The notes under the pieces: model-generated
Database searches by the model: none
The model's input: the letters and a program-made list of their open reading frames with translations, nothing else
What the model was told of the DNA's origin: nothing
In this document: piece after piece, positions 1 to 64,000 of the stretch
Layout of the letters: every line of letters starts with the position of its first letter
Position numbering within the stretch: position 1 is the first letter of the stretch
Program-made: the position numbers and the translations under genes
Source of the DNA: Escherichia phage vB_EcoM_TH18
DNA length: 64,000 nucleotides
Strand: one strand, 5' to 3'
Sequence record: ON075799

Positions 1-17
1 ACCAATCTGCAATAATT

Positions 18-94
18 TGGTGTGACGGACAGGATTCGAACCTGTGACCACCTAGTCTTCAGCAAGGCACTCTACCAACTGAGTTACCGTCACA
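18..94 (-). tRNA. tRNA-Phe (anticodon GAA)
   Basis: Hand-folded cloverleaf on minus strand: 7-bp acceptor, D-stem actc/gagt, anticodon loop CTGAAGA, T-loop GGTTCGAATCC, CCA encoded. Confidence 0.75.
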
Positions 95-98
95 TAAT

Positions 99-175
99 TG
101 GTGGGCGATGAGGGACTCGAACCCCCAAAATTCAGGTTCTAAGCCTGACATGTATACCAATTCCATCAATCGCCC
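99..175 (-). tRNA. tRNA, anticodon UAG (Leu-like decoding) but short variable loop; atypical
   Basis: Minus strand: acceptor gggcgat/atcgccc, anticodon stem tcagg/cctga with loop CTTAGAA, T-arm with TTCGAGT loop, CCA encoded; type-I length (77 nt) despite Leu-type anticodon. Confidence 0.55.
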
Positions 176-189
176 ATCTATATTAACAG

Positions 190-381
190 TTATGGTTTTC
201 CACGATACACAGAAATAGTTTTCCCATTAGCATTGATAACATAAGCGGTCTGATCCTCAGACAAAAACACTTTTTGATCAATGCCGGAAATAGCTATAGA
301 CTTTTGATGAGCACAATACCCAACAATTTTCCCACAAAAAATTTGTTCATCATTTGGAGAGACGACTTTAACTGTTAACAT
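190..381 (-). CDS. hypothetical small protein (63 aa; ORF 190-462 trimmed to internal ATG)
   Basis: Internal ATG at 381 preceded by AGAGGA; the longer ORF would overlap tRNA-Pro. Confidence 0.4.
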   Translation of the reverse strand: MLTVKVVSPNDEQIFCGKIVGYCAHQKSIAISGIDQKVFLSEDQTAYVINANGKTISVYRGKP

Positions 382-423
382 GGTATCCTCTGTACATTTC
401 TGCTTTGATATGTTTATGTTTGT

Positions 424-501
424 TGGTCTGTCCGGTTGGATTTGAACCAACGACCTGGTCATCCCAAGTGACCCGCGCTACCCAAGCTGCGCTACGGACA
501 G
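424..501 (-). tRNA. tRNA-Pro (anticodon UGG)
   Basis: Minus strand: acceptor ctgtccg/cggacag, D-stem gcgc/gcgc, anticodon stem ggtca/tgacc loop CTTGGGA, T-loop TTCAAAT, CCA encoded. Confidence 0.75.
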
Positions 502-585
502 AGAAATGTAGATTTTAATTGTCCCAGAATCTACTAACTGGTATCGCTGGCTAGGTGATATCTGTGACTTGATTAAGTCAAGAAT

Positions 586-677
586 TGGCGGTTCCTGAAG
601 GATTCGAACCTTCGGTGGGGAGATTCATTCCCAACGGCTTAACAGGCCGTCACCATCGACCACTCGGTCAAAGAACC
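586..677 (-). tRNA. tRNA, type II-like (long variable arm), anticodon loop CTGTTAA (GUU?); identity uncertain
   Basis: Minus strand: acceptor ggttctt/aggaacc, anticodon stem acggc/gccgt, extra stem-loop ggga-atgaatc-tccc, T-arm gaagg-TTCGAAT-ccttc, CCA encoded; 92 nt. Confidence 0.5.
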
Positions 678-686
678 TGAATATTT

Positions 687-763
687 TGGTGGATCTGGTT
701 GGGGTCGAACCAACAATCTCTCGATTAAAAGTCGAGTGACTTAAACCATTTGGCTACAAATCC
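687..763 (-). tRNA. tRNA-Lys (anticodon UUU)
   Basis: Minus strand: acceptor ggatttg/cagatcc, anticodon stem ctcga/tcgag loop CTTTTAA, T-arm gttgg-TTCGACC-ccaac, CCA encoded. Confidence 0.7.
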
Positions 764-780
764 GTTAAATTATCTTTAAA

Positions 781-810
781 ATAGCTAATTACTCGCACAT
801 AATTAGCTAT
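781..810. repeat. perfect 10-bp-stem hairpin (atagctaatt / aattagctat) in inter-tRNA spacer
   Basis: Exact inverted repeat with 10-nt loop read directly from sequence. Confidence 0.6.
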
Positions 811-996
811 ACGCAACAACTCTCCAAGGAGAGCACACTAATGATCGATTACGATTATATGACTAAATTTAGACCATCATAAGTGTTTGGCTTACGCCAG
901 TAAAGAGCGGACTGCTCTGGGGTATCGGTAAGATGGTTGCAGCCATCTACCGAAAAATCACACCAAGCAACTAAACAAGCTACATTAAAGATAACT

Positions 997-1085
997 TGGA
1001 GGAGGCTGACAGAATCGAACTGTCACCATATCTCTACAGCGGGACTGGGTTCAAACCAGCTTGTGCACCATGCACCCCAGCCTCC
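997..1085 (-). tRNA. tRNA-Ser (anticodon UGA)
   Basis: Minus strand: acceptor ggaggct/agcctcc, anticodon loop TTTGAAC, long variable arm, T-arm gacag-TTCGATT-ctgtc, CCA encoded; 89 nt. Confidence 0.7.
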
Positions 1086-1156
1086 AAAGATAGCCTCTGC
1101 CGAGGATATACACCCAACAAAGGAGGCGCTCAGGTCAGAAGAAATCTGAGCCTTAA

Positions 1157-1250
1157 TGGAGGAAGATGCCAGACTTGAACTGGCACACCCATTTCTGGGT
1201 TACTATCTCCTTAGCAGGGAGATCCCTTACCAAATTAGGGTTAATCTTCC
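1157..1250 (-). tRNA. tRNA-Ser (anticodon GCU)
   Basis: Minus strand: acceptor ggaagat/atcttcc, anticodon stem tctcc/ggaga loop CTGCTAA, long variable arm, T-arm gccag-TTCAAGT-ctggc, CCA encoded. Confidence 0.7.
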
Positions 1251-1271
1251 AATACCTTAGTAATTAAAAAC

Positions 1272-1361
1272 TGGTGGAGAAGGAGAGAATCGAACTCTCA
1301 AGCCGTTTTACCAGTCAGCACATTTCCAATGTGCTTTCGTCGCCAATCGATTTGCTTCTCC
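1272..1361 (-). tRNA. tRNA-Ser (anticodon GGA)
   Basis: Minus strand: acceptor ggagaag/cttctcc, anticodon stem gcaca/tgtgc loop TTGGAAA, long variable arm, T-arm gagag-TTCGATT-ctctc, CCA encoded. Confidence 0.65.
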
Positions 1362-1370
1362 GTTTTAACT

Positions 1371-1446
1371 TGGCAGGGGATGGTTGATTCGAACAACCGA
1401 TCACGGGGTCAAAGCCCGTTGCATTAGGCCACTATGCTAATCCCCT
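1371..1446 (-). tRNA. tRNA-Gln (anticodon UUG)
   Basis: Minus strand: acceptor aggggat/atcccct, D-stem gcat/atgc, anticodon stem acggg/cccgt loop CTTTGAC, T-loop TTCGAAT, CCA encoded. Confidence 0.7.
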
Positions 1447-1452
1447 TTTGCA

Positions 1453-1527
1453 CGAGAGTGAGGAATAGAACCTCTTAGTCACTGGTTTTGGAGGCCAGCC
1501 TTCACCCAGTGAAGTTACGCTACTCTC
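1453..1527 (-). tRNA. tRNA-Trp (anticodon CCA)
   Basis: Minus strand: anticodon loop CTCCAAA, T-arm with TTCTATT loop, acceptor gagagt/actctc; CCA not encoded. Confidence 0.6.
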
Positions 1528-1535
1528 ATTAAAAA

Positions 1536-2093
1536 CTATTTTCGAAAAGGACTTATGAAAAATGCCAACATCACTCTCTCTCTTGAAAAAGCTCTGTCTT
1601 CAGGAACCACACTCTTCAGTTTCCAACCGACATAAATTCGCCAGTAAAATTGTTTTCCAAACAATCTAAAAGACGGGACAAACGCGAATACACCCCACGC
1701 ATTGTCATTCCACATCAACAAATAGCCTTGTTGGTTATCCTCCACATCAGAGCTTACATGGAGGTTTCCTTTCCACTTTGTCACAGATGTGATTTCACGT
1801 CCAAGTACGTGATAGGAGAAATTGTAGGCTTTATTTCTCCACAACCAAGCAACTCGTTGTAGGTAAACACCAAAACTTCCTATTTTACGGACTTCTTCCC
1901 ATCTCTCTATGTGTCCTCTATCACCGTCTATAGGATTATCATATGTCTCCATCCACCTGAAAATATAAGGCAGATGCCCTGTCTTCTCATTATAGAACGG
2001 AACAACAAAAGGAGCCAGAATAACACAGAGAACCGACATAACTGGGTCAAGAGGTGCTAACAGGATCCACGATAAATATTTTAAGTATCTCAT
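1536..2093 (-). CDS. hypothetical protein (185 aa, aromatic-rich, hydrophobic N-terminus)
   Basis: Long ORF between tRNA sub-clusters; no recognisable motif. Confidence 0.5.
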   Translation of the reverse strand: MRYLKYLSWILLAPLDPVMSVLCVILAPFVVPFYNEKTGHLPYIFRWMETYDNPIDGDRGHIERWEEVRKIGSFGVYLQRVAWLWRNKAYNFSYHVLGREITSVTKWKGNLHVSSDVEDNQQGYLLMWNDNAWGVFAFVPSFRLFGKQFYWRIYVGWKLKSVVPEDRAFSRERVMLAFFISPFRK

Positions 2094-2320
2094 GCAGGAT
2101 CAAGCCTAGATATAATGTACTGGTTTAAATCTGAATATGGGAAGATACTTTCAAAGATAACCTGTTTAAATCTGAAGCCGCACAAACCGAAAAGTACCTT
2201 CTGACACTCACCAAAAGAGCAATCTTTACCAACTTTTATCACAACCGTATCGGCAATCTGCACACTTTCTATCTCTTTAGATTCATGATGCCGTACTATG
2301 ATTACTTTAGAAACCATCAT
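2090..2320 (-). CDS. hypothetical protein (76 aa)
   Basis: ORF whose stop overlaps the start of the downstream gene by 4 bp (translational coupling pattern). Confidence 0.4.
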   Translation of the reverse strand: MMVSKVIIVRHHESKEIESVQIADTVVIKVGKDCSFGECQKVLFGLCGFRFKQVIFESIFPYSDLNQYIISRLDPA

Positions 2321-2445
2321 ACTCGTCCATATTAAAGCCTTCTACTAAAGATAGTAGATGTCTAGGGTTGGACCGCAAACGCAACCCCATGGAATTTGTT
2401 ACGGTCTTCAGTTGACCCAAGCGGATTTCATTGACATCTTTTAAC

Positions 2446-2520
2446 TGGAGCATCCAGAGGGTATCGAACCCTCGACTTCAGCTTGGAAGGCTGTAGTTTT
2501 CCCAATTAAACTATGGATGC
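2446..2520 (-). tRNA. tRNA-Gly (anticodon UCC)
   Basis: Minus strand: acceptor gcatcca/tggatgc, D-stem gttt/aaac, anticodon loop CTTCCAA, T-arm gaggg-TTCGATA-ccctc, CCA encoded. Confidence 0.7.
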
Positions 2521-2525
2521 ATATT

Positions 2526-2601
2526 TGGTGGGAGTGGTAGGCTCTGCCCCTACGTCCTCTCGATTATCGGTCGAGCGATCTACTAACTGATCTACACTCC
2601 C
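2526..2601 (-). tRNA. tRNA-Ile-like (anticodon GAU), atypical T-loop
   Basis: Minus strand: acceptor gggagtg/cactccc, D-stem gatc/gatc, anticodon stem ctcga/tcgag loop CCGATAA, T-stem gtagg/cctac but loop GGCAGAG lacks TTC; CCA encoded. Confidence 0.5.
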
Positions 2602-2665
2602 AAACTGTACTGGCCCAACAACCACGATTGGAGGGTATCGTCACACATCAAAGCCAGTACAGTTT
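2602..2665. repeat. 13-bp-stem hairpin (aaactgtactggc / gccagtacagttt, 38-nt loop) filling the spacer between two tRNAs
   Basis: Exact inverted repeat read from sequence; no T-loop, so not a tRNA. Confidence 0.55.
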
Positions 2666-2669
2666 TAGT

Positions 2670-2759
2670 TGGTGTGCCGTGATAGAGTCGAACTACCCGA
2701 GTCCCTTTCGAGACAGGAGATTTACAGTCTCCCCCGCTACCCCTACGGTCTAACGACAC
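2670..2759 (-). tRNA. tRNA-Tyr (anticodon GUA), type II
   Basis: Minus strand: acceptor gtgtcgt/acggcac (one G-U), anticodon stem ggaga/tctcc loop CTGTAAA, long variable region, T-arm ggtag-TTCGACT-ctatc, CCA encoded; D-arm irregular. Confidence 0.6.
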
Positions 2760-2760
2760 A

Positions 2761-3108
2761 TTAACCTTGTTTGAATTGAACAATATCCGTCGAGAACGGT
2801 TTAGCTGCCTTAATAGGTGCTTTTTCTGAGTTATCTTTTTCGAGTAACTCTTCGTTTTCCTCATCAAAGTAATCAGAAAGCATCTGCTCACCTTTCTCAA
2901 TAACATAACGAGCTATATTTTCTCTGATATTGTCTTTTGTATTCACATTCTTCATCAAATCCCTAAGAACCTGATGAGCTTCAGGAATCATTGCAATCAG
3001 ATTCGTTTTTAAATCTAGGATATTTTTCTCTAACTGAATTGCATTAGATTCCTCTTTCAGAGGACGACCTTTTCCTCTTCTACGTTTTGTAAGCTGCTTA
3101 GTAGCCAT
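2761..3108 (-). CDS. hypothetical protein (115 aa from internal ATG; acidic C-terminal half)
   Basis: ORF 2761-3333 trimmed to the Met at 3108 because the upstream part overlaps tRNA-Cys. Confidence 0.45.
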   Translation of the reverse strand: MATKQLTKRRRGKGRPLKEESNAIQLEKNILDLKTNLIAMIPEAHQVLRDLMKNVNTKDNIRENIARYVIEKGEQMLSDYFDEENEELLEKDNSEKAPIKAAKPFSTDIVQFKQG

Positions 3109-3193
3109 TTTAAAACCCCACTTAATGATATTATCAAATAAAAACATATCTGTCAAGTGGTATTTTAACATATTTACCAAGAAATTGAAAGTT

Positions 3194-3270
3194 TGGAGCA
3201 CGGTGTCGGACTTGAACCGACATATATCTGTTTTGCAGACAGATCCGTAACCAAATTCCAGCAACCGTGC
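3194..3270 (-). tRNA. tRNA-Cys (anticodon GCA)
   Basis: Minus strand: acceptor gcacggt/accgtgc, anticodon stem tctgt/acaga loop CTGCAAA, T-arm with TTCAAGT loop, CCA encoded. Confidence 0.7.
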
Positions 3271-3356
3271 AATAAGTACCCCAGGTAGAGAACCTATAGA
3301 GTGGGTCTTACGAGCCGCGCTGACGATTCTCAAGTTGGGGTTAATCTGGTCGAGGA

Positions 3357-3433
3357 GACAGGATTCGAACCTGTGACCTACGGCTTAGAAGGCCGCTGCT
3401 CTATCCAACTGAGCTACACCCCGAAAATAAGAA
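3357..3433 (-). tRNA. tRNA-Arg (anticodon UCU)
   Basis: Minus strand: canonical D-arm tagctcagttggatagagc, anticodon stem gcggc/gccgt loop CTTCTAA, T-arm acagg-TTCGAAT-cctgt, CCA encoded. Confidence 0.7.
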
Positions 3434-3623
3434 TGCTTTATAGTGTATGGTTACTCAACCTCACTCCAACTTCCACAGTTGGTGCTCTACGAGCATGACT
3501 ACGTTTGAAATCAACGTTGCGCACCGATAGCTTTCTCACGCATTGTATGCCTCATTCCCAACAAATGCTGATCAGACATTTATATCGAATAATATAAGCT
3601 AATACACTATAAAACAAACTTGT

Positions 3624-3720
3624 GGCTGGGTGATGGAATCGAACCACCTATGTATTCAACGGCTTCCCCGTCTATTTTCAGGATTATAAATCCTCGCCCT
3701 TGCCAAAGGGCTTACCCAGC
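3624..3720 (-). tRNA. tRNA-like gene, unusually long (about 97 nt); anticodon loop TTTATAA (UAU?) with about 30-nt insertion before the T-arm
   Basis: Minus strand: acceptor gctgggt/acccagc, D-stem gccc/gggc, 4-bp anticodon stem agga/tcct, extra hairpin acgg-ggaag-ccgt, T-arm ggtgg-TTCGATT-ccatc; CCA not encoded. Confidence 0.4.
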
Positions 3721-3722
3721 AT

Positions 3723-3797
3723 TGGTGCTCGCAGCAGGTTTCGAACCTGCAACCCCCTGCTTACAAGGCAGGTGCTCTACCGTTGAGCTATACGAGC
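3723..3797 (-). tRNA. tRNA-Thr (anticodon UGU)
   Basis: Minus strand: acceptor gctcgta/tgcgagc, D-stem gctc/gagc, anticodon stem cctgc/gcagg loop CTTGTAA, T-arm gcagg-TTCGAAA-cctgc, CCA encoded. Confidence 0.75.
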
Positions 3798-4162
3798 AAT
3801 AAGACATTGCTTCCGATTAACAGCCTTGAGGCTTTACAGACCATATCTTGTGAGCCATAACCTGTGCCAAGGATTTCAGATGATAAACGAAATTTTATCT
3901 TTCAAGAGTCAACTTTCAAGTTTCATCTTTTACATTTAACCATTGACCTTTATTGTATGAACTTTTACTTAGTGGAAACAACAAGGCATCTTCGTGTGCC
4001 TCGCTGCATCTATGTCCTGTATTATCCTCATACATATACGATACATGGTGGGGGATATTTAACCTCCAACCCCCAGGAGGCAAGATGATGTAAACTTCGT
4101 TAATCAAAAGCAATGTTTTAAATTTCAAAACAAAGGAACGATAATGATATTATCAGAGCCTT

Positions 4163-4810
4163 TTAGAGAGAGTGCTCAATCTCAATTTCTGTCTTAGCGT
4201 TTGACTCAGACAACGCAAAATCAACGTTAGACAAGAAATCTTCAATCTCTTCTTCAAGAGAACGAATCTTAGAAGCCAGTTCAAGAGGATCCACAACCGA
4301 TGGTGTGTTCATCATTCGAATAGGAGCTTCCACAGTCTTAATCTGCTCTGCATCTGGCGCTTTATCACGTTGGATATATGGCGCTCTTGCATTTTCAAGT
4401 TTATCTTCCAGAGATTTTTCTTCTTTTGCCAGAAGAAGCTGTGCAGAAGCACGCTGTGCACAAAGTTTGTTTAACAACTCTTGTTTAAAGCAAATCGTCC
4501 GTTTGCGTTCGATTGCCTCAGCAACTGTCATAGACACATTACCAATTTTGACAATTGTCTCAGCATTAGACTTAACAATTTTTGCTTTCAGTTCATCACG
4601 CACTGCCAAGAGGTCTTGCAGACTTTGATAGTCGTTGATCGCAGATTTCTTAAAATCATCAACAGAGCCGATATAACCCGGAATCTTACAATTATTCTCA
4701 GTTCCTTTTGCAATCTTAATACAATCAAGATTGTAGATACGCTTATTGATCTTATCTTCAATTTTAGAGATAGAAGCAAGTGCACGAGTTACGGAAATCT
4801 TAGTAGACAT
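4163..4810 (-). CDS. hypothetical protein (215 aa, predicted coiled-coil, K/E-rich)
   Basis: Long ORF; composition only. Confidence 0.55.
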   Translation of the reverse strand: MSTKISVTRALASISKIEDKINKRIYNLDCIKIAKGTENNCKIPGYIGSVDDFKKSAINDYQSLQDLLAVRDELKAKIVKSNAETIVKIGNVSMTVAEAIERKRTICFKQELLNKLCAQRASAQLLLAKEEKSLEDKLENARAPYIQRDKAPDAEQIKTVEAPIRMMNTPSVVDPLELASKIRSLEEEIEDFLSNVDFALSESNAKTEIEIEHSL

Positions 4811-4883
4811 GCGATCTCTCCTATGTAAATCAGCTTTGATAAAGTAACTATCCAGAAAAACAAAAACTATGTCAAGAAAAATT

Positions 4884-5075
4884 TTAATCTTTTACAGCAT
4901 CTTTTATAGAATCACAAAGATCTTGAACAACATCAGATGTCGGTGACAAAATCATCTCGTCGGCTGCTGCTATAGCATCTGATGCTAAATCAACAAACGG
5001 AGTTGTTACCGCAGAAGTCACTTCAACAGCCGTTATTGTTACTTCGCTTGCAATCTTAAGCAAAGATCCTATCAT
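4884..5075 (-). CDS. hypothetical protein (63 aa)
   Basis: Small ORF downstream of the tRNA-Met gene. Confidence 0.3.
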   Translation of the reverse strand: MIGSLLKIASEVTITAVEVTSAVTTPFVDLASDAIAAADEMILSPTSDVVQDLCDSIKDAVKD

Positions 5076-5151
5076 AATCTCAACCCTCCTGAATATCCGT
5101 GATTCCCTTTATTTAACGACGCTGGCTCACGGTGGCACTCTCGTCAATAAA

Positions 5152-5475
5152 CTATTTTTTAGTTTTCTTACCGTTTTCTACAGAAATGCTTGTTTTCTGT
5201 TTCGCTTCTCGTTCGCGCTTTGTTTTCCCAGTGCGAATACGATATGAAGCAGAAATAACTTCACCACCAATGACACGAGACACAGATTCGTAATACATTT
5301 CAGTATTACCGTCTTCATCTTTGCGTTTTTTCAGAACTGCTACAGTTTGCGTTTTACCACCAAGGCGCACATCGTGCGGTGCAGAATGTGTCTGCGTGGA
5401 TTTTGATCCAAACTGAAAAGGTTGCTTTATCGCCTCGATAGCTGACACCTTTTTAGCAGACTGTTTCTTAGCCAT
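5152..5475 (-). CDS. hypothetical basic protein (107 aa from internal ATG, Lys-rich)
   Basis: Internal ATG at 5475 preceded by GGAGG; Lys-rich termini. Confidence 0.45.
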   Translation of the reverse strand: MAKKQSAKKVSAIEAIKQPFQFGSKSTQTHSAPHDVRLGGKTQTVAVLKKRKDEDGNTEMYYESVSRVIGGEVISASYRIRTGKTKREREAKQKTSISVENGKKTKK

Positions 5476-5527
5476 TAAGTTTTCTCCTCCGAAAACAATA
5501 AACATAGTTTATTTCGTGTGCCACATT

Positions 5528-5604
5528 TGGTGGCCCCTGCTGGACTTGAACCAGCGACCAAGCGATTATGAGTCACCTGCTCTATCCAACTGAGCTAAGG
5601 GGCC
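5528..5604 (-). tRNA. tRNA-Met (anticodon CAU; elongator-type or Ile2-type)
   Basis: Minus strand: acceptor ggcccct/aggggcc (G1-C72 paired), canonical D-arm, anticodon loop CTCATAA, T-arm gctgg-TTCAAGT-ccagc, CCA encoded. Confidence 0.7.
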
Positions 5605-5936
5605 GAATCTCTTAATATGAGATGATATTATCCTGTATGATCTACATTGTCAAGAGATATTTTAAAATTTTATACATCCCAGTTTTCTTCTTGATAACAA
5701 CCTTCCCCGAATCCAACTTCTTTTTCAAAATCAATACCTTTTTTCATACATTCCTCACATTAACAGATATTGTTTTCAAACTCAAAACGTAAAATACGAA
5801 CTCTGTCAATACACTGCTGTAATCTACAAAGCAACAACTCAACTTGTTTATGCGTCTCTTCAGTATACGTTTTGGTCATCTTGCTTTTCTCCGTGATCTT
5901 TTCATTGCAGCTTCTGCACGTCTTTGTTTACGATTT

Positions 5937-6185
5937 TTAGATGGTTGTTCTAAGGATCCTGATAACGTACTTTGTTGTGCTAATCCCTTCGATGGGGTAG
6001 AAATAATATAATCCCCCTTCTTCACCGAACGATGCAATATATTTCCAGGATTCAATTCCAAAACCAGTTGTAGAAAAAGCGACATCATCCGCTTCTTCAA
6101 GCGCATCATCATGTGTTTTATGGAAAGACTCATGTTCTACGTACTCCCCGTTATCAGACTTAAGAACCATTTTTAATTTAAACAT
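5937..6185 (-). CDS. hypothetical acidic protein (82 aa); overlaps an alternative-frame ORF 5876-6133
   Basis: Two overlapping minus-strand ORFs in different frames; the true product is unclear. Confidence 0.3.
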   Translation of the reverse strand: MFKLKMVLKSDNGEYVEHESFHKTHDDALEEADDVAFSTTGFGIESWKYIASFGEEGGLYYFYPIEGISTTKYVIRILRTTI

Positions 6186-6253
6186 AACAAATCACCACTA
6201 ATTTTATTTTTATCTTGTTATTAGATCTTATCAGTGGTGTTTATTTTTGTCAA

Positions 6254-6460
6254 TTAAACTATTCCAAAAGCCTTGACACCACGCTCGTATTCTGCTACTG
6301 CAAGCTCATGAGGAGAAAGGTCACATGAGGCATCCTTGCAAAGACCGACTTCGATGTAATGTTCTTCTAGTCCATCAAGGATATCTGGCTCCCACGCTTT
6401 TTTCATGTCTGGATGGACTGATGCACGATTTCTATCGTACTTCGCTACGAGATTTCTCAA
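6254..6460 (-). CDS. hypothetical protein (68 aa)
   Basis: Small ORF just downstream of the NAMPT gene on the same strand. Confidence 0.35.
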   Translation of the reverse strand: MRNLVAKYDRNRASVHPDMKKAWEPDILDGLEEHYIEVGLCKDASCDLSPHELAVAEYERGVKAFGIV

Positions 6461-6513
6461 AACATTCTCCTCAAAATAAAAACCCCTCCATGTGGAGGGG
6501 AATGATTATGGTG

Positions 6514-8229
6514 TTAAAGCTGTGATAAGGCTCTTTGGCGAATTTCTTCAAGATCCTCATCCACAAGCAGCTTACCATTAACAAAAACTGTTCTAAGCTC
6601 GTTATCATGGTCAGATACTTGGTTAATACCAAGATTATCTACCAGCTTCAACTCGCCATCATCACCACGAATAACTTTAACAAAACCTTTCGCAGATTTC
6701 TTCCCAAGATCAGTCTTAGGCTCTTTTACGACCATTACTTGTCTGCCATCAATCACAGCACCAGTAGCTTTTACAGCCATCCCAAGAGAATCACGGGTTG
6801 TATATTGCGTTGTATAAGACCCTACACCAAACACAATGTTACTGGAAGCAAACCCTCGTTCTTCAAGGCGCTCAAAGATCTCTTTAGCACGGGAGATTGT
6901 GATAGAGTCTCCGTAGATTAAACCAACATGGCTATCAAGAACTTTGTAACCCAAAGAGTTTACACTACCACCAAAGATTTCCCACAAGCATTGTACAGCA
7001 CCCTTAACTTCCTCTTTTGTCAGATAATTTGTAAATTCATCACCTGTCAAAGATTTCCAATCTACGAGGTTGCCTTCCGAATCTCGCATCCATGAAGTGT
7101 CTCTGGACATCTCGTATAAAGTGACATATTTGCCATTTTTAAACAGCACAGCATCCATGTCACAGCACTGCCCCGTTGCCCATTCTTCCTGAGAGCACAC
7201 GCGATAACCAGCAATGATGTGCTCTGGGATCCCACTGTCAGGTCGGAAGACCAGCTTGCCATCACGAGACATAATCTCATCTTTCAGGATTTTTGCTGCC
7301 TGTGTAATGATTGCCCAAAAATCATAGCTGTCAGCGACGTATGAAGCATAACCTGATGGGAAAATCTCTGTCACATAACGCTTTAAGAACTCAACTTCAG
7401 CACGAAAACGTGCTTCATCAAGCGGCATATCAGGATTTTCCTGCTGGATACGCTCAACAATAAAACCAATGTTCGTTGTCGCTACGCTATGCTCAGATGC
7501 GGGAATAGACCCAGCAACAAAGCGACCTTTCATGTTGTAATAGCGATTTGCGTAAACAATCGCTGGAATTGTATCTGTGCCCATTGAGCTAATCAGTTGC
7601 CCAAATTCGCTCTGTGCTGCGTCATGTGTTCCAGCTTCACCACGGTATGCAAAACAATGGTTCTGGAAAGGAACATGATCGTTGTTATCACATGTTTTCT
7701 TTGCCCACAGTTCTGATAGTTTACGGTATTGCCAGAAAGTCGTTGCCGTGGTAATTGTCTTCCAAGTCTCCGATGAGATCACGCTCTCAAGGAAGTTCGG
7801 CAGCCAGTAAAAATCAGGATGCGTGTTCTGAATCGTGAACATGGGAACCTGAACAGGAACAAGAGTTCCTTCAGGCAAAGCCCTAATTTCAATTGGGAGA
7901 TAACCAAGGTCATGCAATTTCTCAAAACCCCAAGTTTCAACAGCATCCTTCCCAATGCTCAAATCACAAATCTCTTTGTAATCCTGAATCGCCTTTTCTT
8001 TCGGTAAAGCGAAGAAATTATTATTAAACATGTCGATCAGGAACCACTTGATAAATCCCTGAAGACCTGCAAACATCACACGATGGTCATCATCTGCAAA
8101 GTGTACAAAGTGTTTCACATTGCGTGGGGTCATGTTGTCTTGAACAAACTGTGAACGTCTATCGTACATCGAGATGTGACTTGGTTTATAAAAATCTGCG
8201 AACAGCAATGGACTTTCTTTGTGAAGCAT
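6514..8229 (-). CDS. nadV: nicotinamide phosphoribosyltransferase (NAMPT/NadV-like)
   Basis: 571-aa ORF; remembered NAMPT-family signatures including the RPDSG motif and GSYT segment. Confidence 0.8.
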   Translation of the reverse strand: MLHKESPLLFADFYKPSHISMYDRRSQFVQDNMTPRNVKHFVHFADDDHRVMFAGLQGFIKWFLIDMFNNNFFALPKEKAIQDYKEICDLSIGKDAVETWGFEKLHDLGYLPIEIRALPEGTLVPVQVPMFTIQNTHPDFYWLPNFLESVISSETWKTITTATTFWQYRKLSELWAKKTCDNNDHVPFQNHCFAYRGEAGTHDAAQSEFGQLISSMGTDTIPAIVYANRYYNMKGRFVAGSIPASEHSVATTNIGFIVERIQQENPDMPLDEARFRAEVEFLKRYVTEIFPSGYASYVADSYDFWAIITQAAKILKDEIMSRDGKLVFRPDSGIPEHIIAGYRVCSQEEWATGQCCDMDAVLFKNGKYVTLYEMSRDTSWMRDSEGNLVDWKSLTGDEFTNYLTKEEVKGAVQCLWEIFGGSVNSLGYKVLDSHVGLIYGDSITISRAKEIFERLEERGFASSNIVFGVGSYTTQYTTRDSLGMAVKATGAVIDGRQVMVVKEPKTDLGKKSAKGFVKVIRGDDGELKLVDNLGINQVSDHDNELRTVFVNGKLLVDEDLEEIRQRALSQL

Positions 8230-8292
8230 GATCTCAACCCTCCAACCTAAAAGCGTATTTTTTCACTAAAACGTATCTTTGTCAAGATGTAA

Positions 8293-9102
8293 TTAAAAAT
8301 TTTCTGTCCAGTCGTAGTACGCATAGATTTCGTCAACGCCACCGTTGAGAATAAATTCTTTCCCACGAGAGAAAATCCCATGCGTGACATACAAGATAAC
8401 ACGTTTAGCACCAGCAGCTTTCAAGGCTTGAGCTAAGTTTGTAAACGTAAACCCACCATCGCAGATATCATCAACAATCAGGCACATCTTCCCATCGACA
8501 TCACCAAACACTGTTGTGCCTGTGATTGCCCCTGTTCCCACATCACGGATTTTACCAGCTTCAACCACAGATAGTTCCAAGGCATCAGCTACCTTCTGGG
8601 TCTTCTTGCGTGCACCTGCATCTGGAGCAACCAACACAAGCGATTCGTCCGTAAGCAGATCAAAATCAAACTTCATGTTCAAGAACAATTCAGTCTGAGA
8701 ACGAATTTTCACGTTATCAAGCAGTGCTGCGGATACGTCACTGTGTGGGTCATCGACGATGACTTTGTGGAAACCCAGCGAGTTAATCATTGTGGCAAAG
8801 ACTTTCACCGACAGAGCTTCACCAGGGTTCATAACTCGGTCTTGTCGAGCATACGGGATGTACGGCAGGTGTAAAACCTTTTCCACACCAACATCCAAAT
8901 TGCCAAGACGATTGACTGCATCAACAAGCAACGCAAGACACATCACATCTTGGGAGTGCTTAATGCGAGCGAAGATATCCACAAAACCAATCGAACCCTT
9001 AGGGATATAGTGCATATCGATCTTCACCTGCTCCTCACCACCACTGAAGGTAAAATGGTCAACTGGAACATGCAACTTGTTCAAACTCAAACGAATATTC
9101 AT
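8293..9102 (-). CDS. prs: ribose-phosphate pyrophosphokinase-like (PRPP synthetase)
   Basis: 269 aa; PRPP-binding loop VDDICDGGFTF (type I phosphoribosyltransferase fold); next to NAMPT. Confidence 0.75.
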   Translation of the reverse strand: MNIRLSLNKLHVPVDHFTFSGGEEQVKIDMHYIPKGSIGFVDIFARIKHSQDVMCLALLVDAVNRLGNLDVGVEKVLHLPYIPYARQDRVMNPGEALSVKVFATMINSLGFHKVIVDDPHSDVSAALLDNVKIRSQTELFLNMKFDFDLLTDESLVLVAPDAGARKKTQKVADALELSVVEAGKIRDVGTGAITGTTVFGDVDGKMCLIVDDICDGGFTFTNLAQALKAAGAKRVILYVTHGIFSRGKEFILNGGVDEIYAYYDWTENF

Positions 9103-9500
9103 GATTTATCTCCTCTAGCACGATTGACGATAATATAATTTCTTGGTTTCACGTTACCATCAGAATCCTGAAATCCTGATCTGACACGCCTGACATAACC
9201 AAAGCTCTCCATCCGAGACAGAAATTCAGACACTTTGGTTCGTGAGTTTTCGTTCCACCCCAACAGACCACACAAGGATTGCTGTGACGGAAAGAATACC
9301 AGTTCCCCACCCAAGGGGTTCCGACTCTTGAAATACTCGTATCTCCACAACAAGCGTATCAGTCTTTGCAGATCGCTTGGTGATAACCGTTCATCAAAAA
9401 CCCACTCTGTCGGCACAGCGATGTACGACCCAGCTTTCGGATTTACATGGAAACCCCCAACATTCGATTTCAAGGCAAACTCCGGTGTGTAATTCAACAC
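9099..9500 (-). CDS. hypothetical protein (133 aa), first gene of the leftward operon
   Basis: ORF whose stop overlaps the prs start by 4 bp; sits immediately left of the AT-rich control region. Confidence 0.5.
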   Translation of the reverse strand: MLNYTPEFALKSNVGGFHVNPKAGSYIAVPTEWVFDERLSPSDLQRLIRLLWRYEYFKSRNPLGGELVFFPSQQSLCGLLGWNENSRTKVSEFLSRMESFGYVRRVRSGFQDSDGNVKPRNYIIVNRARGDKS

Positions 9501-9540
9501 CGAGAATGCTACTCATAACACCACACAATGTCAACCCCTC

Positions 9541-9859
9541 CCATATGTCCCCATTTCAGGGACATTATGATCTAATATAATATATATTATATAATATAAT
9601 TTAATATAATACTACGTATTATATATATTATAATATATATATATAATTTATATAAAATACACTAAGTCTTGAAGAATGTCAAGACTTGATTTTAAATATT
9701 TTTGTTGATATGATTCGATTGAGTCGAATCGTATGGTTCGATGATTTCGAATCATAGAGTTCATGTTGTTTTGCCTGAAATCGTGAGTCGATGAGACTCT
9801 TCAGGCAATACGTGAGTGTGTAAGATGCTCACTGCGCTGATAGCTTGTGATCATCTAAC
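9541..9859. promoter_or_regulatory. divergent intergenic control region: about 80-bp near-pure A/T tract (9585-9660) plus short palindromes and TCGA-containing repeats
   Basis: Composition and repeats read directly; lies between the leftward (tRNA/NAD) and rightward (small-gene) transcription units. Confidence 0.5.
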
Positions 9860-9978
9860 CCTCATGAGCCATTCTGAGATAAACCCACATCAACAAACCC
9901 CACAGGTTTGTCTCTGTGTGTTAATCTCAATCATGGATTCGGGTTGTCACAAGTCACTATGTGACTCTGTGTGGGGAT
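9860..9978. repeat. 119-bp inverted repeat, copy A (identical to the reverse complement of 63882-64000)
   Basis: Base-by-base comparison of the reverse complement of the window end with 9860-9978: 119/119 identical. Confidence 0.9.
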
Positions 9979-10094
9979 TTCGAATGTGTACCGGAGCATG
10001 GCGCACAGGACTGGTTCATCTGTCCGTCTCAACTGGGGCGCGGCGGGGGTTAAGGTTTAGTTTTACGTTTTGTGTGGGTGTGGAGGAGAGTTTT

Positions 10095-10373
10095 ATGGCC
10101 TACGATGAAAATTCTATCCGGGTGCTGTCACCTGATGATATCAAACAACGATTTGACTGGGTACGCATCGGGGATTTGGTTCACGAATATAACTTACCTG
10201 TGGATTGGGTCAGACGTGGCTTTGAAGCGTGCTGGAGGTTAAACATCGAGCCTGATTATTTTATCAACAAGTACATCCTCAAGCAGGATGTTGAACCTGT
10301 ACCTGATTTCGAGGTTGTTTTTAAAGAGATTGTTATGGAGTCTCGATTCAAGGATCAGGTATGCTCCAGGTAG
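10095..10373 (+). CDS. hypothetical protein (92 aa)
   Basis: ATG at 10095 preceded by GGAGGAGAG; the upstream part of ORF 9816-10373 is the repeated non-coding sequence. Confidence 0.45.
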   Translation: MAYDENSIRVLSPDDIKQRFDWVRIGDLVHEYNLPVDWVRRGFEACWRLNIEPDYFINKYILKQDVEPVPDFEVVFKEIVMESRFKDQVCSR

Positions 10374-10491
10374 TCTCAAAAACGCACCTGTGAATCAGAT
10401 TTGCAAATGTAGTCCACAGATAGGTAAAAACATCAACGCAAATCGATTCTCCGCTGGATCTACAGAGTAAATTTTCAATTTTCGGAGAAAA

Positions 10492-10866
10492 ATGATGAAA
10501 CGTACCATGACAGACAAAGAGCGCGAAATTGCCCTCCAGTTAGCAAGAGAAAAAAGAGAGCAACAAAAGCGAGAATGGGCTGCGCTGGCAGAAGCGGGAA
10601 AAATACGCCAACATTTCGCTGACGCTAATCACTGGGCAAGGCTCCGTAGTCAATACGGGATTACATCTCCGTACAAATTAGCTCCGGCAGAAAGTGATCA
10701 TGGCATGAAAATTCTTAGACGAACGATCAGACTGACCGGAGGATTCGAGTGGTTCAATGAGTCTTTCGGTATGGACATCAAGCAGTTTGTCAGAATGAAC
10801 CCTACGTGGTCTGCATACGCTATTCAGGGGGTAATCCTTGAAGAGTGGGATGATTATCAGAATTGA
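10492..10866 (+). CDS. hypothetical protein (124 aa)
   Basis: ORF with GGAGA ribosome-binding site; followed by hairpin and T-run. Confidence 0.5.
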   Translation: MMKRTMTDKEREIALQLAREKREQQKREWAALAEAGKIRQHFADANHWARLRSQYGITSPYKLAPAESDHGMKILRRTIRLTGGFEWFNESFGMDIKQFVRMNPTWSAYAIQGVILEEWDDYQN

Positions 10867-10908
10867 TTTTTGTTGTGTTTCTGGTAATCAACTGGTATGT
10901 TTATTACA

Positions 10909-10944
10909 GGGAGTGATAACCACTCCCGTGTTACTTGTTTTATA
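10909..10944 (+). terminator. hairpin gggagtg-ataac-cactccc followed by T-rich tract
   Basis: Stem-loop and downstream T-rich sequence read from the sequence. Confidence 0.45.
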
Positions 10945-10959
10945 CAGGAGTATTAATAT

Positions 10960-11583
10960 ATGTCTTGGCCTTTTTTGATTTATCTTATTGATGTTCTTAG
11001 CACAGACGGGAAGTATGAAGGTTGGGGATTCTTGTTGTTTCTGTGTGTTATTGTATACATGCTGATGCGTATTCTTCCAAAGATCCTCGAAGAACCTAAG
11101 CTGGATATCTATCCAGGACAAAACCTTGTTTTAGCACAAGACTGGTCACGATTTAAAGCCGGAGATGTTCTTGTTGTGAAGGATACTGCGGGTGGTGATG
11201 TTCTTCTTCGCCACGGGGAGGAATCACTTGGTTCTTGGGTGAGTAAGAGCATTTTACGAAAAGTGTGTAAACTTGATGAAAAACAAGGATATATCCCACA
11301 GCAAGATGCGATGGAAACACCGCGAAAGTTAACTGTGATTGCTATGGTTGTCTGTGTGATGGGTATTCTATACGCCAACTTCATGCCGCAGAAAGAGACT
11401 TCTTACAAGATGCTTGCTGCGTATGTTGGTCAAAACATTGTAGAATCTCCAAGGACTCAACAACTTGCGGATAGCACAATCAAGTATCTGGATGCCCAAA
11501 TCAAGAAGTACACTCAAGAATTAGGTGATACTTCAGGAGTGGCGAGTAAGGATTCTAAGCCTGGTGAGAAGGTGAAAGAGTGA
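10960..11583 (+). CDS. membrane protein (207 aa, two hydrophobic segments)
   Basis: AGGAG ribosome-binding site; hydrophobic stretches at the N-terminus and mid-protein. Confidence 0.55.
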   Translation: MSWPFLIYLIDVLSTDGKYEGWGFLLFLCVIVYMLMRILPKILEEPKLDIYPGQNLVLAQDWSRFKAGDVLVVKDTAGGDVLLRHGEESLGSWVSKSILRKVCKLDEKQGYIPQQDAMETPRKLTVIAMVVCVMGILYANFMPQKETSYKMLAAYVGQNIVESPRTQQLADSTIKYLDAQIKKYTQELGDTSGVASKDSKPGEKVKE

Positions 11584-11945
11584 TGGGAAAGTCATTTGAA
11601 ACAAAACGAATAGCGTTGGACTTTGATGATACTTTCACGCTAGAGCCTGAGAGATGGTCACAATTTGTTGCTCTATTTGCAGCAAAGGATTCAGGTTGGT
11701 GTGTTAAATTTGTTACTTATCGCTTCGATTCAGATGATAACTCTGATATCCAGTTTTGGGCTGAAAAACTAGGTATCGGAATAATTTATTGCAATGGTGT
11801 CCAGAAAGCACAAGTTTGTGCGGAACTTGGCTGGATCCCAGATGTGTGGATAGACGATTTTCCTGTTCTCATCCCTGTGAAACAACAACTACAGGGTATG
11901 CTTTTAGGGATAGAAAATAACGAAGAAAAACATAATGTTAAGTAG
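11580..11945 (+). CDS. HAD-superfamily hydrolase-like small protein (121 aa)
   Basis: DxDxT motif (ALDFDDTFT) and late WIDD motif; 4-bp overlap with the upstream gene. Confidence 0.45.
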   Translation: MMGKSFETKRIALDFDDTFTLEPERWSQFVALFAAKDSGWCVKFVTYRFDSDDNSDIQFWAEKLGIGIIYCNGVQKAQVCAELGWIPDVWIDDFPVLIPVKQQLQGMLLGIENNEEKHNVK

Positions 11946-12130
11946 TTTAAGGGGGAGTGTTGAGAAGCATTGCGTATTACAAATTCAAATGTTGGGAGAA
12001 ACTCTATGATTTGAGCTACCTTATTTTTGGGAATCTCCCTGTCACTGAAGACATTAAACACAAAATGTATCTTTCATACATGAAATACCGTCTCCACGAA
12101 AGAAAGAGTGGTTGATGAGAATGTTATAAT

Positions 12131-12160
12131 GCCCTGTAGAGAGTGTCTACAGGGCTTTAA
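12131..12160 (+). terminator. hairpin gccctgtag-agagtgt-ctacagggc
   Basis: 9-bp perfect stem; only a weak T-run follows. Confidence 0.35.
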
Positions 12161-12182
12161 TGCTTAATCACAGGACTTACCA

Positions 12183-13013
12183 ATGACAAGTATTTTACAC
12201 ACGACAGGTATTTTACCACACTATCAGAAGGAATATTCTTTCCCTGATTTATCTGGGGATATGTTGCAAATATACGACAAAGTGCAAGGCGAAGTGTCGG
12301 AGCTACAATTTAGTTCAGACCCTGATGATGAGCAAGAGTTTGATAAACAGATTTGTCGTGTAGAAAACGAGCTTATAGAGCTACAATCATTAGCCAAATC
12401 AACAGATATCGAAGACTTAAGGCGACACGTTGAGAATCTTGAAAATTTAGTGTTCGGGCTTTCGCAAGCTATTATAAACATTGGTGAAATTGCTAAAATT
12501 GCCTCTGACAAGTTGCCAGACAACACAGAAGATATTGAAGAAGCGTTGCAGAATATCTGCTATGAAGGAAGTTCTGCTCTCGGTTGTGAATGTAATCTAG
12601 GAAATGCTCTTGAAGAGCGTGGGTGGAACCTGTTCCAAAAAACTTTTGTTTATCGTGTTATTGGTGGTGAGTTTCCTCGGCTCATACAACTTAATGCCCT
12701 TTTTGGAAACAGCCAGGGTGATAATATTGCATTAGGTATTGATGGCTGGTTCTGTTTAAGAGGTAAAGAATTAGCATTTTGTTGTGGCGATGATGTGTTA
12801 ATTCTCAATGCTTATAAACCAGGTGTTGAAATAACAACAAAATTAAATGGTAAGTCCACTAAATTTCACACCAGAGAGTTGGAAGATATTTTCATGGACA
12901 TATTTGATCCTACAGAAGACGAAATTCTTATGTATGAAATGACCAGTGGAAAAAGATATGATATTTTGTCGTGGAGAAATATTTTTGGCAAGAAGAGAAA
13001 GCCTGTAGCGTGA
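12183..13013 (+). CDS. hypothetical protein (276 aa)
   Basis: Long ORF, no recognisable motif. Confidence 0.55.
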   Translation: MTSILHTTGILPHYQKEYSFPDLSGDMLQIYDKVQGEVSELQFSSDPDDEQEFDKQICRVENELIELQSLAKSTDIEDLRRHVENLENLVFGLSQAIINIGEIAKIASDKLPDNTEDIEEALQNICYEGSSALGCECNLGNALEERGWNLFQKTFVYRVIGGEFPRLIQLNALFGNSQGDNIALGIDGWFCLRGKELAFCCGDDVLILNAYKPGVEITTKLNGKSTKFHTRELEDIFMDIFDPTEDEILMYEMTSGKRYDILSWRNIFGKKRKPVA

Positions 13014-13036
13014 TATTTTATCACTGATATTTGTTT

Positions 13037-13064
13037 TCCCTGTGATATTTTTGTCACAGGGAAA
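13037..13064. repeat. 10-bp-stem hairpin ttccctgtga / tcacagggaa
   Basis: Perfect inverted repeat immediately after the 12183-13013 gene. Confidence 0.5.
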
Positions 13065-13273
13065 GTTTCAATAGTGGATATTTTCTTGATACTTTAAATT
13101 CCTACCAGAAATTTAAATTCTGTAAATTTAGAAAACTATTACTTATAGGCGTTTCGACACAATTTTGTTATGAAAGCCTTGTTTTTATATAAAAACCTGT
13201 TTTAGCATGGGTGGTAGGATCACACTCCATACTACCTTTATTCCTACAGATGAGCATCTCCATGTTCGAAAAC

Positions 13274-13458
13274 TCGGTTCTCGATCGAAAATTCATTTTC
13301 CAGATCGTATTTGCTCCTTACGGAGAAAATTTTTTAGGGCTACAAGTTTCAGTTCTCGATCGGTTTTTCGATTTCAAAATCGTATTTGTTTTTTCTTGCG
13401 AAATTTTTCGCACGCTCAGTTCTCGATCGAGTTTTCAAAATCGAAATCGTATTTGCTC
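13274..13458. repeat. iteron-like direct repeats (three units of about 42 bp containing GTTCTCGATCG ... ATCGTATTTG)
   Basis: Three imperfect direct repeats at about 13274, 13350 and 13417, plus a tgcgaaa/tttcgca palindrome between the second and third. Confidence 0.6.
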
Positions 13459-13860
13459 TATAGTGCGAAAAAATTTTTATGGGTATCATAATTCTATCAC
13501 ACACTTAAACGCAAAGCAACATAAAAATTTTTGTTGAATGATAATCATTCTCATTTGCAGAATGACAGGTAGGATCAGTGTCTTATCCTCCCCCGTTGAC
13601 CATCGTCGCCGTAGTTTGAAGTTTATAGCCGTTCTCGGCTTATCTCTTTGTTAGAGATAGATTACCATAATTGATAAAGAAAGCAAGCGTTAATTGTAAT
13701 CTTTACGTTTCTTTACAAATTTATTTTAGACAAACTACCGGCGATCGACCTTCCAACCAGCGCCCTGGTATGTTAGCCCCGCCTTTACGCCGTGGGGATG
13801 GCGTTGCCTCTTCTGTATGTTAGGCATTATAAGCCCAATCCCTGGGCTTGTCAAACATTT

Positions 13861-14124
13861 TTATTTATTTTCTTGCCAGGTTAGGACACCTAACCAGAAA
13901 TGGCAATCACCTTTCGCCCATTGTGGTATATTGCTTTCTTTCCCACCTTCCCGCGCCCAGGAATAACCGCCCGTGTAACTTTGTAATTGATAACTATCCT
14001 CGACCTTATAATCTGACAGGTTGAGAACTGTTTCTACCTTTAAGCCTGTTGCGCTCGCTACCTGGTGGATAGTTCCCCCTTGCCAGCCTAACGCGTGCAT
14101 AAGGTGCATTGTGGTAGTGGTCAT
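13861..14124 (-). CDS. hypothetical protein (87 aa), possible helix-turn-helix regulator, divergently transcribed
   Basis: AGAGGA ribosome-binding site; own sigma70-like promoter; segment GTIHQVASATGLKVETV weakly resembles a helix-turn-helix. Confidence 0.35.
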   Translation of the reverse strand: MTTTTMHLMHALGWQGGTIHQVASATGLKVETVLNLSDYKVEDSYQLQSYTGGYSWAREGGKESNIPQWAKGDCHFWLGVLTWQENK

Positions 14125-14156
14125 TTTTTCTATTCCTCTGTTAGTTGGTTGTCAGA

Positions 14157-14185
14157 ATTGTATCTATAACCAACCAGGTTAGCAA
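14157..14185 (-). promoter_or_regulatory. sigma70-like promoter (TTGCTA-17-TACAAT) for gene 13861-14124
   Basis: -35 and -10 hexamers with 17-bp spacer on the minus strand. Confidence 0.5.
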
Positions 14186-14220
14186 GATAAATAAAAGAGA
14201 AAAATTTTTTAAAAATACTA

Positions 14221-14249
14221 TTGACAGCTAGATAGTATAGGTCTACTAT
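14221..14249 (+). promoter_or_regulatory. sigma70 promoter (TTGACA-17-TACTAT) with AT-rich upstream element
   Basis: Consensus -35, 17-bp spacer; the upstream A/T tract is nearly identical to the one at 19246-19263. Confidence 0.6.
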
Positions 14250-14303
14250 GTGCACATCAAGGCGATACACCGCCACCAACCAACCTAAAAGGGGTAAATC
14301 AAT

Positions 14304-14927
14304 ATGAAAACCATTGTTAACGCTGAGAATGTATCTTTCGATAAGTTGAACGACGCACAAAAAGAAAAAGCCATTGATCTTATTCGTGAGCGTGAAAGAG
14401 AAAGCGCCGATAATTTCTTTGCGGATAGTGTCATTGAAGACTATAAGAATGACATTTTACCAGAGTACGGGATCGATGACGCGGTTATCTATTGGTCAGG
14501 ATTCTGGTCGCAAGGCGACGGCGCATCTATCAGCACTGATCGCGTGGATATTGAAAAATTTTTAAGAAAAGTTAAATCTTTAACAAAATTTAGAGGTATC
14601 CGCAAACTATTTGATCTTGGTGAATATAGTCAGTTATACGCAAGCATTGAGCGGGATAATTACAGCCGCTACCATCATGAAAATACTGTTTCCGGTTACG
14701 TTGAAACTATGTATTGTGGTGATTTAACGGCAAAACAGGAAGATCTAGCCAATCAGCTTGAAAACTTGTTAACTGAAACGATCCGCGATCTGTCTTGTAA
14801 ACTTTACAGAGATTTAGAATCAGCCTATGATGACCAGTTTACAGATGAAGCCATCACCGAATCAATTGAAGCCAATGATTATCGTTTTGATATTGATGAA
14901 GATGGAGAAGTTTACGCTATCGCTTAA
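14304..14927 (+). CDS. hypothetical acidic protein (207 aa)
   Basis: Ribosome-binding site AAAGGGGTAAAT; strongly D/E-rich. Confidence 0.6.
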   Translation: MKTIVNAENVSFDKLNDAQKEKAIDLIRERERESADNFFADSVIEDYKNDILPEYGIDDAVIYWSGFWSQGDGASISTDRVDIEKFLRKVKSLTKFRGIRKLFDLGEYSQLYASIERDNYSRYHHENTVSGYVETMYCGDLTAKQEDLANQLENLLTETIRDLSCKLYRDLESAYDDQFTDEAITESIEANDYRFDIDEDGEVYAIA

Positions 14928-15014
14928 AAGTACTTGCATTCAGTTTTAAAATAGTATTATACTACTAAAACAGGACGGGGAACTGCTCCCCGTCACATTC
15001 AGGAGATCATCAAA

Positions 15015-15227
15015 ATGGCTAATATTCGCACCTTGTTAAAAAATGCAAAGCAAGTTTTATTTTCCGATCACGATTATTTCAATAAAGACATTACAGGCGT
15101 AAAGAATATCAAAGACGTAAAAAATGTCATGGGTATCTATTGCAATATGAAGCGAGTAGGCACATTTGGCAATAAAGTATTATATCAGGCAGGTGACTAT
15201 AATTTTACTTTGACAATTATTTCATAA
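15015..15227 (+). CDS. hypothetical protein (70 aa)
   Basis: AGGAG ribosome-binding site; preceded by hairpin gacgggga-actgc-tccccgtc. Confidence 0.5.
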   Translation: MANIRTLLKNAKQVLFSDHDYFNKDITGVKNIKDVKNVMGIYCNMKRVGTFGNKVLYQAGDYNFTLTIIS

Positions 15228-15292
15228 AACCACTTGCAAAGTTATATAGCTCTGTTATACTACCAACATTGACAAACGAGAGGTAAATAAAA

Positions 15293-15649
15293 ATGGCAAT
15301 CCAGGCAATCATGTTAGAACTTACAGATTTCCGTAATACTGTAAAAAATTTATCTAAGAAACAGGTTGACAATATCATCAACGGATACCGTAGCAAGATT
15401 AAAGATCTTCCGCTTAAACGCGATCAACATGCGGCTAATATGATGTTTAATGCTATGATTAAAAAGATGATCCAATGTGATCTTTCTCTGGCTTATGAAT
15501 ACGCTGGCGATCTCTTTGCAACGTATAACAAGCCCGTGCTAGGTATGAGCACCACGGAAGAATTACACGCCTTAAATCTGCGGCAAGATGCTTGGGATAA
15601 TATGCACCGCGTTATGGTGTGGGTAGAAAGCGGTAAAATTTATCAATAA
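15293..15649 (+). CDS. hypothetical protein (118 aa)
   Basis: Promoter TTGCAA-16-TATACT at 15235-15262 and ribosome-binding site GAGAGGTAAAT. Confidence 0.55.
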   Translation: MAIQAIMLELTDFRNTVKNLSKKQVDNIINGYRSKIKDLPLKRDQHAANMMFNAMIKKMIQCDLSLAYEYAGDLFATYNKPVLGMSTTEELHALNLRQDAWDNMHRVMVWVESGKIYQ

Positions 15650-15703
15650 AAGTAGTTGACTTTTAGTTATGCCGTGATAGAATACACGGCATAGATAAGA
15701 GAA
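15650..15703 (+). promoter_or_regulatory. 54-bp repeated promoter/operator element, copy 1 (TTGACT ... TAGAAT with the -10 inside an 8-bp-stem palindrome)
   Basis: Direct repeat of 19883-19936 with one mismatch. Confidence 0.6.
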
Positions 15704-15725
15704 ACTACTTATCAGAGTTTAAAAG

Positions 15726-15944
15726 ATGAAAAATATTACGGGTAAAACCGAACTATTAAAGGCGCTTTCTGTTGGTGAGTCAGCTTTATGGGTATGTGAA
15801 AAAGATCGCCTACCATCGCGAGAGATGGCCTTATTTAAGGCTTTATCTCTGAAGCTGAAAATTAAATTATCCCAAAAATTAGCGGTTGTTGCCGCACCGA
15901 GGGAAACCGCTTTCAGTGTTGTAATGGTTAAACGGTTGGAGTAG
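15726..15944 (+). CDS. hypothetical protein (72 aa)
   Basis: Small ORF immediately downstream of repeated promoter copy 1. Confidence 0.5.
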   Translation: MKNITGKTELLKALSVGESALWVCEKDRLPSREMALFKALSLKLKIKLSQKLAVVAAPRETAFSVVMVKRLE

Positions 15945-16030
15945 AAAAAAATTAAAAATTATCTTGACAAGCAAAACAGCAAAAATTAAACTTACACACA
16001 GTTAAACAAACAATATTGACGAGGTAAATC

Positions 16031-16402
16031 ATGAAACAGTTAACCGCTTCCCAAAAAACAATGATCCGTGAGTATGTTTTAAATTCTCTTTCTTTTGATC
16101 TTGAATCTGATCTCAAACAAGATCAGATTCAAGAATTAAAAAACCGCTTTGAATCTGAATACTGGTACGATAGCAACAAGAAACGCTATCAAAATGATAA
16201 AGTACAAGGCCTTAAAAACTGGCTACAAGGCTTGCCAAGCGGTGTTGATATTGATTTCACTTATTACGATATTGAGCAACGCCTTAAGGATTTTGGAATC
16301 ATCACCGACACGACCAGAGAAAGCACCATTGAAAAATATGTTTCTGAGTGGTGGGATCTAGTAGCGCCGTTTTATGTGGGTCTGATCGTAAACTTAAAAT
16401 AA
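16031..16402 (+). CDS. hypothetical protein (123 aa)
   Basis: Promoter TTGACA-17-TAAACT at 15964-15992; ribosome-binding site GAGGTAAAT. Confidence 0.55.
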   Translation: MKQLTASQKTMIREYVLNSLSFDLESDLKQDQIQELKNRFESEYWYDSNKKRYQNDKVQGLKNWLQGLPSGVDIDFTYYDIEQRLKDFGIITDTTRESTIEKYVSEWWDLVAPFYVGLIVNLK

Positions 16403-16479
16403 TTCTTGAAAACTGTTTTAAATTGGCTTAAATTAAAGGGGTGAATTTAATCACCCCCAACATGAAAGAGGTTAATCAA

Positions 16480-16791
16480 ATGAATACTTATTTTTCTACT
16501 CGTTCACTTGCACGCATTGCAGCGAAAGAAACAGGCGGTAAAGTTTTAGACAATGGCAAAGATTCACCGATCGGTAAACGTTGGCAGGTTATCCCCGGTT
16601 ATGTTGTCGAAGCCTCCCAGGATACAGCAAAACAACGCGCGGAGATGGAAAATAAACCAGTAGTTACCTTATCCATCGGCAAGCGTAGCAATGTAGCGAA
16701 TAAAGCCCGTAAGGCGCTTTATTACGCCATCAATTACGCAAGAAATAATAAAACTGTACCAGTTTATCATAAGCGTTCATTTAAGAAATAA
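16480..16791 (+). CDS. hypothetical basic protein (103 aa)
   Basis: Ribosome-binding site AAAGAGGTTAAT before the ATG at 16480. Confidence 0.55.
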   Translation: MNTYFSTRSLARIAAKETGGKVLDNGKDSPIGKRWQVIPGYVVEASQDTAKQRAEMENKPVVTLSIGKRSNVANKARKALYYAINYARNNKTVPVYHKRSFKK

Positions 16792-16861
16792 TTTTTAATT
16801 AGATAAAAAAGCGCCCTAGGAAATGGGCGCTAAACAAAAACACTTAAAGAGGTAAATTATT

Positions 16862-17212
16862 ATGACTAATATTGCAGAAGCTTTTCAAAAAGCTATCGAA
16901 AATAAAAACGCTGAGTTGTCTTTAACTTCTCTGGATTTTACGGATGTGTACGGTAACACTTATTTTGTTTATGAGCTTGCTTTTACTTGTCCTGAGTTAA
17001 AAACATGGGAAACGTTGCATAAATCTCGCGAGCTGCAATATGGTTATGGCGATCATGTTCTTCATGTTGCAATGAAAGACCTTTCAACTATCGCCGAGGT
17101 AAAATCTGAGGCCGCATATATTACCCGTTGGGCGCATGACAACGGCTTAAAAATTAGTGTCAACAAGCGCACCAATTGCCGGAAAAAAGATTTAAAACAG
17201 TTTATCGCTTGA
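16862..17212 (+). CDS. hypothetical protein (116 aa)
   Basis: Ribosome-binding site AAGAGGTAAAT. Confidence 0.55.
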
Positions 17213-17237
17213 TCCTGTTAATCATCTTGGTGGTTGT

Positions 17238-17588
17238 ATGATTCAGTTTTATATAATCATCGCGGCGCTTGCAATTTACTTAGGATTGCACAAAAAAGTA
17301 TTCAGGTTAATTCTCTGGTTTTATTACGAGTACAGGATCAGAATGGTTTTCCATTATATTGAATACTCTTTCCACGGTGAGAGATACCACACAAGGAGAT
17401 CCGGCCCATTAAATGATCTTGAGGGAAACGGTTTAATCTGTGAGGTTAAAAAGCGTGGCGGGAAAATTCTTTACCACAAAGAGGGCACTTTTGATTATAT
17501 TGATGAGGTGATTAATTTTAGGCAACAAGCCGTAAAAGATCACGCAAGCAAAATAATCAACGGCAGCTATAAACGCAAAGCGGGGTAA
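17238..17588 (+). CDS. hypothetical protein with N-terminal transmembrane segment (116 aa)
   Basis: Hydrophobic N-terminus IIIAALAIYLGL. Confidence 0.5.
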   Translation: MIQFYIIIAALAIYLGLHKKVFRLILWFYYEYRIRMVFHYIEYSFHGERYHTRRSGPLNDLEGNGLICEVKKRGGKILYHKEGTFDYIDEVINFRQQAVKDHASKIINGSYKRKAG

Positions 17589-17589
17589 T

Positions 17590-17772
17590 ATGCGGAATTT
17601 TGAAAAAATTGTTAAAGCTAATCGCCTGGAATACGGGGAAACAGACGAAAAACGGGAACGGGTAGGCAAACGCCACAAGCCTAAAAAGGTTCCTAAATTG
17701 TGGTGCCCTGATAAATACGACCACAAATTAAAACAACGCATCGCTGAAAAACAGCGATTAAATGCAAGATAA
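17590..17772 (+). CDS. hypothetical basic protein (60 aa)
   Basis: Lys/Arg-rich ORF followed directly by a terminator. Confidence 0.45.
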   Translation: MRNFEKIVKANRLEYGETDEKRERVGKRHKPKKVPKLWCPDKYDHKLKQRIAEKQRLNAR

Positions 17773-17779
17773 CAGACAA

Positions 17780-17803
17780 GGCCGGAACTATCCGGCCTTT
17801 TTA
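17780..17803 (+). terminator. rho-independent terminator (ggccggaactatccggcc + TTTTT)
   Basis: GC-rich hairpin immediately followed by a T-run. Confidence 0.7.
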
Positions 17804-17991
17804 GCACCTAGTAGCGCCTGTAACGATTAAAAAGGCCAACGGTGGCATGATGCACCACAAAATAAAATAGCTCGTTAGAGAGTGTTTTAGAGGCCTTAAA
17901 ATCGATCCGAAAAATATCTATAAAAATGCTTGCAATGCTTTCCCGCTATCGTTATAGTGTTCCCAACAAGCAAGCAAACGAGGTAACGGCA

Positions 17992-18129
17992 ATGATTGAG
18001 ATTCTTAAAAATCCTATTTTGTGTGGTATGGTTGTTTCTGTGTCACTTCCGATCGTGCTGTTAGTCGTTAGCGAAATAGATGATTTTATTTTCAATAAAA
18101 GACTTGCCAACAAGTCAAAAACAAATTAA
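17992..18129 (+). CDS. small membrane protein (45 aa)
   Basis: Promoter TTGCAA-17-TATAGT upstream; ribosome-binding site CGAGGTAA; hydrophobic core. Confidence 0.35.
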   Translation: MIEILKNPILCGMVVSVSLPIVLLVVSEIDDFIFNKRLANKSKTN

Positions 18130-18166
18130 TATAGTACCAACATACTAACTAGCGAGGTGATTTAAT

Positions 18167-18385
18167 ATGTTTGGTTTTATTGTTCTATCTTGTTCTCTTT
18201 CTGTTACTGCTGCAAAGGTAGAATGTAACTACACTGTAAAAGAGACTTTTAATGATGAAAAGTCTTGCAATGTATACGAAAATAATTATAAACTAGGAGA
18301 CGGGGAGCAGTTCGGGATCTGTGATGAATTAAAGGACGGTATCAAGAAAGGCGATAAGCGCCCGATCTTGGTCCTGAAAAAATAA
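18167..18385 (+). CDS. small secreted or periplasmic protein (72 aa, signal-peptide-like N-terminus, 4 Cys)
   Basis: N-terminal hydrophobic segment ending in AAK; ribosome-binding site GCGAGGTGAT. Confidence 0.5.
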   Translation: MFGFIVLSCSLSVTAAKVECNYTVKETFNDEKSCNVYENNYKLGDGEQFGICDELKDGIKKGDKRPILVLKK

Positions 18386-18426
18386 TTTTTCTAATCATGT
18401 TGATCAATTTTTAAGAGGTGAATAAA

Positions 18427-18714
18427 ATGTTTGAAGTTTTCGCGGGTATGTGTTTTTATACAGCTTTGGCAATTCGTCAGTGTGATGATTATATCGTTGA
18501 ATCATACGATGATCAGCTGACTTGCGAAATAGTCGCTAATGACTACGGCAAAAAAGATCGCTGGATTAATCCGGCTTGCATACCATCCCCAGAGGTAGAA
18601 GCCATGCCGGAAGGGGAAGAGGTATCAGATCCAGTTGTGGCGGTATCCTCCTTTTTCGTTGACAACCTGGACGCCCAAGAATTGATCGACATGTATGTAA
18701 AAAATCAAAAATAA
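18427..18714 (+). CDS. hypothetical protein (95 aa)
   Basis: Ribosome-binding site AAGAGGTGAAT before the ATG at 18427. Confidence 0.5.
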   Translation: MFEVFAGMCFYTALAIRQCDDYIVESYDDQLTCEIVANDYGKKDRWINPACIPSPEVEAMPEGEEVSDPVVAVSSFFVDNLDAQELIDMYVKNQK

Positions 18715-18716
18715 CG

Positions 18717-18754
18717 CTTGACGTTGATTTGTGCCGCTTTATAATAGGCGGCAT
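18717..18754 (+). promoter_or_regulatory. sigma70 promoter TTGACG-17-(T)ATAAT with the -10 inside the palindrome tgccgc...gcggca
   Basis: Hexamers plus a 6-bp inverted repeat flanking the -10. Confidence 0.5.
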
Positions 18755-18804
18755 AGGCAAGCGAAAGCGGATATAAATCTTAAACAAGTTAAGAGAGGTA
18801 AATC

Positions 18805-19125
18805 ATGGAACAAGCGAATAAATTTTTCTTTCTGGCTGGGATCGTGGATAATGTGAAATGTGATTTCAAGCGTGAAAATGATAAGACGTTACTCACTTTC
18901 TGCGATATGCTTGATCATGAGAATGCCGACACGTTACGAATCGAGATCCGCACGATAACCAATATCGACAATTTAAGCCGTTTAATTTATAAATCTCATT
19001 CTATAGCCTACAACCTGGAAACATCAACAAGCTGCCTCCAACAAGGAGAGAGCTTGCCCATTCTAAATAGTGCCGATGTATTTGGCGCGGTTGTTGCAAT
19101 TGTAAATGATGTTTTTTCTCGTTGA
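18805..19125 (+). CDS. hypothetical protein (106 aa)
   Basis: Ribosome-binding site AGAGAGGTAAAT. Confidence 0.5.
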   Translation: MEQANKFFFLAGIVDNVKCDFKRENDKTLLTFCDMLDHENADTLRIEIRTITNIDNLSRLIYKSHSIAYNLETSTSCLQQGESLPILNSADVFGAVVAIVNDVFSR

Positions 19126-19263
19126 TTGGTGTTAATATTATGTTAGAGAATATTGTGTTCTTGTGTGGTGTCGTTCTTGCTGTTGTGGTTGGCCTCCTGG
19201 CGACGATGGCGAATATTGTGATCTCAAACAACCTGGCAGGGTAAAAATTTTTAAAAATAGTAT

Positions 19264-19291
19264 TGACATACTTGCGGCATATGGTATTATT
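19264..19291 (+). promoter_or_regulatory. sigma70 promoter (TTGACA-16/17-TATTAT) with repeated AT-rich upstream element
   Basis: The upstream A/T tract plus -35 nearly duplicates 14199-14226. Confidence 0.6.
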
Positions 19292-19341
19292 TACCACATG
19301 AAGGGGCAAGATTGACTTGCCTCACTAACGAAAGGTAAATA

Positions 19342-19611
19342 ATGATGAACATTTCTAAAACTACTTTTAACTTTGCTAAAAAGCGCGGTATTGAGCTTGA
19401 GCTGATCGAAGCGGATGATCGCTTGGTCCTGGCTTTTTATGAGGCTAAAAATGAATGTGAATGGATGTTCTCTTATAATGTTAATCATGATTGCCTAACA
19501 TGGCGCGGCAATATCTATCTTTCAAACGAAGTAAAAGAGGAGTTACCCGCCACGATCACGACTGAGAAAAAACTACGTGAGGTTATTGATTTCATCTCTA
19601 AAAATATCTAA
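19342..19611 (+). CDS. hypothetical protein (89 aa)
   Basis: Ribosome-binding site GAAAGGTAAAT. Confidence 0.5.
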   Translation: MMNISKTTFNFAKKRGIELELIEADDRLVLAFYEAKNECEWMFSYNVNHDCLTWRGNIYLSNEVKEELPATITTEKKLREVIDFISKNI

Positions 19612-19658
19612 GATTACATGAAAAGGGGCGAAAGCCCCTACCGAAGAAGGTAATAAAA

Positions 19659-19883
19659 ATGGATAAAGTAACAAAGATTGAGCATGAGGTAATTGACTTG
19701 GCACGGGCCAACAAGCCATTTGATAAGATTTATTCTAAGGAGAATAAAGAGATCTTGAAAGACCTAACGCAAGGTCAAAAAGATGGCTTGCGCCGCTTAT
19801 ATCGTGAGGCGTATGACTATTTTCGTTGGTGGGAAATAGAAGAGGCTAACGCGAAAATAGAAGGCCTAGAAAATTTAGTATAA
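19659..19883 (+). CDS. hypothetical protein (74 aa)
   Basis: Ribosome-binding site GAAGGTAAT; preceded by hairpin gggcgaaagcccc. Confidence 0.5.
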   Translation: MDKVTKIEHEVIDLARANKPFDKIYSKENKEILKDLTQGQKDGLRRLYREAYDYFRWWEIEEANAKIEGLENLV

Positions 19884-19936
19884 AAGTAGTTGACTTTTAG
19901 TTATGCCGTGATAGAATGCACGGCATAGATAAGAGA
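19883..19936 (+). promoter_or_regulatory. 54-bp repeated promoter/operator element, copy 2
   Basis: Direct repeat of 15650-15703 with one mismatch. Confidence 0.6.
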
Positions 19937-19978
19937 GACGGCACAAGCCATTGATTAAACTTAAAGAGGTAAATTATT

Positions 19979-20380
19979 ATGAATACTTACAAAACTGTTT
20001 TTAATTTCGACAATTTCAAAGCTATCTGCGACGACCAGATCGGCAAGTGCCGTAAAGAAAAAGGATTCTATAAATCTTATAAGTTGATTGCGGTTGTTGA
20101 TGAAGAGATCACCGAAGTGGCAACGCTCAACCTGTACCACACTAACGCTACTAATTACGCTTGCTTATGGATGCACTGGGCCAATATTAAAGGTTGGGAT
20201 CATGGCTATGTTGGCGGGAAAGCAAGCGGATACGGTTACAACAGGGAGGAGGCCGCGATCCATGTCGCAGCTAATAAACTCGGTATCACTGGCAACTGGT
20301 TTAACGGTGAACAATTGTTAGATGCAATGGCACGTAATTTTGATATGAAAGGCGCGAAGGTTATCTGCTGCAACGCGTGA
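19979..20380 (+). CDS. hypothetical protein (133 aa)
   Basis: Ribosome-binding site AAAGAGGTAAAT. Confidence 0.55.
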   Translation: MNTYKTVFNFDNFKAICDDQIGKCRKEKGFYKSYKLIAVVDEEITEVATLNLYHTNATNYACLWMHWANIKGWDHGYVGGKASGYGYNREEAAIHVAANKLGITGNWFNGEQLLDAMARNFDMKGAKVICCNA

Positions 20381-20427
20381 TCACTCAATAGCGGGGAATA
20401 TTCCCCGCTTATAGATAGGGCATAATC

Positions 20428-20886
20428 ATGATTTACGATCTTAAATATTACGACGAATTGAGTATTGCAGCACAATTAACCGCCCGTGTCAATATTATAG
20501 CAGACCTGGAAAATCACCATAGAAAGCGCATAGTCCAGACTATAGCCAGTTTTAAAAATGATCCTCATAAAGTGATTAATGACACGAAGCACATTCAACG
20601 CCTCATAAACGGCGCAAAGACGCTTTATAGTGTACGTCATTACGGGGATGATTACCTTATAAAGTTTATTCGTGATAATCGTTTGATCTTTACCCCTGGT
20701 GGTAGCTATATAACCTATAGCGACGGCTTTATGATGATTATTGGAGGTAAGGAATACACCCCCACGGCCTCACAACAAAAAGCATTGAGAGAGCTTTATA
20801 TAGCCATTAATGAGCGTGGTCAATCATATCATGATTGGTTATATAGAATGCACCACAAAATAAAAATTTTTATGATTCCCGCTTGA
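20428..20886 (+). CDS. hypothetical protein (152 aa)
   Basis: ORF preceded by hairpin ggggaatattcccc. Confidence 0.55.
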   Translation: MIYDLKYYDELSIAAQLTARVNIIADLENHHRKRIVQTIASFKNDPHKVINDTKHIQRLINGAKTLYSVRHYGDDYLIKFIRDNRLIFTPGGSYITYSDGFMMIIGGKEYTPTASQQKALRELYIAINERGQSYHDWLYRMHHKIKIFMIPA

Positions 20887-20964
20887 CACCTACATAAAAA
20901 CGCCTTATTATCTATCTCATAAGGCGGGGAGCGGTTCCCCGCCACACTTAAGAGGTAAATAATC

Positions 20965-21354
20965 ATGCGTAACCTGGTTCATGTTTCCAACGTTGAAAAA
21001 TTCCAATCTTTACAGGCTATCGTAAACGATACAGCGCCTTTTATCGTTAAAGGCTTGATTGCCAGAATGCAACAGAAAAAACCTGAAATCTGGGCTAATT
21101 ATTGCCTTGATAATGATGATCAGGCTGCCGCTTTCATGGTTGGCGAACTGCTGGGAAGTGTAGGGAACATGCTACCGGAAAACATCGCAGAAGAGATCAC
21201 CTACCGTTATAATATGGCGATAACTTATCAGGAAGTCGCACAATTTAACCTGATGGATGACGACGAACAACAGGATCAGGAAATTTTCTGGGAGTATGCC
21301 GACCGCCAAGCCGTTTTTGATGAGCGGTTAGAGATGTACTATAACGAATGGTAA
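20965..21354 (+). CDS. hypothetical acidic protein (129 aa)
   Basis: Promoter TTGACA-17-TATTAT at 20883-20911; ribosome-binding site TAAGAGGTAAAT. Confidence 0.55.
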   Translation: MRNLVHVSNVEKFQSLQAIVNDTAPFIVKGLIARMQQKKPEIWANYCLDNDDQAAAFMVGELLGSVGNMLPENIAEEITYRYNMAITYQEVAQFNLMDDDEQQDQEIFWEYADRQAVFDERLEMYYNEW

Positions 21355-21359
21355 TAAAC

Positions 21360-21389
21360 AGGCCGCTAATATGCGGCCTTTAATTTTTC
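21360..21389 (+). terminator. rho-independent terminator (aggccgc-taatat-gcggcct + T-run)
   Basis: Hairpin followed by TTTAATTTTT. Confidence 0.65.
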
Positions 21390-21450
21390 TATTGACAATA
21401 TCGCACTAACCTTTAAAATGTTCTTTGTTAAGTATCTTTAAAGGTGTAAC

Positions 21451-21630
21451 ATGTTCCAATCAATCATTGATATTCTATCAGTCGCTAATAACGTGATGAA
21501 CGTAATTACAATGATTAAACTTGTTGCGTGGTTTGTTTCCGGGGATTATCGCTATATTAAATGGCGCAAGCCAACCATAAAAGACGTAGTGAAGATCTCA
21601 TTTGAAGCAATGACAGAATATTATCTATAA
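21451..21630 (+). CDS. hypothetical small protein (59 aa; below the ORF-track cutoff)
   Basis: Promoter TTGACA-16-TAAAAT at 21393-21420, ribosome-binding site AAAGGTG, and an open frame translated by hand. Confidence 0.35.
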   Translation: MFQSIIDILSVANNVMNVITMIKLVAWFVSGDYRYIKWRKPTIKDVVKISFEAMTEYYL

Positions 21631-21986
21631 CGATTATTTTTTGTTGACATCCAAAAGATTTTTCAATACCATTGATCACATAAGGGCGGCAATGATGCTG
21701 CCCACAACTGAAAGAGAAATCACCATGGCGCTTAAAAAACTAACAAGTAATACACGTTGGGATGAAATCGGCGGGGAAGTATACATTTTTACCCGTAAAC
21801 CAGGTGACCAAAAATGATCAAAGGCTTTTACTTGCCACCCTGCAACCATAGACCTGATAAAAAGGGAAGGTTTACGCGAAGCAGTAGCAAGAAGTTTACT
21901 GATCCCTTATAAAAAATAGTTTGAAATTAATTTCACTATTGATAAAATATTATATAAAACTTTAACCTAAAAAGGGGTAAATTAAT

Positions 21987-22187
21987 ATGAAACGTTTTAC
22001 TTATGGTGTGGTTGATGGTTATGTATCTAACCGTTTTTACAATACCGAGCGTGGTGCTAAAAATGCGGCTACCCGTGAACATGGCAATAGTGTAAATTTA
22101 CAAGTTGGCTATATTAGCAAAATTAGCGGTATGTTTATTCCGGTTGCTCAACGCGGCATGTATTGCATAAACTGGATGCCAATGTAA
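21987..22187 (+). CDS. hypothetical protein (66 aa)
   Basis: Ribosome-binding site AAAAGGGGTAAAT. Confidence 0.5.
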   Translation: MKRFTYGVVDGYVSNRFYNTERGAKNAATREHGNSVNLQVGYISKISGMFIPVAQRGMYCINWMPM

Positions 22188-22202
22188 AAAGGAGTAATAA
22201 AA

Positions 22203-22394
22203 ATGGATGTATCACAAGTTAGAAAGGTATTAGCAGCGTTACGCTATCACAATCATAGCAAGGTGAAGAATGATCCTGATTATGTTGATTCAAGTCTGGA
22301 GGAAGACACCTTGCAAGCTATAAGCCATATGCAGGAATTGCTTAAGCGTATGACAGAGAAGAACAGATCTGACTATATAGGTGACGAGATCTAA
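22203..22394 (+). CDS. hypothetical protein (63 aa)
   Basis: Ribosome-binding site AAAGGAGTAAT. Confidence 0.5.
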   Translation: MDVSQVRKVLAALRYHNHSKVKNDPDYVDSSLEEDTLQAISHMQELLKRMTEKNRSDYIGDEI

Positions 22395-22490
22395 TCTTTA
22401 CAATCTCGCCTATTGACACCGGATCACGCTTACATTATTATCTATCTTGTAGGGCAAGCAATACCGCAAGCCCACAAAGAGGACAATAAA

Positions 22491-22859
22491 ATGAGCAAAT
22501 CAGCAATTAAAGCACTTGAAAAAGCGCAAAAAGTGATCGCTACTTCCACCACTGGCGCAAGTATTAATCTGATCGCTTACTTGGAAGATGAAACTATCCG
22601 TAAAAATTGGCGTAATACTGATTTGCTGGCTTGCTTATTGATTAATAGTGTTGCTAATGCTTTCCAGTGTGAAACAGCCGAGAGCCTGGAAGAAAACTTG
22701 TTTGACAATATGGATCAAGCCATTGAAACCTATATCCAATCAAATCTGGATAGCTGGAACAGTAAAACATGGCCCGACAGCTTACGCGATACAACTGACC
22801 AACTGATCCGCCTTGCGGTGATGGTTGAACGCGATAACGTTTACAGCCGCACAAAGTAA
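22491..22859 (+). CDS. hypothetical protein (122 aa from internal ATG)
   Basis: Promoter TTGACA-17-TATTAT at 22415-22443; ribosome-binding site AAGAGGA before the ATG at 22491. Confidence 0.55.
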   Translation: MSKSAIKALEKAQKVIATSTTGASINLIAYLEDETIRKNWRNTDLLACLLINSVANAFQCETAESLEENLFDNMDQAIETYIQSNLDSWNSKTWPDSLRDTTDQLIRLAVMVERDNVYSRTK

Positions 22860-22867
22860 GATAGTAC

Positions 22868-22897
22868 AAAGGGCGCTTAATGCGCCCTTTCTTTTTG
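22868..22897 (+). terminator. rho-independent terminator (aagggcgc-ttaa-tgcgccctt + T-run); end of the plus-strand module
   Basis: Hairpin followed by TCTTTTTG. Confidence 0.7.
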
Positions 22898-22929
22898 CCC
22901 TAACAAACATGATAAGTTTTATCTATCAA

Positions 22930-23230
22930 AACACCACACAGAAAGAAAGTGAATAAAACGCGGTATCGAGCTAAACGAGGGTGGGCAATACAACGGCAAG
23001 GCTAAACAATTAAGGCTGTTATAACGCGATTTAGGCCGCTTAAAATCGATCCCCACCACAAACAACACCCACAAAATGACCAAAACGACACAACATGACT
23101 TAAATGATAACCATTCCCAACAACATAAGCATTTTTATGCAATTTGAGTGAATATCTATTTAAATGATAATGACTCTCAACAACAAACTAACACGACCGA
23201 AGCGATTCAATCGCCTACCACAAAATTAAT
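22930..23230. repeat. C/A-rich, G-poor tract with repeated CACCACA(C)A motifs and a 28-bp imperfect direct repeat (about 23098 and 23158)
   Basis: Motifs read from sequence; reverse-complement orientation of the TGTGTGG motifs at 24044-25283. Confidence 0.5.
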
Positions 23231-23284
23231 CACTTGTAAAGAGTAATTTGAAAAAAGCTGCGTAGGTGGCGCGACCGTAGGGAG

Positions 23285-23361
23285 CGACACAATAACGCAG
23301 TAGTAGCCCCTCACCCCTCCTTCCAGTCGCCCCCGGTATCGGGGCAGCGTTATTGTGTCGC
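23285..23361. repeat. 15-bp perfect inverted repeat (gcgacacaataacgc / gcgttattgtgtcgc) around a 47-nt C-rich loop
   Basis: Exact reverse-complement match read from the sequence. Confidence 0.8.
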
Positions 23362-23373
23362 TAAGCGACAACG

Positions 23374-23437
23374 CGTTAACAATTTTGCAAGATTTTATTA
23401 ATACTTTAACTGTTATAATTTTATTGCAAAATTGTTA
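23374..23437. repeat. 16-bp perfect inverted repeat (gttaacaattttgcaa / ttgcaaaattgttaac), 32-bp spacer
   Basis: Exact reverse-complement match read from the sequence. Confidence 0.8.
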
Positions 23438-23444
23438 ACCTACT

Positions 23445-23555
23445 GCGTTATTGTGTCACGTAGTGATTAGTTACATATGTAACTAACAGCTATCACTGCA
23501 AAATTGTGTCACGTAGTGATTAGCTGAGAATCAGCTAACCCGTAAAACGGGCTAA
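23445..23555. repeat. direct repeat ATTGTGTCACGTAGTGATTAG (two copies), each followed by a palindrome (ttagttacatatgtaactaa; agctgagaatcagct), then cccgtaaaacggg
   Basis: Exact repeats and palindromes read from the sequence. Confidence 0.75.
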
Positions 23556-23799
23556 ATTGTGTCCGGTACGGATGAGATAATCTCTCATTAATCCCCGATT
23601 ATTACGCAGTAAATCACCATGAATCACCTGTTTTTAACCCTGTTATTGTGTTCTTGCCCAGGGATAACCGCTTACTATGCGGTTAAATGCTGTATAGTCG
23701 CTACGCGATTAAGCGCGATGCGCTTAACCTGCAAAGCAGGCTTCTAAGTGCCTGAAATGCCAGATCAATTTGGTCACTGCGTGATCATGATTGCGACAA

Positions 23800-23995
23800 T
23801 AATTTGCTTATGATTTGCTATTTATTTGTTTGTAGTTGGTTATAGTTGTTATGGTTTGTTTGTTAATAGTTGCTATAATTTTGCTTTATTTGATTTTATT
23901 TGTTAAACACCCTTTTATCATTCCTCTTACATTTTCGCAATATTTATTTTTGTTATCGTTTTCCCTCATTTCATTTCGTTATTGAAAACAAGAAT
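23800..23995. repeat. AT-rich tract of short phased T/G-rich repeats (GTTAT, TTTGTT)
   Basis: Composition; possible DNA-unwinding or bending element. Confidence 0.4.
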
Positions 23996-24043
23996 TATTA
24001 TCAATGCGCCTTAACAGGCTGACAGGTCTGTTAGTGGGCTAGC

Positions 24044-25283
24044 TCTCTGTGTGGTTATGTGTCGGCTGTTATTGTTAGCTTGCTTATTGTTGTGTGGTGT
24101 ATGTACCAGTTAACTAGTACATTGTGTGGTGCGCATAACGTGTATTATGTTAAATCGCTAAGCCCACAAATCAGGTGACTTGTCAATAACAATAAGTGCT
24201 GTGTGCGGTAGGTCTGACCTATCAGTGTGCCCCTTTGTTGTGTGGTGCTTCCAATGGCTGGTCTGCCTGCTGTCTGTGCTGCGTCAGGAATCGAGGGGAC
24301 TCGATCGCAATAGCTGTAAGATATTTTGTAAAGATTCGTAGTTTTTCTTGACACCCACAATCGTCTGCCTAACCCTTCAGAGATAAATACTTCAGAGATT
24401 TATCTGGGCTTTTTACCCTTCAGGTATAGAGACGTGTGTTTTATCCCTCACTTCTGAGATAAAGCCGTAGATATTTTCACTCTTCACATCATGTGCAAGT
24501 TAATACATGTATGTCTTTACAGACGGGGTGGGGTAACAATCAGGAAGTGGTCTGGCAGTGATAACGCACTGGATAAAAGCTCTGTGTGGATTGTCGATGA
24601 TATTTGTGTGTGTGGGAAATGCTGATAGGCAAGAGATAAGACACTTGTCTCCGGCAGGGGTGGGGTGTGGAAAAGAAATGGGCCTGTCCGACCCATTGTG
24701 TTACAGAGATGAAACGCCTATCTCACCATTGACCAGGTAAGCCAATATCAAGGCCAAATTCGTGACATTCATCCCAGTCAAGACTTTGATTCCAGTTTGT
24801 AACTGTTTGCTCTGTGTGGTGGGTGTGTGATGCTCTCTGTGACTGCTTGGGCATCTTTTTTGTCTGGGATTTCCCGAAGAGAGGTGTGTTGTCATTAAGT
24901 CTTCCGGCAGCCTTTTCACCCTTTTTGACTTGTCTCCCACGGGCATTCCACTGCTCCAGTGTCCTGTAACACATAAAATGATTCTCCTGTAATATCTGGT
25001 GTGGGAATGATAGTGGAGAATGTCAGTCGTGTCAAGTAGGTTGCTCAGAGGCGCTATTATAAAAATTTTTTGGTGGCTTTCTGGGGCTTGTTGTGGGACT
25101 GTAAACAAGCTGTGGAGCCAGATGTGACGGGGCTTTCAGCCATGTTGTGTGTTGATAGCAAATAAGGATAAAATAATCAATATAAATGCGGATAAATGTT
25201 GTTTTATTGCGGTTGTGTGACTAGTGTGTCAATTCTTGATAGGCTATGTCTTGTACATATTTTGTACAATTGTGTGGTGTGTG
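24044..25283. repeat. dispersed same-orientation TGTGTGG(T)(G) motif, at least 7 copies
   Basis: Copies at about 24044, 24087, 24121, 24235, 24580, 24810 and 25268; no convincing ORFs in the region. Confidence 0.6.
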
Positions 25284-25365
25284 GAGTTTGGGTGGCAATT
25301 CCCCAGACGGGGTAGGGTAGGTTATGGTGGGGAGCAGGGGCATGGTTAGCCCCATATGATCAGGG

Positions 25366-25683
25366 TTATGCGTCTGTTTGTTTGAACTGGTCTTTTGAAC
25401 GTATTATATAGCTGCATCCGTATTTTCTTAGCCAGACAAGTTCCCATGGACTATCACTCAGGTTCTTCCTGTTTATCTCTTTTAGCTGGGCAACCGCATC
25501 GTCCCATGATGTGACTTCGAGATAACCGATAAGACAGTCCTCTCCAAAATCTCCGTAATCAAATGTGCATCTGACCTTGGCGATAAACTCTGTTTGTGGG
25601 CTTGTTGGTTTTACAAAAGCCCGGTGAAAGATTTGTTCTGTGCAGTGCTCATTAACCCATCTGATTTGTGTGGTCATAATCAC
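25366..25683 (-). CDS. hypothetical protein (105 aa); last gene of the leftward block
   Basis: ORF; hairpin ggggctaaccatgcccc downstream. Confidence 0.5.
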   Translation of the reverse strand: MIMTTQIRWVNEHCTEQIFHRAFVKPTSPQTEFIAKVRCTFDYGDFGEDCLIGYLEVTSWDDAVAQLKEINRKNLSDSPWELVWLRKYGCSYIIRSKDQFKQTDA

Positions 25684-25686
25684 CCC

Positions 25687-26310
25687 TCATCGTATAATTT
25701 CGCCTCGGAAAACTGTCTCTTGCTCCTGAAGATGCCTTGTCATGTAGTCTTTGATCCGATCATCAACCCATTTAATACGTTCTGGGTTGGTGTGGCAATT
25801 AGCGTTGGTACTTTCCAACCAGTAAGCCGCCTGGTCCGTGGCGAATGGAAAATTCAATGGACGACCCGCAGCTACGAATTGTGCTTGCATCTCCCGAAGT
25901 AAGTTATCCCTTTCTCGCCATGACCAGCGCCATTCTGCATAAGCCTTCAGATTGTTTTTCAGGCCTGTCTGTGTTGAAAACTTATACCCTAAATATTTGT
26001 CAGGGTCATTAAGCCATTTCTGGTAAGCCGTGTAAAACTCATACAGTTTTTCACTTGAAACTTTTATCTTTGTTGCCTGTGTGGGTGGCAGAGGCAGATA
26101 TCTCCAGTGTGTTGGTTCACACACAATACGCGTGTCATCGTGGTAAGCATACTGAAACACACCTTGCCCAATATGAGCACCAACAAACATTTCTTTAGTG
26201 TCTGAACAGAACACCAGAACATCTACAAAATCTTGTGGTAACTTATCGGAACACATTGCCCATGTATCTTGATGATAGGTTTTTAATTCCGCAAAAAATT
26301 TATTTTCCAT
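25687..26310 (-). CDS. hypothetical protein (207 aa from internal ATG)
   Basis: Internal ATG at 26310 with GAGGG ribosome-binding site; avoids overlap with the upstream gene. Confidence 0.5.
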   Translation of the reverse strand: MENKFFAELKTYHQDTWAMCSDKLPQDFVDVLVFCSDTKEMFVGAHIGQGVFQYAYHDDTRIVCEPTHWRYLPLPPTQATKIKVSSEKLYEFYTAYQKWLNDPDKYLGYKFSTQTGLKNNLKAYAEWRWSWRERDNLLREMQAQFVAAGRPLNFPFATDQAAYWLESTNANCHTNPERIKWVDDRIKDYMTRHLQEQETVFRGEIIR

Positions 26311-26312
26311 AC

Positions 26313-26558
26313 CTACACCCTCAAAAATAAGGAAAACAGACAGGCAATCCCACCGAATACACTGACGCAACTTAGAAGAATACCCCTGAGCCTTTTCCAA
26401 CCTTTAACAGAGGCACTTTCCCAGAGTCCACTGACTGCCAATACGAAATTGGCAATCCCAAGAAAGGCTAGTAGTAAATTTAATAGTATATCCATTATCG
26501 GCATCACCCAAACCACATTACTATCCCCAGTACCACGAAAAGAAACCCAAGTAAACAA
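26313..26558 (-). CDS. small membrane protein (81 aa or shorter)
   Basis: Two hydrophobic segments. Confidence 0.4.
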   Translation of the reverse strand: MFTWVSFRGTGDSNVVWVMPIMDILLNLLLAFLGIANFVLAVSGLWESASVKGWKRLRGILLSCVSVFGGIACLFSLFLRV

Positions 26559-26860
26559 AAGGAGGTCATTCTCTCTTTCTTTTTAAACTCTTTTGTTGGG
26601 TTGTAATTTTCCTGTTTTAATACAAGGTTCTCATCATACCAAGTAATCCGTTGCCCGTTCAGGTTATAATACCGCTTATGAAGCTGCACAGCTTTTTTGG
26701 CAATATCTCCTGTTGGGTATGGGTTTGAGTACATGGCATCGCCATCATCTGAAACTACTGTTTGATTTATCGCATTACCATCGTAGTACACTTCCCAGCA
26801 GGATTTAGTTATAACCCCATCAACCATGTCTTCTATGTGGTATATATTGTACTTGCTCAT
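26504..26860 (-). CDS. hypothetical protein with C-terminal transmembrane anchor (118 aa)
   Basis: Hydrophobic C-terminus. Confidence 0.45.
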   Translation of the reverse strand: MSKYNIYHIEDMVDGVITKSCWEVYYDGNAINQTVVSDDGDAMYSNPYPTGDIAKKAVQLHKRYYNLNGQRITWYDENLVLKQENYNPTKEFKKKERMTSFCLLGFLFVVLGIVMWFG

Positions 26861-27210
26861 ACGTACTCTTTTATCTCCTGGATTGCATCTTTCGATAGCC
26901 AGTTATCAACAGGAATACTACTGAAATCCTTGTGCCCCTCCCTATGGTCAAGGGGACATATATCCTCTGGCACTTTAAAATGAATGCCTTCGATATCGTA
27001 ATAGTTTCCGTCTATAAGGGTATAGACGTGTCCTTGTATCCTGCTATAGCATATTTGTGCTTGTGGAAAAATGTGTTTAAGTACTAATGCCACCTGGTAG
27101 CACTTTCCATTCTGACCAACCCACACACTATCTACTTGTGGTGGGAAAATATCTCTGATTTTTCTTATCAAAGATGTTATATGGTTCTCTACACAACCTG
27201 CCATACTCAT
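26857..27210 (-). CDS. hypothetical protein (117 aa)
   Basis: ORF with 4-bp overlap coupling to the downstream gene. Confidence 0.5.
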   Translation of the reverse strand: MSMAGCVENHITSLIRKIRDIFPPQVDSVWVGQNGKCYQVALVLKHIFPQAQICYSRIQGHVYTLIDGNYYDIEGIHFKVPEDICPLDHREGHKDFSSIPVDNWLSKDAIQEIKEYV

Positions 27211-27503
27211 CGCCTTGTTTTTAGCAGTGCCTTGAAAAATTTTCTCGCTGCTTTTTCTGCTTGCCCCTTACGAGAAAACTCATTCTCTCTGAATCTCCAT
27301 TTCCCAGTGTCCTCGTCCTTCCAGACTTCTGTGTCAAGGAAATCAAGGATAGTCATCTTGTCTATGTACATAGTGCTTGGAATCATTCCAATATCCTCAT
27401 CTGTAAACCAGTATTTTATAACTCCGTTATAGACTTCTCGGAGGTACTCTCTACGATCATTACCAGAAATCATATTTTTCCCTGATAGCTGCTCCCAGTC
27501 CAA
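27207..27503 (-). CDS. hypothetical protein (98 aa)
   Basis: ORF only. Confidence 0.45.
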   Translation of the reverse strand: MDWEQLSGKNMISGNDRREYLREVYNGVIKYWFTDEDIGMIPSTMYIDKMTILDFLDTEVWKDEDTGKWRFRENEFSRKGQAEKAARKFFKALLKTRR

Positions 27504-27645
27504 TACCGATAGCTAATAATACTGCCACAGTGATCAACCAAAAGAGATAAGCATTGCCAAAAATGGTTGTTGGAAACACAACAATGAACAAAACAAGCAG
27601 TACGACAGGAACCCCGATACACAAATTCTTCAGCACTTCCTTCAT
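27460..27645 (-). CDS. small membrane protein (61 aa)
   Basis: Two hydrophobic segments. Confidence 0.4.
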   Translation of the reverse strand: MKEVLKNLCIGVPVVLLVLFIVVFPTTIFGNAYLFWLITVAVLLAIGIGLGAAIREKYDFW

Positions 27646-27647
27646 AA

Positions 27648-27968
27648 TTACAAACTATCCTCTTTCTTTGGTAAAGGTTTAAAGCATGGCGGTAATTCAC
27701 CACCTAACGACCAACGTAGAAGATAATTATATCCTGGAAGTCTCTTGATACCGCCTTCTCCTTTATACACCCACGGAACAAGCGTAGATTCAAATTTTCT
27801 CTTGCCTGTCTTTGACTCATACAATAGCCACATACCTTTGGTATTGGTTCCTGTATCCGTCCAGTTTATCTGCCACTCTGATGTTCCCACTAATTCGAAA
27901 TTGTCTGTTTCTTTCTTTTTCTTAAACCATCCAAACATTACTCTATCCTTACTGATACATATCGCCAT
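27648..27968 (-). CDS. hypothetical protein (106 aa)
   Basis: ORF only. Confidence 0.45.
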   Translation of the reverse strand: MAICISKDRVMFGWFKKKKETDNFELVGTSEWQINWTDTGTNTKGMWLLYESKTGKRKFESTLVPWVYKGEGGIKRLPGYNYLLRWSLGGELPPCFKPLPKKEDSL

Positions 27969-28095
27969 GTTCTTTTGTAATATTCTACAGTTTCCTTCAG
28001 TTTGTCAAGAGGTACTTTGGTTTTCAACACCCACCAGTTTCCCAAGTATTCGGCAGAACATGCACTCATCCTGCCACATATGGTATACGTTGCCA

Positions 28096-28296
28096 CTACA
28101 TCCTCCACGTTAGTTTCTGAGCGATCTCTAACAAGGCATCTATCTTGTGCATATACTCTTTCCTTTTCTCACTACCAGGAGGGAATTGGTCTCTCGTTTG
28201 CATCAAGGTTTTTATCTCTTCAGACAGATGATTAAGGATTTCAACGCGCTCACGTTTTCGACCTAGTTGCTCAATTTCTTTATCACGACAATTCAT
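28096..28296 (-). CDS. hypothetical protein (66 aa)
   Basis: ORF, divergent from the plus-strand gene at 28376. Confidence 0.4.
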   Translation of the reverse strand: MNCRDKEIEQLGRKRERVEILNHLSEEIKTLMQTRDQFPPGSEKRKEYMHKIDALLEIAQKLTWRM

Positions 28297-28375
28297 AATA
28301 CACCCTACAGTGTTGTCAAACTATGAGAGTATGATAATATATGGTGCAACAACTTACAATAGCAGGAGACGATTT

Positions 28376-28657
28376 ATGACTGTAAAAATCCCTAAAGGTG
28401 GCAGACCAGATAGAAATGCATGTGACATGCGTGTAAGGGTAGGGAGAATGTGTCTAATTTATGGAATAACTTATCCACCAATGGTGCGACTTAATGGTAA
28501 AATATGTAAGGTCATCGACATACCAAAAGATAACACAACACGCTTCTTGTGCAAGGTCAAAGATGAAGAGAAGGTTTTTAACATCCCACACAAAAACCTA
28601 ACAGTTTTGGATCTTAATGACAACATTGTTATCTCTAAATACCGTTGTATAAGCTAA
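28376..28657 (+). CDS. hypothetical protein (93 aa); lone plus-strand gene inside the minus-strand block
   Basis: Own promoter TTGTCA-16-TAATAT (about 28312-28345), AGGAG ribosome-binding site, and a bidirectional terminator downstream. Confidence 0.45.
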   Translation: MTVKIPKGGRPDRNACDMRVRVGRMCLIYGITYPPMVRLNGKICKVIDIPKDNTTRFLCKVKDEEKVFNIPHKNLTVLDLNDNIVISKYRCIS

Positions 28658-28660
28658 CAT

Positions 28661-28684
28661 AAAAGCCCCGCATGGGGCTTTTAT
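28661..28684. terminator. bidirectional rho-independent terminator (AAAA-gcccc-gcat-ggggc-TTTT)
   Basis: Hairpin flanked by an A-run and a T-run, between convergent genes. Confidence 0.7.
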
Positions 28685-28686
28685 GT

Positions 28687-29490
28687 TTATTCAAAATCAT
28701 CAACACCACTATCGGTAAGGTTTTCTCTGCTTGAAGGTTTTGTCGAAAGAACTTGCTCAAGCAGAGAGGAAAATTTCTGCAAATTACTTACAGAAGAAGT
28801 ACCTGCTGCCATGGCAAGCATATCCACTTCTTTTTCGGTAGGTTGAGCCCAGTCTAGAAACATCTCTTTCATGTACAACGTTGATGACCCTATTGGTGTG
28901 GCGAGGTCAACCCTATCAGCATAGATCCAGAAAAGAACCTCTTTCTCTATACATACACACAAAGCAGCACCCAACGAGTATCCTGTAACGATGGATGGAT
29001 ATCTTGCAACGAGGATCTCGACATTCAGGTCATCCCAGTGAAATACAACACCCAAATACTTCATACCCACAATGTCTTCCACTGCGGGTTTTAGCTCCTC
29101 ATGGGAAGAAAGGGAGTCATAGTTAATATTCTTTATGAATTTAAGAACGTCTTGGCGGTTGTAGGCACAATCGTTATCACCTTGCTTCCAATAACCCCAA
29201 AATGAAGTCGATAAATTCAACCAAAAACTTGCAGTTGTCCCTAATGTCTCAGCCAGTTTTTCAGCCACATCTTCTGATACTTCTTCCATGTTATAAAGGA
29301 TGGTTCTCAACTTATTTACCGGTATACCAGATTTGTCGGCAAGATCATCCACACACCAACCTAATGGATCTAGATATTCGTGGATAATAACCTCACCTGG
29401 TGATACTGGTGCTCTTTCTTTTAACATTCTTGCTCCTCTATCTATATCAGAAAACCCTGCAAAGCAGCAGGGTTCTGTCACTCTTAACAC
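28687..29490 (-). CDS. HigA/XRE-type helix-turn-helix domain protein with about 170-aa C-terminal domain of unknown function
   Basis: N-terminal segment SPGEVIIHEYLDPLGW...IPVNKLRTILYN...AEKLAETLGTTASFWLNLST matches the remembered HigA-antitoxin helix-turn-helix pattern. Confidence 0.55.
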   Translation of the reverse strand: MLRVTEPCCFAGFSDIDRGARMLKERAPVSPGEVIIHEYLDPLGWCVDDLADKSGIPVNKLRTILYNMEEVSEDVAEKLAETLGTTASFWLNLSTSFWGYWKQGDNDCAYNRQDVLKFIKNINYDSLSSHEELKPAVEDIVGMKYLGVVFHWDDLNVEILVARYPSIVTGYSLGAALCVCIEKEVLFWIYADRVDLATPIGSSTLYMKEMFLDWAQPTEKEVDMLAMAAGTSSVSNLQKFSSLLEQVLSTKPSSRENLTDSGVDDFE

Positions 29491-29687
29491 TTAGGTGAGC
29501 ATTTATCGCACGAACATGAAATTCCGTGGAAACACAATCCTGTCCCGTCTTTCTTGACCCCTGTTCCACCACACTGGGGACAACTATCGTGTAAACATTT
29601 TGTTTTTGTTGTCTCCTCTTTATCTTTATTAAAGAGGTTTTTCATAATCATTTTCTGTTGTTCAATCGTAAACATTTGCGTCCCCAA
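29484..29687 (-). CDS. Cys-rich small protein (67 aa, zinc-finger-like)
   Basis: C-x2-C and repeated Cys pairs (CPQCGG ... CFHGISCSCDKCSPKC). Confidence 0.45.
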   Translation of the reverse strand: MGTQMFTIEQQKMIMKNLFNKDKEETTKTKCLHDSCPQCGGTGVKKDGTGLCFHGISCSCDKCSPKC

Positions 29688-29968
29688 AATCTTTCAAGTG
29701 CTTCTGCCTCTTCCATGTTCGGGAAGATACCGTAGAAACAGAACTTACCTTTAGAGAAGTACGGAATAAATACCCGCCCATCACTGGTTTCAAACATCTT
29801 ATCAAAATTTGGTAGCTTCAGGTGTGATTTTATAGCCTCTTTAATACTTTTATCCCATTGATGCTGCCATTTACAGGCTTTTAGGTATTCACTAATATTG
29901 TAAGAACCTACTCTCCTCAAAATACTGGTGAGAAACTTTTTGTTTTTACGAATAATCTTCTTTTTCAC
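29648..29968 (-). CDS. hypothetical protein (106 aa); paralog of 29946-30251
   Basis: Shares N-terminal MKKK(I/L)xRxNKxFL(T/S) with the adjacent gene. Confidence 0.5.
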   Translation of the reverse strand: MKKKIIRKNKKFLTSILRRVGSYNISEYLKACKWQHQWDKSIKEAIKSHLKLPNFDKMFETSDGRVFIPYFSKGKFCFYGIFPNMEEAEALERFWGRKCLRLNNRK

Positions 29969-30251
29969 TCAAAAGCCTCATTTCTTCAAACTGCTCTGGT
30001 GTCAATAAACTTGTTCCTACACGACTGCCATTACCACACATAAGAGGTACGGCAATCATATGGCTATCCTTTTCTGCATTACCTAAATCAAGGTACTCCC
30101 CATAACGTTTGATAAGTCGAATGCTCATTTTTGAATTAGCTAAAGCCCTTGTGTTATAGAGATAATCCTCAAGGTACAAATGTAGATCGTTTGCCACCTT
30201 TAAAGATTTTGATAAGAATAATTTATTACGCCGTGCCAGTTTTTTCTTCAT
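29946..30251 (-). CDS. hypothetical protein (101 aa); paralog of 29648-29968
   Basis: Tandem duplicate by N-terminal similarity. Confidence 0.5.
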   Translation of the reverse strand: MKKKLARRNKLFLSKSLKVANDLHLYLEDYLYNTRALANSKMSIRLIKRYGEYLDLGNAEKDSHMIAVPLMCGNGSRVGTSLLTPEQFEEMRLLSEKEDYS

Positions 30252-30444
30252 ACACCCCTCGCTTGTGCCTGTACATTGCCAGAGGCCATACAGAACTCAC
30301 TATAAAGCATTTCCATGCCCAACCCCATGCAGTTTTTGGTGCATAGACCTGTTCAAGTGTTTTACTATTCTCCATCTCTGCGGTATGCACAAACCATACC
30401 GCAATATACAATGTAACTGTAATGTAGATAAAGCTATTAATCAT
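30226..30444 (-). CDS. small membrane protein (72 aa)
   Basis: Hydrophobic segments. Confidence 0.4.
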   Translation of the reverse strand: MINSFIYITVTLYIAVWFVHTAEMENSKTLEQVYAPKTAWGWAWKCFIVSSVWPLAMYRHKRGVYEEKTGTA

Positions 30445-31498
30445 TCATCTTATCCCAACACATTTGTTGCGCTGTCATCAAGACGTCAGCAGCAAAATCA
30501 AGGTCTGTTGACTTCGGTAAATGCGTGCTCTTGTACAGAGTGTTACGAATATAATCATCCTTCTCTTCTGCCCAAGCCAAGAGCTTCTCCAAAGACCATG
30601 CACCATTCCTGATTGCAAGAAGCTCCTGAGCATCAGGTCTTTTTACTAAGACTTTACCTTCTGCTAGGATCTCCTCAGCCATACGCATCAATCTTACCAA
30701 ATGGAGAGCATGTTTGCAATCGTACCCGTACTTTTCTTCTAAGTCATGCCGAACCAGATTTCTGTTTTTAACCCATGCCCAGTAGTTCTTATGTTTTTCC
30801 TTTGCTTGTTTATGCTCCTCTGCCAGATATTTAACAATTAAAATTGGCTTACGTCTCTTATCCTCGTCAGAGAACTGCTCGTAAGGAACTTTACGAATAG
30901 AACCATCAGAGTTAAACAAGCCAGCATTGTCGTGTGTTCCGATCACGCCATAGATATTATCACCCATGGGTAAAAAGACACACAACTTGTTAAGATCATC
31001 CAACATTTTCTGGAAGTCTTTGTGTTTTGTAAGATTATCATCCATCCACGAGTGTGTCAAGCGCATGAACTCTTTTTGTGTTGGTTGCTCTTTAGGTTGC
31101 GGGTTATTAATCCATTTATTATGGCCTTTGATACGCTTAAGTTGCGCCATCGCATACCCAGAAAAAGTAAAAGCAACTTTGCTGGATAGGAGTTTTGGCG
31201 CTTGCTCGCGTAGGTACTCGTAAACATCTGAAGTTTGCAGAATGTCACCTCTATCAACAAACATAAGCTCGATGATGTTTGGGTTCATATCAACGAACAA
31301 CTTCATGTAGTTTGTTAGCTCATACAGCTTACCATCCTCTTCATCAATAAGGGTCATTTCTCTGTCAACGAAAAATGGGGTAAGAATGCTTTTAGGCTCT
31401 GCACAATAAATTCCGCGAATATCCACATCGGATGTTGGTAAGTTAGTTCCATATGCAATGCTGCCGGAGTAACAGCGCATTAGTTCTAGTTTCTTCAT
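30437..31498 (-). CDS. nucleotidyltransferase-fold protein (Pol-beta superfamily, GS...DxD motif), 353 aa
   Basis: N-terminal YSGSIAYGTNLPTSDVDIRGIY matches the minimal nucleotidyltransferase signature; substrate unknown. Confidence 0.5.
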   Translation of the reverse strand: MKKLELMRCYSGSIAYGTNLPTSDVDIRGIYCAEPKSILTPFFVDREMTLIDEEDGKLYELTNYMKLFVDMNPNIIELMFVDRGDILQTSDVYEYLREQAPKLLSSKVAFTFSGYAMAQLKRIKGHNKWINNPQPKEQPTQKEFMRLTHSWMDDNLTKHKDFQKMLDDLNKLCVFLPMGDNIYGVIGTHDNAGLFNSDGSIRKVPYEQFSDEDKRRKPILIVKYLAEEHKQAKEKHKNYWAWVKNRNLVRHDLEEKYGYDCKHALHLVRLMRMAEEILAEGKVLVKRPDAQELLAIRNGAWSLEKLLAWAEEKDDYIRNTLYKSTHLPKSTDLDFAADVLMTAQQMCWDKMND

Positions 31499-31857
31499 TC
31501 TCGTACCTTTGTGCTTTTTCTTACATTATCCCAAAAATCAAGGATATTTTGGTATCGGATCTTGTCTTCCATATATTCAGCCTCATCACGAAGATCGCAT
31601 ACATGGTCTATTAAGGCACACACTTCATTATAGTGTTCTGTATCACTTGTGATGTGCTTAATCATACAAGATCCTGCTTTCCACTTTGAAAGTGAGTATC
31701 TCAGATTATCATCTTTCTCTGTGGGGGACGCGTCAACTAATATTTTTGCCTTATTGCCTTTTATCTTTTGTACCACCCCTCTGCGCAATTCATTATTACC
31801 CCAATAGATAAATACTGTATCGCCAACAAACAGTTTTGTTCCGCTTGCGTCTCTCAT
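31495..31857 (-). CDS. hypothetical protein (120 aa)
   Basis: ORF coupled to the downstream gene. Confidence 0.5.
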   Translation of the reverse strand: MRDASGTKLFVGDTVFIYWGNNELRRGVVQKIKGNKAKILVDASPTEKDDNLRYSLSKWKAGSCMIKHITSDTEHYNEVCALIDHVCDLRDEAEYMEDKIRYQNILDFWDNVRKSTKVRE

Positions 31858-31858
31858 T

Positions 31859-32203
31859 TTAAGACCCTAGTAAGAAGAAATAATAAATGGTTATTGCTGC
31901 AAAGTAAGTAATCCCGCTCAATAACCCAAACCAACATTGCTTGGCAGTATAAACTTTCTCTGACAAAAGATTATTCCCTGCTACAATATGCCTACACAAC
32001 CAAACTCCCATCAAGAATCCACCTATTAAGCCACCCGTCGGAGGTGTTAACATGGTGATCATTGCAAGACCTTCAAGCAAAGAGAATATTAAAAAACATG
32101 GGAATGCTTTTCTTTTACATTTAAAACCTTTTCCATCGACACAAACTTTGGCTAGGCTTGCTATGCAAAAGACCGTCCAAAGCACATACAATGTATAAAC
32201 CAT
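31859..32203 (-). CDS. membrane protein (114 aa)
   Basis: Multiple hydrophobic segments. Confidence 0.5.
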   Translation of the reverse strand: MVYTLYVLWTVFCIASLAKVCVDGKGFKCKRKAFPCFLIFSLLEGLAMITMLTPPTGGLIGGFLMGVWLCRHIVAGNNLLSEKVYTAKQCWFGLLSGITYFAAITIYYFFLLGS

Positions 32204-32267
32204 AATCCACTTAACCTTCGAATGTTAACCTCTCCTATTCTATCAGAGAGGTTTCAAAAATGATCTA

Positions 32268-32765
32268 CTACTCACCTTTTAGCTTAAAACTTTTCAACGT
32301 TTTGATAAAGTCTTTCTCTGCTGGTGTGTAAGTGTGAACTAAACCTGTTTCTTCACAGGTGTAGGTATCATTAACCTCCATTGCATGTTGAGGGATAAAT
32401 GTACCTTCAGGAACAGGCTTATATTCTGGGTTGTAGATAAACTCCGGCAGCACAACAGCCACAGCAGTCATTGCTCCATTCAAGGCTTCCTCTTCTTCAC
32501 GCCACCAAGCATATGGATAAGTTTTGAGAGGCATAAGTTGAGCAAGAAAATCTTGGAGTACTGACTGATAACCACCATTTAAAATAATGATGGTCTTATC
32601 TTTTTCTCTCCAACATTTCAACCAGTGGTGTGCGGTTAACTCCTCTGGCGCTCCTGCTGGTTGGTCATACCATGTCATGAGTTCCGCAATAGCATGTGCC
32701 GATTGGATACCTGCATGGATACCGGAGATATACTGATTAACAACACAATACATTCTTGTTTTCAT
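32268..32765 (-). CDS. hypothetical protein, possible PTH2-like peptidyl-tRNA hydrolase fold (165 aa)
   Basis: Weak motif resemblance (GIHAGIQSAHAIAE versus remembered PTH2 GKxAAQCSHAA); needs a profile search. Confidence 0.35.
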   Translation of the reverse strand: MKTRMYCVVNQYISGIHAGIQSAHAIAELMTWYDQPAGAPEELTAHHWLKCWREKDKTIIILNGGYQSVLQDFLAQLMPLKTYPYAWWREEEEALNGAMTAVAVVLPEFIYNPEYKPVPEGTFIPQHAMEVNDTYTCEETGLVHTYTPAEKDFIKTLKSFKLKGE

Positions 32766-33043
32766 TTTTCTTTCTTCCTAAAGATTATTCTATCTTCACT
32801 AAAAATTTCCTGTAACCCAGCAGCTATCAGTGCAAATATTGCTACCCACCATACAACTAACAGGAGTACCCCAACAAGCAAATCTCTACCTGTGATCTGT
32901 TGCTCAACCCTGTAGGTAATAATAAAGAAAGCTACGGATACTAAAGCACCAACAAAGAAGTAGATAAACACTTCAGTCATTATCTCTTTTCTCCAAGTAC
33001 CTTTTTTACCATAAGGGCCACAACGTAAATTCCCACAAGACAA
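32762..33043 (-). CDS. membrane protein (93 aa)
   Basis: Hydrophobic segments. Confidence 0.45.
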   Translation of the reverse strand: MSCGNLRCGPYGKKGTWRKEIMTEVFIYFFVGALVSVAFFIITYRVEQQITGRDLLVGVLLLVVWWVAIFALIAAGLQEIFSEDRIIFRKKEK

Positions 33044-33291
33044 ATCCAGAATGTGAAAATAATAGGTAAAAGCATTACCGCAAGCGTTATAAACAGTGGT
33101 CCTGCAACAGTGACGAATGCTGTTCCAAGCAACAACAAAAATACTACATATCTAACCGTTTCATCCACCTTCTTAAGATACACACCTAAACACACAGAAG
33201 ACAATAGGAATGATAGAATGGACAGCAACAGATACCAATTATCAATGAAAATGACAATTGGACTAGCAACATTTTCTAACCACCACATCAT
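32980..33291 (-). CDS. membrane protein (103 aa)
   Basis: Hydrophobic segments. Confidence 0.45.
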   Translation of the reverse strand: MMWWLENVASPIVIFIDNWYLLLSILSFLLSSVCLGVYLKKVDETVRYVVFLLLLGTAFVTVAGPLFITLAVMLLPIIFTFWICLVGIYVVALMVKKVLGEKR

Positions 33292-33305
33292 ATATTCATA
33301 CCTCT

Positions 33306-34562
33306 TTAGAATAACATATCCCTGCTAATTGCTTTACGAATAGCATCAATACGGGCTACTCGCACAGCTTCACCAATCTCTTTACCCTTCTTACCTTTTT
33401 CCAGAAGAGGGTTTGTGATAGCTTTAGAATCAACTTTTGTCATAGCGTCATAGGCTTCCAACAAAATATGACCTTGAAGGTAAGGTTTATGCCTAAAATC
33501 ACCACCTCTTCCTTTAGCATCACAATAACATGCATCTGCAAGTGTGTAAACCTTCATTTTCTGATCAGCTTGTCCAGCAGCTTCAAATATTTTCATGATG
33601 CTTTTTGGTTTCAAACCGTTGTTACCATCTGTGGGAGAGATGGCGTGCACTTTTGTGTGATTTTCTGCAACATATTTTGCCGTGTCACGATAGATATTAT
33701 AAATCTTTAACCTTTCGCACAAAGATTGGATAACATCCGCACCAGCTTTTTCATGACCATGCAAATTACCATTGTTCTTGTAAGTTACAGCTTTGCCAAA
33801 ATCATGGCAAAGCACAGCAAACTTGGTCAGTGGATCAGCTTCTAATTCATCGGCAACCCGTAACGCTAGAATTGTATGAGTGTAAGCATCCCCTTCTGGG
33901 TGGTGTTCTTTAGGTTGTTGTACACGACGCAGGGCTTCCAGTTCAGGAAGCTCGCCAATACGTCCCATATTGACAGCAAAAGATCTGAAATAATCACTCT
34001 TTAAGGCTTTCAACATTTCATTCCATTTACGCTCGGCGCTTATTTCTGCCAAAGAGTGTCGGTTGTCATAAGCCAGTTTAAAAGTCTCTGGGTGGATATG
34101 CCATTCTTCCCCAAGCTGGGCTTTAAATCTAAACAGGCGTAGAATACGTAACGGGTCTTCAATAAATGCCTGTGATGTATGACGTAATGTTTTAAGTCCT
34201 AAATCAACCTGGCCACCAAAAGGATCAATAATCTCACCACTGTCAACATCCATCGCCATGGAGTTGATGGTTAGATCTCTACGTGCCAAATCCTCTTCCA
34301 GAGTTACATCTGGGCTAAAGCATACCTCAAATCCTTTATGGCCTTCGCCTGTTTTTCTTTCTGTGCGTGCAAGAGCGTACTCTTCTTTTGTTTCTGGGTG
34401 AAGATAAACTGGAAAAGATGCGCCAACTTGTGTGAACCCTCTTTTCAACATCTCTTCATGCGTAGCTCCAACAACAACATAATCACGGTCTGATAATTCA
34501 CGACCCAATAATTTATCTCTAACCGCCCCACCTACCAAATATACCTTCATTTCTTCACCCAC
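33306..34562 (-). CDS. cca: tRNA nucleotidyltransferase (CCA-adding enzyme) with HD domain
   Basis: YLVGGAVRD and RRDLTINS motifs of class II nucleotidyltransferases; C-terminal HD-like histidines; 418 aa. Confidence 0.85.
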   Translation of the reverse strand: MGEEMKVYLVGGAVRDKLLGRELSDRDYVVVGATHEEMLKRGFTQVGASFPVYLHPETKEEYALARTERKTGEGHKGFEVCFSPDVTLEEDLARRDLTINSMAMDVDSGEIIDPFGGQVDLGLKTLRHTSQAFIEDPLRILRLFRFKAQLGEEWHIHPETFKLAYDNRHSLAEISAERKWNEMLKALKSDYFRSFAVNMGRIGELPELEALRRVQQPKEHHPEGDAYTHTILALRVADELEADPLTKFAVLCHDFGKAVTYKNNGNLHGHEKAGADVIQSLCERLKIYNIYRDTAKYVAENHTKVHAISPTDGNNGLKPKSIMKIFEAAGQADQKMKVYTLADACYCDAKGRGGDFRHKPYLQGHILLEAYDAMTKVDSKAITNPLLEKGKKGKEIGEAVRVARIDAIRKAISRDMLF

Positions 34563-34873
34563 ATGTTCATATAATTAACAATATCTTTTATGGTTCTCTT
34601 GCCGTCCAGTGGATAAACCATGTCATCGCTCATCCCACCGTGTTTTAGCATTGCTACCAGCCTAGTATATACCCCTTTTGGTCTTTTGCAAGTTCTTTTC
34701 TTCCATTTATGACCGTCTGGGGAGTACTCCTTATCTTCAAGAGAGATATGAAGTATATCTCCTATAAACTCTTTTGCCTGTGTGCTGTAAAGTGGACGGT
34801 AGAATATGTAGAATTTCATCGCTTGCTCCTTTGTTGTAATAACAATACCAGTGCAAGCCACCTGTGTCAACAC
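34547..34873 (-). CDS. hypothetical protein (108 aa or shorter)
   Basis: ORF only. Confidence 0.45.
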   Translation of the reverse strand: MLTQVACTGIVITTKEQAMKFYIFYRPLYSTQAKEFIGDILHISLEDKEYSPDGHKWKKRTCKRPKGVYTRLVAMLKHGGMSDDMVYPLDGKRTIKDIVNYMNMWVKK

Positions 34874-34908
34874 ATAAAGAAAAACCCGCTAAAAAGCGGG
34901 TTAATCTC

Positions 34909-35190
34909 TTACCATGTTACAAATATGTTTATAGATGTGCCTTGTTTTGTTGGTTGATAGCTAATAATATCCACCATGAAACCACCACCACGAAGATCGC
35001 CAACAATATGAGGCAGGTAATCACCCATTTCCTCCGGGAACTGTAGTGACATACCCATTCCAAATAGACCTTTCTTTGCACATTGGCTTATCCCGTTTAC
35101 TATCTGGTCGTACAGTTCCACCAGAGATTTTGGGGTATCCTTCTTTGACTTGTTCGCTATCTCTCTCATTTTGCTGGCGACATTTGCCAT
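34909..35190 (-). CDS. hypothetical protein (93 aa)
   Basis: AAGAGG ribosome-binding site; overlaps the 3' end of the methyltransferase ORF in another frame. Confidence 0.45.
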   Translation of the reverse strand: MANVASKMREIANKSKKDTPKSLVELYDQIVNGISQCAKKGLFGMGMSLQFPEEMGDYLPHIVGDLRGGGFMVDIISYQPTKQGTSINIFVTW

Positions 35191-35701
35191 CTTTACCTCT
35201 TAAAAAATAGAAAGGCTTCAAATTAAGGGTGTTCTTTTTGTCCCACACATACCATGCATACCCGCTTCCATCTGTCTTACCATCCTCTGTAAAAGATGGT
35301 CTTTGAGAAAGTACAAGCAGAGATGTTGGGGGATTATCTTGCCACCACTCCCACCTTTTCATACTTTCAAGAAAACCAAGACGTAGAAGCATGATAACGA
35401 CATCAGCATCACGTAGAGCTTTCTCAACAAACTCTTGAGCCAGTGAGTATGGAGGGTTAGAGATTATGATGTCTGTGTGATTATACTCTGTTGTCAGATA
35501 ATCAACACCTTGGCGTATTTCTCCCCAAGCACTTCCGATTGGTAGAAAATTATAAATCCTACCGGAAGCTCTGCACGGCTCCATATATTTCTTTTTCATA
35601 TCTATGGGGATGACTTCCAACAGGGCTTCAACAGCCCATACTGGGGTTTCATACGTGTCGTACTCTCTCCGATCACCCTTCCTTTTCAGAGGTGCTACCA
35701 T
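35021..35701 (-). CDS. DNA amino-methyltransferase (N6-adenine or N4-cytosine), NPPY motif
   Basis: IISNPPY catalytic motif and upstream SAM-binding-like segment; C-terminal 50 aa low-complexity, possible frameshift. Confidence 0.6.
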   Translation of the reverse strand: MVAPLKRKGDRREYDTYETPVWAVEALLEVIPIDMKKKYMEPCRASGRIYNFLPIGSAWGEIRQGVDYLTTEYNHTDIIISNPPYSLAQEFVEKALRDADVVIMLLRLGFLESMKRWEWWQDNPPTSLLVLSQRPSFTEDGKTDGSGYAWYVWDKKNTLNLKPFYFLRGKDGKCRQQNERDSEQVKEGYPKISGGTVRPDSKRDKPMCKERSIWNGYVTTVPGGNG

Positions 35702-36648
35702 CAGTTACCAACCTTTTCGATAGTTTCTTTCAAAATATCTTCGGAAACACTAAGAATTTGATTCAGTAGAATGTCTCTTTTGTGTGGTATTACTCTGGTC
35801 TCATTCTCACCATATTGCAGGTTGTTTAATTGCGCAAGAATTTCTTTTAGCTCGTCAACGTTAAAACCATCAAAATCACGGTCGTTCAAAGTTGACATAT
35901 TGAAACTAAAATTCTCGCCACCAACGGTAATGTTCATAAGCATTTCTTGTACCTCACCCTTAGGAACGGCATCTATGTTTTTGGGTGTGACATTCTTAAC
36001 CACTGTTGTTTTTGTGGTTTTTAGGCCAGTTACATACCGCAAACCTTGCTGTTCTCTTCGGATATTCTCTTTATCCAGTAAAGCGGCTTCAGTGCGTACC
36101 AAAATATCTTCTTCTGTCAGCCAAACTTCCCCACCACCTTTAATGGTTTCCATTTCTTCAGGTGTTAGCACATCCTTATAGAAATGATCGAAGACACGAT
36201 CAAAGTAGTCTTTTTGGAACACAGCTTGGCGGTAAATGTTGGATCCGTCCCCGCCTATCCAACCCTGATAGTTATGGAACATAAAAATTGTCAATGGTGA
36301 GACAGTTCTGCGCTCACATGCCAACCATAATACTGTTCCTGCTGAACACACTTGGCCTTCTGCATGAACAATAACCATGGCCTGACTTTCTCGGATGGCG
36401 CTAACGTATGCCATAGCAATAGCAACATCCCCACCCAATGTATTTATAATAATGCGTACTGTATCCTCTGGATTGGCTGCACGAATTGTTTGTAATCGCT
36501 CTTGGTGGTCTTCCAACCAATGCATCTCATTAACGTATATGACATGATTATTAGCATGAGCACGATATGTAAAAACGTTAGCAGTCTCTACACGGTTAAC
36601 ATTAAAACCATTATTCAGTTTTTGCATTACAACCTTCTCCGTTTTCAA
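35701..36648 (-). CDS. ClpP/S14-like serine protease family protein (315 aa)
   Basis: INTLGGDV and GQVCSAGT segments resemble ClpP active-site regions. Confidence 0.5.
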   Translation of the reverse strand: MKTEKVVMQKLNNGFNVNRVETANVFTYRAHANNHVIYVNEMHWLEDHQERLQTIRAANPEDTVRIIINTLGGDVAIAMAYVSAIRESQAMVIVHAEGQVCSAGTVLWLACERRTVSPLTIFMFHNYQGWIGGDGSNIYRQAVFQKDYFDRVFDHFYKDVLTPEEMETIKGGGEVWLTEEDILVRTEAALLDKENIRREQQGLRYVTGLKTTKTTVVKNVTPKNIDAVPKGEVQEMLMNITVGGENFSFNMSTLNDRDFDGFNVDELKEILAQLNNLQYGENETRVIPHKRDILLNQILSVSEDILKETIEKVGN

Positions 36649-37108
36649 TGAGGATGCCCCTCAAAATATGACTATTACTCAAAAGCCAATCTATGTTTAT
36701 GCCACACTCCTCATCAACAATAACTTTGTCGCTGTACATGGAGCACCGGATAACTCTACGGGCATATTCAGCCGCTATAGCTGCTTGGTGTATAATTGTA
36801 AACCTATCGAGATCTTTTTTAGCAAGATAAATGAACTTAGATTTGCCATTCATACAGATAAGGTGCTCTAGCAACTCAATTCTGTTAGAGAACATCAATT
36901 CGGCATCCCTCTTAGCAGCACTTTCAGAATAAAACATACTAGCCAAGAAGCCTTTATTAACAATTCTCAAAGAATTAGCTACTGTGATCATATATCTATT
37001 ATAAAGCTCAGTAGCCATCTCTTCAAACACGTCAGGCTCTACAACCCCACAATTCTGTAACTTTACCAAGGTATCGTTTGTTAAGACACTGTAGACAGTA
37101 CTTTTCAT
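36611..37108 (-). CDS. hypothetical protein (165 aa)
   Basis: ORF only. Confidence 0.5.
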   Translation of the reverse strand: MKSTVYSVLTNDTLVKLQNCGVVEPDVFEEMATELYNRYMITVANSLRIVNKGFLASMFYSESAAKRDAELMFSNRIELLEHLICMNGKSKFIYLAKKDLDRFTIIHQAAIAAEYARRVIRCSMYSDKVIVDEECGINIDWLLSNSHILRGILIENGEGCNAKTE

Positions 37109-37114
37109 TGTCCC

Positions 37115-37444
37115 CTACCTAGCAATTAAATATCGTATCTTTCCGTCATCTTCCTGATACCCGACATCTACAACATAGTATTCTCCAACATCAGGAATCA
37201 ACAACTTATCCCCAACTTCATACTCTTTTTGGGTATGATACACCATTGACTCTGTAAAATATTTGTACTTATTTGTATCGTTAATGTTGCATGAAACTTC
37301 CATTTCTCCGCTCTTGTTGAGGATAAGAATATCCTCACCATTCTTTTTTCCAACCACATAACCGCCAGCCAATGTCTTGACCAAGCACAGTGTTTTATTG
37401 AGTTTGTCTTGGAACTTTGGCAAAAGAGTCCTCCATCTTGTCAA
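37115..37444 (-). CDS. hypothetical protein (109 aa)
   Basis: ORF only. Confidence 0.5.
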   Translation of the reverse strand: MTRWRTLLPKFQDKLNKTLCLVKTLAGGYVVGKKNGEDILILNKSGEMEVSCNINDTNKYKYFTESMVYHTQKEYEVGDKLLIPDVGEYYVVDVGYQEDDGKIRYLIAR

Positions 37445-38039
37445 GGAAAGTTTTTAGGAGTTTTATTCTTTCTGGTGTGTTAAGATTAAGAGTTTTAATC
37501 CCTTTCATTTTGGCAAGGTTGACAGCAGTGGCTGTACCTCCTTTCGGGTTTCCGTTCTTATCTTCTTTTGCAAAGTAAAGCACAAAGGAAGATGGCTTTG
37601 GGTTGTTAATATTCACTCCCAATACTTGATGCACATTCCTGGAATGTAGAGCAAATGCTGCTCTGTTTCTCAGCAATGCTTGTGGGTTTGGATGCACCTT
37701 TTGTACTAACTCATTTCGGTATTCCATTTGCTCGATATACAGATGGTTAATATATTGTAAGTCATAATCCCAGTTATCGTACAAATCAGCTTCTTTATCA
37801 CCAAAACCTTTCCATGGTATGTAAATTTCTGCGAGTCTGTTACCATACAACATCTTTGTTTTATCGTCAAGGCTATTGAAATATCGCTGCATCCCTCTCT
37901 GGAACGCTGCATCGGCTCCTTCTGCCTTACCGCTCCGCAATGTAAACCCTAACCCAGCCAGTCTAAAAGCAGCGTCTTCCATGACGCTGATAACTTCTGG
38001 GGGTGTTTCACGAGAACCTACCCCAGTATAATAACGCAT
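37395..38039 (-). CDS. DprA/Smf-like Rossmann (SLOG) domain protein (214 aa)
   Basis: GVGSRETP ... SGKAEGADAAFQRG resembles the remembered DprA GSR...SGxAxGxDxAAH pattern. Confidence 0.45.
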   Translation of the reverse strand: MRYYTGVGSRETPPEVISVMEDAAFRLAGLGFTLRSGKAEGADAAFQRGMQRYFNSLDDKTKMLYGNRLAEIYIPWKGFGDKEADLYDNWDYDLQYINHLYIEQMEYRNELVQKVHPNPQALLRNRAAFALHSRNVHQVLGVNINNPKPSSFVLYFAKEDKNGNPKGGTATAVNLAKMKGIKTLNLNTPERIKLLKTFLDKMEDSFAKVPRQTQ

Positions 38040-38047
38040 AAACCCCC

Positions 38048-38833
38048 TTATGATGCCATTGGTGTGTAAATACCTTTATCTCTGTCTTTCAACAATCCCT
38101 TGGCGATCTCCTTGACAACACCACCACGGACTACATCCTGTAGTTGATTAAATTGAACAATACCCACACCAGAAATATTATGTCTGTGGAGAAAATCTTC
38201 AACCCATTCCAAACCAGAGACACCACGTATATCTTTTTGACTTTCATCCCCCATGATGACAAGAGTGCAATTATCTGAAATGCGAGTTACAATACTCAGC
38301 ATTTCTTCTGGAGTGCTTTGTTGTGCCTCGTCAATCAGCAGGAAGCTGTTTTCATCAAACGATCTTCCTCTAATACTTTCCAACTCTTGCACCTCGATAC
38401 GTCCATGCAATCCATCTTTCAATGAATTGTAATACGCCCCATCACCCATTCTTTTACGAATTGTGTCGAGCATATTTCTTACGTAAGGATATAGTTTCTC
38501 CAGAGTAGAACCAGGTTTGAAGCCTGAGGTCTTTCCCGTTTGCACATATGGTCTTGCCACAATGATTTTATCTATCTCATTTTTCCTGAGAAGATCAGCA
38601 GCATATGCAGAGGCGAGATATGTCTTTCCTGTTCCAAAGATCCCTTTTGCTATAATGATGTTACAGGTCTTAAGTTTTTGGAGGTAATCTTGTTGCTTTC
38701 TATTCATGGCAACAAGTGCTGGGGCGCTGTTTCTATCTTCATCAAACTTAGGATTGTATTTCATCTTTCTTTCAGCGCGTGCTTTCTTCCTTGCGGCAAG
38801 TTTCAAAGCACGCGTCTCTTTACTTCTTCCCAT
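38048..38833 (-). CDS. phoH: PhoH-like ATPase
   Basis: Walker A GTGKTYLA and overall PhoH-like layout; 261 aa. Confidence 0.8.
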   Translation of the reverse strand: MGRSKETRALKLAARKKARAERKMKYNPKFDEDRNSAPALVAMNRKQQDYLQKLKTCNIIIAKGIFGTGKTYLASAYAADLLRKNEIDKIIVARPYVQTGKTSGFKPGSTLEKLYPYVRNMLDTIRKRMGDGAYYNSLKDGLHGRIEVQELESIRGRSFDENSFLLIDEAQQSTPEEMLSIVTRISDNCTLVIMGDESQKDIRGVSGLEWVEDFLHRHNISGVGIVQFNQLQDVVRGGVVKEIAKGLLKDRDKGIYTPMAS

Positions 38834-38845
38834 CAGAGGGTCTCC

Positions 38846-39550
38846 TTAAGAGTTCAGAACAGATTTAGCTTTATTATAGTATGCAGTTCTTTCAGACAGA
38901 TGGTTTGTCCCACCATTCACAAGTTTTGTTATTTTTACAATATCATCAGCATCACAAGCTGCATTAATATTCCTAGATTGCCAGTACCAACCAGCACTTA
39001 ATACAGCATATTCCGGCTGCTCAAGAAGCTCTGGGTGATTAATCAAATCTATGCCTAGAGCTTTGCCACAATCTCTGTAATTGGCATAACCTGTAATCTG
39101 GATAAGGCCTCTTCCTTTATACTTTGCCCCATCACCATCTTTTTCCGGTGTATTGCCGAGTTTTTTTGCTAGGCTACCTGTGTCATACTTGTCAAAATAG
39201 GAATCATTCCCAAGTTCCCTAACATATTTAAATTCAGCAGATTCAACCCCTATCTGGGATAGGAAACCAGCTATCCTGTTTGTGGTGTTTATATTTGTCT
39301 TTGAGAATAGCTCATTCAGAGGCTCAAGAAATTTAGAATTTCTGTTGGCTTTCGCACCTGTAGGAAAGATCTTATCTAGTTGCGATTGTGTTAGTAGTGT
39401 ATTCCCCCCGTTTGTTGAGTTAGCTTTCTGTATGCATTTTTCCAATGCGGATTTAGTGGCGGGGCCATATATTCCATCAGCCCCTGATTTTCCTACACTA
39501 AAACCACCATTTATCAGCATACGTTGAATTTCGGCTATCGCAGAGTTCAT
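38846..39550 (-). CDS. endolysin: peptidoglycan-binding domain plus GH19 (chitinase-like) catalytic domain
   Basis: N-terminal peptidoglycan-binding repeat (GADGIYGPATKSAL); GRGLIQITGYANY GH19-like motif. Confidence 0.7.
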   Translation of the reverse strand: MNSAIAEIQRMLINGGFSVGKSGADGIYGPATKSALEKCIQKANSTNGGNTLLTQSQLDKIFPTGAKANRNSKFLEPLNELFSKTNINTTNRIAGFLSQIGVESAEFKYVRELGNDSYFDKYDTGSLAKKLGNTPEKDGDGAKYKGRGLIQITGYANYRDCGKALGIDLINHPELLEQPEYAVLSAGWYWQSRNINAACDADDIVKITKLVNGGTNHLSERTAYYNKAKSVLNS

Positions 39551-39565
39551 TTTCCCTCTTCTGTG

Positions 39566-40024
39566 TTAGCCCTCTCCAATTGCCTCACTAAAAGCTGTTT
39601 GAAAACTGGAAGCAACTCCAGCAAGTTTAATCGTAATTCTTTCTTGATAAATTGCATACGCTAGCTCATCTGGCGAGAGAGCTTCTTTCAAATGACCAGC
39701 CATTACACCCATTACTTTCTCAAGTGTATCTTCAGATAACATCTTCTTGAGCCGTTTCTGGGCTGTGTTTAACTCTTTCTCAAGAGTTGGATTAGAGTCT
39801 TTCTTAGCTTGCGCTTTCATCATCTTCATGGAATCAATCATTAACTGAGTGTCCTCAGTCACCTGATTAATCAATCTTGGGAAGATCAATTCTGCGAAAA
39901 TATAGGCCAACTCTTGATGAGTTTTAAGGAGTAAACTATCAATCGCTAGTTTTGGTGCGTACAAGTTTTCTTCATTAATGATATCTGCCATGATATTATC
40001 CTCTACGGGTTGCTCGTGCTGCAT
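39566..40024 (-). CDS. hypothetical protein (152 aa)
   Basis: ORF only. Confidence 0.5.
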   Translation of the reverse strand: MQHEQPVEDNIMADIINEENLYAPKLAIDSLLLKTHQELAYIFAELIFPRLINQVTEDTQLMIDSMKMMKAQAKKDSNPTLEKELNTAQKRLKKMLSEDTLEKVMGVMAGHLKEALSPDELAYAIYQERITIKLAGVASSFQTAFSEAIGEG

Positions 40025-40142
40025 TATCAGCCATTACCTGAAACAATTCCTCTTCGGTAATTTTTCTTTTCTTGCGTTTTCCACTGCGCAGCGCCAGCGC
40101 AAGCTCTTTTTCATATGCTTTTCGTAGAGTTTTCTTACTCAT

Positions 40143-40616
40143 TTAAATCTCCTCTTTCCACAAACCATCTTTTTTAACCCACATTTTTTGGTTATCAGAA
40201 CCCCTGAACCTTTTGGTTGTAGGCTTAGACATATCATACTTACCATCTATAACAATGTCAACAAGATTTTTAATACTTTCAGGTATTTCTTCAAATAAAT
40301 ATCCTGTCCACAGCCAAATGTCTTTATCATCTCCGTAAACTGACCGTACCTTTAAAATAATCTTTATAACACCATCAATATTTTGTGGATCAAGTGGTTC
40401 CCCACCTAAAATTGAGAGTCCTTTTATTTGCTTACGTGCCAAATCCTTTATAATTCTATCTAAGTGTTCGTCTGTAAACATTTCACCATAGCTATATGAC
40501 CAAGCTCTTTGGTTAAAGCATCCGCGACAACAATGACCACATCCGCTAACCCAGAGGGAGCATCGCACTCCCTCCCCGTTGATCATATCTGTTGGTTCAT
40601 AACCGCAGAAATTCAT
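40143..40616 (-). CDS. nrdG: anaerobic ribonucleotide reductase activating protein (radical SAM)
   Basis: CxxxCxxC-type cluster (CGHCCRGC) near the N-terminus; 157 aa; adjacent to nrdD. Confidence 0.8.
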   Translation of the reverse strand: MNFCGYEPTDMINGEGVRCSLWVSGCGHCCRGCFNQRAWSYSYGEMFTDEHLDRIIKDLARKQIKGLSILGGEPLDPQNIDGVIKIILKVRSVYGDDKDIWLWTGYLFEEIPESIKNLVDIVIDGKYDMSKPTTKRFRGSDNQKMWVKKDGLWKEEI

Positions 40617-40993
40617 GTATGTTTCACTCTCTCTACAACTTCTTGCATCTTACCCTTGTTATAAGGACGGCTGTTTGGAGCAGACAAATATCCAGACACA
40701 CGTCTAATCACACTTATTGTTTCTTCATCATGATTGCCACAAGAAGGGCACTCGAATCCCTTAGCTGTGGCCTTGAACTCACCAGAGAAACCACACTCGT
40801 AACATCTATCTACAGGCTGATTTATACCAAAATAAGGGATGTGTTCATATCCATAATCCACTAAGGCTTCCAACGCTTGCATGTTGTTTCTTAGATTAGG
40901 AACTTCCACATAACCTATGTTACCACCATTGCTTATCTCAGCAAACCCACATTCATAATCCCATTTGGAGAATGGATCAGACGTTTTCCACAC
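40613..40993 (-). CDS. nrdD: anaerobic ribonucleoside-triphosphate reductase NrdD, C-terminal segment (exon 3; frame open upstream to about 41116)
   Basis: Zn ribbon CYECGF...CPSCG and glycyl-radical motif RRVSGYL; upstream in-frame YLTNSFH. Confidence 0.75.
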   Translation of the reverse strand: MWKTSDPFSKWDYECGFAEISNGGNIGYVEVPNLRNNMQALEALVDYGYEHIPYFGINQPVDRCYECGFSGEFKATAKGFECPSCGNHDEETISVIRRVSGYLSAPNSRPYNKGKMQEVVERVKHT

Positions 40994-41092
40994 TGGTTGA
41001 TGAAACGAGTTTGTCAGATAATCTCTTTCGATTAATCCTGGGTATGCTTCTTTAAGTTTTGTGGCAAATTTATAACACAGAGATTCTGCCGA

Positions 41093-41379
41093 TGTACCGC
41101 TGCTTTCGCAGTATTTTCACGGACTAGACTATATCACGATCTTGTGACCACTCACAAGACCCTCCACATTTCGCCATTCAAGGCTACTCTACTCGCTTCT
41201 TCACATCAGGTGAAGCTGATGCTATGCTTTCGATAGTCGTTAGAGACAATCTCTTGCCTACGGGGTTAGCTCTGCCCCAACAGGGTTTAGCCTTTCTTAC
41301 CAGCTTATTGTTTATTCAGCTATGCCCGTTTAGTGGAGTTATTCGACAACCATCACTGGTTGAAGGCCCAATTGTGTTT
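41093..41379 (-). other. intervening sequence B in nrdD (about 290 nt, no ORF); candidate group I intron
   Basis: Conserved NrdD motifs FSLYGTP and SAESLC...YLTNSFH are separated by non-coding sequence with stops in frame; boundaries approximate. Confidence 0.45.
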
Positions 41380-41871
41380 AGGCGTGCCATATAGGCTAAA
41401 TGCTAAACCACTTCGCTCTTTAAAATCAGCACAAATATCCTTCATATATTTCAAGATATTCATTGCCATCTCTTTACGAACTGGTTCGCCATACAAAATT
41501 TCAACTGCTTCATAAAGACCCACATAGCCAATACTGATTGATGCGTAGCCATTAAAGAAGAGTTTACTAATCTTTTCATCAGGTCCGAGCCGTGCAATAG
41601 CCCCCTCCATAAACATTGTGGGATTCTGGGATGCTTTTACATCCATCAATCTACCGACTCTAACCATGTGCGCTTTATACGCCATTTCCATGTGCTTTTC
41701 AAGCAATTCGGTAAACAGAGTTTTCTTAGATTTTGCTTCTGCTGCAATCATAGGTAAGTTTAGAGAGACAACACCAAGATTGAATCTACCATCATATTTC
41801 TCACCATGTTCTGTTGCATAATAAGATAAGAAACTTCTACACATTATGTTCGAAGTGGTTCGCAAGGCCAC
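41353..41871 (-). CDS. nrdD: NrdD, middle segment (exon 2)
   Basis: Contains MCRSFL and NLGVVSLNLP motifs as remembered from class III RNR. Confidence 0.7.
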   Translation of the reverse strand: MALRTTSNIMCRSFLSYYATEHGEKYDGRFNLGVVSLNLPMIAAEAKSKKTLFTELLEKHMEMAYKAHMVRVGRLMDVKASQNPTMFMEGAIARLGPDEKISKLFFNGYASISIGYVGLYEAVEILYGEPVRKEMAMNILKYMKDICADFKERSGLAFSLYGTPKHNWAFNQ

Positions 41872-42120
41872 TCCCGCACCACTACGTGCTGCTGCATGTC
41901 ACCATGCAGACCAGACCATATCTTCATGCTTAAAGCATGTCTGCCGTTTGGGGTGTCATCAGCTTACACTCTACATCCCTACATTCATCAGGATTGGTCG
42001 TTAGGCATTTACGGTTGATACCGATTTAGCACGGGATTCCCTCCATAGAGGATTCCCCCGTTTAGGCAGATTTTACATGAGCAGTTATAGTTTACCCATG
42101 CTTGTAACACGCCCGTCTGA
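41845..42120 (-). other. intervening sequence A in nrdD (about 275 nt, no ORF); candidate group I intron
   Basis: Lies between the motifs GDPNYD...KKVTGS (exon 1) and MCRSFL (exon 2); stops in all frames; boundaries approximate. Confidence 0.45.
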
Positions 42121-43260
42121 AGAACCTGTTACCTTTTTATTCAACGGTACAGATATGAAATCTGGATAAATCCTTTCAACACAACACTCCATGGCTAATT
42201 GCTTTAAGTCGTAGTTGGGATCGCCAGGTTTCATGTTTACACCATCTTCCAAGAAGAAGATAACTTTTGGAAAAACAGGTGTGACTTTGTCTTTGCCAAG
42301 TCCGTTTTTGTGAACAAGAAGATAATTCTTTGTAATCATTCTCCCAAAATAGGAAGTATCAAGCCCAAGACTCAAGGTGATAAATGGGCATTGACCGTTA
42401 GCACTCATCAAGGTATTTACCTGATAAAGCAATGTCTGCATAGCATCGTAAACATCTTTTTCCGTCATCTGCATAGCTACACCTTCTGGGTCTGGCAGCC
42501 ATTGCTCCTGACAAAATTTTAGATTTTTATCGTAACTTGCCTTGGCATATTGTTTTAATCCTTCATCAATATGGGTGTATGACTGACCACCATATTGAAC
42601 CGAAGAAACTGATTGGGATATCTGGCTAAGAATGGTACAGGCAACACCTATCGATTTCGGCTTTTCTATTTTTGCATTGCCAATTTTAAAACCGTTCTCC
42701 AACATATCCCTATAATTTACAAGACTGCAATTAGTTAATGGGCTTATCAAATAATCTAAGTCATGTATATGACCATAACCATTTGTATGCCATTCAGCCA
42801 ATTCTTTTGGTAGAATTTGAGTTAGTGAGACGTGCTTGCTAAGGATACCCGCGAGAAGATCACGATGGCTACTAACCACCCCACTTGGTTTATTAGCGTT
42901 TTCTTTAGTAAATTCATCGGCAGTTTGTTCTAAGAATCCCGTAATATCTGCAAACAGTTTTCCTTTACCTTCCCTAACGTTATCACGCGTTTTACGATAT
43001 TCAATATACGCCCGTGCAGCGTTCTTGAGGTCAAGATCCATTAGTGAATCTTCCACAATGCGGTGAATATCACAAACAGCCACTTTCTCTTGCGGTGGTT
43101 CTGATTTTTCCAGAGTTTCATAGGCTTGCTCGCCAACTGCACACGCCAGAGGATATGATTTCTCACCATAACCAGCAGCAATTAAAGCGGCTTCTGCCGC
43201 TTTAATAACTTTCACACCATCATAATCTTCTTCACGCCCATCACGTTTAACAACTTTCAT
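42085..43260 (-). CDS. nrdD: NrdD, N-terminal segment (exon 1, ATP-cone plus catalytic core start)
   Basis: N-terminal MKVVKRDGREEDYD ATP-cone-like start; GDPNYD motif near the end. Confidence 0.75.
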   Translation of the reverse strand: MKVVKRDGREEDYDGVKVIKAAEAALIAAGYGEKSYPLACAVGEQAYETLEKSEPPQEKVAVCDIHRIVEDSLMDLDLKNAARAYIEYRKTRDNVREGKGKLFADITGFLEQTADEFTKENANKPSGVVSSHRDLLAGILSKHVSLTQILPKELAEWHTNGYGHIHDLDYLISPLTNCSLVNYRDMLENGFKIGNAKIEKPKSIGVACTILSQISQSVSSVQYGGQSYTHIDEGLKQYAKASYDKNLKFCQEQWLPDPEGVAMQMTEKDVYDAMQTLLYQVNTLMSANGQCPFITLSLGLDTSYFGRMITKNYLLVHKNGLGKDKVTPVFPKVIFFLEDGVNMKPGDPNYDLKQLAMECCVERIYPDFISVPLNKKVTGSSDGRVTSMGKL

Positions 43261-43263
43261 TGT

Positions 43264-43566
43264 TTATTCCCCCAGTTCAGTATTAATAAACGCAATAAAT
43301 TCATCTGCCGTGCCAACATATACAGTATCGACACCGCACTCATAAAAAATCCGTGGGACTGTTTTTGGGATAACAGGAGAGCATTTTAAGACCAATTCCT
43401 CTTTGGTGAAATCTTCTCCTAATTTCTTATAGATAAAGTTAAGTCCTTTTTGTTTTGCAAACTCTTTTGCTCTTACACAATGAGGGCAATTATCTTTCCC
43501 ATAAATTACAAACGTGCATTCTTTAAAGTTCATCTTAAAAATCCCAGATTTCTTCTTCTGCATCAT
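43264..43566 (-). CDS. glutaredoxin/NrdH-like redoxin (CPHC active site)
   Basis: CPHC dithiol motif near the N-terminus; 100 aa; between nrdB and nrdD. Confidence 0.7.
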   Translation of the reverse strand: MMQKKKSGIFKMNFKECTFVIYGKDNCPHCVRAKEFAKQKGLNFIYKKLGEDFTKEELVLKCSPVIPKTVPRIFYECGVDTVYVGTADEFIAFINTELGE

Positions 43567-44623
43567 TCACCGTTGTGTTAACACGATAGTCTGTGTTGGA
43601 CATTTCTTGGTTAGCCGTCTGCTGCAATGCAGGATTCATCCATACTTGCATTAACGGTAAAGGGTCTTTGGAAGGAGGGTTGAAGTCCCTATCAAATCCA
43701 AAATGGTCATAGATAGGAGCACAATTATAATCAACCCACTCTTTCAGCAATGATTCGTTAAGGCCAATGATTGCCCTACCATCACTGAAGATATAGTGAC
43801 TCCAACTATACTCTTTAAATCTAACTTCGTCAAGAATTTCTTTCAATTCATGTTTGATGGCATTAAAGCTGTTCAACCATACAGGATCTTCTAACAGAAT
43901 TTCAATAATTGCAAAGTCGTTTTTTGTATGGAGAATCTCATCAAGCATTATTTTTTGCACAAGCTGTGCAACTTGAACAAAAATCCCCTGTTCCGCTAGA
44001 GCAAATGTGCACGCAAAACTGGATATGAACTCTATGGCCTCTAGGCCAAGCAGAGCAAACATAGCTCTCAGAATACCTCTACGGATATCTTCTTTATCTA
44101 TAGAAGCAGGATCCAGTCTGTATTTAGCACCAAGAACTTCTAGTTCACGCATATATTTGACAATGACACCAGATCTGTTTAAAACTTCTTGGTTGTTTTG
44201 TACTTCTTCAATAATTTCTCGTGCATTTGGCAAACACTGTCTGACAATTTCTGAGTATGTCAAAGCATGAAGCACTTCGATTTCTGCCTGTTTCATCATC
44301 AAAGCGTATAATTCACTGTTTGTGATGAATGGGGCAAATAAACAGATAATTGATTGCGCTGCAACACTATCAGCTTCCCATTGCCACATCAAAGTTTGCA
44401 CCATAACATCATAGGTTGATTTACTGCATGTAGCAAAATCTGAAATTGATTGTACTAAATCAACTTCGTCTTCTGACCAGTCTTGCTCTTTTTGTTTTTT
44501 ATACAAATCGAAAAGTTTTGGGTATTTTTTATTAATGGAGTCATACATCCCCATCTGCTGACCAAGAAACAGAGGGTAATCCCCAGTTTTATGTGCTGTG
44601 TTTTCTGTATTGAATAATGCCAT
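43535..44623 (-). CDS. nrdB: ribonucleotide reductase small subunit (class Ia beta)
   Basis: 362 aa, immediately downstream of nrdA, with Glu/His-containing helices typical of a di-iron site. Confidence 0.8.
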   Translation of the reverse strand: MALFNTENTAHKTGDYPLFLGQQMGMYDSINKKYPKLFDLYKKQKEQDWSEDEVDLVQSISDFATCSKSTYDVMVQTLMWQWEADSVAAQSIICLFAPFITNSELYALMMKQAEIEVLHALTYSEIVRQCLPNAREIIEEVQNNQEVLNRSGVIVKYMRELEVLGAKYRLDPASIDKEDIRRGILRAMFALLGLEAIEFISSFACTFALAEQGIFVQVAQLVQKIMLDEILHTKNDFAIIEILLEDPVWLNSFNAIKHELKEILDEVRFKEYSWSHYIFSDGRAIIGLNESLLKEWVDYNCAPIYDHFGFDRDFNPPSKDPLPLMQVWMNPALQQTANQEMSNTDYRVNTTVNDAEEEIWDF

Positions 44624-44663
44624 TTAAACCTCGATGAAAAAGGGGCTTTCGCCCCTTAATAAA

Positions 44664-46979
44664 TTACAATGCACAACTCTCGCAGTACGGATCTTCAACT
44701 GAACTGTCTGCAATCAAAGGATAGTTCTTTTTAGTTTCTTCCTCAGCTTGTCTCTTCGCGTGAAGTTCCGCTGTCAAGGAATCACCAGCACCAACCTTAG
44801 AATTTAGATAGTACCACGTTTTCATACCCACTTTTGTTGCTTTGATAAGATACCCTAGCTGCTCTTTCATAGAAATCTTACCATCTTTTTGTTTGGTGTA
44901 ATCAAGGTAGAGATCTGCACTGATCGTCTGCCCAGTAAATTTCTGGAATAGAGCATAGATATCTATCATGTCATTTGTTGGTGTATCCCAAGCAGATGTG
45001 TAGTAATCTTTTAATTCTTCATAATCAGGGACAATAAAAAGAACCTGACCTTGAGGTGATTTTTTAAAGATCACATGATCACGAACAGGGTATATACCAT
45101 TTGTTGTGTTTGTTGCCAAAGACGAACTTTCGTTCGGCATGTAGGCTTCCAGCACACTGTTCCTTATTCCACCAAAATCAATAATCTCCTTGCGTAATGA
45201 CTCCCAATCCTGTTTGAGTGTGGGATCCTCCACCACACTATCAATCGCCTTATTATAGGTATCGATCGGTAGCCAGCCAGACGGGTATTTTGTTTTACCA
45301 ATCCACTCACAAACACCACGTTCTTTAGCTAACCGCAGACTTGCCTTATGAAGGCTGTAGCTGTGCAATTCAGCTAAATCATGTACCAACTGTTTGCTCT
45401 CAGGAGAACCATAAGGAACTCTATGTGTCGCAATATAATGTGCCACGTTTGTGATGCCAACACCAATAGACCTGCGTTTTTTAACTGTACTCTCCATATT
45501 TTCATACGGATAGGTCATGATATCCATCACGTTGTCAATCATGAGTACGGTATAGTATGCCACATCTTCATATTCTTCTGGTTTAACTCTGCCAGCAACC
45601 AACGAGGCCAAGAAGCACAAAGCAACTTCACCATCTTCAGCATCATACTTGAAGAGGTTACGCATATCTGAATAACCTTTTGTTGGGAGTGATATCTCAC
45701 AACACAGATTGCTTGAATAAATAATTTCCTTAAATGGGGTGTGTCTATTCATCTCGTCAGTCCAGTAAACATAAAGTCTACCAGTTTCTGTACGCTGGGT
45801 AATTATCTCTATTGCCAAATCTCTTGCCTTAATCCAAGTTTTTGGAATAGAAGCATCTTTGGCAATCTTATCAACTTCAGAGTCAAACTCCTCCATTGTC
45901 ATAGTGAACATCCCATCATGGAGTTGTGGGGCATCTTTATAAGATACCAGCATCCAATCCAAGTTTTTCGCAACACGATTGACAAAAGATTTGTTAATAC
46001 CAACGGAATAATCCATTGTGTTAATTCGCTTAGATGTCACAGTCATAGGGTTACGTAAGCGAATTAATTCATCAATTTGTGGATCAAGAGCTAAGAAAGA
46101 AACTGTTGCTGAACCACCTCTGGACTGTTGCCTATTCTCTTTTACCCCAGCATCAATACCACGATAGTAAGGTAGTTTGCCCATATGCTTGATTGTGTTC
46201 CCTCTAACACCATCACCAATAGAGCGAGATGCTAGATAATAACCAATACCAGCTTGATTAACAGTCATCGTATATGCAACTTCTCGTGCAACACCGATGG
46301 ATTTAGCTGTATCGTCTGCCTTGATTACACAACATGAAGCATATCCTGTTTTTCCGGTACGAAGCCCGTTAAGGTATGGTGTCGGGGCGTTAATCTTAAG
46401 ATCAGACAAATATGTGTACAATTTTGTCACATCTTTAATACGACGAGCCTTGGGCATATTCTTCATAACTGCCATTGCCATCCCCATAAACATCATCTGC
46501 GGGGATTCAAAAAGGATGTCATTAACAGCGTCCTTAATACCGTACTTATCACGGAACTGTTTCAATACAGCATACCCATAAGACAGGTCTTTACTATGGT
46601 CGATAACAGCTTCTAATGCTGTTAGTTCCAAACCTGTGTATTTCATATCTTCCCAATAGCCTGAATCAACCATACGGTGATAGAAATTTGGCAAACTAGG
46701 AATTTTTGTGAACCCACCAAAGGCTTCTTTATAAATCTGCCCGACTAAAACTCTACCAGCCATCCGTGCATGTGCTTCATCTTTACGGCTAATACACGCA
46801 TCTATAATAGCTTGGTTAACTTCTTTTGTTGTGCAACCATCATATAATCTTCTATATGCGTCAAGAGCAATGTGTGACCAGTTGCCGTTGCCATCATCAC
46901 CAAAAATGGCAGCTTTGTTAAGACGCTCAGGATCGAACACTACCTCTGACCCATCGCTTTTAATAACTTTAGTAATCAA
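44664..46979 (-). CDS. nrdA: ribonucleotide reductase large subunit (class Ia alpha)
   Basis: 771 aa; N-terminal ATP-cone-like start (VIKSDGSEVVFDPERL), NxCxE-like active-site segment (SNLCCEIS). Confidence 0.85.
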   Translation of the reverse strand: MITKVIKSDGSEVVFDPERLNKAAIFGDDGNGNWSHIALDAYRRLYDGCTTKEVNQAIIDACISRKDEAHARMAGRVLVGQIYKEAFGGFTKIPSLPNFYHRMVDSGYWEDMKYTGLELTALEAVIDHSKDLSYGYAVLKQFRDKYGIKDAVNDILFESPQMMFMGMAMAVMKNMPKARRIKDVTKLYTYLSDLKINAPTPYLNGLRTGKTGYASCCVIKADDTAKSIGVAREVAYTMTVNQAGIGYYLASRSIGDGVRGNTIKHMGKLPYYRGIDAGVKENRQQSRGGSATVSFLALDPQIDELIRLRNPMTVTSKRINTMDYSVGINKSFVNRVAKNLDWMLVSYKDAPQLHDGMFTMTMEEFDSEVDKIAKDASIPKTWIKARDLAIEIITQRTETGRLYVYWTDEMNRHTPFKEIIYSSNLCCEISLPTKGYSDMRNLFKYDAEDGEVALCFLASLVAGRVKPEEYEDVAYYTVLMIDNVMDIMTYPYENMESTVKKRRSIGVGITNVAHYIATHRVPYGSPESKQLVHDLAELHSYSLHKASLRLAKERGVCEWIGKTKYPSGWLPIDTYNKAIDSVVEDPTLKQDWESLRKEIIDFGGIRNSVLEAYMPNESSSLATNTTNGIYPVRDHVIFKKSPQGQVLFIVPDYEELKDYYTSAWDTPTNDMIDIYALFQKFTGQTISADLYLDYTKQKDGKISMKEQLGYLIKATKVGMKTWYYLNSKVGAGDSLTAELHAKRQAEEETKKNYPLIADSSVEDPYCESCAL

Positions 46980-47254
46980 ACATTCTCCTTCTCTTCTACA
47001 TCATATCTAGCCAAAAATAAAGCAGCTTCATCATTAAGATCTTCTTTTAAAGAGTCTCTATCATCTGCAAGGATATTAATTACTTTTCCTGTGTATGCGT
47101 CATAATAAACATCATCATACATCTTGCTATCATCTGTAAGATCATTAAAATATAACCACCCAGCATAATGATATTTATCATCAAAACCGCGATCTTTCCA
47201 TTTGGTCTTTTCTCGTGCCATTAATCCCCCAGACCAAACATATCGCCAAGCCAT
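46976..47254 (-). CDS. hypothetical protein (92 aa)
   Basis: ORF coupled to nrdA. Confidence 0.45.
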   Translation of the reverse strand: MAWRYVWSGGLMAREKTKWKDRGFDDKYHYAGWLYFNDLTDDSKMYDDVYYDAYTGKVINILADDRDSLKEDLNDEAALFLARYDVEEKENV

Positions 47255-47697
47255 GATTCATCTTTAGAATCAAAGTTAATATCTAAACTCTGCTTTCTTT
47301 CTCCACGCTTTGTGTATTTTCTGACATTGACTTTTTCTGTCACAGGAAGATCATACGGAAGATCAATAACAAATTCCATATCCTTTTCTGAATACATTTC
47401 TACATCAAGAATATCTATGCCATTATAAATTCCTGCGTATGGATAATCATTCCTCATATCACCTACAAAAATTGTTGTTTTTCTATAGGTTGATGGGTAG
47501 TTGGCACAACGAACATTCTTGTTGTGTAGCATTGTAATATGTTTAGGAAGTCCATCAGCATCACTGACTTGGAATCCAATAGCATACAACGCAGCACGAA
47601 GTTGATTTTCTTCTTTAATATTAAAACCGGGGATTGTGCGAAGAAAGTCCAGCGTCACAGAAATATGCTGTGTAGGTTTACGTTTTGTTTTTTTCAT
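47221..47697 (-). CDS. hypothetical protein (158 aa)
   Basis: ORF; promoter-like TTGACA-17-TATTAT upstream at about 47750-47785 on the minus strand. Confidence 0.5.
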   Translation of the reverse strand: MKKTKRKPTQHISVTLDFLRTIPGFNIKEENQLRAALYAIGFQVSDADGLPKHITMLHNKNVRCANYPSTYRKTTIFVGDMRNDYPYAGIYNGIDILDVEMYSEKDMEFVIDLPYDLPVTEKVNVRKYTKRGERKQSLDINFDSKDESWLGDMFGLGD

Positions 47698-47781
47698 ATA
47701 TTCTCCACCACATTTGCAAACTAGGGGACAAATAGCCCCCTATACATCATGCAAACATAATATGTATTTTTATTAAATTTG

Positions 47782-49671
47782 TCAACCTGCCACAACATTG
47801 TTGGGAACTAGTTGGCGGTATTGTACCCACCCACGTAGATTTCCTGACCACATGTTTCCCTTTCTATCCATATGCGTCACGCCGTCACTTGCCTGTCCAT
47901 CCCACCACAATGAAGCCTCATTCTCCAACATAGGTGTTGCAACATGCTCAAAAGGAGAGGCGTGTACCTTATCACCACTTGTTAACTTTTTATAGATATC
48001 AAGGGCTTTATCCTTAGTGTTGTTAAGCACGCGATAAGAGACTTGTGCACAACAAGACACAGAAATAGCAATTGCCTCATCAACACGTAGCATCACAGGT
48101 TCGTTGTTTTCGTCTAAAACACAATACCCCTGAAATTCTCCAACACCCTCACCAACCTCAACTGTGTAGAGGTGCGCTACATATGGGGTGTGCCACTGCC
48201 CAGGTTCTAATGGTTCAGGTACAGACTCATCCACAGCTTGTTTCATGAGAGATGCTAGTTTATGGATCGTCGGGTCCGCATCTCCATCTTCGCGCAGATG
48301 GAAAAAATTATTCCAATCCGTAGCAGTAACAACAGTTTTCATCCTCTGGAACGGTTCCAGTAAGCGATTTGCCACCTGCTTGTGGTATCCAGCTTGTGAG
48401 TATGCTTCGGCAAAACGTGATGCACTTAAAGCCGCCAATTGCCACCAATCCTCTGGGGAATATCCAGCATCTATTTCAGCATTGTGATTACCATCATCTT
48501 GCATACCAGGTTTATTCTTACCAAATTGAACAGGCATGGCAGGATTTTTTCGTACTTGCTCAATCATCTTAGAGATTGGAATTGCTCTGCTACTCATGGC
48601 ATTCCTGCTAAACAGTCTATGCGTCATAAGTTCACAGTTCCCACTGATAAATACGACACCTTCCCTTCGAACAACCACGTAGGAGGTGTCTACACTTACA
48701 CAATACACCTTCCCTACATAGTCCTCATACTCGAAGATATCTTTATCCTGCCTTAGACTAATGTAGTTCGTAACTTTAAATGAGCATTTATACAGAGAGC
48801 CATACTTACGAATATTCACAGAGTCACCATTCAGGTGAGCTAACACCTGAATTTGGTTAATCAGTGTTTTGGATGTGGTGTTATACTCCATGTTGTCAAT
48901 ATTGCCGTCTGAGAGTAGCAATGCTCTCTTAAATAAGCGGTACTGCTCCTTATTTAACCCTCTGATATATTTTGGTAATTTTTTCTCCCCTTCTCCAGTG
49001 TAACATGCTTCTGTTAATGGGTTTTTATTAAAACTGATAACTATATCGTCCCCATATATAGAGGTGCTATATTCGTATCCACACTCTTCAAGGATACGTG
49101 TAACTTCCTGTACCTTCCGAGACTTTTTAAAGTGGAAGTTTGCCTTATTCCCCTTTTCTGGGGTATGCCCATCAGCAGCAAACCAAACACAAAATTCAAT
49201 CTCCGCATCAGAAAGGTCACACTTTGCATCCATTACCCCAGACTGCTCGATACGTAATGTTCCATAGTCTCCTACAAGTTCCTCAGCAAGAATCGTCTTA
49301 CTTACAAATTTACCCCCAGTGGTCCTTTTTTTTTTCGTAAGGACTCGATGCTTGTCTGTAACAAGCATGGGGAACTTCTTCTTGTTCAGAGATACCATCC
49401 GATGACGACCTTCGTTCTCTATGTGTGCGGATGGGGTTACAAAGCTAATAGCTCCTGTTGTATCATCATACTGTGCTACCTTAGCATTGAGTGCAAATAC
49501 TTCCCTGAAAGATCTGAACTCTGGCAATTCCGAGTTAATCTGACTGAGTATCTCTGTCTTCTCGTCAAAGCAGTGAATAATGCGAGGGTATTCCAACTCA
49601 AAAGTGGTAATTCTGATACCTTGTGGGGAAATACTGTCAGCTACGATATGTACAGAAATCTGATTATTCAT
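47782..49671 (-). CDS. thyX: flavin-dependent thymidylate synthase (ThyX)-like protein interrupted by an intein
   Basis: C-extein begins CELMTHRLFSRNAMSSR, matching the ThyX HRxxSxNxxSxR signature; 629-aa precursor. Confidence 0.55.
   Translation of the reverse strand: MNNQISVHIVADSISPQGIRITTFELEYPRIIHCFDEKTEILSQINSELPEFRSFREVFALNAKVAQYDDTTGAISFVTPSAHIENEGRHRMVSLNKKKFPMLVTDKHRVLTKKKRTTGGKFVSKTILAEELVGDYGTLRIEQSGVMDAKCDLSDAEIEFCVWFAADGHTPEKGNKANFHFKKSRKVQEVTRILEECGYEYSTSIYGDDIVISFNKNPLTEACYTGEGEKKLPKYIRGLNKEQYRLFKRALLLSDGNIDNMEYNTTSKTLINQIQVLAHLNGDSVNIRKYGSLYKCSFKVTNYISLRQDKDIFEYEDYVGKVYCVSVDTSYVVVRREGVVFISGNCELMTHRLFSRNAMSSRAIPISKMIEQVRKNPAMPVQFGKNKPGMQDDGNHNAEIDAGYSPEDWWQLAALSASRFAEAYSQAGYHKQVANRLLEPFQRMKTVVTATDWNNFFHLREDGDADPTIHKLASLMKQAVDESVPEPLEPGQWHTPYVAHLYTVEVGEGVGEFQGYCVLDENNEPVMLRVDEAIAISVSCCAQVSYRVLNNTKDKALDIYKKLTSGDKVHASPFEHVATPMLENEASLWWDGQASDGVTHMDRKGNMWSGNLRGWVQYRQLVPNNVVAG
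48637..49572 (-). mobile_element. intein with LAGLIDADG homing-endonuclease domain (about 312 aa) inside the thyX-like gene
   Basis: N-terminal Cys (CFDEKTEIL), TxxH block (LVTDKHRVLT), two LAGLIDADG-like motifs (FCVWFAADGHT; RALLLSDGNID), C-terminal ...FISGN then Cys. Confidence 0.6.
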
Positions 49672-49991
49672 TATAAAGCCCCTTCCAGTTTCTTTAGAAA
49701 GTCATCTTTAAAACTATCTACCAGTTTCATATATTCTTCTGCAATCATATCCTCAATAATCCCACGGCGTTCAGAATATTTTTTATCGAAGGAGATCATT
49801 TCTTCGATTTCTTCTGCGGTGAAGATTTTTAAGTGCATATCGTTAATAATTTTAGTAACAAATTCCTCTGTGATACCCAGATCTTCAATTGTGATCCCTG
49901 TTCCTTCAAGGCCAAGGATAGGGATGATTTTACCTGCACGAGCAATCATTTCAGTCTTAAGGTATTCAAAAGATTCTTTTTTCAACATCAT
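49671..49991 (-). CDS. hypothetical protein (106 aa)
   Basis: ORF only. Confidence 0.45.
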   Translation of the reverse strand: MMLKKESFEYLKTEMIARAGKIIPILGLEGTGITIEDLGITEEFVTKIINDMHLKIFTAEEIEEMISFDKKYSERRGIIEDMIAEEYMKLVDSFKDDFLKKLEGAL

Positions 49992-50185
49992 CTTCCTCTC
50001 TTTTTTATCTTGAACTTTGTTTGTGGATCCATGCCAGCTTTAAAAACAAGATATCTTGTAAGAATATCGTTACACATATCGCTGGTAGCTTTAAAAGATA
50101 TTAAGAAGTCTCCACTCTCTGTGAAAACTTCTACCCAATCTCCATATTTTACTACAAAATCACCTTTTGTGCATCGTCTAATCAT
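49988..50185 (-). CDS. hypothetical protein (65 aa)
   Basis: ORF only. Confidence 0.4.
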   Translation of the reverse strand: MIRRCTKGDFVVKYGDWVEVFTESGDFLISFKATSDMCNDILTRYLVFKAGMDPQTKFKIKKRGR

Positions 50186-50787
50186 GCTATATCTAAAACA
50201 AAATCACGTATTGTATACCAATCATCTGTTTCAAGGTCTAGGGATGTCTTTAATTCTTCAGACTGATCGTAAGGTGTTTTAAATTTAATTTTAATAACCT
50301 CTGGACCAAACTGATTAAGGAACTCATTCCTATCATCAATAATAACATCAACATCTACCCCAGCTTTATGCTTTGTTGCATAGAAAGCATGACCGGAACC
50401 AGGCTCTAGGCTGAAAAACTCTTCTGTTTCTCTTTTTAGAAAGCGCACTTTAGATGAAAAATGACCTTTCATGCAATAAGAGACAAAATGATTAAAATGA
50501 CCAGCTTTAGCCCATGCAGCCACGGCTTCCACTGCACCGGGGAGAGGTTTCAACTTATCGTAAAGATAAGGATCCTCCCAAAATTCATAAGGACTAAGCT
50601 GATGCACCTTCGCAGGTGGGAAATACTTAGAAACATTGTAATACAGCATACCTTGTGGATTAGGTGGTGGTAATGATAAATCCATTTTAACACCATAAAC
50701 CTTTTCCAACCACTCAATCCAAGGTGTTCCAGAGTCAACAAATGTCAAATCCACATCAATTCCGATCTTAAGCCTGTTCATCCTCAC
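50182..50787 (-). CDS. HAD-family 5'(3')-deoxyribonucleotidase-like hydrolase
   Basis: N-terminal DxDxT motif (IGIDVDLTF); 201 aa. Confidence 0.55.
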   Translation of the reverse strand: MRMNRLKIGIDVDLTFVDSGTPWIEWLEKVYGVKMDLSLPPPNPQGMLYYNVSKYFPPAKVHQLSPYEFWEDPYLYDKLKPLPGAVEAVAAWAKAGHFNHFVSYCMKGHFSSKVRFLKRETEEFFSLEPGSGHAFYATKHKAGVDVDVIIDDRNEFLNQFGPEVIKIKFKTPYDQSEELKTSLDLETDDWYTIRDFVLDIA

Positions 50788-51392
50788 TTCACCTCACCAA
50801 GACCAGTTACTGAAAAAACGAACCACTTATGGATTGATTTGGCACACTCTTCCATCTTACCATCAATATTCTCGAAATCTCTTTCGTACCCTCGGATCCC
50901 GTCTAAACAGAGCCAATTACGACTATCATTGCCCCAGTCGCAACCTTCTCTGTGAATACGTGCCAAGAAGAATTTACCGCCAGTTTCATAGGCATAGTTG
51001 GAAAGCTCAAGAATCTCTTCTTTAAAACCACCATCTGAAAAAACAACCAACCACGCTTCTTGATAATTTTTCTTTAAGTTCTCTACAGCAGCTTTGCCAA
51101 ATGCATTCTCACCGAAAATTGGTTTAATCACATTCTCTGAACAATGGATCATCCATTCTCGTGGTGAAACATGCTTTCCATCAATTTGCAGGTAAGGGCA
51201 CGGTTTTTCTTTGTATCTACGGTCATAAAGACTGTTCCATAAATCTTTTGAAACTCCAGAAGACCTAACAGCAACTTCAAAAAGCAATTTCTTCACTTCT
51301 TCGTGAAAAACACCAGAAATATTCTCACACAAATAAGAGCAAATAGCGTCTTTTCCAGCACCAGGTGGTGCATTTAAAACAAGAATATGCAT
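50784..51392 (-). CDS. P-loop nucleotide kinase (dNMP kinase-like)
   Basis: Walker A NAPPGAGKD at the N-terminus; 202 aa; nucleotide-metabolism context. Confidence 0.55.
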   Translation of the reverse strand: MHILVLNAPPGAGKDAICSYLCENISGVFHEEVKKLLFEVAVRSSGVSKDLWNSLYDRRYKEKPCPYLQIDGKHVSPREWMIHCSENVIKPIFGENAFGKAAVENLKKNYQEAWLVVFSDGGFKEEILELSNYAYETGGKFFLARIHREGCDWGNDSRNWLCLDGIRGYERDFENIDGKMEECAKSIHKWFVFSVTGLGEVK

Positions 51393-51406
51393 TCAATCTC
51401 CAACAA

Positions 51407-52381
51407 TCAGATGATATTGACAAGAGTATTAGCCATCTCTTCTTTGGTGCGGATATTACGTCTATCACGCATAACAGATCCGCAACATTCGCAACGGTAA
51501 GCCTGGAATTTTGATAAATATGTTGTCCCTACCTTACCATCCATAACTGACAAATTATCAGAATTGCATCTTACGCAACGAAGCCCCACATTATCATCCG
51601 GCTCATTAAAAAGCGTAACGTTAGGATGTTTTTTCATAAAAGGTCTTACTTTAAGGTAAATACCTTCCAGTGTTGGAATATCACCAATATTATAGTACTC
51701 CATTTCCTCAAACGCCTTAACATCTCCGTGGCAGCATCGTTTCCACAAAGAGATCCCTTCGTGGTGTCTTTTACGAGCTTCCAGTTGAAAGTAGTTACAC
51801 GCAGCTTCTAAGGAGTTAGAAGGTAATGAAAAAGCATTCTTTAACTCAGCAAGAGTATCAATAACAATATATGGCGAGGGGGGGTTCATACCATGAAAAG
51901 CAAATCTTTGGTTTGCCCAACCCTTATCAAATTTAGCATTATGTGCAATAAAAATATCACACTCATCCAGAATATGCCACAAATCTTCCACAAGCTCTCT
52001 GTCATTATGGATATCTGTTTTAAATGTTTCGTAGTCAGGTAATTTACGACTTAATATTGCGGGGTTGTCTAACCACTTTCCTGCCCATGTTAACATATAT
52101 GGTTCGCTCTCTACGTGGGACGGAGAGATGTTTTCTTTAACTCTTCTAAAAACCCAAGCCAATGTTGGTGCTACTTCCACATCACCAAGAAAAATCTTTG
52201 CCCCTGGTTTTTTAGTTAGGACTTCGACAATCTGTTTTGATGCCCCAGCATTCTGAGCGTGAGCTTTAAGAACTAACCTGATATGGGACTCTTTGCTTTC
52301 TTTTCCCAGATACCGACGAGCTATTTCTCTGTTGCTCAAGCCTTTAGATTTTAACTCTAGAATTTCTTCTGCACTAAGCAT
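51407..52381 (-). CDS. DEDD-family 3'-5' exonuclease (DnaQ-like) with N-terminal helix-turn-helix and C-terminal zinc ribbon
   Basis: FLGDVEV (Exo I-like), IAHNAKFDKGW (Exo II-like), C-terminal CxxC...CxxC; N-terminal GLSNREIARRYLG. Confidence 0.55.
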   Translation of the reverse strand: MLSAEEILELKSKGLSNREIARRYLGKESKESHIRLVLKAHAQNAGASKQIVEVLTKKPGAKIFLGDVEVAPTLAWVFRRVKENISPSHVESEPYMLTWAGKWLDNPAILSRKLPDYETFKTDIHNDRELVEDLWHILDECDIFIAHNAKFDKGWANQRFAFHGMNPPSPYIVIDTLAELKNAFSLPSNSLEAACNYFQLEARKRHHEGISLWKRCCHGDVKAFEEMEYYNIGDIPTLEGIYLKVRPFMKKHPNVTLFNEPDDNVGLRCVRCNSDNLSVMDGKVGTTYLSKFQAYRCECCGSVMRDRRNIRTKEEMANTLVNII

Positions 52382-52593
52382 TACACCTCTCTAACAAACT
52401 CGATGATATCGTTAACAGCAAAATCACGGACATCACCCTTGTCGATATCGTATGCCCTCATTAACCATTGGGGTTTTTTGTGATAAGGGGTCGTTCCAAA
52501 CCACAATTTTGGGTCTAAAACATTCCTGTACCCACACTTACCTTTCCAGTTTTTATAATAAAAACGTAGAGGGTTATTCAAATCTTCAGCCAA
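52381..52593 (-). CDS. hypothetical protein (70 aa)
   Basis: ORF only. Confidence 0.4.
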   Translation of the reverse strand: MAEDLNNPLRFYYKNWKGKCGYRNVLDPKLWFGTTPYHKKPQWLMRAYDIDKGDVRDFAVNDIIEFVREV

Positions 52594-52873
52594 ACTTCTC
52601 CTCCGTCTGCCTCACAAATTCCTTCAAATACAAGATGATACTATCCTGCTTCTTAGCAGTTGAAGGAATGTCTAATCCAAGGTCTTGTTTTGCTCTTTCG
52701 ATAATCTTTTCATTAGAGCATCTTCTTAAGAATTTTAGCATGTCATCCTTATATGAGGGATGTAATGGGTAACTGCTAAAATCCCTCTCAAGATAATCTG
52801 CAAGGTTTCTTAATGCTGTAGACAAAGATGTTTCTGTGTGAAGTGACACATACTTCATCCAAGCCTTCAACAC
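52586..52873 (-). CDS. hypothetical protein (95 aa)
   Basis: ORF only. Confidence 0.4.
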   Translation of the reverse strand: MLKAWMKYVSLHTETSLSTALRNLADYLERDFSSYPLHPSYKDDMLKFLRRCSNEKIIERAKQDLGLDIPSTAKKQDSIILYLKEFVRQTEEKFG

Positions 52874-53097
52874 GTAACCTTCGAAAGTGTTAACACACTG
52901 ACTAAGGACTCCACGGCATTTTCCTTCAAAATGGTCATGATCAAGACAAGGGTTGCGAAGTGGCTCACCTAAAACAGGATCAAGACCATTCTGGTCTAAG
53001 ATCAGATATTCTCTAAACTCAGCTATTTGCTTAGGATTTTTTAACCAGAGACTATCGTTGAGAGGGACGCTTACTGCTTTCTTCCTTGGCTTACGTT

Positions 53098-53727
53098 TTA
53101 CTTTCTGTTGTTTTTGTCTTTTTCTTGGGATAATTCCTCCAAGAATTTTTTACCTATTAGGTAAGCATCAGCATAATCGGATTTACCAGCAGCCAATGTA
53201 ATACCATCTAACCAACCAGGACAAACACAATCAACAGCTCGTATCATGTGTGATTTTTCCATCTTTACTTTACGAGATGAGTATACCTTTTTCCCAGTCT
53301 TTTTGTCAAGTCTTTCTTTAACTATTTCTCTATCTTTTTCTGGGAGTAAGTTTCTGGCAAAAGACTTTAGAGAAGTTGGTGGTATTTTATGTATATTATC
53401 AAGCCACTCAGGTGATTTATCACATAAGGCATAGACAATGCAATGGAACAAACCTGCCAAATCACGCGTCGCATTCCCTACAGATCCGAAACTCAAATCC
53501 TCCATCACATACTTATCTATCTTGTACTTATCAACTAATTCCAAGATCTTTTGAACTATGTGTCTGATTTGTTCGTAGACTGTATCGTAATAAACGACAT
53601 CTTTATTTTTCTTAGACCTGCTGGAGTTAGATCCTGTTCTAATCATCTCTCTATATATGGGAACACCATGCTCCCATATAACAACAGCGCAGTGGGAGAT
53701 TGACTGGTCAACCGACATCAGTCGCAT
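53098..53727 (-). CDS. hypothetical protein, possible RuvC-like (RNase H fold) nuclease
   Basis: Weak resemblance only (acidic residues spaced as in RuvC-like resolvases); needs a profile search. Confidence 0.3.
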   Translation of the reverse strand: MRLMSVDQSISHCAVVIWEHGVPIYREMIRTGSNSSRSKKNKDVVYYDTVYEQIRHIVQKILELVDKYKIDKYVMEDLSFGSVGNATRDLAGLFHCIVYALCDKSPEWLDNIHKIPPTSLKSFARNLLPEKDREIVKERLDKKTGKKVYSSRKVKMEKSHMIRAVDCVCPGWLDGITLAAGKSDYADAYLIGKKFLEELSQEKDKNNRK

Positions 53728-54037
53728 CTAAACCCCCGCCAAAATCTTCAACAGCCTGATCTTTAAATAAAACTAAACCACATTCTAAATCACCATGCAA
53801 CACACTTGTCAGAAGAACTAGTCTTTCTCCTTCTACCAACTCACAATCTTCTAAAATCTGTGCAGCAAACATTTTATCCTTGTTTATAAAATCATCCTTA
53901 AAAAGGATATGATCACCATTCTCATCTTCTACTAATTTCCACTGCCCTGTACCAACCAAGAACTTCGGTTTCAAAGACGATACAGAAAGTGCTTGGGAGT
54001 CCCTCATCACAGCTTCTATAATCATCACATCTATCAT
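53708..54037 (-). CDS. hypothetical protein (109 aa)
   Basis: ORF only. Confidence 0.4.
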   Translation of the reverse strand: MIDVMIIEAVMRDSQALSVSSLKPKFLVGTGQWKLVEDENGDHILFKDDFINKDKMFAAQILEDCELVEGERLVLLTSVLHGDLECGLVLFKDQAVEDFGGGLDATDVG

Positions 54038-55167
54038 AGTACCCCTACCCTTTTCAATTCTGTTGCTAGTGTTGTTTTATCATTGGGGTGTCTTTTCATG
54101 TAAACCATCTGGAAAATTACAGATGCCCATTGACCAGCACTCATCTTTTTAAGGCTTCCATCCCAAGATGTAAATTCAACCCCGTTTGGAAACCATGCCT
54201 TATACTGGTCAACAATTGCTTCCCACATCTCTTTTTCTGTTCCAAGATGCCCGATCAAATTGAAAGCCGCAGTATCCCCAAATCTTCCGTTTATATCAAA
54301 GCACTGGTATGGCTTAATATTGTCAGAAATATCACCACAAAGCATCTGATAACCGAAGAACTTTTTGCCCCAGCCTTTAATCTTACTACCTTCCATCCAT
54401 ATTTCACCCATTGAGTCATCAATCAGCATTGGGGTTGGATGTTTCCACTGCTTCTCCCCGTTATCGCGCATCGTATCAAATAGCAGACCTGGTGTTCCTT
54501 TCTGATCCTTATCGAAGGATGCTATCAAGAAATTAAACTTACCTGTCTTCTTATAATTTTCCCACCCTGTGTACATTAGTACGGATAAGTAATCATCTGC
54601 TTCAACACCATTGATGACTTTTGCATTGTACTTCTTCTTAACGTAATCTCGCGTTTCCTGTAAAAGCAACGGCCTGAGTAGATCTTCCCTATTACCTTTA
54701 TATCTTTCTGGGGCAGGAAGCATAAGACGGAAATTATTCTCGCCACCAAGAACACCAACACCTTGCTTGCTGCTAATTTCAAGATGATCAAAAATAGCAT
54801 TAATCTTCATTTTTAGGAGATGCAAGCAATTCTCAACAGGCTCTGGTGTTTGGATATCCTCAACAAGGAAGTCTTCCCTCGTCCATGGTGTAAATGATTT
54901 TCCTGCGGCCTTCGCTTTCATTTCCATATTAGCATTTTGGTCTTTTAGCCAACCGCCTACAACTTTTTTTGTTGATCCCCAAAACTCTGTGCGATTACGA
55001 AACTCTTTAGATTTCCCAGATTTAATATGCGTCGCTCGGATGGTTCTTTTTTCAGAGCCAGCAGCCGATACGTAACATGTTTGATCTAAATCCAAGACAA
55101 TTACACAATCATTTGTGATTTTATCTTTCCAGTTTTTATCGTATGGATACCCCACAACACCTCTCAA
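54034..55167 (-). CDS. 5'-3' exonuclease / flap endonuclease (FEN-like)
   Basis: GVEADDYLS and LCGDISDNIKPY motifs as remembered from 5' nuclease domains; 377 aa. Confidence 0.65.
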   Translation of the reverse strand: MRGVVGYPYDKNWKDKITNDCVIVLDLDQTCYVSAAGSEKRTIRATHIKSGKSKEFRNRTEFWGSTKKVVGGWLKDQNANMEMKAKAAGKSFTPWTREDFLVEDIQTPEPVENCLHLLKMKINAIFDHLEISSKQGVGVLGGENNFRLMLPAPERYKGNREDLLRPLLLQETRDYVKKKYNAKVINGVEADDYLSVLMYTGWENYKKTGKFNFLIASFDKDQKGTPGLLFDTMRDNGEKQWKHPTPMLIDDSMGEIWMEGSKIKGWGKKFFGYQMLCGDISDNIKPYQCFDINGRFGDTAAFNLIGHLGTEKEMWEAIVDQYKAWFPNGVEFTSWDGSLKKMSAGQWASVIFQMVYMKRHPNDKTTLATELKRVGVL

Positions 55168-55601
55168 GTATTACCTAAATAATCTTTCAAATAGCTAACG
55201 TCAAGTTCCCATTCCTGACGCTTACTTCTCTCACGATACAAAGCAAATGCATCTTCAACATATTTTTCGGCTACATGTTGGGGGATGTTGTTGACTTTCA
55301 TGAAATGCTTCAAAGCTATATGCCCTCTACCTCGTAAACTAGCCAAACCGATATGTTTAACTTCGTGACACGATGGACATAGTGCAATAAGACCTTTCAG
55401 GGTGATCTTACCATCTTCAAAATCCCACACCTCGTGGCATTCAACAGGGTGTTTATGCCCTTTCCCTCCGCAGATTTCACATTTGTAACCTGCCTCTACA
55501 TAACATTTCTTTCTTACCTTGTCCCATTCTGATTTTGATAAGTAAGAACGTAGATTGTTGAACCATGCCGTTTTAGGTACTAGCTCAATAGTTAATTTCA
55601 T
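55164..55601 (-). CDS. HNH endonuclease
   Basis: CEICGG...H...CPSCHEVKH: paired CxxC zinc ligands with His-Me finger pattern. Confidence 0.55.
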   Translation of the reverse strand: MKLTIELVPKTAWFNNLRSYLSKSEWDKVRKKCYVEAGYKCEICGGKGHKHPVECHEVWDFEDGKITLKGLIALCPSCHEVKHIGLASLRGRGHIALKHFMKVNNIPQHVAEKYVEDAFALYRERSKRQEWELDVSYLKDYLGNT

Positions 55602-55779
55602 TCTTATTTCTCCCGAAGTACATATGCAAAATTCTCATCCAACTAGGCATTGGTAAAAGAGCCAGTAGAGAACATATCATTAATGCCTTCAAATCATAAT
55701 CTTGGCAAACAAGCCATCCAATGCTTACCAAACATAAAGACAGGATAAAACTTAACAACATTATTAACATATTTTTCAT
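55585..55779 (-). CDS. small membrane protein (64 aa)
   Basis: Hydrophobic segments. Confidence 0.35.
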   Translation of the reverse strand: MKNMLIMLLSFILSLCLVSIGWLVCQDYDLKALMICSLLALLPMPSWMRILHMYFGRNKNEINY

Positions 55780-55799
55780 AACAATCTATGTTCTATGTT

Positions 55800-56033
55800 T
55801 TAATGAAAGGTTCTTTTTGATGGGCAGCTTCCAGCACCTTCTTTAACCACTGCTTCTGTTCTATGCCCGTCGCTATAGATACAGACTTTGGAATCACCAT
55901 CACGATATTCTGCCTCAAGGCTCAAGGTGTTTGTGGTAGAAATTGCTAGAGGACTAAACAGAAGTGATGAGAAGAGGATAATGTTTTTAGCTTTCATTTT
56001 TACCACCTTTGAAAAAGCCCGATGAAAGCTCAT
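55800..56033 (-). CDS. small secreted protein (77 aa, signal peptide)
   Basis: N-terminal signal-like segment KNIILFSSLLFSPLAIS. Confidence 0.4.
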   Translation of the reverse strand: MSFHRAFSKVVKMKAKNIILFSSLLFSPLAISTTNTLSLEAEYRDGDSKVCIYSDGHRTEAVVKEGAGSCPSKRTFH

Positions 56034-56051
56034 CGGGCATACGGTATATTA

Positions 56052-56942
56052 TTACTTACCTGTAGGTAATGTTACAAACGGGGCTTGTGCTCCACTAGTC
56101 ATATACACAGGTGTTACACCATTCCATTTATTAATTGCTTCAAGCTGCATAATCTCTGGATTTTTACGCAGGGCAGCACCACGTAATTCAATAGACTCTG
56201 CATCACCTTTGGCAATCAGAATTTTGGCATCTGCCTCGCCTTGTGCCTGTAGACGTTTAGACTCAGCCTCACCACGAGCAGCCTCGATACGTTTCTGAGC
56301 TTCAGCTTTCACTTGCTGAATTTCGTTTTCACGAAGCAGTGCTTTTTGGGTTGCTTCGATCTTAGCATTGATGGAAGCCGTCACCTGTGGTGGATACACC
56401 AGATCGTCTGTATAAGACAGCTTCACAAGCACAATACCAACAGGATCAAGTTTTTGTTTCAGATGCTTGGTTACACGCTCAAGCAGTTGTGTTTTTCCAT
56501 CTCCAGCTAGTGTACCGATATCCATTGAACCAGCTTCCTTGATCAAGGCATCAGAGATATTCTGGCGAATATTTACCTCTGTAATTTCTTGCACACCTTT
56601 ACGGTACGTCTGGAAAATAGTTGTTACTTTAGAACGATCAACATAATATTCAACACCAATTTTCGCAGAAACTGTCATAGAGTCTTTTGTCTGGAAATTG
56701 AATGGTTGATCATAGTTATGCAACTGGTTAAAAGTCGGGAACTGATAAATCTCTTCGTTCCAAGTCAGCCAGTATTTACCTACCCCAACTTCTTGTTGTT
56801 GGACACCTTTTTCATCGCCGTACAGGTCAACTTTAACGCCAACGTAACCTGCTGGAACGGTTGCACGCTCACAACCTGTCAGACCAATTGCAGAGACTGC
56901 AAGAATACCTGCAAAAATAACTCGTTTAATAGATTTAAACAT
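56052..56942 (-). CDS. SPFH/band-7 domain lipoprotein (HflC/HflK-like)
   Basis: Lipobox LTGC after a signal peptide; Ala/Glu-rich coiled-coil tail typical of SPFH proteins. Confidence 0.7.
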   Translation of the reverse strand: MFKSIKRVIFAGILAVSAIGLTGCERATVPAGYVGVKVDLYGDEKGVQQQEVGVGKYWLTWNEEIYQFPTFNQLHNYDQPFNFQTKDSMTVSAKIGVEYYVDRSKVTTIFQTYRKGVQEITEVNIRQNISDALIKEAGSMDIGTLAGDGKTQLLERVTKHLKQKLDPVGIVLVKLSYTDDLVYPPQVTASINAKIEATQKALLRENEIQQVKAEAQKRIEAARGEAESKRLQAQGEADAKILIAKGDAESIELRGAALRKNPEIMQLEAINKWNGVTPVYMTSGAQAPFVTLPTGK

Positions 56943-56955
56943 TAAAACAATCTCC

Positions 56956-57168
56956 TTACTTTTTACGTTTCCCAGTCTTCTTCTTAGAAGACTTGCCTAA
57001 GAATACCTTACGCCCCCAGACAAAAATAATCATCGGAGACACAAGCAACATTGCAAATCCACACACTACCATCAGTGTGTCTTTTGCAGACAGCATTGTT
57101 GGCACTACAAATCCAATAATGACACAGATAAAAACAAGAATACCAACGCAATTTAAATACGTCTTCAC
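56956..57168 (-). CDS. small membrane protein, possible NfeD-like partner of the SPFH protein
   Basis: 70 aa, two transmembrane segments, Lys-rich tail; immediately upstream of the SPFH gene. Confidence 0.4.
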   Translation of the reverse strand: MKTYLNCVGILVFICVIIGFVVPTMLSAKDTLMVVCGFAMLLVSPMIIFVWGRKVFLGKSSKKKTGKRKK

Positions 57169-57170
57169 AA

Positions 57171-57488
57171 TTATCCCTCACTACCAAACAAAATATCCAC
57201 CTCAGCCATTTGTTCGATCTTCTCTTCAAGATCTTTACGTTTCTTTCCTGCTTGGTATTGTCGATCAAACAGAGCATTGATCATGGCATTAATAAATTTA
57301 GGATCGTAGCCGTGACTTTCTTTTTCTACTGAAACGATATCTTTAAGCATGTCACCTGCGTCTTTTTGCATGATGCGAGCTTCAACACCTTCCAAGATAA
57401 CTTTTTTCAGTCGATCGCACTCGACAGGATCAGAAGGTAAAGTATTTTTCAGTTCAATTTTTGTTTTAGGCATACGTGGCATTTTCAT
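57171..57488 (-). CDS. hypothetical protein (105 aa)
   Basis: ORF with strong upstream promoter. Confidence 0.5.
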   Translation of the reverse strand: MKMPRMPKTKIELKNTLPSDPVECDRLKKVILEGVEARIMQKDAGDMLKDIVSVEKESHGYDPKFINAMINALFDRQYQAGKKRKDLEEKIEQMAEVDILFGSEG

Positions 57489-57512
57489 CTCCTCTGTCTA
57501 CGTATAAATTTA

Positions 57513-57540
57513 ATTATAAAATTTTTATATGGTTTGTCAA
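57513..57540 (-). promoter_or_regulatory. sigma70 promoter (TTGACA-16-TATAAT) on the minus strand
   Basis: Consensus hexamers read on the reverse complement. Confidence 0.6.
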
Positions 57541-57546
57541 GGGGTG

Positions 57547-57753
57547 TTAAAGAAAATCTACACCAACCAAATCACCATCACAACGAGCAATATTATCTGC
57601 CACACTGCTAAGTTCATAGACATAGCAAGTATGAGCATATTTCTTAGCTCCACCCCAACGACGCTTCACAACAAAGCGTACAACACACTTCTGAAACAGT
57701 GTTTCTGTACCACCGCGTTGTTCTATCTTCTTGATAATATCTTCGATATTCAC
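57547..57753 (-). CDS. hypothetical protein (68 aa)
   Basis: ORF only. Confidence 0.4.
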   Translation of the reverse strand: MNIEDIIKKIEQRGGTETLFQKCVVRFVVKRRWGGAKKYAHTCYVYELSSVADNIARCDGDLVGVDFL

Positions 57754-57808
57754 TTTTCACCACACTTCCAAAACAAGCCCCTCATAAGGGGCTATTGTTA
57801 TAGATTGA

Positions 57809-58498
57809 TTATACTTTAATAATTGGTTCAACAAAGGTAATTGGTTTCATAATTTTACCATTGCCATCCATAAAAGCAACACGTTCACCGACCTGAGCAT
57901 GGATTACAGAATTATAACGCCCTTTTGAACGGCGTTCAATCTCTTTACATTCAAACTCCAACATCTCAAGTTCTTTATCCTTGTAGTCAGGATATTTAAC
58001 AAGTAGTTGTGTGATTGTTGGGAATTTAGAGTCGTTGGAATTAAGAACCTCTTCCATATTGTATCCAAGATTGATATCCAAATTATAGCATAAAGCCACA
58101 ACTTGTTTCAAAATCTCTGCATAATCAGAGATCGTCAACTTATCTTTGTGCACCAGGTCAAGTAAGCTGCCAATTTTCAACTCAACCATGTCTGATGGGA
58201 CCATACATGACTCCCATTTTTCAGTGTCCCATTGCACCAAACGCAAAGCGTAAGAGCTTACGACAAAAAGATCACATGCTGCATCAATAACCCCTGCCTT
58301 GTCGGATGAGGATAAGGCCTCAATAAGCTCAGAAAGCTCCTCTTTAATAAGATTTGTTTGTAGTTTAATATCTGTTGACATTCCTCCACGCCCAATCCTT
58401 GCCACCTCATTCCATTGGGCAACACGATGACCATATGCAATCATGTTATCAGGCTTGCTCATGGCTTCAAGTGTGGAATACATATTTTTTAAATTCAT
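57809..58498 (-). CDS. MazG-like nucleotide pyrophosphohydrolase (putative)
   Basis: EELSELIEA ... DAACDL spacing resembles the MazG EExxE/D motif pair. Confidence 0.4.
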   Translation of the reverse strand: MNLKNMYSTLEAMSKPDNMIAYGHRVAQWNEVARIGRGGMSTDIKLQTNLIKEELSELIEALSSSDKAGVIDAACDLFVVSSYALRLVQWDTEKWESCMVPSDMVELKIGSLLDLVHKDKLTISDYAEILKQVVALCYNLDINLGYNMEEVLNSNDSKFPTITQLLVKYPDYKDKELEMLEFECKEIERRSKGRYNSVIHAQVGERVAFMDGNGKIMKPITFVEPIIKV

Positions 58499-58507
58499 CT
58501 CTTCTCC

Positions 58508-58879
58508 TTAATTTACTACATCTGATGTATGATCGCCATCTGGTTGATCACGAATTATTCTTAGAGGTAACAAAGAACCATTTTTGCCTGTGAACAGACA
58601 TTTATCTGCATAACTACCATTCTTGTACCAAGAGTATGATGTATTAACTTTATAAGTCATCCCATCAAACTGGCAAGCAACAGTGTTAATTATTGGCCTA
58701 ATAAGACAAAATGTTAAGATACCAATAACAACAAACCATGCGATAATGATCTTACGAATATTTGGTTTTACCCAATCAATAAAATCATCTAATTTATCCC
58801 GTCTGAACCTATAAGCCAGATACACACATACAGCGAACAGTACAGTAGTCAGTAGAACGAACACCCAATACCAAATCAT
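58508..58879 (-). CDS. membrane protein (123 aa)
   Basis: Two or three hydrophobic segments. Confidence 0.45.
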   Translation of the reverse strand: MIWYWVFVLLTTVLFAVCVYLAYRFRRDKLDDFIDWVKPNIRKIIIAWFVVIGILTFCLIRPIINTVACQFDGMTYKVNTSYSWYKNGSYADKCLFTGKNGSLLPLRIIRDQPDGDHTSDVVN

Positions 58880-58891
58880 AATTATTAACCT

Positions 58892-60181
58892 TTAATATAT
58901 AGGGTCCCACGTCAAAGAATCTACCTCACGAACACATTTACCAACAGGGAATTGCGGAACACCGTCATCAGTCCTTGCTTGGTAGGTAAAAGTTATATAT
59001 TTGCCGATAAGTTTTTTCATATTCTCTTGTGAGCGTTCTTCGTGTGTGCCTCTCATCTTACAGTTAAATTGTGTACCATCCTTCTCAGCACACAACAGGA
59101 CACCTTCTCCATTCTTATCCTCAAAAGAATCAATAACTCTGGCCTCACCATCCTGAAACAGTTTCCACTTTTGGAGATCAGAGGATCTTTGCCCGAACTC
59201 ATACTTTCCGTGAAAGTTTCGTATTACAACACCCTCATAACCTGATTCCATAAACTCCTTGATGAGCATTTTAACACGATCCTCACCAGACACTATTGCT
59301 CCGTGCACTACTTTAATTAGGTTATAAGGCCATGTATATTCAGAGACTTTCTGTAAATTATTAAACCTACACCCGTTTGTGTCAGAAGACATCCATGGTG
59401 TGTCATCTTCCGAAGGGATATCGAAAATATGATATTCTAAGTCTAAACTTGAATAACCACAATACTTATTAATATTTTTCTCTGGTTTCTTTGTGATAGG
59501 ATGTTCTAACCCTTCGGAGTCTTTCCAAAATTCATCACCATTGTTAATTGCTTTTTCAAATCGCTTTATGTCTGATTGATAGTCTTTTTCTATCTCAGCT
59601 TCTATCTCTTCTGGGGATCTCCATTTTTTAGCTAAGGAGACTATTTTCTGTAAACTTAATCCATGAATATACAATTCCCCATCAAACATTTTCAATCCTG
59701 TCTTTTTGGCTAGTTTAGACATCTGATCAAGCAATTGGCCTTGTACAGGATATGTTTTATTGCCACGACTATTGAATACAGGCACGCCATCATCACAAAC
59801 CAGAACAAGTGCTCTGACACCATCAAGTTTTGGTTGAACATGCAAAGGATACACTAAAGAACTTTTCCTTTTTATGGCATCATGTGCAAGCATTGGTGAG
59901 AAATCTTGTGTTTTTGTCAGGTCATTCTTGGATACACGATAGCCAAGCCTGACTTGTTTTTCCCACTTAGCTTTTGCTTCTAAAGCAGCTTGTTCTTCAT
60001 CCGTTGTTTCGTTCTTCTTTCCAATATTTTTAGCAAAGCATTTGGTACGTTTATACTGCATTTTACCGTTTTCTTTGCCAAATTCAACTACGATCTCTGA
60101 CCCTTCTGTCCACACATTCCACACTTGGTGTGATCCATCCCTGTTCAGGGCATACAATGTTGGAAGATTATTCTCAGGCAT
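58892..60181 (-). CDS. ATP-dependent DNA ligase
   Basis: Nucleotidyltransferase motifs I (KLDGVR), III (FDGELY), IV (EGVVIR) and V (KWKL). Confidence 0.7.
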   Translation of the reverse strand: MPENNLPTLYALNRDGSHQVWNVWTEGSEIVVEFGKENGKMQYKRTKCFAKNIGKKNETTDEEQAALEAKAKWEKQVRLGYRVSKNDLTKTQDFSPMLAHDAIKRKSSLVYPLHVQPKLDGVRALVLVCDDGVPVFNSRGNKTYPVQGQLLDQMSKLAKKTGLKMFDGELYIHGLSLQKIVSLAKKWRSPEEIEAEIEKDYQSDIKRFEKAINNGDEFWKDSEGLEHPITKKPEKNINKYCGYSSLDLEYHIFDIPSEDDTPWMSSDTNGCRFNNLQKVSEYTWPYNLIKVVHGAIVSGEDRVKMLIKEFMESGYEGVVIRNFHGKYEFGQRSSDLQKWKLFQDGEARVIDSFEDKNGEGVLLCAEKDGTQFNCKMRGTHEERSQENMKKLIGKYITFTYQARTDDGVPQFPVGKCVREVDSLTWDPIY

Positions 60182-60959
60182 TAAAGTCCTCGCTTGTTAC
60201 GACATGTTTTCCTTCAAGGTGATTCTCTACCAACTCAATAAGTTTTGGGTTACTAAATGCTTCAACCGCCCCACAACGCATTTGGTACACACCAAATTTA
60301 TCATACTGCTCTTGCTCAAAGTAATTGATCGCTGGGTTTATCACAACAAGTTTAATACCTCGTTTTGCGATTGCATGTAACAATTCCCAGTTAAAATCAA
60401 TAACTTGGTTAGAGCAGCCAACAAGAAGCACAAGGTCTTGGGTATTAAGGTCATCAAGCATAGTAAACATGTCCTGATAAAGTAGTGCATTCTCACCGAA
60501 GAACACCACATTCGGCTTGCACCACCAGTAATCATCAGGATCAACACTCGTATATCCAACATCCATAACGCGCTTAGGAAATTCTTCACCATTCTGTACG
60601 ACAATCTCTTTTAGGAAACCATGCACATGGAGAATATCTTTCTTTGGGATTCCAGCGCGTTCAAGTAAATCGTCAACGTTAGTTGTAAGATTACGTACTT
60701 GTCCTGGATAACGGTTATACCATTCTGCTACACGCAGATGCGCCATGTTGGGATGTACAGTCTTCAATTCTTCACGACGTTTGTTATAAAACTCGTGTGT
60801 TTTGTGGTAAAAATTACCACGAAATGCATGAATATTACATACTTCTTCAAGATCATATTCTTCCCAGAGGGCTTTACCTGACGAAGTATCTGTACGGAAT
60901 GTGCGGATACCGCTTTCTGTTGACATACCTGCACCACTGATCACAAGTAATCGACGCAT
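60174..60959 (-). CDS. Sir2-family NAD-dependent protein deacylase / ADP-ribosyltransferase (sirtuin-like)
   Basis: GAGMSTESGIRTFR, TTNVDDLLERAG, HG and KPNVVFFGE sirtuin motifs. Confidence 0.75.
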   Translation of the reverse strand: MRRLLVISGAGMSTESGIRTFRTDTSSGKALWEEYDLEEVCNIHAFRGNFYHKTHEFYNKRREELKTVHPNMAHLRVAEWYNRYPGQVRNLTTNVDDLLERAGIPKKDILHVHGFLKEIVVQNGEEFPKRVMDVGYTSVDPDDYWWCKPNVVFFGENALLYQDMFTMLDDLNTQDLVLLVGCSNQVIDFNWELLHAIAKRGIKLVVINPAINYFEQEQYDKFGVYQMRCGAVEAFSNPKLIELVENHLEGKHVVTSEDFNA

Positions 60960-60967
60960 ACAACCAC

Positions 60968-61375
60968 CTATTGTAATTTTAAAGAGTTACGTAAACGTGC
61001 TTCTTGACGGTCACGAATAAACTGCGGAACAGCATGAATGCTTTCGTTGCCATGATAATTTTCCACAACAACAGATGTTACATCATAGCAGTACTTTTCT
61101 GCTAAGTCAAGATAAGGTTTCAACTCTTTCACAGAAGTTGTTGTGTTTGAAACAATAATCTTTTCAACTCCATTTTGCATATGGAGTTCTACCTTGTCAC
61201 GACACCATTGATGAGCTTTGTGGACATTTTCTTCCTTCCACTCATACACACCTTCTTCGGTGTAATGAAATTGGTCAGCTTCACATACAGGCCAACGACC
61301 ATCATCAGACAACTCTTTAGCAAGAGTTGACTTTCCTGACCCAGAGACACCACGTAAAATAAATAACTTTTTCAT
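60968..61375 (-). CDS. P-loop polynucleotide 5'-kinase-like protein (Pnk kinase-domain-like)
   Basis: Walker A GVSGSGKST at the N-terminus; 135 aa; resembles the kinase domain of T4 Pnkp from memory. Confidence 0.5.
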   Translation of the reverse strand: MKKLFILRGVSGSGKSTLAKELSDDGRWPVCEADQFHYTEEGVYEWKEENVHKAHQWCRDKVELHMQNGVEKIIVSNTTTSVKELKPYLDLAEKYCYDVTSVVVENYHGNESIHAVPQFIRDRQEARLRNSLKLQ

Positions 61376-61385
61376 TAGTTTCCCT

Positions 61386-61718
61386 TTAGTATTGGTGACG
61401 ATAAAACTTTATACCTAGAGTGTTTCCAAAATATTCTCTCGCCAACATAAACTTGTTCACGGCAGATGGGTTAGAGCTATGTACGTGAATTTCTTTAAGA
61501 TTCATGAACTTGCCATCGTGCAATTCACGTTCAACATAGAGGAAAGCATCATAACCTTCCTCATCACCACCCAAATCATTATCAAAATGAATGGAATCAA
61601 TGTCACTATCACTCATAAATTTTAGTAATGAGTAGAAGCTGGAGAGATTCTTACACCATATGGCATTAGGGTATCCATAATCTACTGGATTTCGCAGATC
61701 ATCCAACCACAGTCTCAA
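61386..61718 (-). CDS. hypothetical protein (110 aa)
   Basis: ORF between the kinase and ligase genes. Confidence 0.45.
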   Translation of the reverse strand: MRLWLDDLRNPVDYGYPNAIWCKNLSSFYSLLKFMSDSDIDSIHFDNDLGGDEEGYDAFLYVERELHDGKFMNLKEIHVHSSNPSAVNKFMLAREYFGNTLGIKFYRHQY

Positions 61719-62647
61719 ATTGCACCTCCGAAAAAATCCTCAATAATTTCACGACGGAATTGTTCATGCAAACATTCCCAATGTTCTTTAGAATAGTTAT
61801 CACGTAAATAATTTAAAAGGTTATAATACTCTTCATCAACTTTCTTCTTAGCTTCTTCTGGGTTTCCCCAAATCATATCCCACTTGTTCTTACCGCCACG
61901 CATCAAAAATTTCTTCGCCAAATAGTGTGGCGATTTGATCTTCAAGAGAAGATCTTGCTGTCCTGTAGCAGCACGCACAACAAATCCTTCATGTTTGCAT
62001 TCTTTAGACATTTTCAGGATGTCTGAAAAGTGCATATTTATGTAAATCTCTGGTCGTTTAAAACCGAACTCTTTTGCGATAAGATCAAGAGCTTTTTCAC
62101 TAAGCATAGAAGTTAATTTGTCTTTGTGAAATCGAACACCAATCAAATACACACCAGCCTTTTCTGGTACAATGTGTGGATCTGAAGGAGAGCAAATCTC
62201 AAAGATAAATGTTGTCTTTGGTTCTTCCACACATGATAACAACATTGGCAAATTAGTACATTCTGCCATGATCATACCTTTTGCAAGTTTTGCAAAATCG
62301 GAATCTAAAGTTCCTGTTGTTGAAACAATCAGCTCACCATTGTATGAGCTTACTGCTGCCATAAAGCCATTAACTTTACGTGCTGCATTCACAACCATAT
62401 CTTTTGGAAGATCAGTACCGTTCTCTAAATGGTTGAAAATTTTAGTAAAAGGCCACACAATGATGTTGTCATCACTGTCAACAACCATACCACGGCAATC
62501 AAGCAACCGACTATCTTGACACCACAGATTTTCCCAGAAAACTTTATTGCTGTATTTCAAAACAGACAAACCTTTAAACTCACCACTGGTATAAGTCTTC
62601 TTTTTAACAAGACCTTTTGATACTAAATCTTCAACATTGAATTTCAT
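61715..62647 (-). CDS. RNA ligase-like nucleotidyltransferase (putative)
   Basis: Motif I KVNG, motif IV EGFVVR, motif V LLKIKS; 310 aa; distinct from the DNA ligase at 58892. Confidence 0.5.
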   Translation of the reverse strand: MKFNVEDLVSKGLVKKKTYTSGEFKGLSVLKYSNKVFWENLWCQDSRLLDCRGMVVDSDDNIIVWPFTKIFNHLENGTDLPKDMVVNAARKVNGFMAAVSSYNGELIVSTTGTLDSDFAKLAKGMIMAECTNLPMLLSCVEEPKTTFIFEICSPSDPHIVPEKAGVYLIGVRFHKDKLTSMLSEKALDLIAKEFGFKRPEIYINMHFSDILKMSKECKHEGFVVRAATGQQDLLLKIKSPHYLAKKFLMRGGKNKWDMIWGNPEEAKKKVDEEYYNLLNYLRDNYSKEHWECLHEQFRREIIEDFFGGAI

Positions 62648-62844
62648 TTGTTTTCACCGTCACAATTGCAGAATTGTTTATTCAATGACTCTATTATACA
62701 TGTTGATCTTCTTGCGTCAACAGACTGGCTTGTTAAATCTTTAGCAACTAACAGCTTTTCCACATCATCTTTTCTGATGGATCCATAAGCACCAGAATCC
62801 ATCGTGAAAAAGATTTTATCCTCTGTTATCTTGTGTATTTTCAT
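62644..62844 (-). CDS. hypothetical protein (66 aa)
   Basis: ORF only. Confidence 0.4.
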   Translation of the reverse strand: MKIHKITEDKIFFTMDSGAYGSIRKDDVEKLLVAKDLTSQSVDARRSTCIIESLNKQFCNCDGENK

Positions 62845-62865
62845 TCATAAAATCTCAATAATTAT

Positions 62866-63444
62866 TCAATGACCATCAGCAGTGAAAATGTCTTTTTCCA
62901 TGCACATTTGGTATGCTTCTGGTAGATCCAAAATTCTCCCATGTACATCCCAACCCACATCAAGGATCCGCCCTTTCGCACTGTAAGATCCGTGGCAATG
63001 ACCGTGCAAGAATACAGACCCATAGTGAGATTTATTCCACGCGGCAAACGGGTAATGACTCATACAAATTTTTTGTTCATAATCGTTAAATTCGTAATAA
63101 TCGCACACATCATGACCACGTTTTTTGAATGTTTTAATCGCATCAAAATTGTCATGATTGCCTTTGACAAGGACGATATGCCCCACAAGTTCATCAAGAA
63201 TTTCTTCAAGTCTTTTAATAACTTGCTTGCCATGACCGAAACAGAAATCACCAAGCACAAAAGTCACAGTGTCAGCATTTGCGCCGTGGTTAAATTTCAC
63301 TGTGAGGTCTTGGTTCATTTGTTCAACGGTTTTGTACAAATCACCACGAAAACGTTTTGAACTCTCAAAGTTCAGGATGTTTTTATGCCAGTAATGTAAA
63401 TCAGATGTTACACGGTATTTAGTTCCCATTTCTCTCTCCCACAC
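62866..63444 (-). CDS. calcineurin-like metallophosphoesterase (phosphatase)
   Basis: Motifs SDLH, GDFCFGHG, GNHD, HGHCHG. Confidence 0.8.
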   Translation of the reverse strand: MWEREMGTKYRVTSDLHYWHKNILNFESSKRFRGDLYKTVEQMNQDLTVKFNHGANADTVTFVLGDFCFGHGKQVIKRLEEILDELVGHIVLVKGNHDNFDAIKTFKKRGHDVCDYYEFNDYEQKICMSHYPFAAWNKSHYGSVFLHGHCHGSYSAKGRILDVGWDVHGRILDLPEAYQMCMEKDIFTADGH

Positions 63445-63451
63445 ACCAAAA

Positions 63452-63889
63452 TCACTGTCGCTCTAACAAATCTTCTGCTGGATAAGCATACAGCATGTAT
63501 TCCCAACCACGATGATAGTGTCTGTGTTGCCAGTTGATTAATTTTAGACACACAATGTTCACCACGTTCCTGTCCCCATGAATAAAAACACAAGTCTCAA
63601 GGATTGACTTTCCAAACTCAACATGGCTGTCAAGATACAGTTTTGTGTTGTATCTTTTTTCAGCATCCAGCATGATCTGTTTCAGTGCCTGAAATGCCTC
63701 ACAACACACAGATTTTTCATCAGAAATCATTTTGATATTCAAGCATTCACCCCCACCCAGGCAACCACGTAAATCGTGTCTGATCACCACAACATAATCG
63801 GTTTGAAACAAACCTGTTTGACACACAAAACACATCGTCGTAGTGTCATGCCCAAACACAGACAGACATGATACGACGAAGATCCCCAC
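63452..63889 (-). CDS. hypothetical protein (145 aa or shorter); first gene after the right-hand inverted repeat
   Basis: ORF begins at a GTG inside the repeat; the true start is probably an internal ATG. Confidence 0.35.
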   Translation of the reverse strand: MGIFVVSCLSVFGHDTTTMCFVCQTGLFQTDYVVVIRHDLRGCLGGGECLNIKMISDEKSVCCEAFQALKQIMLDAEKRYNTKLYLDSHVEFGKSILETCVFIHGDRNVVNIVCLKLINWQHRHYHRGWEYMLYAYPAEDLLERQ

Positions 63890-64000
63890 ACAGAGTCACA
63901 TAGTGACTTGTGACAACCCGAATCCATGATTGAGATTAACACACAGAGACAAACCTGTGGGGTTTGTTGATGTGGGTTTATCTCAGAATGGCTCATGAGG
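63882..64000. repeat. 119-bp inverted repeat, copy B (reverse complement of 9860-9978); truncated by the window edge
   Basis: 119/119 identity after reverse complementing. Confidence 0.9.

Follow-up and report, generated by a model that had tools for sequence, protein, structure and literature searches.

Gene content

The window analysed here, 64,000 nt in length, comes from a Vequintavirinae (rV5-like) coliphage of which Av-05 is a 93% identical relative. Its + strand carries, at 14199-22897, a module of 25 open reading frames that start with ATG and encode 30-207 aa, comprising 24 genes and one doubtful frame (Table 1). The module genes are under purifying selection (pN/pS = 0.12 for the 20 frames that align to Av-05 without gaps) and can therefore be regarded as real. 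An earlier, sequence-only reading had counted about 25 small genes here. That count stands except that “g22” (21814-21912), which overlaps g21, is probably spurious and that g21 is shortened. Full-length homologues of g21 are annotated with 74 aa, or about 62 codons when counted from the equivalent ATG. Two of the genes, g11 and g12, are weak paralogues.

The products had been described as often acidic or membrane-type, which is fair: 10 of the 25 are acidic and as many are basic, and a hydrophobic segment is present in 5-7. They had also been said to lack a recognisable enzymatic motif, and PHROG, Pfam and NCBIfam indeed give no known function. PHROG families match 22 of the 25 frames (the exceptions are g20 and g22, with none, and g14, which is marginal at E=1.4e-5), all of them labelled “unknown function”; the NCBIfam search returned no match. 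Among Pfam matches above the curated cut-off, only the T7 gp1.1-like one of g09 has a phage-related meaning. A match of g15 to PF04265 (23.0 vs 22 bits, 35 residues) is marginal and probably due to chance. The AF2 model of g01 (pLDDT 91.7) has no fold match in the PDB, and no PDB neighbour was found for the confident AlphaFold model of g17. None of the products resembles a structural protein, the kind of homology that had been named as evidence against an early role.

Table 1. Genes, promoters and hairpins of the module, with window coordinates
Feature	Position	Strand	Description
P-g01	14221..14249	+	TTGACA-17-TACTAT; A/T-tract UP-like region 14196-14220
g01 leader hairpin	14261..14274	+	GGCG-atacac-CGCC; identical in Av-05
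g01	14304..14927	+	207 aa, acidic (pI 4.4); phrog_5162; 298 homologues
P-g02	14934..14963	+	second class, cTTGCAT-18-TATACT
g02 leader hairpin	14974..14994	+	GACGGGGA-actgc-TCCCCGTC; no U-tract
g02	15015..15227	+	70 aa
P-g03	15234..15261	+	second class, TTGCAA-16-TATACT, TG extension
g03	15293..15649	+	118 aa; phrog_7352
P-g04	15656..15683	+	TTGACT-16-TAGAAT; within repeated 82-nt cassette
P-g04 9-bp inverted repeat around -10	15668..15693	+	TATGCCGTG-N8-CACGGCATA; intergenic z = -8.5
g04	15726..15944	+	72 aa, basic; phrog_5988
P-g05	15964..15992	+	TTGACA-17-TAAACT
g05	16031..16402	+	123 aa; phrog_11100
Hairpin 5' of g06	16438..16457	+	GGGGTGA-atttaa-TCACCCC
g06	16480..16791	+	103 aa, basic; phrog_8127
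Intercistronic hairpin g06/g07	16810..16831	+	AGCGCCC-N8-GGGCGCT; no U-tract on +; A-run upstream
g07	16862..17212	+	116 aa; phrog_6246
g08	17238..17588	+	116 aa, hydrophobic segment at N-terminus
g09	17590..17772	+	60 aa, basic; T7 gp1.1-like, PF08200, 27.9 bits vs cut-off 21
Canonical intrinsic terminator	17778..17799	+	hairpin then TTTTT
P-g10	17930..17958	+	second class, TTGCAA-17-TATAGT
g10	17992..18129	+	45 aa, single transmembrane-like segment
g11	18167..18385	+	72 aa, N-terminus signal-peptide-like, 3 Cys
g12	18427..18714	+	95 aa, acidic
P-g13	18718..18745	+	TTGACG-16-TATAAT
P-g13 inverted repeat around -10	18732..18753	+	TGCCGC-N10-GCGGCA; z = -5.2
g13	18805..19125	+	106 aa, acidic
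g14	19140..19244	+	34 aa, transmembrane-like
P-g15	19263..19290	+	TTGACA-16-TATTAT, TG extension
g15 leader hairpin	19303..19323	+	GGGGCAAG-attga-CTTGCCTC; two double compensatory changes vs Av-05
g15	19342..19611	+	89 aa
Intercistronic hairpin g15/g16	19624..19639	+	AGGGGC-gaaa-GCCCCT
g16	19659..19883	+	74 aa
P-g17	19890..19917	+	TTGACT-16-TAGAAT; in second copy of 82-nt cassette
P-g17 inverted repeat around -10	19902..19927	+	TATGCCGTG-N8-CACGGCATA; vs Av-05 one compensatory, one disruptive change
g17	19979..20380	+	133 aa
Intercistronic hairpin g17/g18	20390..20409	+	AGCGGGGAA-ta-TTCCCCGCT
g18	20428..20886	+	152 aa, basic
P-g19	20883..20911	+	TTGACA-17-TATTAT
g19 leader hairpin	20923..20943	+	GGCGGGGA-gcggt-TCCCCGCC
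g19	20965..21354	+	129 aa, acidic (pI 4.2)
Canonical intrinsic terminator	21360..21379	+	bidirectional-looking
P-g20	21392..21419	+	TTGACA-16-TAAAAT
9-bp pairing, -10 region with g20 ribosome-binding site	21409..21445	+	ACCTTTAAA/TTTAAAGGT
g20	21451..21630	+	59 aa, N-terminal half hydrophobic
P-g21	21644..21672	+	TTGACA-17-TACCAT; left breakpoint of cassette absent from Av-05
g21 leader hairpin	21684..21703	+	GGGCGGCA-atga-TGCTGCCC; consensus type of Stephanstirmvirinae
g21	21725..21817	+	30 aa, shortened by TGG>TGA
P-g23	21921..21948	+	TTGAAA-16-TAAAAT, TG extension
g23	21987..22187	+	66 aa, basic
g24	22203..22394	+	63 aa
P-g25	22413..22441	+	TTGACA-17-TATTAT
g25 leader hairpin	22452..22473	+	GGGCAAGC-N6-GCAAGCCC
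g25	22491..22859	+	122 aa, acidic
Canonical intrinsic terminator	22868..22890	+	module end

Promoters and ribosome-binding sites

Near-consensus sigma70 promoters are concentrated in the module. On the + strand, 12 sites match at least 10 of the 12 consensus positions, compared with 2.36 +/- 1.5 (maximum 8) expected from 500 dinucleotide shuffles of the region, and 5 match at least 11, compared with 0.20 +/- 0.44. Eleven of the 12 fall in the non-coding 20% of the region, and the entire 64 kb contains only 16 such + strand sites. Three further, weaker promoters (P-g02, P-g03, and P-g10) form a second class of the CTTGCA type. The strong host-type promoters are accompanied by A-tract UP-like regions. 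The one at P-g01 is 87% identical to the sequence at 19238-19268. P-g19 and P-g25 have TTATTATCTATCT in common.

All ten promoters named by the sequence-only reading were recovered within a few bases. Its statement that almost every gene is preceded by one holds as an excess over expectation, but only about 14 of the 24 genes have their own. The others lie in operons of 2-5 genes with gaps of 1-47 nt. One such operon, g05-g09, is probably headed by P-g05; a weak promoter-like site before g06 (16406-16434) is not kept in Av-05. Promoter density does exceed that of the flanks at 10-14 kb and 24-64 kb, as had been claimed, but the tRNA block at 1-9.7 kb carries, on its own strand, about 0.8 sites per kb.

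The GAGGTAAAT-type ribosome-binding site is specific to the module. All six copies of this sequence on the + strand of the window lie in the module, directly 5' of an ATG, and the - strand has only one. Likewise, RGGTRA is found upstream of 14 of 21 module genes compared with 7 of 72 other genes, and GGTAAAT upstream of 9 of 21 compared with none of 72. The uniformity proposed earlier is overstated, with just 5 exact occurrences of AGAGGTAAAT.

Hairpins

The spacers between the genes fold far more stably than expected. Their summed MFE has z = -13.5, compared with a mean of -0.77 for coding controls, and in 14 of 20 spacers at most 2.3% of shuffles are equally stable. Thus the GC hairpins reported earlier are present, but they do not simply separate genes. 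Only three are canonical terminators with a U-tract on the + strand. Most of the others overlap a -10 or occupy approximately +4 to +25 of a leader, 3' of the promoter, and three more lie between genes within one operon. In most of 36 leaders the core stem starts 11-12 nt past the -10, and the 5' arms contain 192 G and 72 C, such that the G-rich arm comes first. Ahead of the core stem, about 3-5 nt of 5' tail are predicted to be unpaired, which is reportedly at the upper limit for classic 5'-stem-loop protection in work on ompA. The pairing between the -10 region and the ribosome-binding site of g20 is possible only in read-through transcripts.

Comparison with Av-05 indicates that the cassettes are under selection, with stem pairing evidently preserved by compensatory changes. 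Intergenic divergence is 7.3%, compared with 22.6% at synonymous sites. Ten of 11 stem substitutions keep the pair, including four double compensatory changes (in the g15, g17, and g19 hairpins) and two via G.U, and eight additional hairpin changes are located in loops. In the g02 leader hairpin the changes are confined to the loop, apart from a single A-U to G.U change, and the g06/g07 hairpin differs by a loop change alone. The g19 leader hairpin has a compensatory G-C to A-U change relative to Av-05 and a compensatory pair relative to ASO2A/UAB_1. The sense strand does not fold significantly more stably than the antisense strand (22 vs 14, p = 0.33), so an action of the stem-loops as sense-strand RNA is something we infer.

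The hairpins might alternatively be Rho-independent terminators that insulate every gene. The annotation of ASO2A marks promoter-then-“terminator” pairs before genes, the equivalent hairpins having been annotated by WebGeSTer/TransTermHP; a consensus scan finds 22 terminator-like sites vs 11.1 +/- 3.6 expected, and a PeSL stem-loop lowered reporter read-through in RB49/phi1 (PMC2839356). However, a U-tract follows so few of the hairpins, and the sequence after the leader hairpins of relatives is A-rich. Moreover, most hairpins lie 3' of the promoter's own predicted start, where an efficient terminator would abort the unit's own mRNA. Insulation of every gene is therefore unlikely.

Exchange of cassettes

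An example of duplication within the genome is an 82-nt cassette found before two unrelated genes, g04 and g17 (15624-15705 and 19858-19939, 85% identical). Between phages, single-gene cassettes show 77-94% identity to phages of another subfamily. One of them, the g21 cassette (21652-21975), reaches 91%, and its homology to Stephanstirmvirinae begins at the leader hairpin. Av-05 has 64 nt in place of this cassette, the breakpoints lying at the -35 and the ribosome-binding site. The gene g02 is common to Stephanstirmvirinae (79-85% nt identity), where it stands behind another promoter and hairpin. The hairpin and gene of g19 are 77% identical to those of Stephanstirmvirinae at the nt level, and the promoter differs. 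Nucleotide identity is 94% between g24 and Schickermooser, and 88-90% between g25 and Stephanstirmvirinae.

In the window, P-g25 combines parts of two Schickermooser/ASO2A cassettes through recombination, and one gene is missing. The promoter drives another gene in those two phages, and the crossover lies within a shared GTAGGGC at the base of the leader hairpin. By contrast, the absence of g25 from Av-05 is a TTTACA microhomology deletion and no cassette crossover, one of the five indels examined. Relatives have even more uniform cassettes, with 13-18 promoters per 11-13 kb and the leader GTATCACGTAGGGCGG..CCGCC. A 33% identical homologue of g01 sits in a similar small-gene array of an unrelated viral contig.

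Any gene-wise mosaicism would put breakpoints at gene boundaries. In the alignments with relatives, breakpoints fall inside the cassettes, and sequence comparison shows that single genes have been gained, lost, and swapped with their expression signals. The uniformity of the module most likely stems from composite promoter/hairpin/ribosome-binding site cassettes that undergo duplication and exchange and at which phages cross over with one another.

Function and timing

A literature search on rV5-, phi92-, and phAPEC8-like phages found no expression data. Since the sigma70 sites are strong, host-type, and accompanied by UP-like regions, they should be usable by unmodified E. coli RNA polymerase at DNA entry, and it is from this that we infer the “immediate-early” expression proposed by the earlier reading. 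The host takeover that it also proposed agrees with the layout, which matches that of known early or host-takeover arrays (T4-like PeSL regions and the SPO1 module). By this analogy, the products would most likely target the host during early infection.

The earlier reading also offered anti-defence. Known anti-defence loci have cassette-like genes with quick turnover, as this module does, and its products, small and in many cases acidic, vary greatly among relatives. A dedicated anti-defence island (anti-restriction, anti-CRISPR, anti-Abi), as opposed to a general host-takeover or accessory region, is nevertheless quite unlikely. The product matches give no family of known function, and the confident fold of acidic g01 is unlike Ocr or ArdA-type mimics in the PDB. 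An anti-restriction role in particular is disfavoured by the BASEL study, in which Vequintavirinae and relatives proved “exceptionally susceptible” to RM systems (PMC8594841).

It is also very unlikely that a dimeric repressor encoded by the phage uses the -10-centred inverted repeats as DNA operators to shut off early transcription. Such repeats flank or overlap the -10 at four or five promoters (P-g04, P-g13, P-g15, P-g17, and P-g20), CGGCATA occurs at four of these (8 copies in the window vs 3.8 expected), and the leader CACGTAGGGCGG is kept in sequence, beyond structure, among relatives. However, half-sites differ among promoters of the same genome, the arms are asymmetric, the polymerase footprint does not extend to many of the hairpins (those in leaders, or between promoterless genes), and compensatory stem evolution is not favoured by a fixed protein-DNA code. 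Just as improbable is a module that is not temporally early, its promoter-like sites being active throughout infection or never: the rV5 authors found sigma70-like promoters genome-wide and considered that host polymerase modification might not occur (PMC3606486), so such a promoter alone is no proof of early timing, but the sites are concentrated here, lie between genes, have UP-like regions, and are conserved, which shows them to be functional, and strong sigma70 promoters need no phage factor and would thus be active at least from the start of infection.

Proposed mechanism

Each transcription unit opens with a composite cassette. An A/T-rich UP-like stretch, in which the upstream stop codon lies, is followed by a strong host sigma70 promoter, then by a G+C-rich stem-loop and a GAGGT Shine-Dalgarno whose A-rich spacer leads to the ATG. 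The stem-loop, G-rich arm first, encloses the -10 or starts a few nt past the predicted start site. In the proposed model, all promoters would first be fired by unmodified E. coli RNA polymerase on DNA entry. Next, the stem-loop at the 5' end of a unit's own mRNA may serve as a protective 5'-terminal structure, while RNA that reads through from upstream may meet it as a barrier to decay or a partial attenuator, with complete termination expected at the three canonical terminators only. The strong, uniform ribosome-binding site would then give high translation. Finally, since the cassettes are alike within the phage and among relatives, they provide portable homology for the gain, loss, and swap of single genes with their own expression signals, as the sequence comparisons show.

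In the PeSL cassettes of T4-like phages, the upstream part is AT-rich and is followed by sigma70 boxes, a polyG-then-polyC stem-loop, an SD, and the ATG, with the stem-loop “most commonly between -35 and -10 or overlapping the -10” (PMC2839356). The module's composite cassettes share this architecture, and in both systems breakpoints lie inside cassettes. With the portable homology that they offer, the module cassettes are probably the functional equivalent of PeSL cassettes.

On balance, the module is probably the hyperplastic region of small genes, likely expressed early, in an rV5-like coliphage (Vequintavirinae, Avunavirus-like), with about 14 short transcription units headed by portable composite cassettes. 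The arrangement is of a known kind and was previously undescribed in this phage group.

Composite Cassettes and Their Setting

The uniformity of promoters, hairpins and ribosome-binding sites (RBSs) in the small-gene module of this phage (14199-22897, + strand, genes g01 to g25) reflects composite units that fall into overlapping sub-families. In such a unit, or cassette, an AT-rich stretch with an upstream stop codon is followed by the -35 and -10 hexamers, a stem-loop, the Shine-Dalgarno (SD) sequence, and the ATG. For instance, an 82-nt unit at 15624-15705 is repeated at 19858-19939 with 85% identity, although the two copies precede unrelated genes. Likewise, TTATTATCTATCT is common to P-g19 and P-g25 (the promoters ahead of g19 and g25), and g07 and g17 are identical at 26 of 27 nt around the RBS.

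The interval 14199-22897 is 100% identical to three partial Escherichia phage records (18-1-2, 19-1-2, 24-2-1). Phage Av-05 (Vequintavirinae, Avunavirus) shows 93% identity across 86% of it, and phages of the Stephanstirmvirinae (phAPEC8-/phi92-like, here Schickermooser, ASO2A, and UAB_1) match it only in short patches of 77-94% identity. A + strand block extends over about 10.1-22.9 kb, and the module makes up its right-hand two-thirds. To the left of this block lies a tRNA-rich - strand block with 15 tRNAs. To the right of the module, an ORF-poor stretch from 22.9 to about 25 kb leads into a long - strand block.

Coordinates of features in and around the module
Feature	Position in window	Strand	Remarks
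Hairpins with U-tract (canonical terminators)	17778-17799, 21360-21379, 22868-22890	+	
Hairpins enclosing the -10 hexamer (four or five)	P-g04, g13, g15, g17		
-10 region paired with SD sequence	g20		
Hairpins within the first ~25 nt of the leader (seven)	g01, g02, g06, g15, g19, g21, g25		
Hairpins between genes of one operon (three)	before g07, g16, g18		
Second promoter-like class, CTTGCW-N17-20-TATAST	14933, 15233, 17929	+	Weaker -35, good -10
Same class	34663	-	
tRNA cluster	1-5604	-	15 tRNA genes among TTGACA-type promoters (e.g. 3156, 4875, 5653, 6253, 8285)
AT-rich simple repeat	9560-9760		Units TAATA/TATAATATAAT, ~95 nt, then GATTCGA-type inverted and direct repeats
Perfect 12/12 sigma70 promoter, TTGACA-17-TATAAT	13826-13854	-	Spacer contains hairpin AGCCCA-gggat-TGGGCT
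87-aa gene	13861-14124	-	Annotated in Av-05 as Av05_0025; divergent from P-g01
ORF-poor stretch	22900-25000, esp. 23344-23576		ATTGTGTCACGTAGTGATTAG repeats ~53 nt apart, several other short repeats
Group I intron	41892-42132	-	Rfam RF00028, 79.8 bits, full-length model match; within long - strand block

Because the 87-aa gene and P-g01 diverge, the region 14130-14303 is a divergent promoter region. The perfect sigma70 promoter on the - strand is directed leftwards, into an ORF-poor stretch with three direct repeats of about 71 nt (13265-13477). Possible readings are a non-coding RNA and an element involved in replication; Rfam gave no match there. The AT-rich repeat lies where the tRNA block and the + strand block diverge from each other; from it, three promoter-like sites are directed leftwards. 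The ORF-poor stretch on the right begins directly past the last terminator of the module, and the "non-coding" box of phage rV5 is comparably placed.

Genes and Products

The + strand of the module contains 25 ATG-initiated ORFs of 30-207 aa. Gap-free alignments of 20 of these to Av-05, when pooled, give pS = 0.226 and pN = 0.026. With a ratio of 0.12, the ORFs can be regarded as real genes under purifying selection. Two ORFs need separate mention. The first, g21, is cut at 30 aa by a TGA (21815-21817) where Schickermooser and UAB_1 read TGG; the homologues there are annotated as 74 aa, or about 62 codons from the equivalent ATG. The truncated g21 may be either a fresh pseudogene or a read-through gene. 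The second, "g22", overlaps g21 out of frame and is probably not a gene, since the stop of g21 is a TGA in place of the TGG of its relatives. The sequence-only reading gave about 25 genes; the working count is 24.

Most products belong to families without a known role. A PHROG family was matched by 22 of the 25 ORFs, each of "unknown function"; in the same search g20 and g22 had no match and g14 was marginal. The product of g09 resembles T7 gp1.1 (Pfam PF08200 Phage_1_1, 27.9 bits against a gathering threshold of 21, residues 1-33), a family that itself has no assigned function. The Pfam match of g15 is marginal and probably due to chance. Besides these two, no module product matched an annotated family above its curated cut-off. 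The g01 family is broad (298 matches) with an invariant QG.G motif, and its predicted fold is confident (pLDDT 91.7) with no neighbour in the PDB. One g01 homologue, at 33% identity, lies within another small-gene array on an unrelated viral contig. Weak paralogy links the products of g11 and g12, which have signal-like N-termini and three cysteines. The g02 homologue in Av-05 (70 aa; L001 6821-7033) is labelled "phosphoribosylpyrophosphate synthetase", which is almost certainly an annotation error; the label has been propagated into the notes of other records.

A role of the region in host takeover or anti-defence had been proposed, and homology to structural proteins was named as evidence that would speak against it. 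No likeness to virion proteins was found among the module products. The restriction part of the anti-defence proposal fares less well. Effective anti-restriction genes in the module are disfavoured, because published phenotypes describe this phage group as unusually sensitive to restriction (PMC8594841).

Promoters and Ribosome-Binding Sites

Every promoter position listed in the sequence-only reading was recovered to within a few bases. At least 10 of 12 consensus positions are matched at 12 + strand sites, compared with 2.36 +/- 1.5 (maximum 8) expected from 500 dinucleotide shuffles of the module; at least 11 of 12 are matched at 5 sites, compared with 0.20 expected. Non-coding DNA makes up 20% of the module and holds 11 of the 12 strong sites. 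The - strand of the module has only 2 sites at this level, and the + strand of the whole 64 kb window has 16, of which the module holds 12. Directly upstream of the -35, most sites carry an A/T-tract, such as AAAAATTTTT(T)AAAAATASTATTGACA at both 14196 and 19238. A promoter at almost every gene would be an overstatement, as there are about 14 promoters for 24 genes. The promoterless genes lie 1-47 nt behind a neighbour, or behind a hairpin that has no promoter.

A second promoter-like class begins with CTTGC. Its pattern was built from its three + strand sites, and only the match on the - strand is independent. These may be weaker or differently timed promoters. A reading of the class as T4 MotA boxes was dropped: the likeness to TGCTT is partial, and the spacing is 15 nt where MotA boxes have 11-13 nt. 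A related TTGCTTTA...TATAGT site is found ahead of the g25 homologue in Schickermooser and ASO2A.

The RBS motif is particular to the module and not phage-wide. All six + strand copies of the conserved RBS GAGGTAAAT in the window fall within the module, directly ahead of an ATG, and the - strand of the window has one copy. By a crude gene call, RGGTRA occurs upstream of 14 of 21 module genes compared with 7 of 72 others, and GGTAAAT upstream of 9 of 21 compared with 0 of 72. The TTGACA-type promoters of the tRNA cluster have neither this RBS nor leader hairpins.

Hairpins in Promoters and Leaders

The spacers of the module fold more stably than expected. For 20 intergenic spacers the summed z against shuffles is -13.5, and in 14 of them at most 2.3% of shuffles are equally stable; coding controls have a mean z of -0.77. 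The hairpins had been described as separators of neighbouring genes. Instead, they mostly enclose the -10 hexamer or start the leader. Classing them as Rho-independent terminators fails, because only 3 of about 17 have a U-tract on the transcribed strand. In most of 36 leaders, the -10 is followed after 11-12 nt by the core stem, at about +4 to +6 from the predicted start site, and extended pairing begins 8 nt past the -10. The 5' arm is G-rich (192 G vs 72 C) and the 3' arm C-rich.

Evidence for selection on the cassettes and on the pairing of their stems is provided by comparison with Av-05. Intergenic DNA diverges by 7.3%, compared with 22.6% at synonymous sites. Pairing is kept in 10 of 11 stem substitutions, and eight further changes fall in loops. 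An example is the g15 leader, where the change from GGGGCAAG/CTTGCCTC to GGGGAGAG/CTCTCCCC represents two double compensatory events and one change from G.U to G-C. The g17 repeat and the g19 leader each have a G-C to A-U change, and the g02 hairpin an A-U to G.U change; a separate change in g17 disrupts one pair. In g19 the substitution would break an alternative pairing with the -10 region, which indicates that the leader hairpin is the selected one. Compared with ASO2A and UAB_1, the g19 hairpin has one more compensatory pair.

Since stem changes preserve pairing, the selected feature is base pairing and not a fixed sequence. This speaks against a single sequence-specific operator. A common repressor site was rejected on its motifs as well: CGGCATA is confined to one cassette sub-family, and TTATCTATCT is not clearly enriched.

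The evidence for hairpins consists of per-sequence folding and pairwise compensatory counts. RNAalifold on a MAFFT alignment of 30 leaders returned no consensus structure, because stems of unequal length are out of register. Folding energies of sense and antisense strands do not differ significantly, and an Rfam search of the module found no known RNA family. The hairpins likely act on the sense RNA.

Exchange of Cassettes between Phages

In the Stephanstirmvirinae relatives the design recurs with greater uniformity, at 13-18 strong + strand promoters per 11-13 kb. The majority of these promoters are followed by the leader GTATCAC(G/A)TAGGGCGG-loop-CCGCC(C/T)CACAA, of which five leaders in the window are variants. 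The leader GTATCACGTAGGGCGG..CCGCC is near-identical after at least 14 promoters in 11.6 kb (Schickermooser L003 34-9088, ASO2A L004 240-4352). The ASO2A annotation calls such leader hairpins terminators, though they are located between a promoter and its own gene.

Recombinant junctions lie inside cassettes in four of the five cases examined (g21, gene X/P-g25, g02, and g19), a small sample. At g21, 64 nt of Av-05 correspond to 324 nt in the window (21652-21975), which include the P-g21 spacer and -10 with the following hairpin, g21 itself, and P-g23. The left breakpoint is inside the -35 (TTGACATC) and the right one at the RBS. Schickermooser and UAB_1 match the inserted cassette at 91% identity, with homology from the hairpin base onward.

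P-g25 is itself a recombinant. Its promoter half corresponds to a Schickermooser/ASO2A promoter that serves a different gene there, and its leader half to the next intergenic region of the same phages. The halves meet in GTAGGGC, the sole stretch common to all five sequences, and the intervening gene is missing from the window. Promoter differences are seen in two further cases. In the window, g02 has a CTTGCA-type promoter and another hairpin, where the relatives have a TTGACA promoter and the consensus hairpin; g19 has kept its hairpin and gene, with a promoter different from that of the relatives.

The counter-example is the absence of g25 from Av-05, through a deletion between two TTTACA hexamers, the first just ahead of P-g25, the second within the 3' end of the gene. 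This loss is a matter of microhomology and not of cassette homology. About 12 of some 17 distinct end-points of BLAST alignment segments are intergenic. Any gene-wise mosaic would place end-points between genes, and the argument for exchange therefore rests on the junction anatomy of g21, P-g25, g02, and g19.

In IMG/VR, the promoter-plus-leader pattern gave mostly single matches, which are probably chance. All clusters of 5-6 copies were on contigs of about 150 kb, and 2 copies each were present on one contig of 97 kb and one of 279 kb.

Comparison with Other Systems

The closest published counterparts are the promoter-early stem-loop (PeSL) cassettes of the T4-like phages RB49/phi1, PST/T4, and nt-1/KVP40 (Arbiol 2010, PMC2839356; Comeau 2014, PMC4122927). 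Both systems place an AT-rich region, a sigma70 promoter, a stem-loop, an SD sequence, and the ATG between genes, and 15 cassettes of the module, aligned on -35/-10, have this composite within about 100 bp, with its upstream stop codon. In both, a G-tract followed by a C-tract forms a stem-loop of variable position, often overlapping the -10 or just past it; in the module it lies around the -10 or in the leader. Both cluster among small ORFans, here as 14-15 cassettes in 8.7 kb with products all of unknown function. Both are breakpoints of indels and replacements, in the module in four of the five cases described; crossovers map to the stem-loop or to the stretch from the -10 to the SD. In architecture and comparison, then, the cassettes match the published description nearly point for point.

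That description also includes demonstrated promoter activity, stem-loop attenuation, and mini-circles (PMC2839356); the module was compared with it in sequence. Unlike PeSLs, many module hairpins lie in the transcribed leader, without U-tracts, and the Stephanstirmvirinae leader (CACGTAGGGCGG) is conserved in sequence. In the searchable literature, eight papers mention PeSLs, and all of these place them only in T4-like phages. Because its closest relatives are Vequintavirinae (Av-05, 93%) and Stephanstirmvirinae, the module is classed as PeSL-like and not as a member of the T4 set.

Within the Vequintavirinae, a unit of "genes 11-26" and 33 genome-wide sigma70-like promoters have been predicted in rV5 (Kropinski 2013, PMC3606486). 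The likeness is at block level: both are rightward blocks with divergent promoters at one end and a terminator (bidirectional in rV5) by a non-coding stretch. The rV5 paper and GenBank annotations give promoters and "terminators"; composite cassettes, leader hairpins, a module-specific RBS, and cassette exchange are undescribed in the paper, and neither source recognises the composite or its role in exchange (PMC3606486).

[quoted passage not shown] SPO1 is a phage of Gram-positive bacteria from an unrelated lineage, and the likeness is one of layout. The SPO1 module occupies the terminal redundancy, and for several of its products toxicity or a shut-off of host synthesis has been shown. The corresponding block of UAB_1 stops about 1 kb short of the annotated right terminal repeat, and a search of the window for sequence homologous to this repeat found none.

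Another parallel is the 5'-terminal stem-loop of the ompA 5' UTR type, reportedly described as an mRNA stabiliser by Emory, Bouvet and Belasco in 1992. In the module, too, a stable hairpin would lie a few nucleotides from the mRNA 5' end, with an unpaired tail of possibly 3-5 nt as judged from predicted start sites.

Finally, Arbiol et al. themselves compared PeSLs with integron attC sites (PMC2839356). As in integrons, single promoter-proximal genes lie between imperfect hairpin-forming repeats and are exchanged as units; unlike in integrons, each cassette has its own promoter. No integrase or dedicated recombinase was identified, and the exchange fits ordinary recombination by homology or microhomology.

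A Proposed Model for Expression

A literature search found neither transcriptomes nor functional data for this phage group, and the following scheme is inferred. Host sigma70 polymerase would use the module promoters immediately on entry. The mRNA of each unit would start with a near-terminal protective stem-loop, and the same hairpins in read-through RNA, like the promoterless ones between cistrons, would serve as decay barriers or partial attenuators. Transcription would stop fully only at the three canonical terminators. The RBS, with GAGGT and an A-rich stretch, would give strong translation. In g20, pairing between the -10 region and the SD would silence translation of read-through RNA and spare the gene's own transcript, a principle found in T4 lysozyme transcripts.

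Alternatively, the G-first/C-second leader stem-loop may be recognised by a dedicated phage factor, either a structure-specific recombination function or an RNA-binding or RNA-cleaving protein. Three points argue for this reading: sequence, and not just structure, is conserved across more than 25 cassettes (the phi92/phAPEC8 relatives have the consensus CACGTA-GGGCGG...CCGCCC-ACAAC, with variants in the window); four junctions map to the 5' base of the stem or no more than about 20 nt away; and multi-copy IMG/VR clusters occur mainly on contigs of about 150 kb. Such a factor is nevertheless a long shot. If it acted in recombination, the array would be an integron-like cassette system; if it bound or cleaved RNA, all early mRNAs could be switched off at once.

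Implications

Phages of the rV5, phAPEC8, and phi92 types are among the most often isolated coliphages and popular candidates for therapy, and their gene regulation is essentially unstudied. The module is of use for the annotation and engineering of rV5-like phages, and a phage biologist would find nothing surprising in it. Viewing it as cassettes yields a concrete map, on which about 14 transcription units and 3 terminators are marked. For engineering, the cassettes offer ready-made units for strong expression as well as natural "landing pads", and screens for host-takeover or toxicity functions can draw on a defined set of 24 candidate products. The cassette view also accounts for the movement of single genes between subfamilies with little other DNA in common, and it extends the idea of modular shuffling by PeSLs past the T4-like phages.

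What the first reader, a model, noticed from the sequence alone, without database searches (positions are those of the whole stretch)
15650..15703. 54-bp promoter element duplicated 4.2 kb apart, with the -10 hexamer inside an 8-bp-stem palindrome
15650-15703 and 19883-19936 are identical except for one base. Each contains TTGACT, a 16-17-bp spacer and TAGAAT, with the -10 embedded in the palindrome atgccgtg-atagaata-cacggcat. A third promoter (18717-18754) has the same architecture with a different palindrome (tgccgc-tttataatag-gcggca). A dyad symmetric sequence overlapping the -10 is the classic layout of an operator, so these promoters may be controlled by a dimeric phage or host regulator. 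Separately, the AT-rich upstream tract plus -35 at 14199-14226 is nearly duplicated at 19246-19269.
Basis: seen in the sequence. Interest (0 to 1): 0.55.

Follow-up and report, generated by a model that had tools for sequence, protein, structure and literature searches.

The report
Early promoters folded inside conserved hairpins
The duplicated 54-bp element is one of three copies of a phage early-promoter cassette whose -10 box sits in the loop of a hairpin kept by compensatory mutations, the same kind of promoter/stem-loop cassette (PeSL) already described in T4-like phages, and not a repressor operator.

Summary
15650-15703 and 19883-19936 differ by one base, and 18717-18767 is a diverged third copy. 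The window is an Avunavirus (rV5-like) coliphage. All three copies lie directly after the stop codon of a small gene of unknown function in the + strand early block.

The palindrome is only the core of a 16-bp hairpin running from just after the -35 to about +12. It is much more stable on the + strand because it uses G.U pairs. A covariance model found 28 copies in 9 phages from at least five lineages. The -35 and -10 stay constant while the stem sequence changes by compensatory substitution (11 of 16 pairs; 94.8% of cells paired; 55 G.T cells against 3 A.C cells). That pattern fits a single-stranded + strand hairpin, most simply in read-through RNA, and argues against a sequence-specific operator.

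No copy has a U-tract, so it is not a canonical terminator.

The layout matches PeSL cassettes of RB49/phi1 feature by feature, and RB49 PeSL193/192 also has its -10 in a loop. Near-identical cassette pairs between unrelated genes also occur in Salmonella phage SSBI34, and indels among Avunavirus relatives lie next to copy B.

Verdict: a new sequence family of a known kind, of moderate interest.

The parts
15645..15712 (+). Cassette A. Upstream stop codon TAA 15647-49; -35 TTGACT 15656-61; extended -10 TG 15675-76; -10 TAGAAT 15678-83 in the loop; 16-bp hairpin 15660-15701 (perfect core 15668-15693); inferred start near C15690/A15691. In this copy only, 8 further pairs form (AAGTAGTT 15650-57 with AACTACTT 15703-10). 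Drives ORF 15726-15944.
18707..18774 (+). Cassette B, the diverged copy. Upstream stop codon TAA 18712-14; -35 TTGACG 18718-23; -10 TATAAT 18740-45 in the loop; hairpin 18722-18763 (12+4 pairs, five of them G.U). Drives ORF 18805-19125.
19879..19946 (+). Cassette C. Upstream stop codon TAA 19881-83; -35 TTGACT 19890-95; -10 TAGAAT 19912-17 in the loop; hairpin 19894-19935. Drives ORF 19979-20380. It lies 4,234 bp from A as a direct repeat.
14196..14249 (+). First promoter of the + block: A/T-rich UP-like tract plus TTGACA-17-TACTAT. No hairpin encloses it; a hairpin lies downstream in the leader. Its upstream part is repeated at 19238-19268.
   Evidence: (D18)
19238..19290 (+). Second copy of the UP-like tract plus -35 (TTGACA-16-TATTAT with TG), followed by the leader hairpin GGGGCAAG..CTTGCCTC.
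   Evidence: (D18)
17974..18792 (+). Variable segment next to cassette B. Contig OVXI01000557 lacks about 18114-18697 (two ORFs), with the junction at the upstream edge of B. Contig ERZ1090862 NODE-37 lacks about 17974-18113 and 18130-18791 (three ORFs plus cassette B), so ORF 18805 is then served by the promoter at 17930-17958.
14200..22900 (+). Early block of small ORFs of unknown function. It holds about 12 sigma-70-like promoters, most with a stem-loop in one of the positions described for PeSLs: enclosing the -10 (A, B, C); just downstream of the -10 (14221, 19263, 20883, 21644); upstream of the -35 (21360-79 before 21392). The block ends at the terminator 22868-22890.

Best explanation
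A, B and C are three copies of a composite early regulatory cassette of about 65 bp, of the PeSL type. Each is a host sigma-70 promoter (UP-like A-tract holding the upstream stop codon, then TTGAC, a 16-nt spacer and TAnAAT) that drives the next small gene. The promoter lies inside a hairpin of about 16 bp running from -30 to +12, with the -10 hexamer in its loop. Transcripts started at the cassette itself begin inside the 3' arm, so they cannot form the hairpin. Only RNA reading through from upstream promoters contains both arms. In that RNA the hairpin most likely acts as an insulator: it cuts, pauses or destabilises read-through message, or leaves a protective 3' stem on the upstream message. 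Expression of each gene would then be set by its own promoter. It is not a canonical terminator. The near-identity of A and C reflects duplication or gene conversion of the cassette between unrelated genes. Such repeats are also potential substrates for recombination that shuffles the genes between them. Shown here: the repeat, the promoter consensus, the conserved and covarying + strand pairing, the absence of a U-tract, and the spread across phage genera. Inferred: the transcription start site, that the hairpin forms in RNA rather than DNA, and what the hairpin does.
For: The + strand folds to -19.5, -19.7 and -20.9 kcal/mol (z = -8.7, -7.1, -5.3). The - strand reaches only -14.5 and -9.3. 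In the Avunavirus copies alone, 96% of cells are paired and 4 pairs change on both sides, including G:C to A:T in Av-05 copy C; contig OVXI copy B has a 2-nt insertion that lengthens the stem. The covariance model finds 28 copies in 9 phages. On that alignment 94.8% of cells pair against 75.9% in shuffles; 11 of 16 pairs change on both sides; 0 of 500 shuffles reach the observed covariation score; sliding the 3' partners by 1-3 columns gives 36-47% paired. The + strand is the more stable in 27 of 28 copies (mean -21.1 against -14.7 kcal/mol). G.T cells outnumber A.C cells 55 to 3, or 14 to 3 without the two pairs whose consensus is a wobble. A structure-blind promoter scan of the SSBI34 early block finds 14 promoters. 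Seven have the -10-enclosing hairpin and four or five have a GGGGCG..CGCCCC hairpin in the spacer. RB49 PeSLs read directly show the same two layouts. The PeSL description matches: upstream stop codon in an AT-rich tract, sigma-70 boxes, a stem-loop with G-T pairs placed between -35 and -10 or overlapping the -10, then SD and ATG, repeated in gene-variable regions; a stem-loop without a U-tract lowered downstream lacZ (PMC2839356). Near-identical cassette pairs with unrelated flanks recur in SSBI34. Indels among relatives lie next to B.
Against: There are no transcript data for any of these phages, so promoter activity, the start site and the existence of read-through RNA are all inferred. No copy has a U-tract (at most 2 T in the 8 nt after the helix), so the terminator function claimed for PeSLs cannot work by the canonical mechanism here. 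The 28-copy alignment was selected and aligned with a structure-aware model, and many copies are paralogues, so the cell counts overstate the number of independent events. Two Avunavirus copies carry an uncompensated mismatch at one pair. Across window, Av-05 and the metagenome contigs the cassettes diverge about as fast as their surroundings. The T-rich spacer facing a purine-rich leader would produce some G.U pairing without any selection. The indel junctions next to B lie at short non-cassette repeats (CCAACAAG; AAACAA[A/G]TTAA; GT.AAAAA), not inside cassettes. No relative lacks the A-to-C interval.
Confidence: 0.62

Rival explanations
1. The hairpin is specifically an RNase III-type processing signal, as between the T7 early genes. 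Read-through polycistronic RNA would be cut in the stem. The upstream message would keep a protective 3' hairpin, and the downstream product would start close to where promoter-initiated RNA starts. This is a more specific version of the RNA-level explanation, competing with attenuation or termination.
For: The helix is 16 bp with a 1x1 or 2x2 internal loop. With flanking pairs it reaches 24 bp in A and 21 bp in B, the size range of RNase III substrates (my own knowledge of T7 R1.1-type sites). No copy has a U-tract. The pairing is specific to the + strand.
Against: The extra outer pairs that bring the helix to 20 bp or more are not conserved: copy A of ERZ1090862 NODE-37 and of Av-05 carry mismatches there. 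No cleavage data exist. RNase III determinants were not and could not be scored with these tools.
Confidence: 0.2
2. The hairpin acts in DNA. Supercoiling would extrude it, mainly on the non-template strand, so that the -10 is exposed or hidden. These early promoters would then respond to the superhelical state of freshly injected DNA.
For: The -10 is always in the loop and the helix always spans -30 to +12. G.T mismatches are tolerated in DNA hairpins, so the strand bias does not exclude a non-template-strand hairpin.
Against: A cruciform needs both strands to fold. The - strand hairpin is 6 kcal/mol weaker on average and would carry A.C mismatches. Perfect stems of 6-10 bp with 6-10 nt loops are poor candidates for extrusion (established knowledge, not tested here). 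In other cassettes of the same blocks the stem-loop lies in the spacer or downstream of the -10. That fits a position-independent RNA role better than display of the -10.
Confidence: 0.08
3. This is the first reader's model: the dyad is an operator for a dimeric phage or host repressor that overlaps the -10 and shuts off these promoters.
For: Dyad symmetry overlaps the -10. The outer bases TATG..CATA are the best conserved part of the dyad, in 24-26 of 28 copies.
Against: The inner half-sites differ completely between copies but stay complementary: TGCCGTG, TGACCTG, TAGCG, TGGCTGTG, TGTGGGG, GTCCCGC. The pairing extends outside the palindrome, on one strand only, through wobble pairs. The conserved CATAG is explained by the start site, and TTATG by pairing to it. 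No DNA-binding domain was found in the suggested regulator or its neighbours.
Confidence: 0.06
4. The pairing has no function of its own. The cassettes are simply duplicated strong promoters, and the inverted repeat is a relic or exists only as a recombination substrate.
For: Near-identical copies occur between unrelated genes. Divergence between orthologous copies is similar to that of the flanks.
Against: Pairing is maintained through at least 11 covarying positions and many different stem sequences across genera. An indel lengthens rather than breaks the stem.
Confidence: 0.04

Closest known systems
PeSL (promoter-early stem-loop) cassettes of T4-like phages RB49/phi1, T4/PST and KVP40/nt-1 (Arbiol et al. 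2010, PMC2839356; Comeau et al. 2014, PMC4122927)
   Same: The order of parts is the same: upstream stop codon in an AT-rich tract, near-consensus sigma-70 -35 and -10, a stable stem-loop containing G-T pairs that overlaps the -10 (one of five described positions), then SD and ATG. Both are repeated within a genome, concentrated among small genes of unknown function in variable regions, and lie next to indels between close relatives. RB49 PeSL193/192 has its -10 (TAAGAT) in the loop of GGGAGT..ACTCCC. RB49 PeSL211/210 and 206/205 share AAAGTTGTTGACA, and 211/210 an ..AAACGAAAC leader, with the Vequintavirinae cassettes.
   Different: The host phages are Vequintavirinae and Stephanstirmvirinae, not Straboviridae. 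The covariance model of this family gives no significant hit in 100 kb of RB49 (best E 0.38), so it is a separate sequence family. The helix here is longer (16 bp, enclosing the whole core promoter) and lacks the G-run/C-run stem. Recombination between cassettes and mini-circle formation are not shown here.
Certrevirus putative early promoter AAAA(N3-4)TGTTGAC(N17-19)TATAAT (Buttimer et al. 2020, PMC7344957)
   Same: It is the same promoter family. Cronobacter phage CR3 copies are hit by the model. It is concentrated in the block of short hypothetical ORFs, at 13-21 sites per genome.
   Different: That paper describes only the promoter boxes. The words stem-loop, hairpin and palindrome do not occur in its text.
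Repressor operators overlapping the -10 (lac O1, lambda OR/OL, LexA boxes)
   Same: Dyad symmetry is centred on or near the -10.
   Different: Operators keep the half-site sequence and are strand-symmetric. Here the sequence varies, only the complementarity is kept, and the pairing is strand-specific.
RNase III processing hairpins between T7 early genes; intrinsic terminators
   Same: They are intergenic hairpins in polycistronic early RNA.
   Different: No U-tract, so not an intrinsic terminator. RNase III cleavage is untested and the conserved helix is shorter than two turns.

Membership tests
PeSL (promoter-early stem-loop cassette) | Near-consensus sigma-70 -35 and -10 boxes | tested here: met
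   TTGACT-16-TAGAAT with TG, and TTGACG-16-TATAAT. The boxes are conserved in all 28 copies.
PeSL (promoter-early stem-loop cassette) | AT-rich tract upstream of the -35 that contains the stop codon of the upstream gene | tested here: met
   TAA lies 6, 3 and 6 nt before the -35 of A, B and C, inside AATAAAAGTAG or AAAAATAACGC.
PeSL (promoter-early stem-loop cassette) | Stable stem-loop with G-T pairs in one of five positions relative to the promoter, commonly overlapping the -10 | tested here: met
   -19.5 to -20.9 kcal/mol, z = -5 to -9, with the -10 in the loop. Pairing is kept by covariation.
PeSL (promoter-early stem-loop cassette) | Shine-Dalgarno sequence and start codon of the next gene at the 3' end | tested here: met
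   ATG at 15726, 18805 and 19979; B and C are preceded by AAGAGAGGTAAAT / AAAGAGGTAAAT, A only by a short A-rich AAAAG.
PeSL (promoter-early stem-loop cassette) | Repeated in the genome and concentrated among genes of unknown function in gene-variable regions | tested here: met
   There are 3 copies in the window and 3 in the whole Av-05 genome, all in the early block, and 7 in 12 kb of SSBI34. Flanking ORFs have no Pfam hit and only PHROGs of unknown function. Gene content varies next to B.
PeSL (promoter-early stem-loop cassette) | Recombination between cassettes causes indels and mini-circles | tested here: inconclusive
   Indels adjoin cassette B, but their junctions are short non-cassette repeats. 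No relative lacks the A-C interval. Near-identical pairs are compatible with gene conversion. Mini-circles need inverse PCR.
PeSL (promoter-early stem-loop cassette) | The stem-loop lowers expression from upstream transcription (terminator or attenuator) | not testable with these tools
   Sequence shows only that there is no U-tract in 28 of 28 copies. The RB49 PeSL211/210 stem-loop that was tested experimentally also lacks one (PMC2839356).
PeSL (promoter-early stem-loop cassette) | Sequence homology to the RB49/phi1 cassettes | tested here: not met
   Model R1 gives a best E of 0.38 in 100 kb of RB49. Only short shared strings are seen. The filing is therefore by architecture, as a separate sequence family.
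Repressor operator | Half-site sequence conserved among sites bound by one regulator | tested here: not met
   There are at least eight different stem sequences, changed on both sides.
Repressor operator | Symmetry of the duplex with no strand preference | tested here: not met
   55 G.T cells against 3 A.C cells. The + strand is more stable in 27 of 28 copies.
Repressor operator | A cognate DNA-binding regulator | tested here: inconclusive
   No Pfam domain was found in 13861-14124(-) or in nine neighbouring ORFs. Absence of a hit does not exclude a novel fold.
Intrinsic (rho-independent) terminator | G+C-rich hairpin followed directly by a U-tract | tested here: not met
   The elements are not listed by the terminator scan. 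There are at most 2 T in the 8 nt after the helix in all 28 copies.
Known RNA families (Rfam 15) | A match to a curated covariance model | tested here: not met
   No family matches the three elements at E up to 1.

The most novel reading that the evidence does not exclude
The hairpin works in DNA. Superhelical stress on the newly injected genome would extrude the non-template strand so that the -10 hexamer is displayed as a single-stranded loop to host sigma-70 holoenzyme. These would then be structure-dependent early promoters, a host-polymerase counterpart of the hairpin promoters read by the phage N4 virion RNA polymerase. The fixed geometry (-30 to +12, -10 always in the loop) and the bias towards G.T pairs are compatible with this reading.
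Probability: 0.06. Interest if true: 0.8.

Novelty: new member of a known kind. Interest (0 to 1): 0.4.

Why it matters
It extends PeSL-type promoter/stem-loop cassettes from T4-like phages to the rV5-like (Vequintavirinae) and phi92-like (Stephanstirmvirinae) myoviruses. These groups are much used as therapeutic and biocontrol coliphages, and their early transcription has not been studied experimentally. In the library searched, PeSLs are described only for T4-like phages. It also supplies covariation evidence that the stem-loop itself, not only the promoter, is under selection, and that the selected pairing is on the coding strand. Because the -10 lies in the loop, promoter function and hairpin function can be separated cleanly by mutation. 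That makes the unsettled question of what PeSL stem-loops do (terminate, process or stabilise RNA, or promote recombination) directly testable. For annotation, it shows that palindromes over the -10 in these phages should not be read as operators.

Tried and rejected
- **More copies in the genome.** I searched the window and the whole Av-05 genome with the covariance model and found only three copies.
- **IMG/VR pattern scan.** It returned only Av-05 itself.
- **Paralogy of flanking genes.** This could have explained the A/C repeat, but the flanking proteins are unrelated.
- **DNA-binding domain in the proposed regulator and neighbours.** None found.
- **rV5 itself.** The annotated promoters P205, P195A, P192 and P186 lack hairpins enclosing the -10, and the model has no hit in that locus.
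- **Phage outra (Justusliebigvirus).** Its early intergenic regions mostly have G-run/C-run hairpins downstream of the -10, not this family.
- **Direct homology to RB49 PeSLs.** Not significant.
- **Rfam.** No family matches.
- **Literature.** No transcript mapping was found for Vequintavirinae. No mention of PeSLs outside T4-like phages turned up. The PVP-SE1 paper is not held.
- **Canonical terminator.** Rejected, because there is no U-tract.
- **Technical limit.** Only the first locus of each fetching call reached the Python sandbox. The structure-blind promoter scan could therefore be run only on SSBI34 and the window.

Full report
**What the window is.** Bases 14000-21000 are 100% identical to Escherichia phages 18-1-2, 19-1-2 and 24-2-1, and 93.4% identical to phage Av-05 (Vequintavirinae, Avunavirus, an rV5-like myovirus). 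The finding lies in a + strand block (about 14.2-22.9 kb) of some 23 small ORFs. None of the ten ORFs tested has a Pfam domain, and their PHROG families are all of unknown function. The block has many sigma-70-like promoters and ends at a strong terminator at 22868-22890. This is the layout of an early region.

**Checking the observation.** 15650-15703 and 19883-19936 differ at one base. A 47-nt pattern finds only these two places, with none in 100 shuffles.
- Each copy has TTGACT, a 16-nt spacer, TG at -15/-14 and TAGAAT.
- The perfect palindrome is 9 bp: TATGCCGTG-N8-CACGGCATA.
- The third promoter at 18718-18745 is a diverged homologue of the same element (family D1), not merely a similar architecture.
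- The UP-like tract plus -35 at 14196-14226 is repeated at 19238-19268 (87% over 31 nt).
- The genes flanking A and C are unrelated, so what is repeated is a non-coding cassette.

**The palindrome is the core of a longer, strand-specific hairpin.**
- As RNA, the + strand forms 16 pairs: 10 plus 6 around a 1x1 internal loop in A and C, and 12 plus 4 in B. Energies are -19.5, -19.7 and -20.9 kcal/mol (z = -8.7, -7.1, -5.3).
- The - strand forms only the perfect core, at -14.5 kcal/mol for A and -9.3 for B (z = -1.6).
- The extra + strand pairs include G.U wobbles, which would be A.C mismatches on the other strand.
- The helix runs from the last bases of the -35 (about -30) to about +12, and the -10 hexamer occupies the loop.
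- With flanking sequence, the helix in A reaches 24 bp and in B 21 bp. Those outermost pairs are not conserved in relatives.

**Conservation in close relatives.** All three cassettes are present in Av-05. A metagenome scan found two further relatives, contigs ERZ1090862 NODE-37 and OVXI01000557.
- Across these ten sequences 96% of cells pair and four pairs change on both sides.
- Av-05 copy C has G:C changed to A:T in the core.
- B differs from A and C by U:A to G:C and U:A to C:G.
- Copy B of OVXI01000557 has a 2-nt insertion that makes a perfect 24-nt palindrome.
- Against this, Av-05 copy C and ERZ1090862 copy A each carry an uncompensated mismatch at the same pair.
- Av-05 and ERZ1090862 copy A have a weakened -35 (TTGTCT).

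**The family is widespread and its stem covaries.** Sensitive blastn with the 93-108 nt elements hit intergenic sites in other genera. A covariance model built from the six Avunavirus sequences then found 28 copies at E below 1e-3 in nine phages:
- the Avunavirus set;
- Salmonella phage SSBI34 (7 copies in 12 kb);
- Cronobacter phage CR3;
- Serratia phage ChuuTotoro;
- E. coli phage UPEC06;
- Klebsiella phage 05F01 (Stephanstirmvirinae, 5 copies).

TTGAC is kept in 26 of 28 copies, and every -10 fits NANAAT: TAGAAT or TATAAT in 20, CATAAT in 5, and TACAAT, GATAAT and AACAAT once each. The stem differs between copies but stays complementary. Examples are TGCCGTG/CACGGCA, TGACCTG/CAGGTCA, TGACCG/CGGTCA, TAGCG/CGCTA, TGGCTGTG/CACAGCCA, TGTGGGG/CCCCACA, TGCCTGG/CTAGGCA and GTCCCGC/GCGGGAC.

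On this alignment:
- 94.8% of cells pair, against 75.9% in shuffles and 36-47% when the partners are slid;
- 11 of 16 pairs show changes on both sides, and 0 of 500 shuffles reach the covariation score;
- the + strand is more stable in 27 of 28 copies, mean -21.1 against -14.7 kcal/mol;
- G.T cells outnumber A.C cells 55 to 3, or 14 to 3 without the two consensus-wobble pairs.

The caveat is that the alignment was selected and fitted with a structure-aware model, and it contains paralogues. As a structure-blind control I scanned the SSBI34 block with a plain -35/-10 pattern. Of 14 promoters, 7 have the -10-enclosing helix (14-17 enclosing pairs), and 4 or 5 others have a GGGGCG..CGCCCC hairpin in the spacer.

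**What this rules in and out.**
- An operator for a sequence-specific dimer would keep its half-site sequence and be strand-symmetric. Neither holds here, and no DNA-binding domain was found in the suggested regulator.
- The conserved outer bases have a simpler explanation. CATAG is the likely start site (pyrimidine then purine, 7-8 nt after the -10), followed by a conserved leader. TTATG in the otherwise unconstrained spacer is conserved because it pairs with CATAG.
- A canonical terminator is excluded: no copy has more than 2 T in the 8 nt after the helix, and the terminator scan lists none of them.
- Transcripts that start at the cassette begin inside the 3' arm, so the full hairpin can exist only in RNA reading through from upstream, or in single-stranded + strand DNA.

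My preferred reading is therefore an RNA-level insulator: attenuation, endonucleolytic processing or a protective 3' stem. It would uncouple each small gene from upstream transcription. The size of the helix makes RNase III a reasonable candidate, but that is untested.

**Comparison with what is known.** The element fits the published description of PeSLs in RB49/phi1 point by point (PMC2839356):
- upstream stop codon in an AT-rich tract;
- sigma-70 boxes;
- a stem-loop with G-T pairs, most commonly between the -35 and -10 or overlapping the -10;
- SD and ATG at the 3' end;
- repeats concentrated in gene-variable regions rich in genes of unknown function.

I read three RB49 PeSLs directly. PeSL193/192 has TAAGAT in the loop of GGGAGT..ACTCCC. 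PeSL211/210 and 206/205 have a GGGGAT..ATCCCC hairpin in the spacer, like the second SSBI34 class. The RB49 stem-loop that lowered lacZ in that study also has no U-tract.

The other promoters of the window's block carry stem-loops in the remaining PeSL positions. The covariance model has no significant hit in RB49, so this is a separate sequence family of the same kind.

The Certrevirus paper reported the promoter consensus at 13-21 sites per genome but not the hairpin (PMC7344957). In the held literature PeSLs appear only for T4-like phages. Several rV5 early ORFs are annotated as similar to RB49 ORFs, which fits exchange of such cassettes between the two phage groups. I did not test that.

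**Mobility and shuffling.** The locus next to B varies among four close relatives.
- Window and Av-05 have P17930, a 45-aa ORF, two more ORFs, cassette B, then ORF 18805.
- OVXI01000557 lacks the two ORFs, with the junction at the upstream edge of B.
- ERZ1090862 NODE-37 lacks all three ORFs and B, so ORF 18805 is served by P17930.
- The junctions are short direct repeats outside the cassette core. This shows that the region gains and loses genes and that B is dispensable. It does not show cassette-by-cassette recombination.
- SSBI34 has two further pairs of near-identical cassettes (65 nt with two mismatches; 52 nt identical), 4.5 and 3.8 kb apart. Their boundaries are sharp, at the upstream stop codon and about +20, and their flanks are unrelated.
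- The A/C pattern therefore recurs independently. This points to duplication or gene conversion of the cassette as a unit.

**Verdict.** The operator reading is not supported. The element is a new sequence family of the known PeSL kind in rV5-like and related phages. Its hairpin is well supported by covariation and by its strand bias. What the hairpin does is still inferred.

Noticed in passing
window 13826-13854 (-) and 13014-13860: A perfect consensus promoter (TTGACA-17-TATAAT) whose spacer is itself a hairpin (AGCCCAgggatTGGGCT). It points into an ORF-free stretch of about 850 bp that holds three tandem repeats of about 70 nt (13265-13477). No Rfam match. It may be a non-coding RNA or an origin region; the rV5 paper also mentions an ORF-free box.
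   Followed up: partly
window 32215-32245 (-): An 8-bp hairpin, AACCTCTC..GAGAGGTT, with an extended -10 (TGATAGAAT) in its loop. It lies in the 64-nt gap between the minus-strand ORFs 32268-32765 and 31859-32203. The layout matches the finding but the sequence is unrelated and the -35 is weak.
   Followed up: partly
window 16810-16831, 19624-19639, 16437-16458: Intergenic G+C-rich hairpins in the + strand gene block that have their T-run on the minus strand and an A-run on the + strand. They look like terminators aimed at antisense transcription.
   Followed up: no
window 17966-17973 / 18106-18113, 18119-18129 / 18781-18791, and 18113 / 18697: Short direct repeats (CCAACAAG; AAACAA[A/G]TTAA; GT.AAAAA) mark the deletion junctions that distinguish the metagenome relatives ERZ1090862 NODE-37 and OVXI01000557 from the window.
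   Followed up: yes
window 18-5604 (-): A cluster of 15 tRNA genes on the minus strand.
   Followed up: partly
window 9590-9650: A run of A/T-only nested palindromes with arms up to 11 bp (ATTATATATAT..ATATATATAAT).
   Followed up: no
window 23344-23523: Three copies of a 29-nt motif (..TTATTGTGTCACGTAGTGATTAG) just past the end of the early block, at the switch to minus-strand genes.
   Followed up: no
L011 (Salmonella phage SSBI34) 6008-6075 / 10553-10619 and 5292-5360 / 9134-9202: Two pairs of near-identical promoter/hairpin cassettes, 4.5 and 3.8 kb apart, between unrelated genes. The same phenomenon as window A/C, in another genus.
   Followed up: yes
window 15015-15227; GenBank records MG0656xx and MT119359: The 70-aa ORF is annotated in relatives as phosphoribosylpyrophosphate synthetase, which is implausible for its size; it had no Pfam hit. 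Several 'Campylobacter phage' records and 'Enterococcus phage heks' carry rV5-like coliphage genes, which suggests mislabelled or contaminated records.
   Followed up: no
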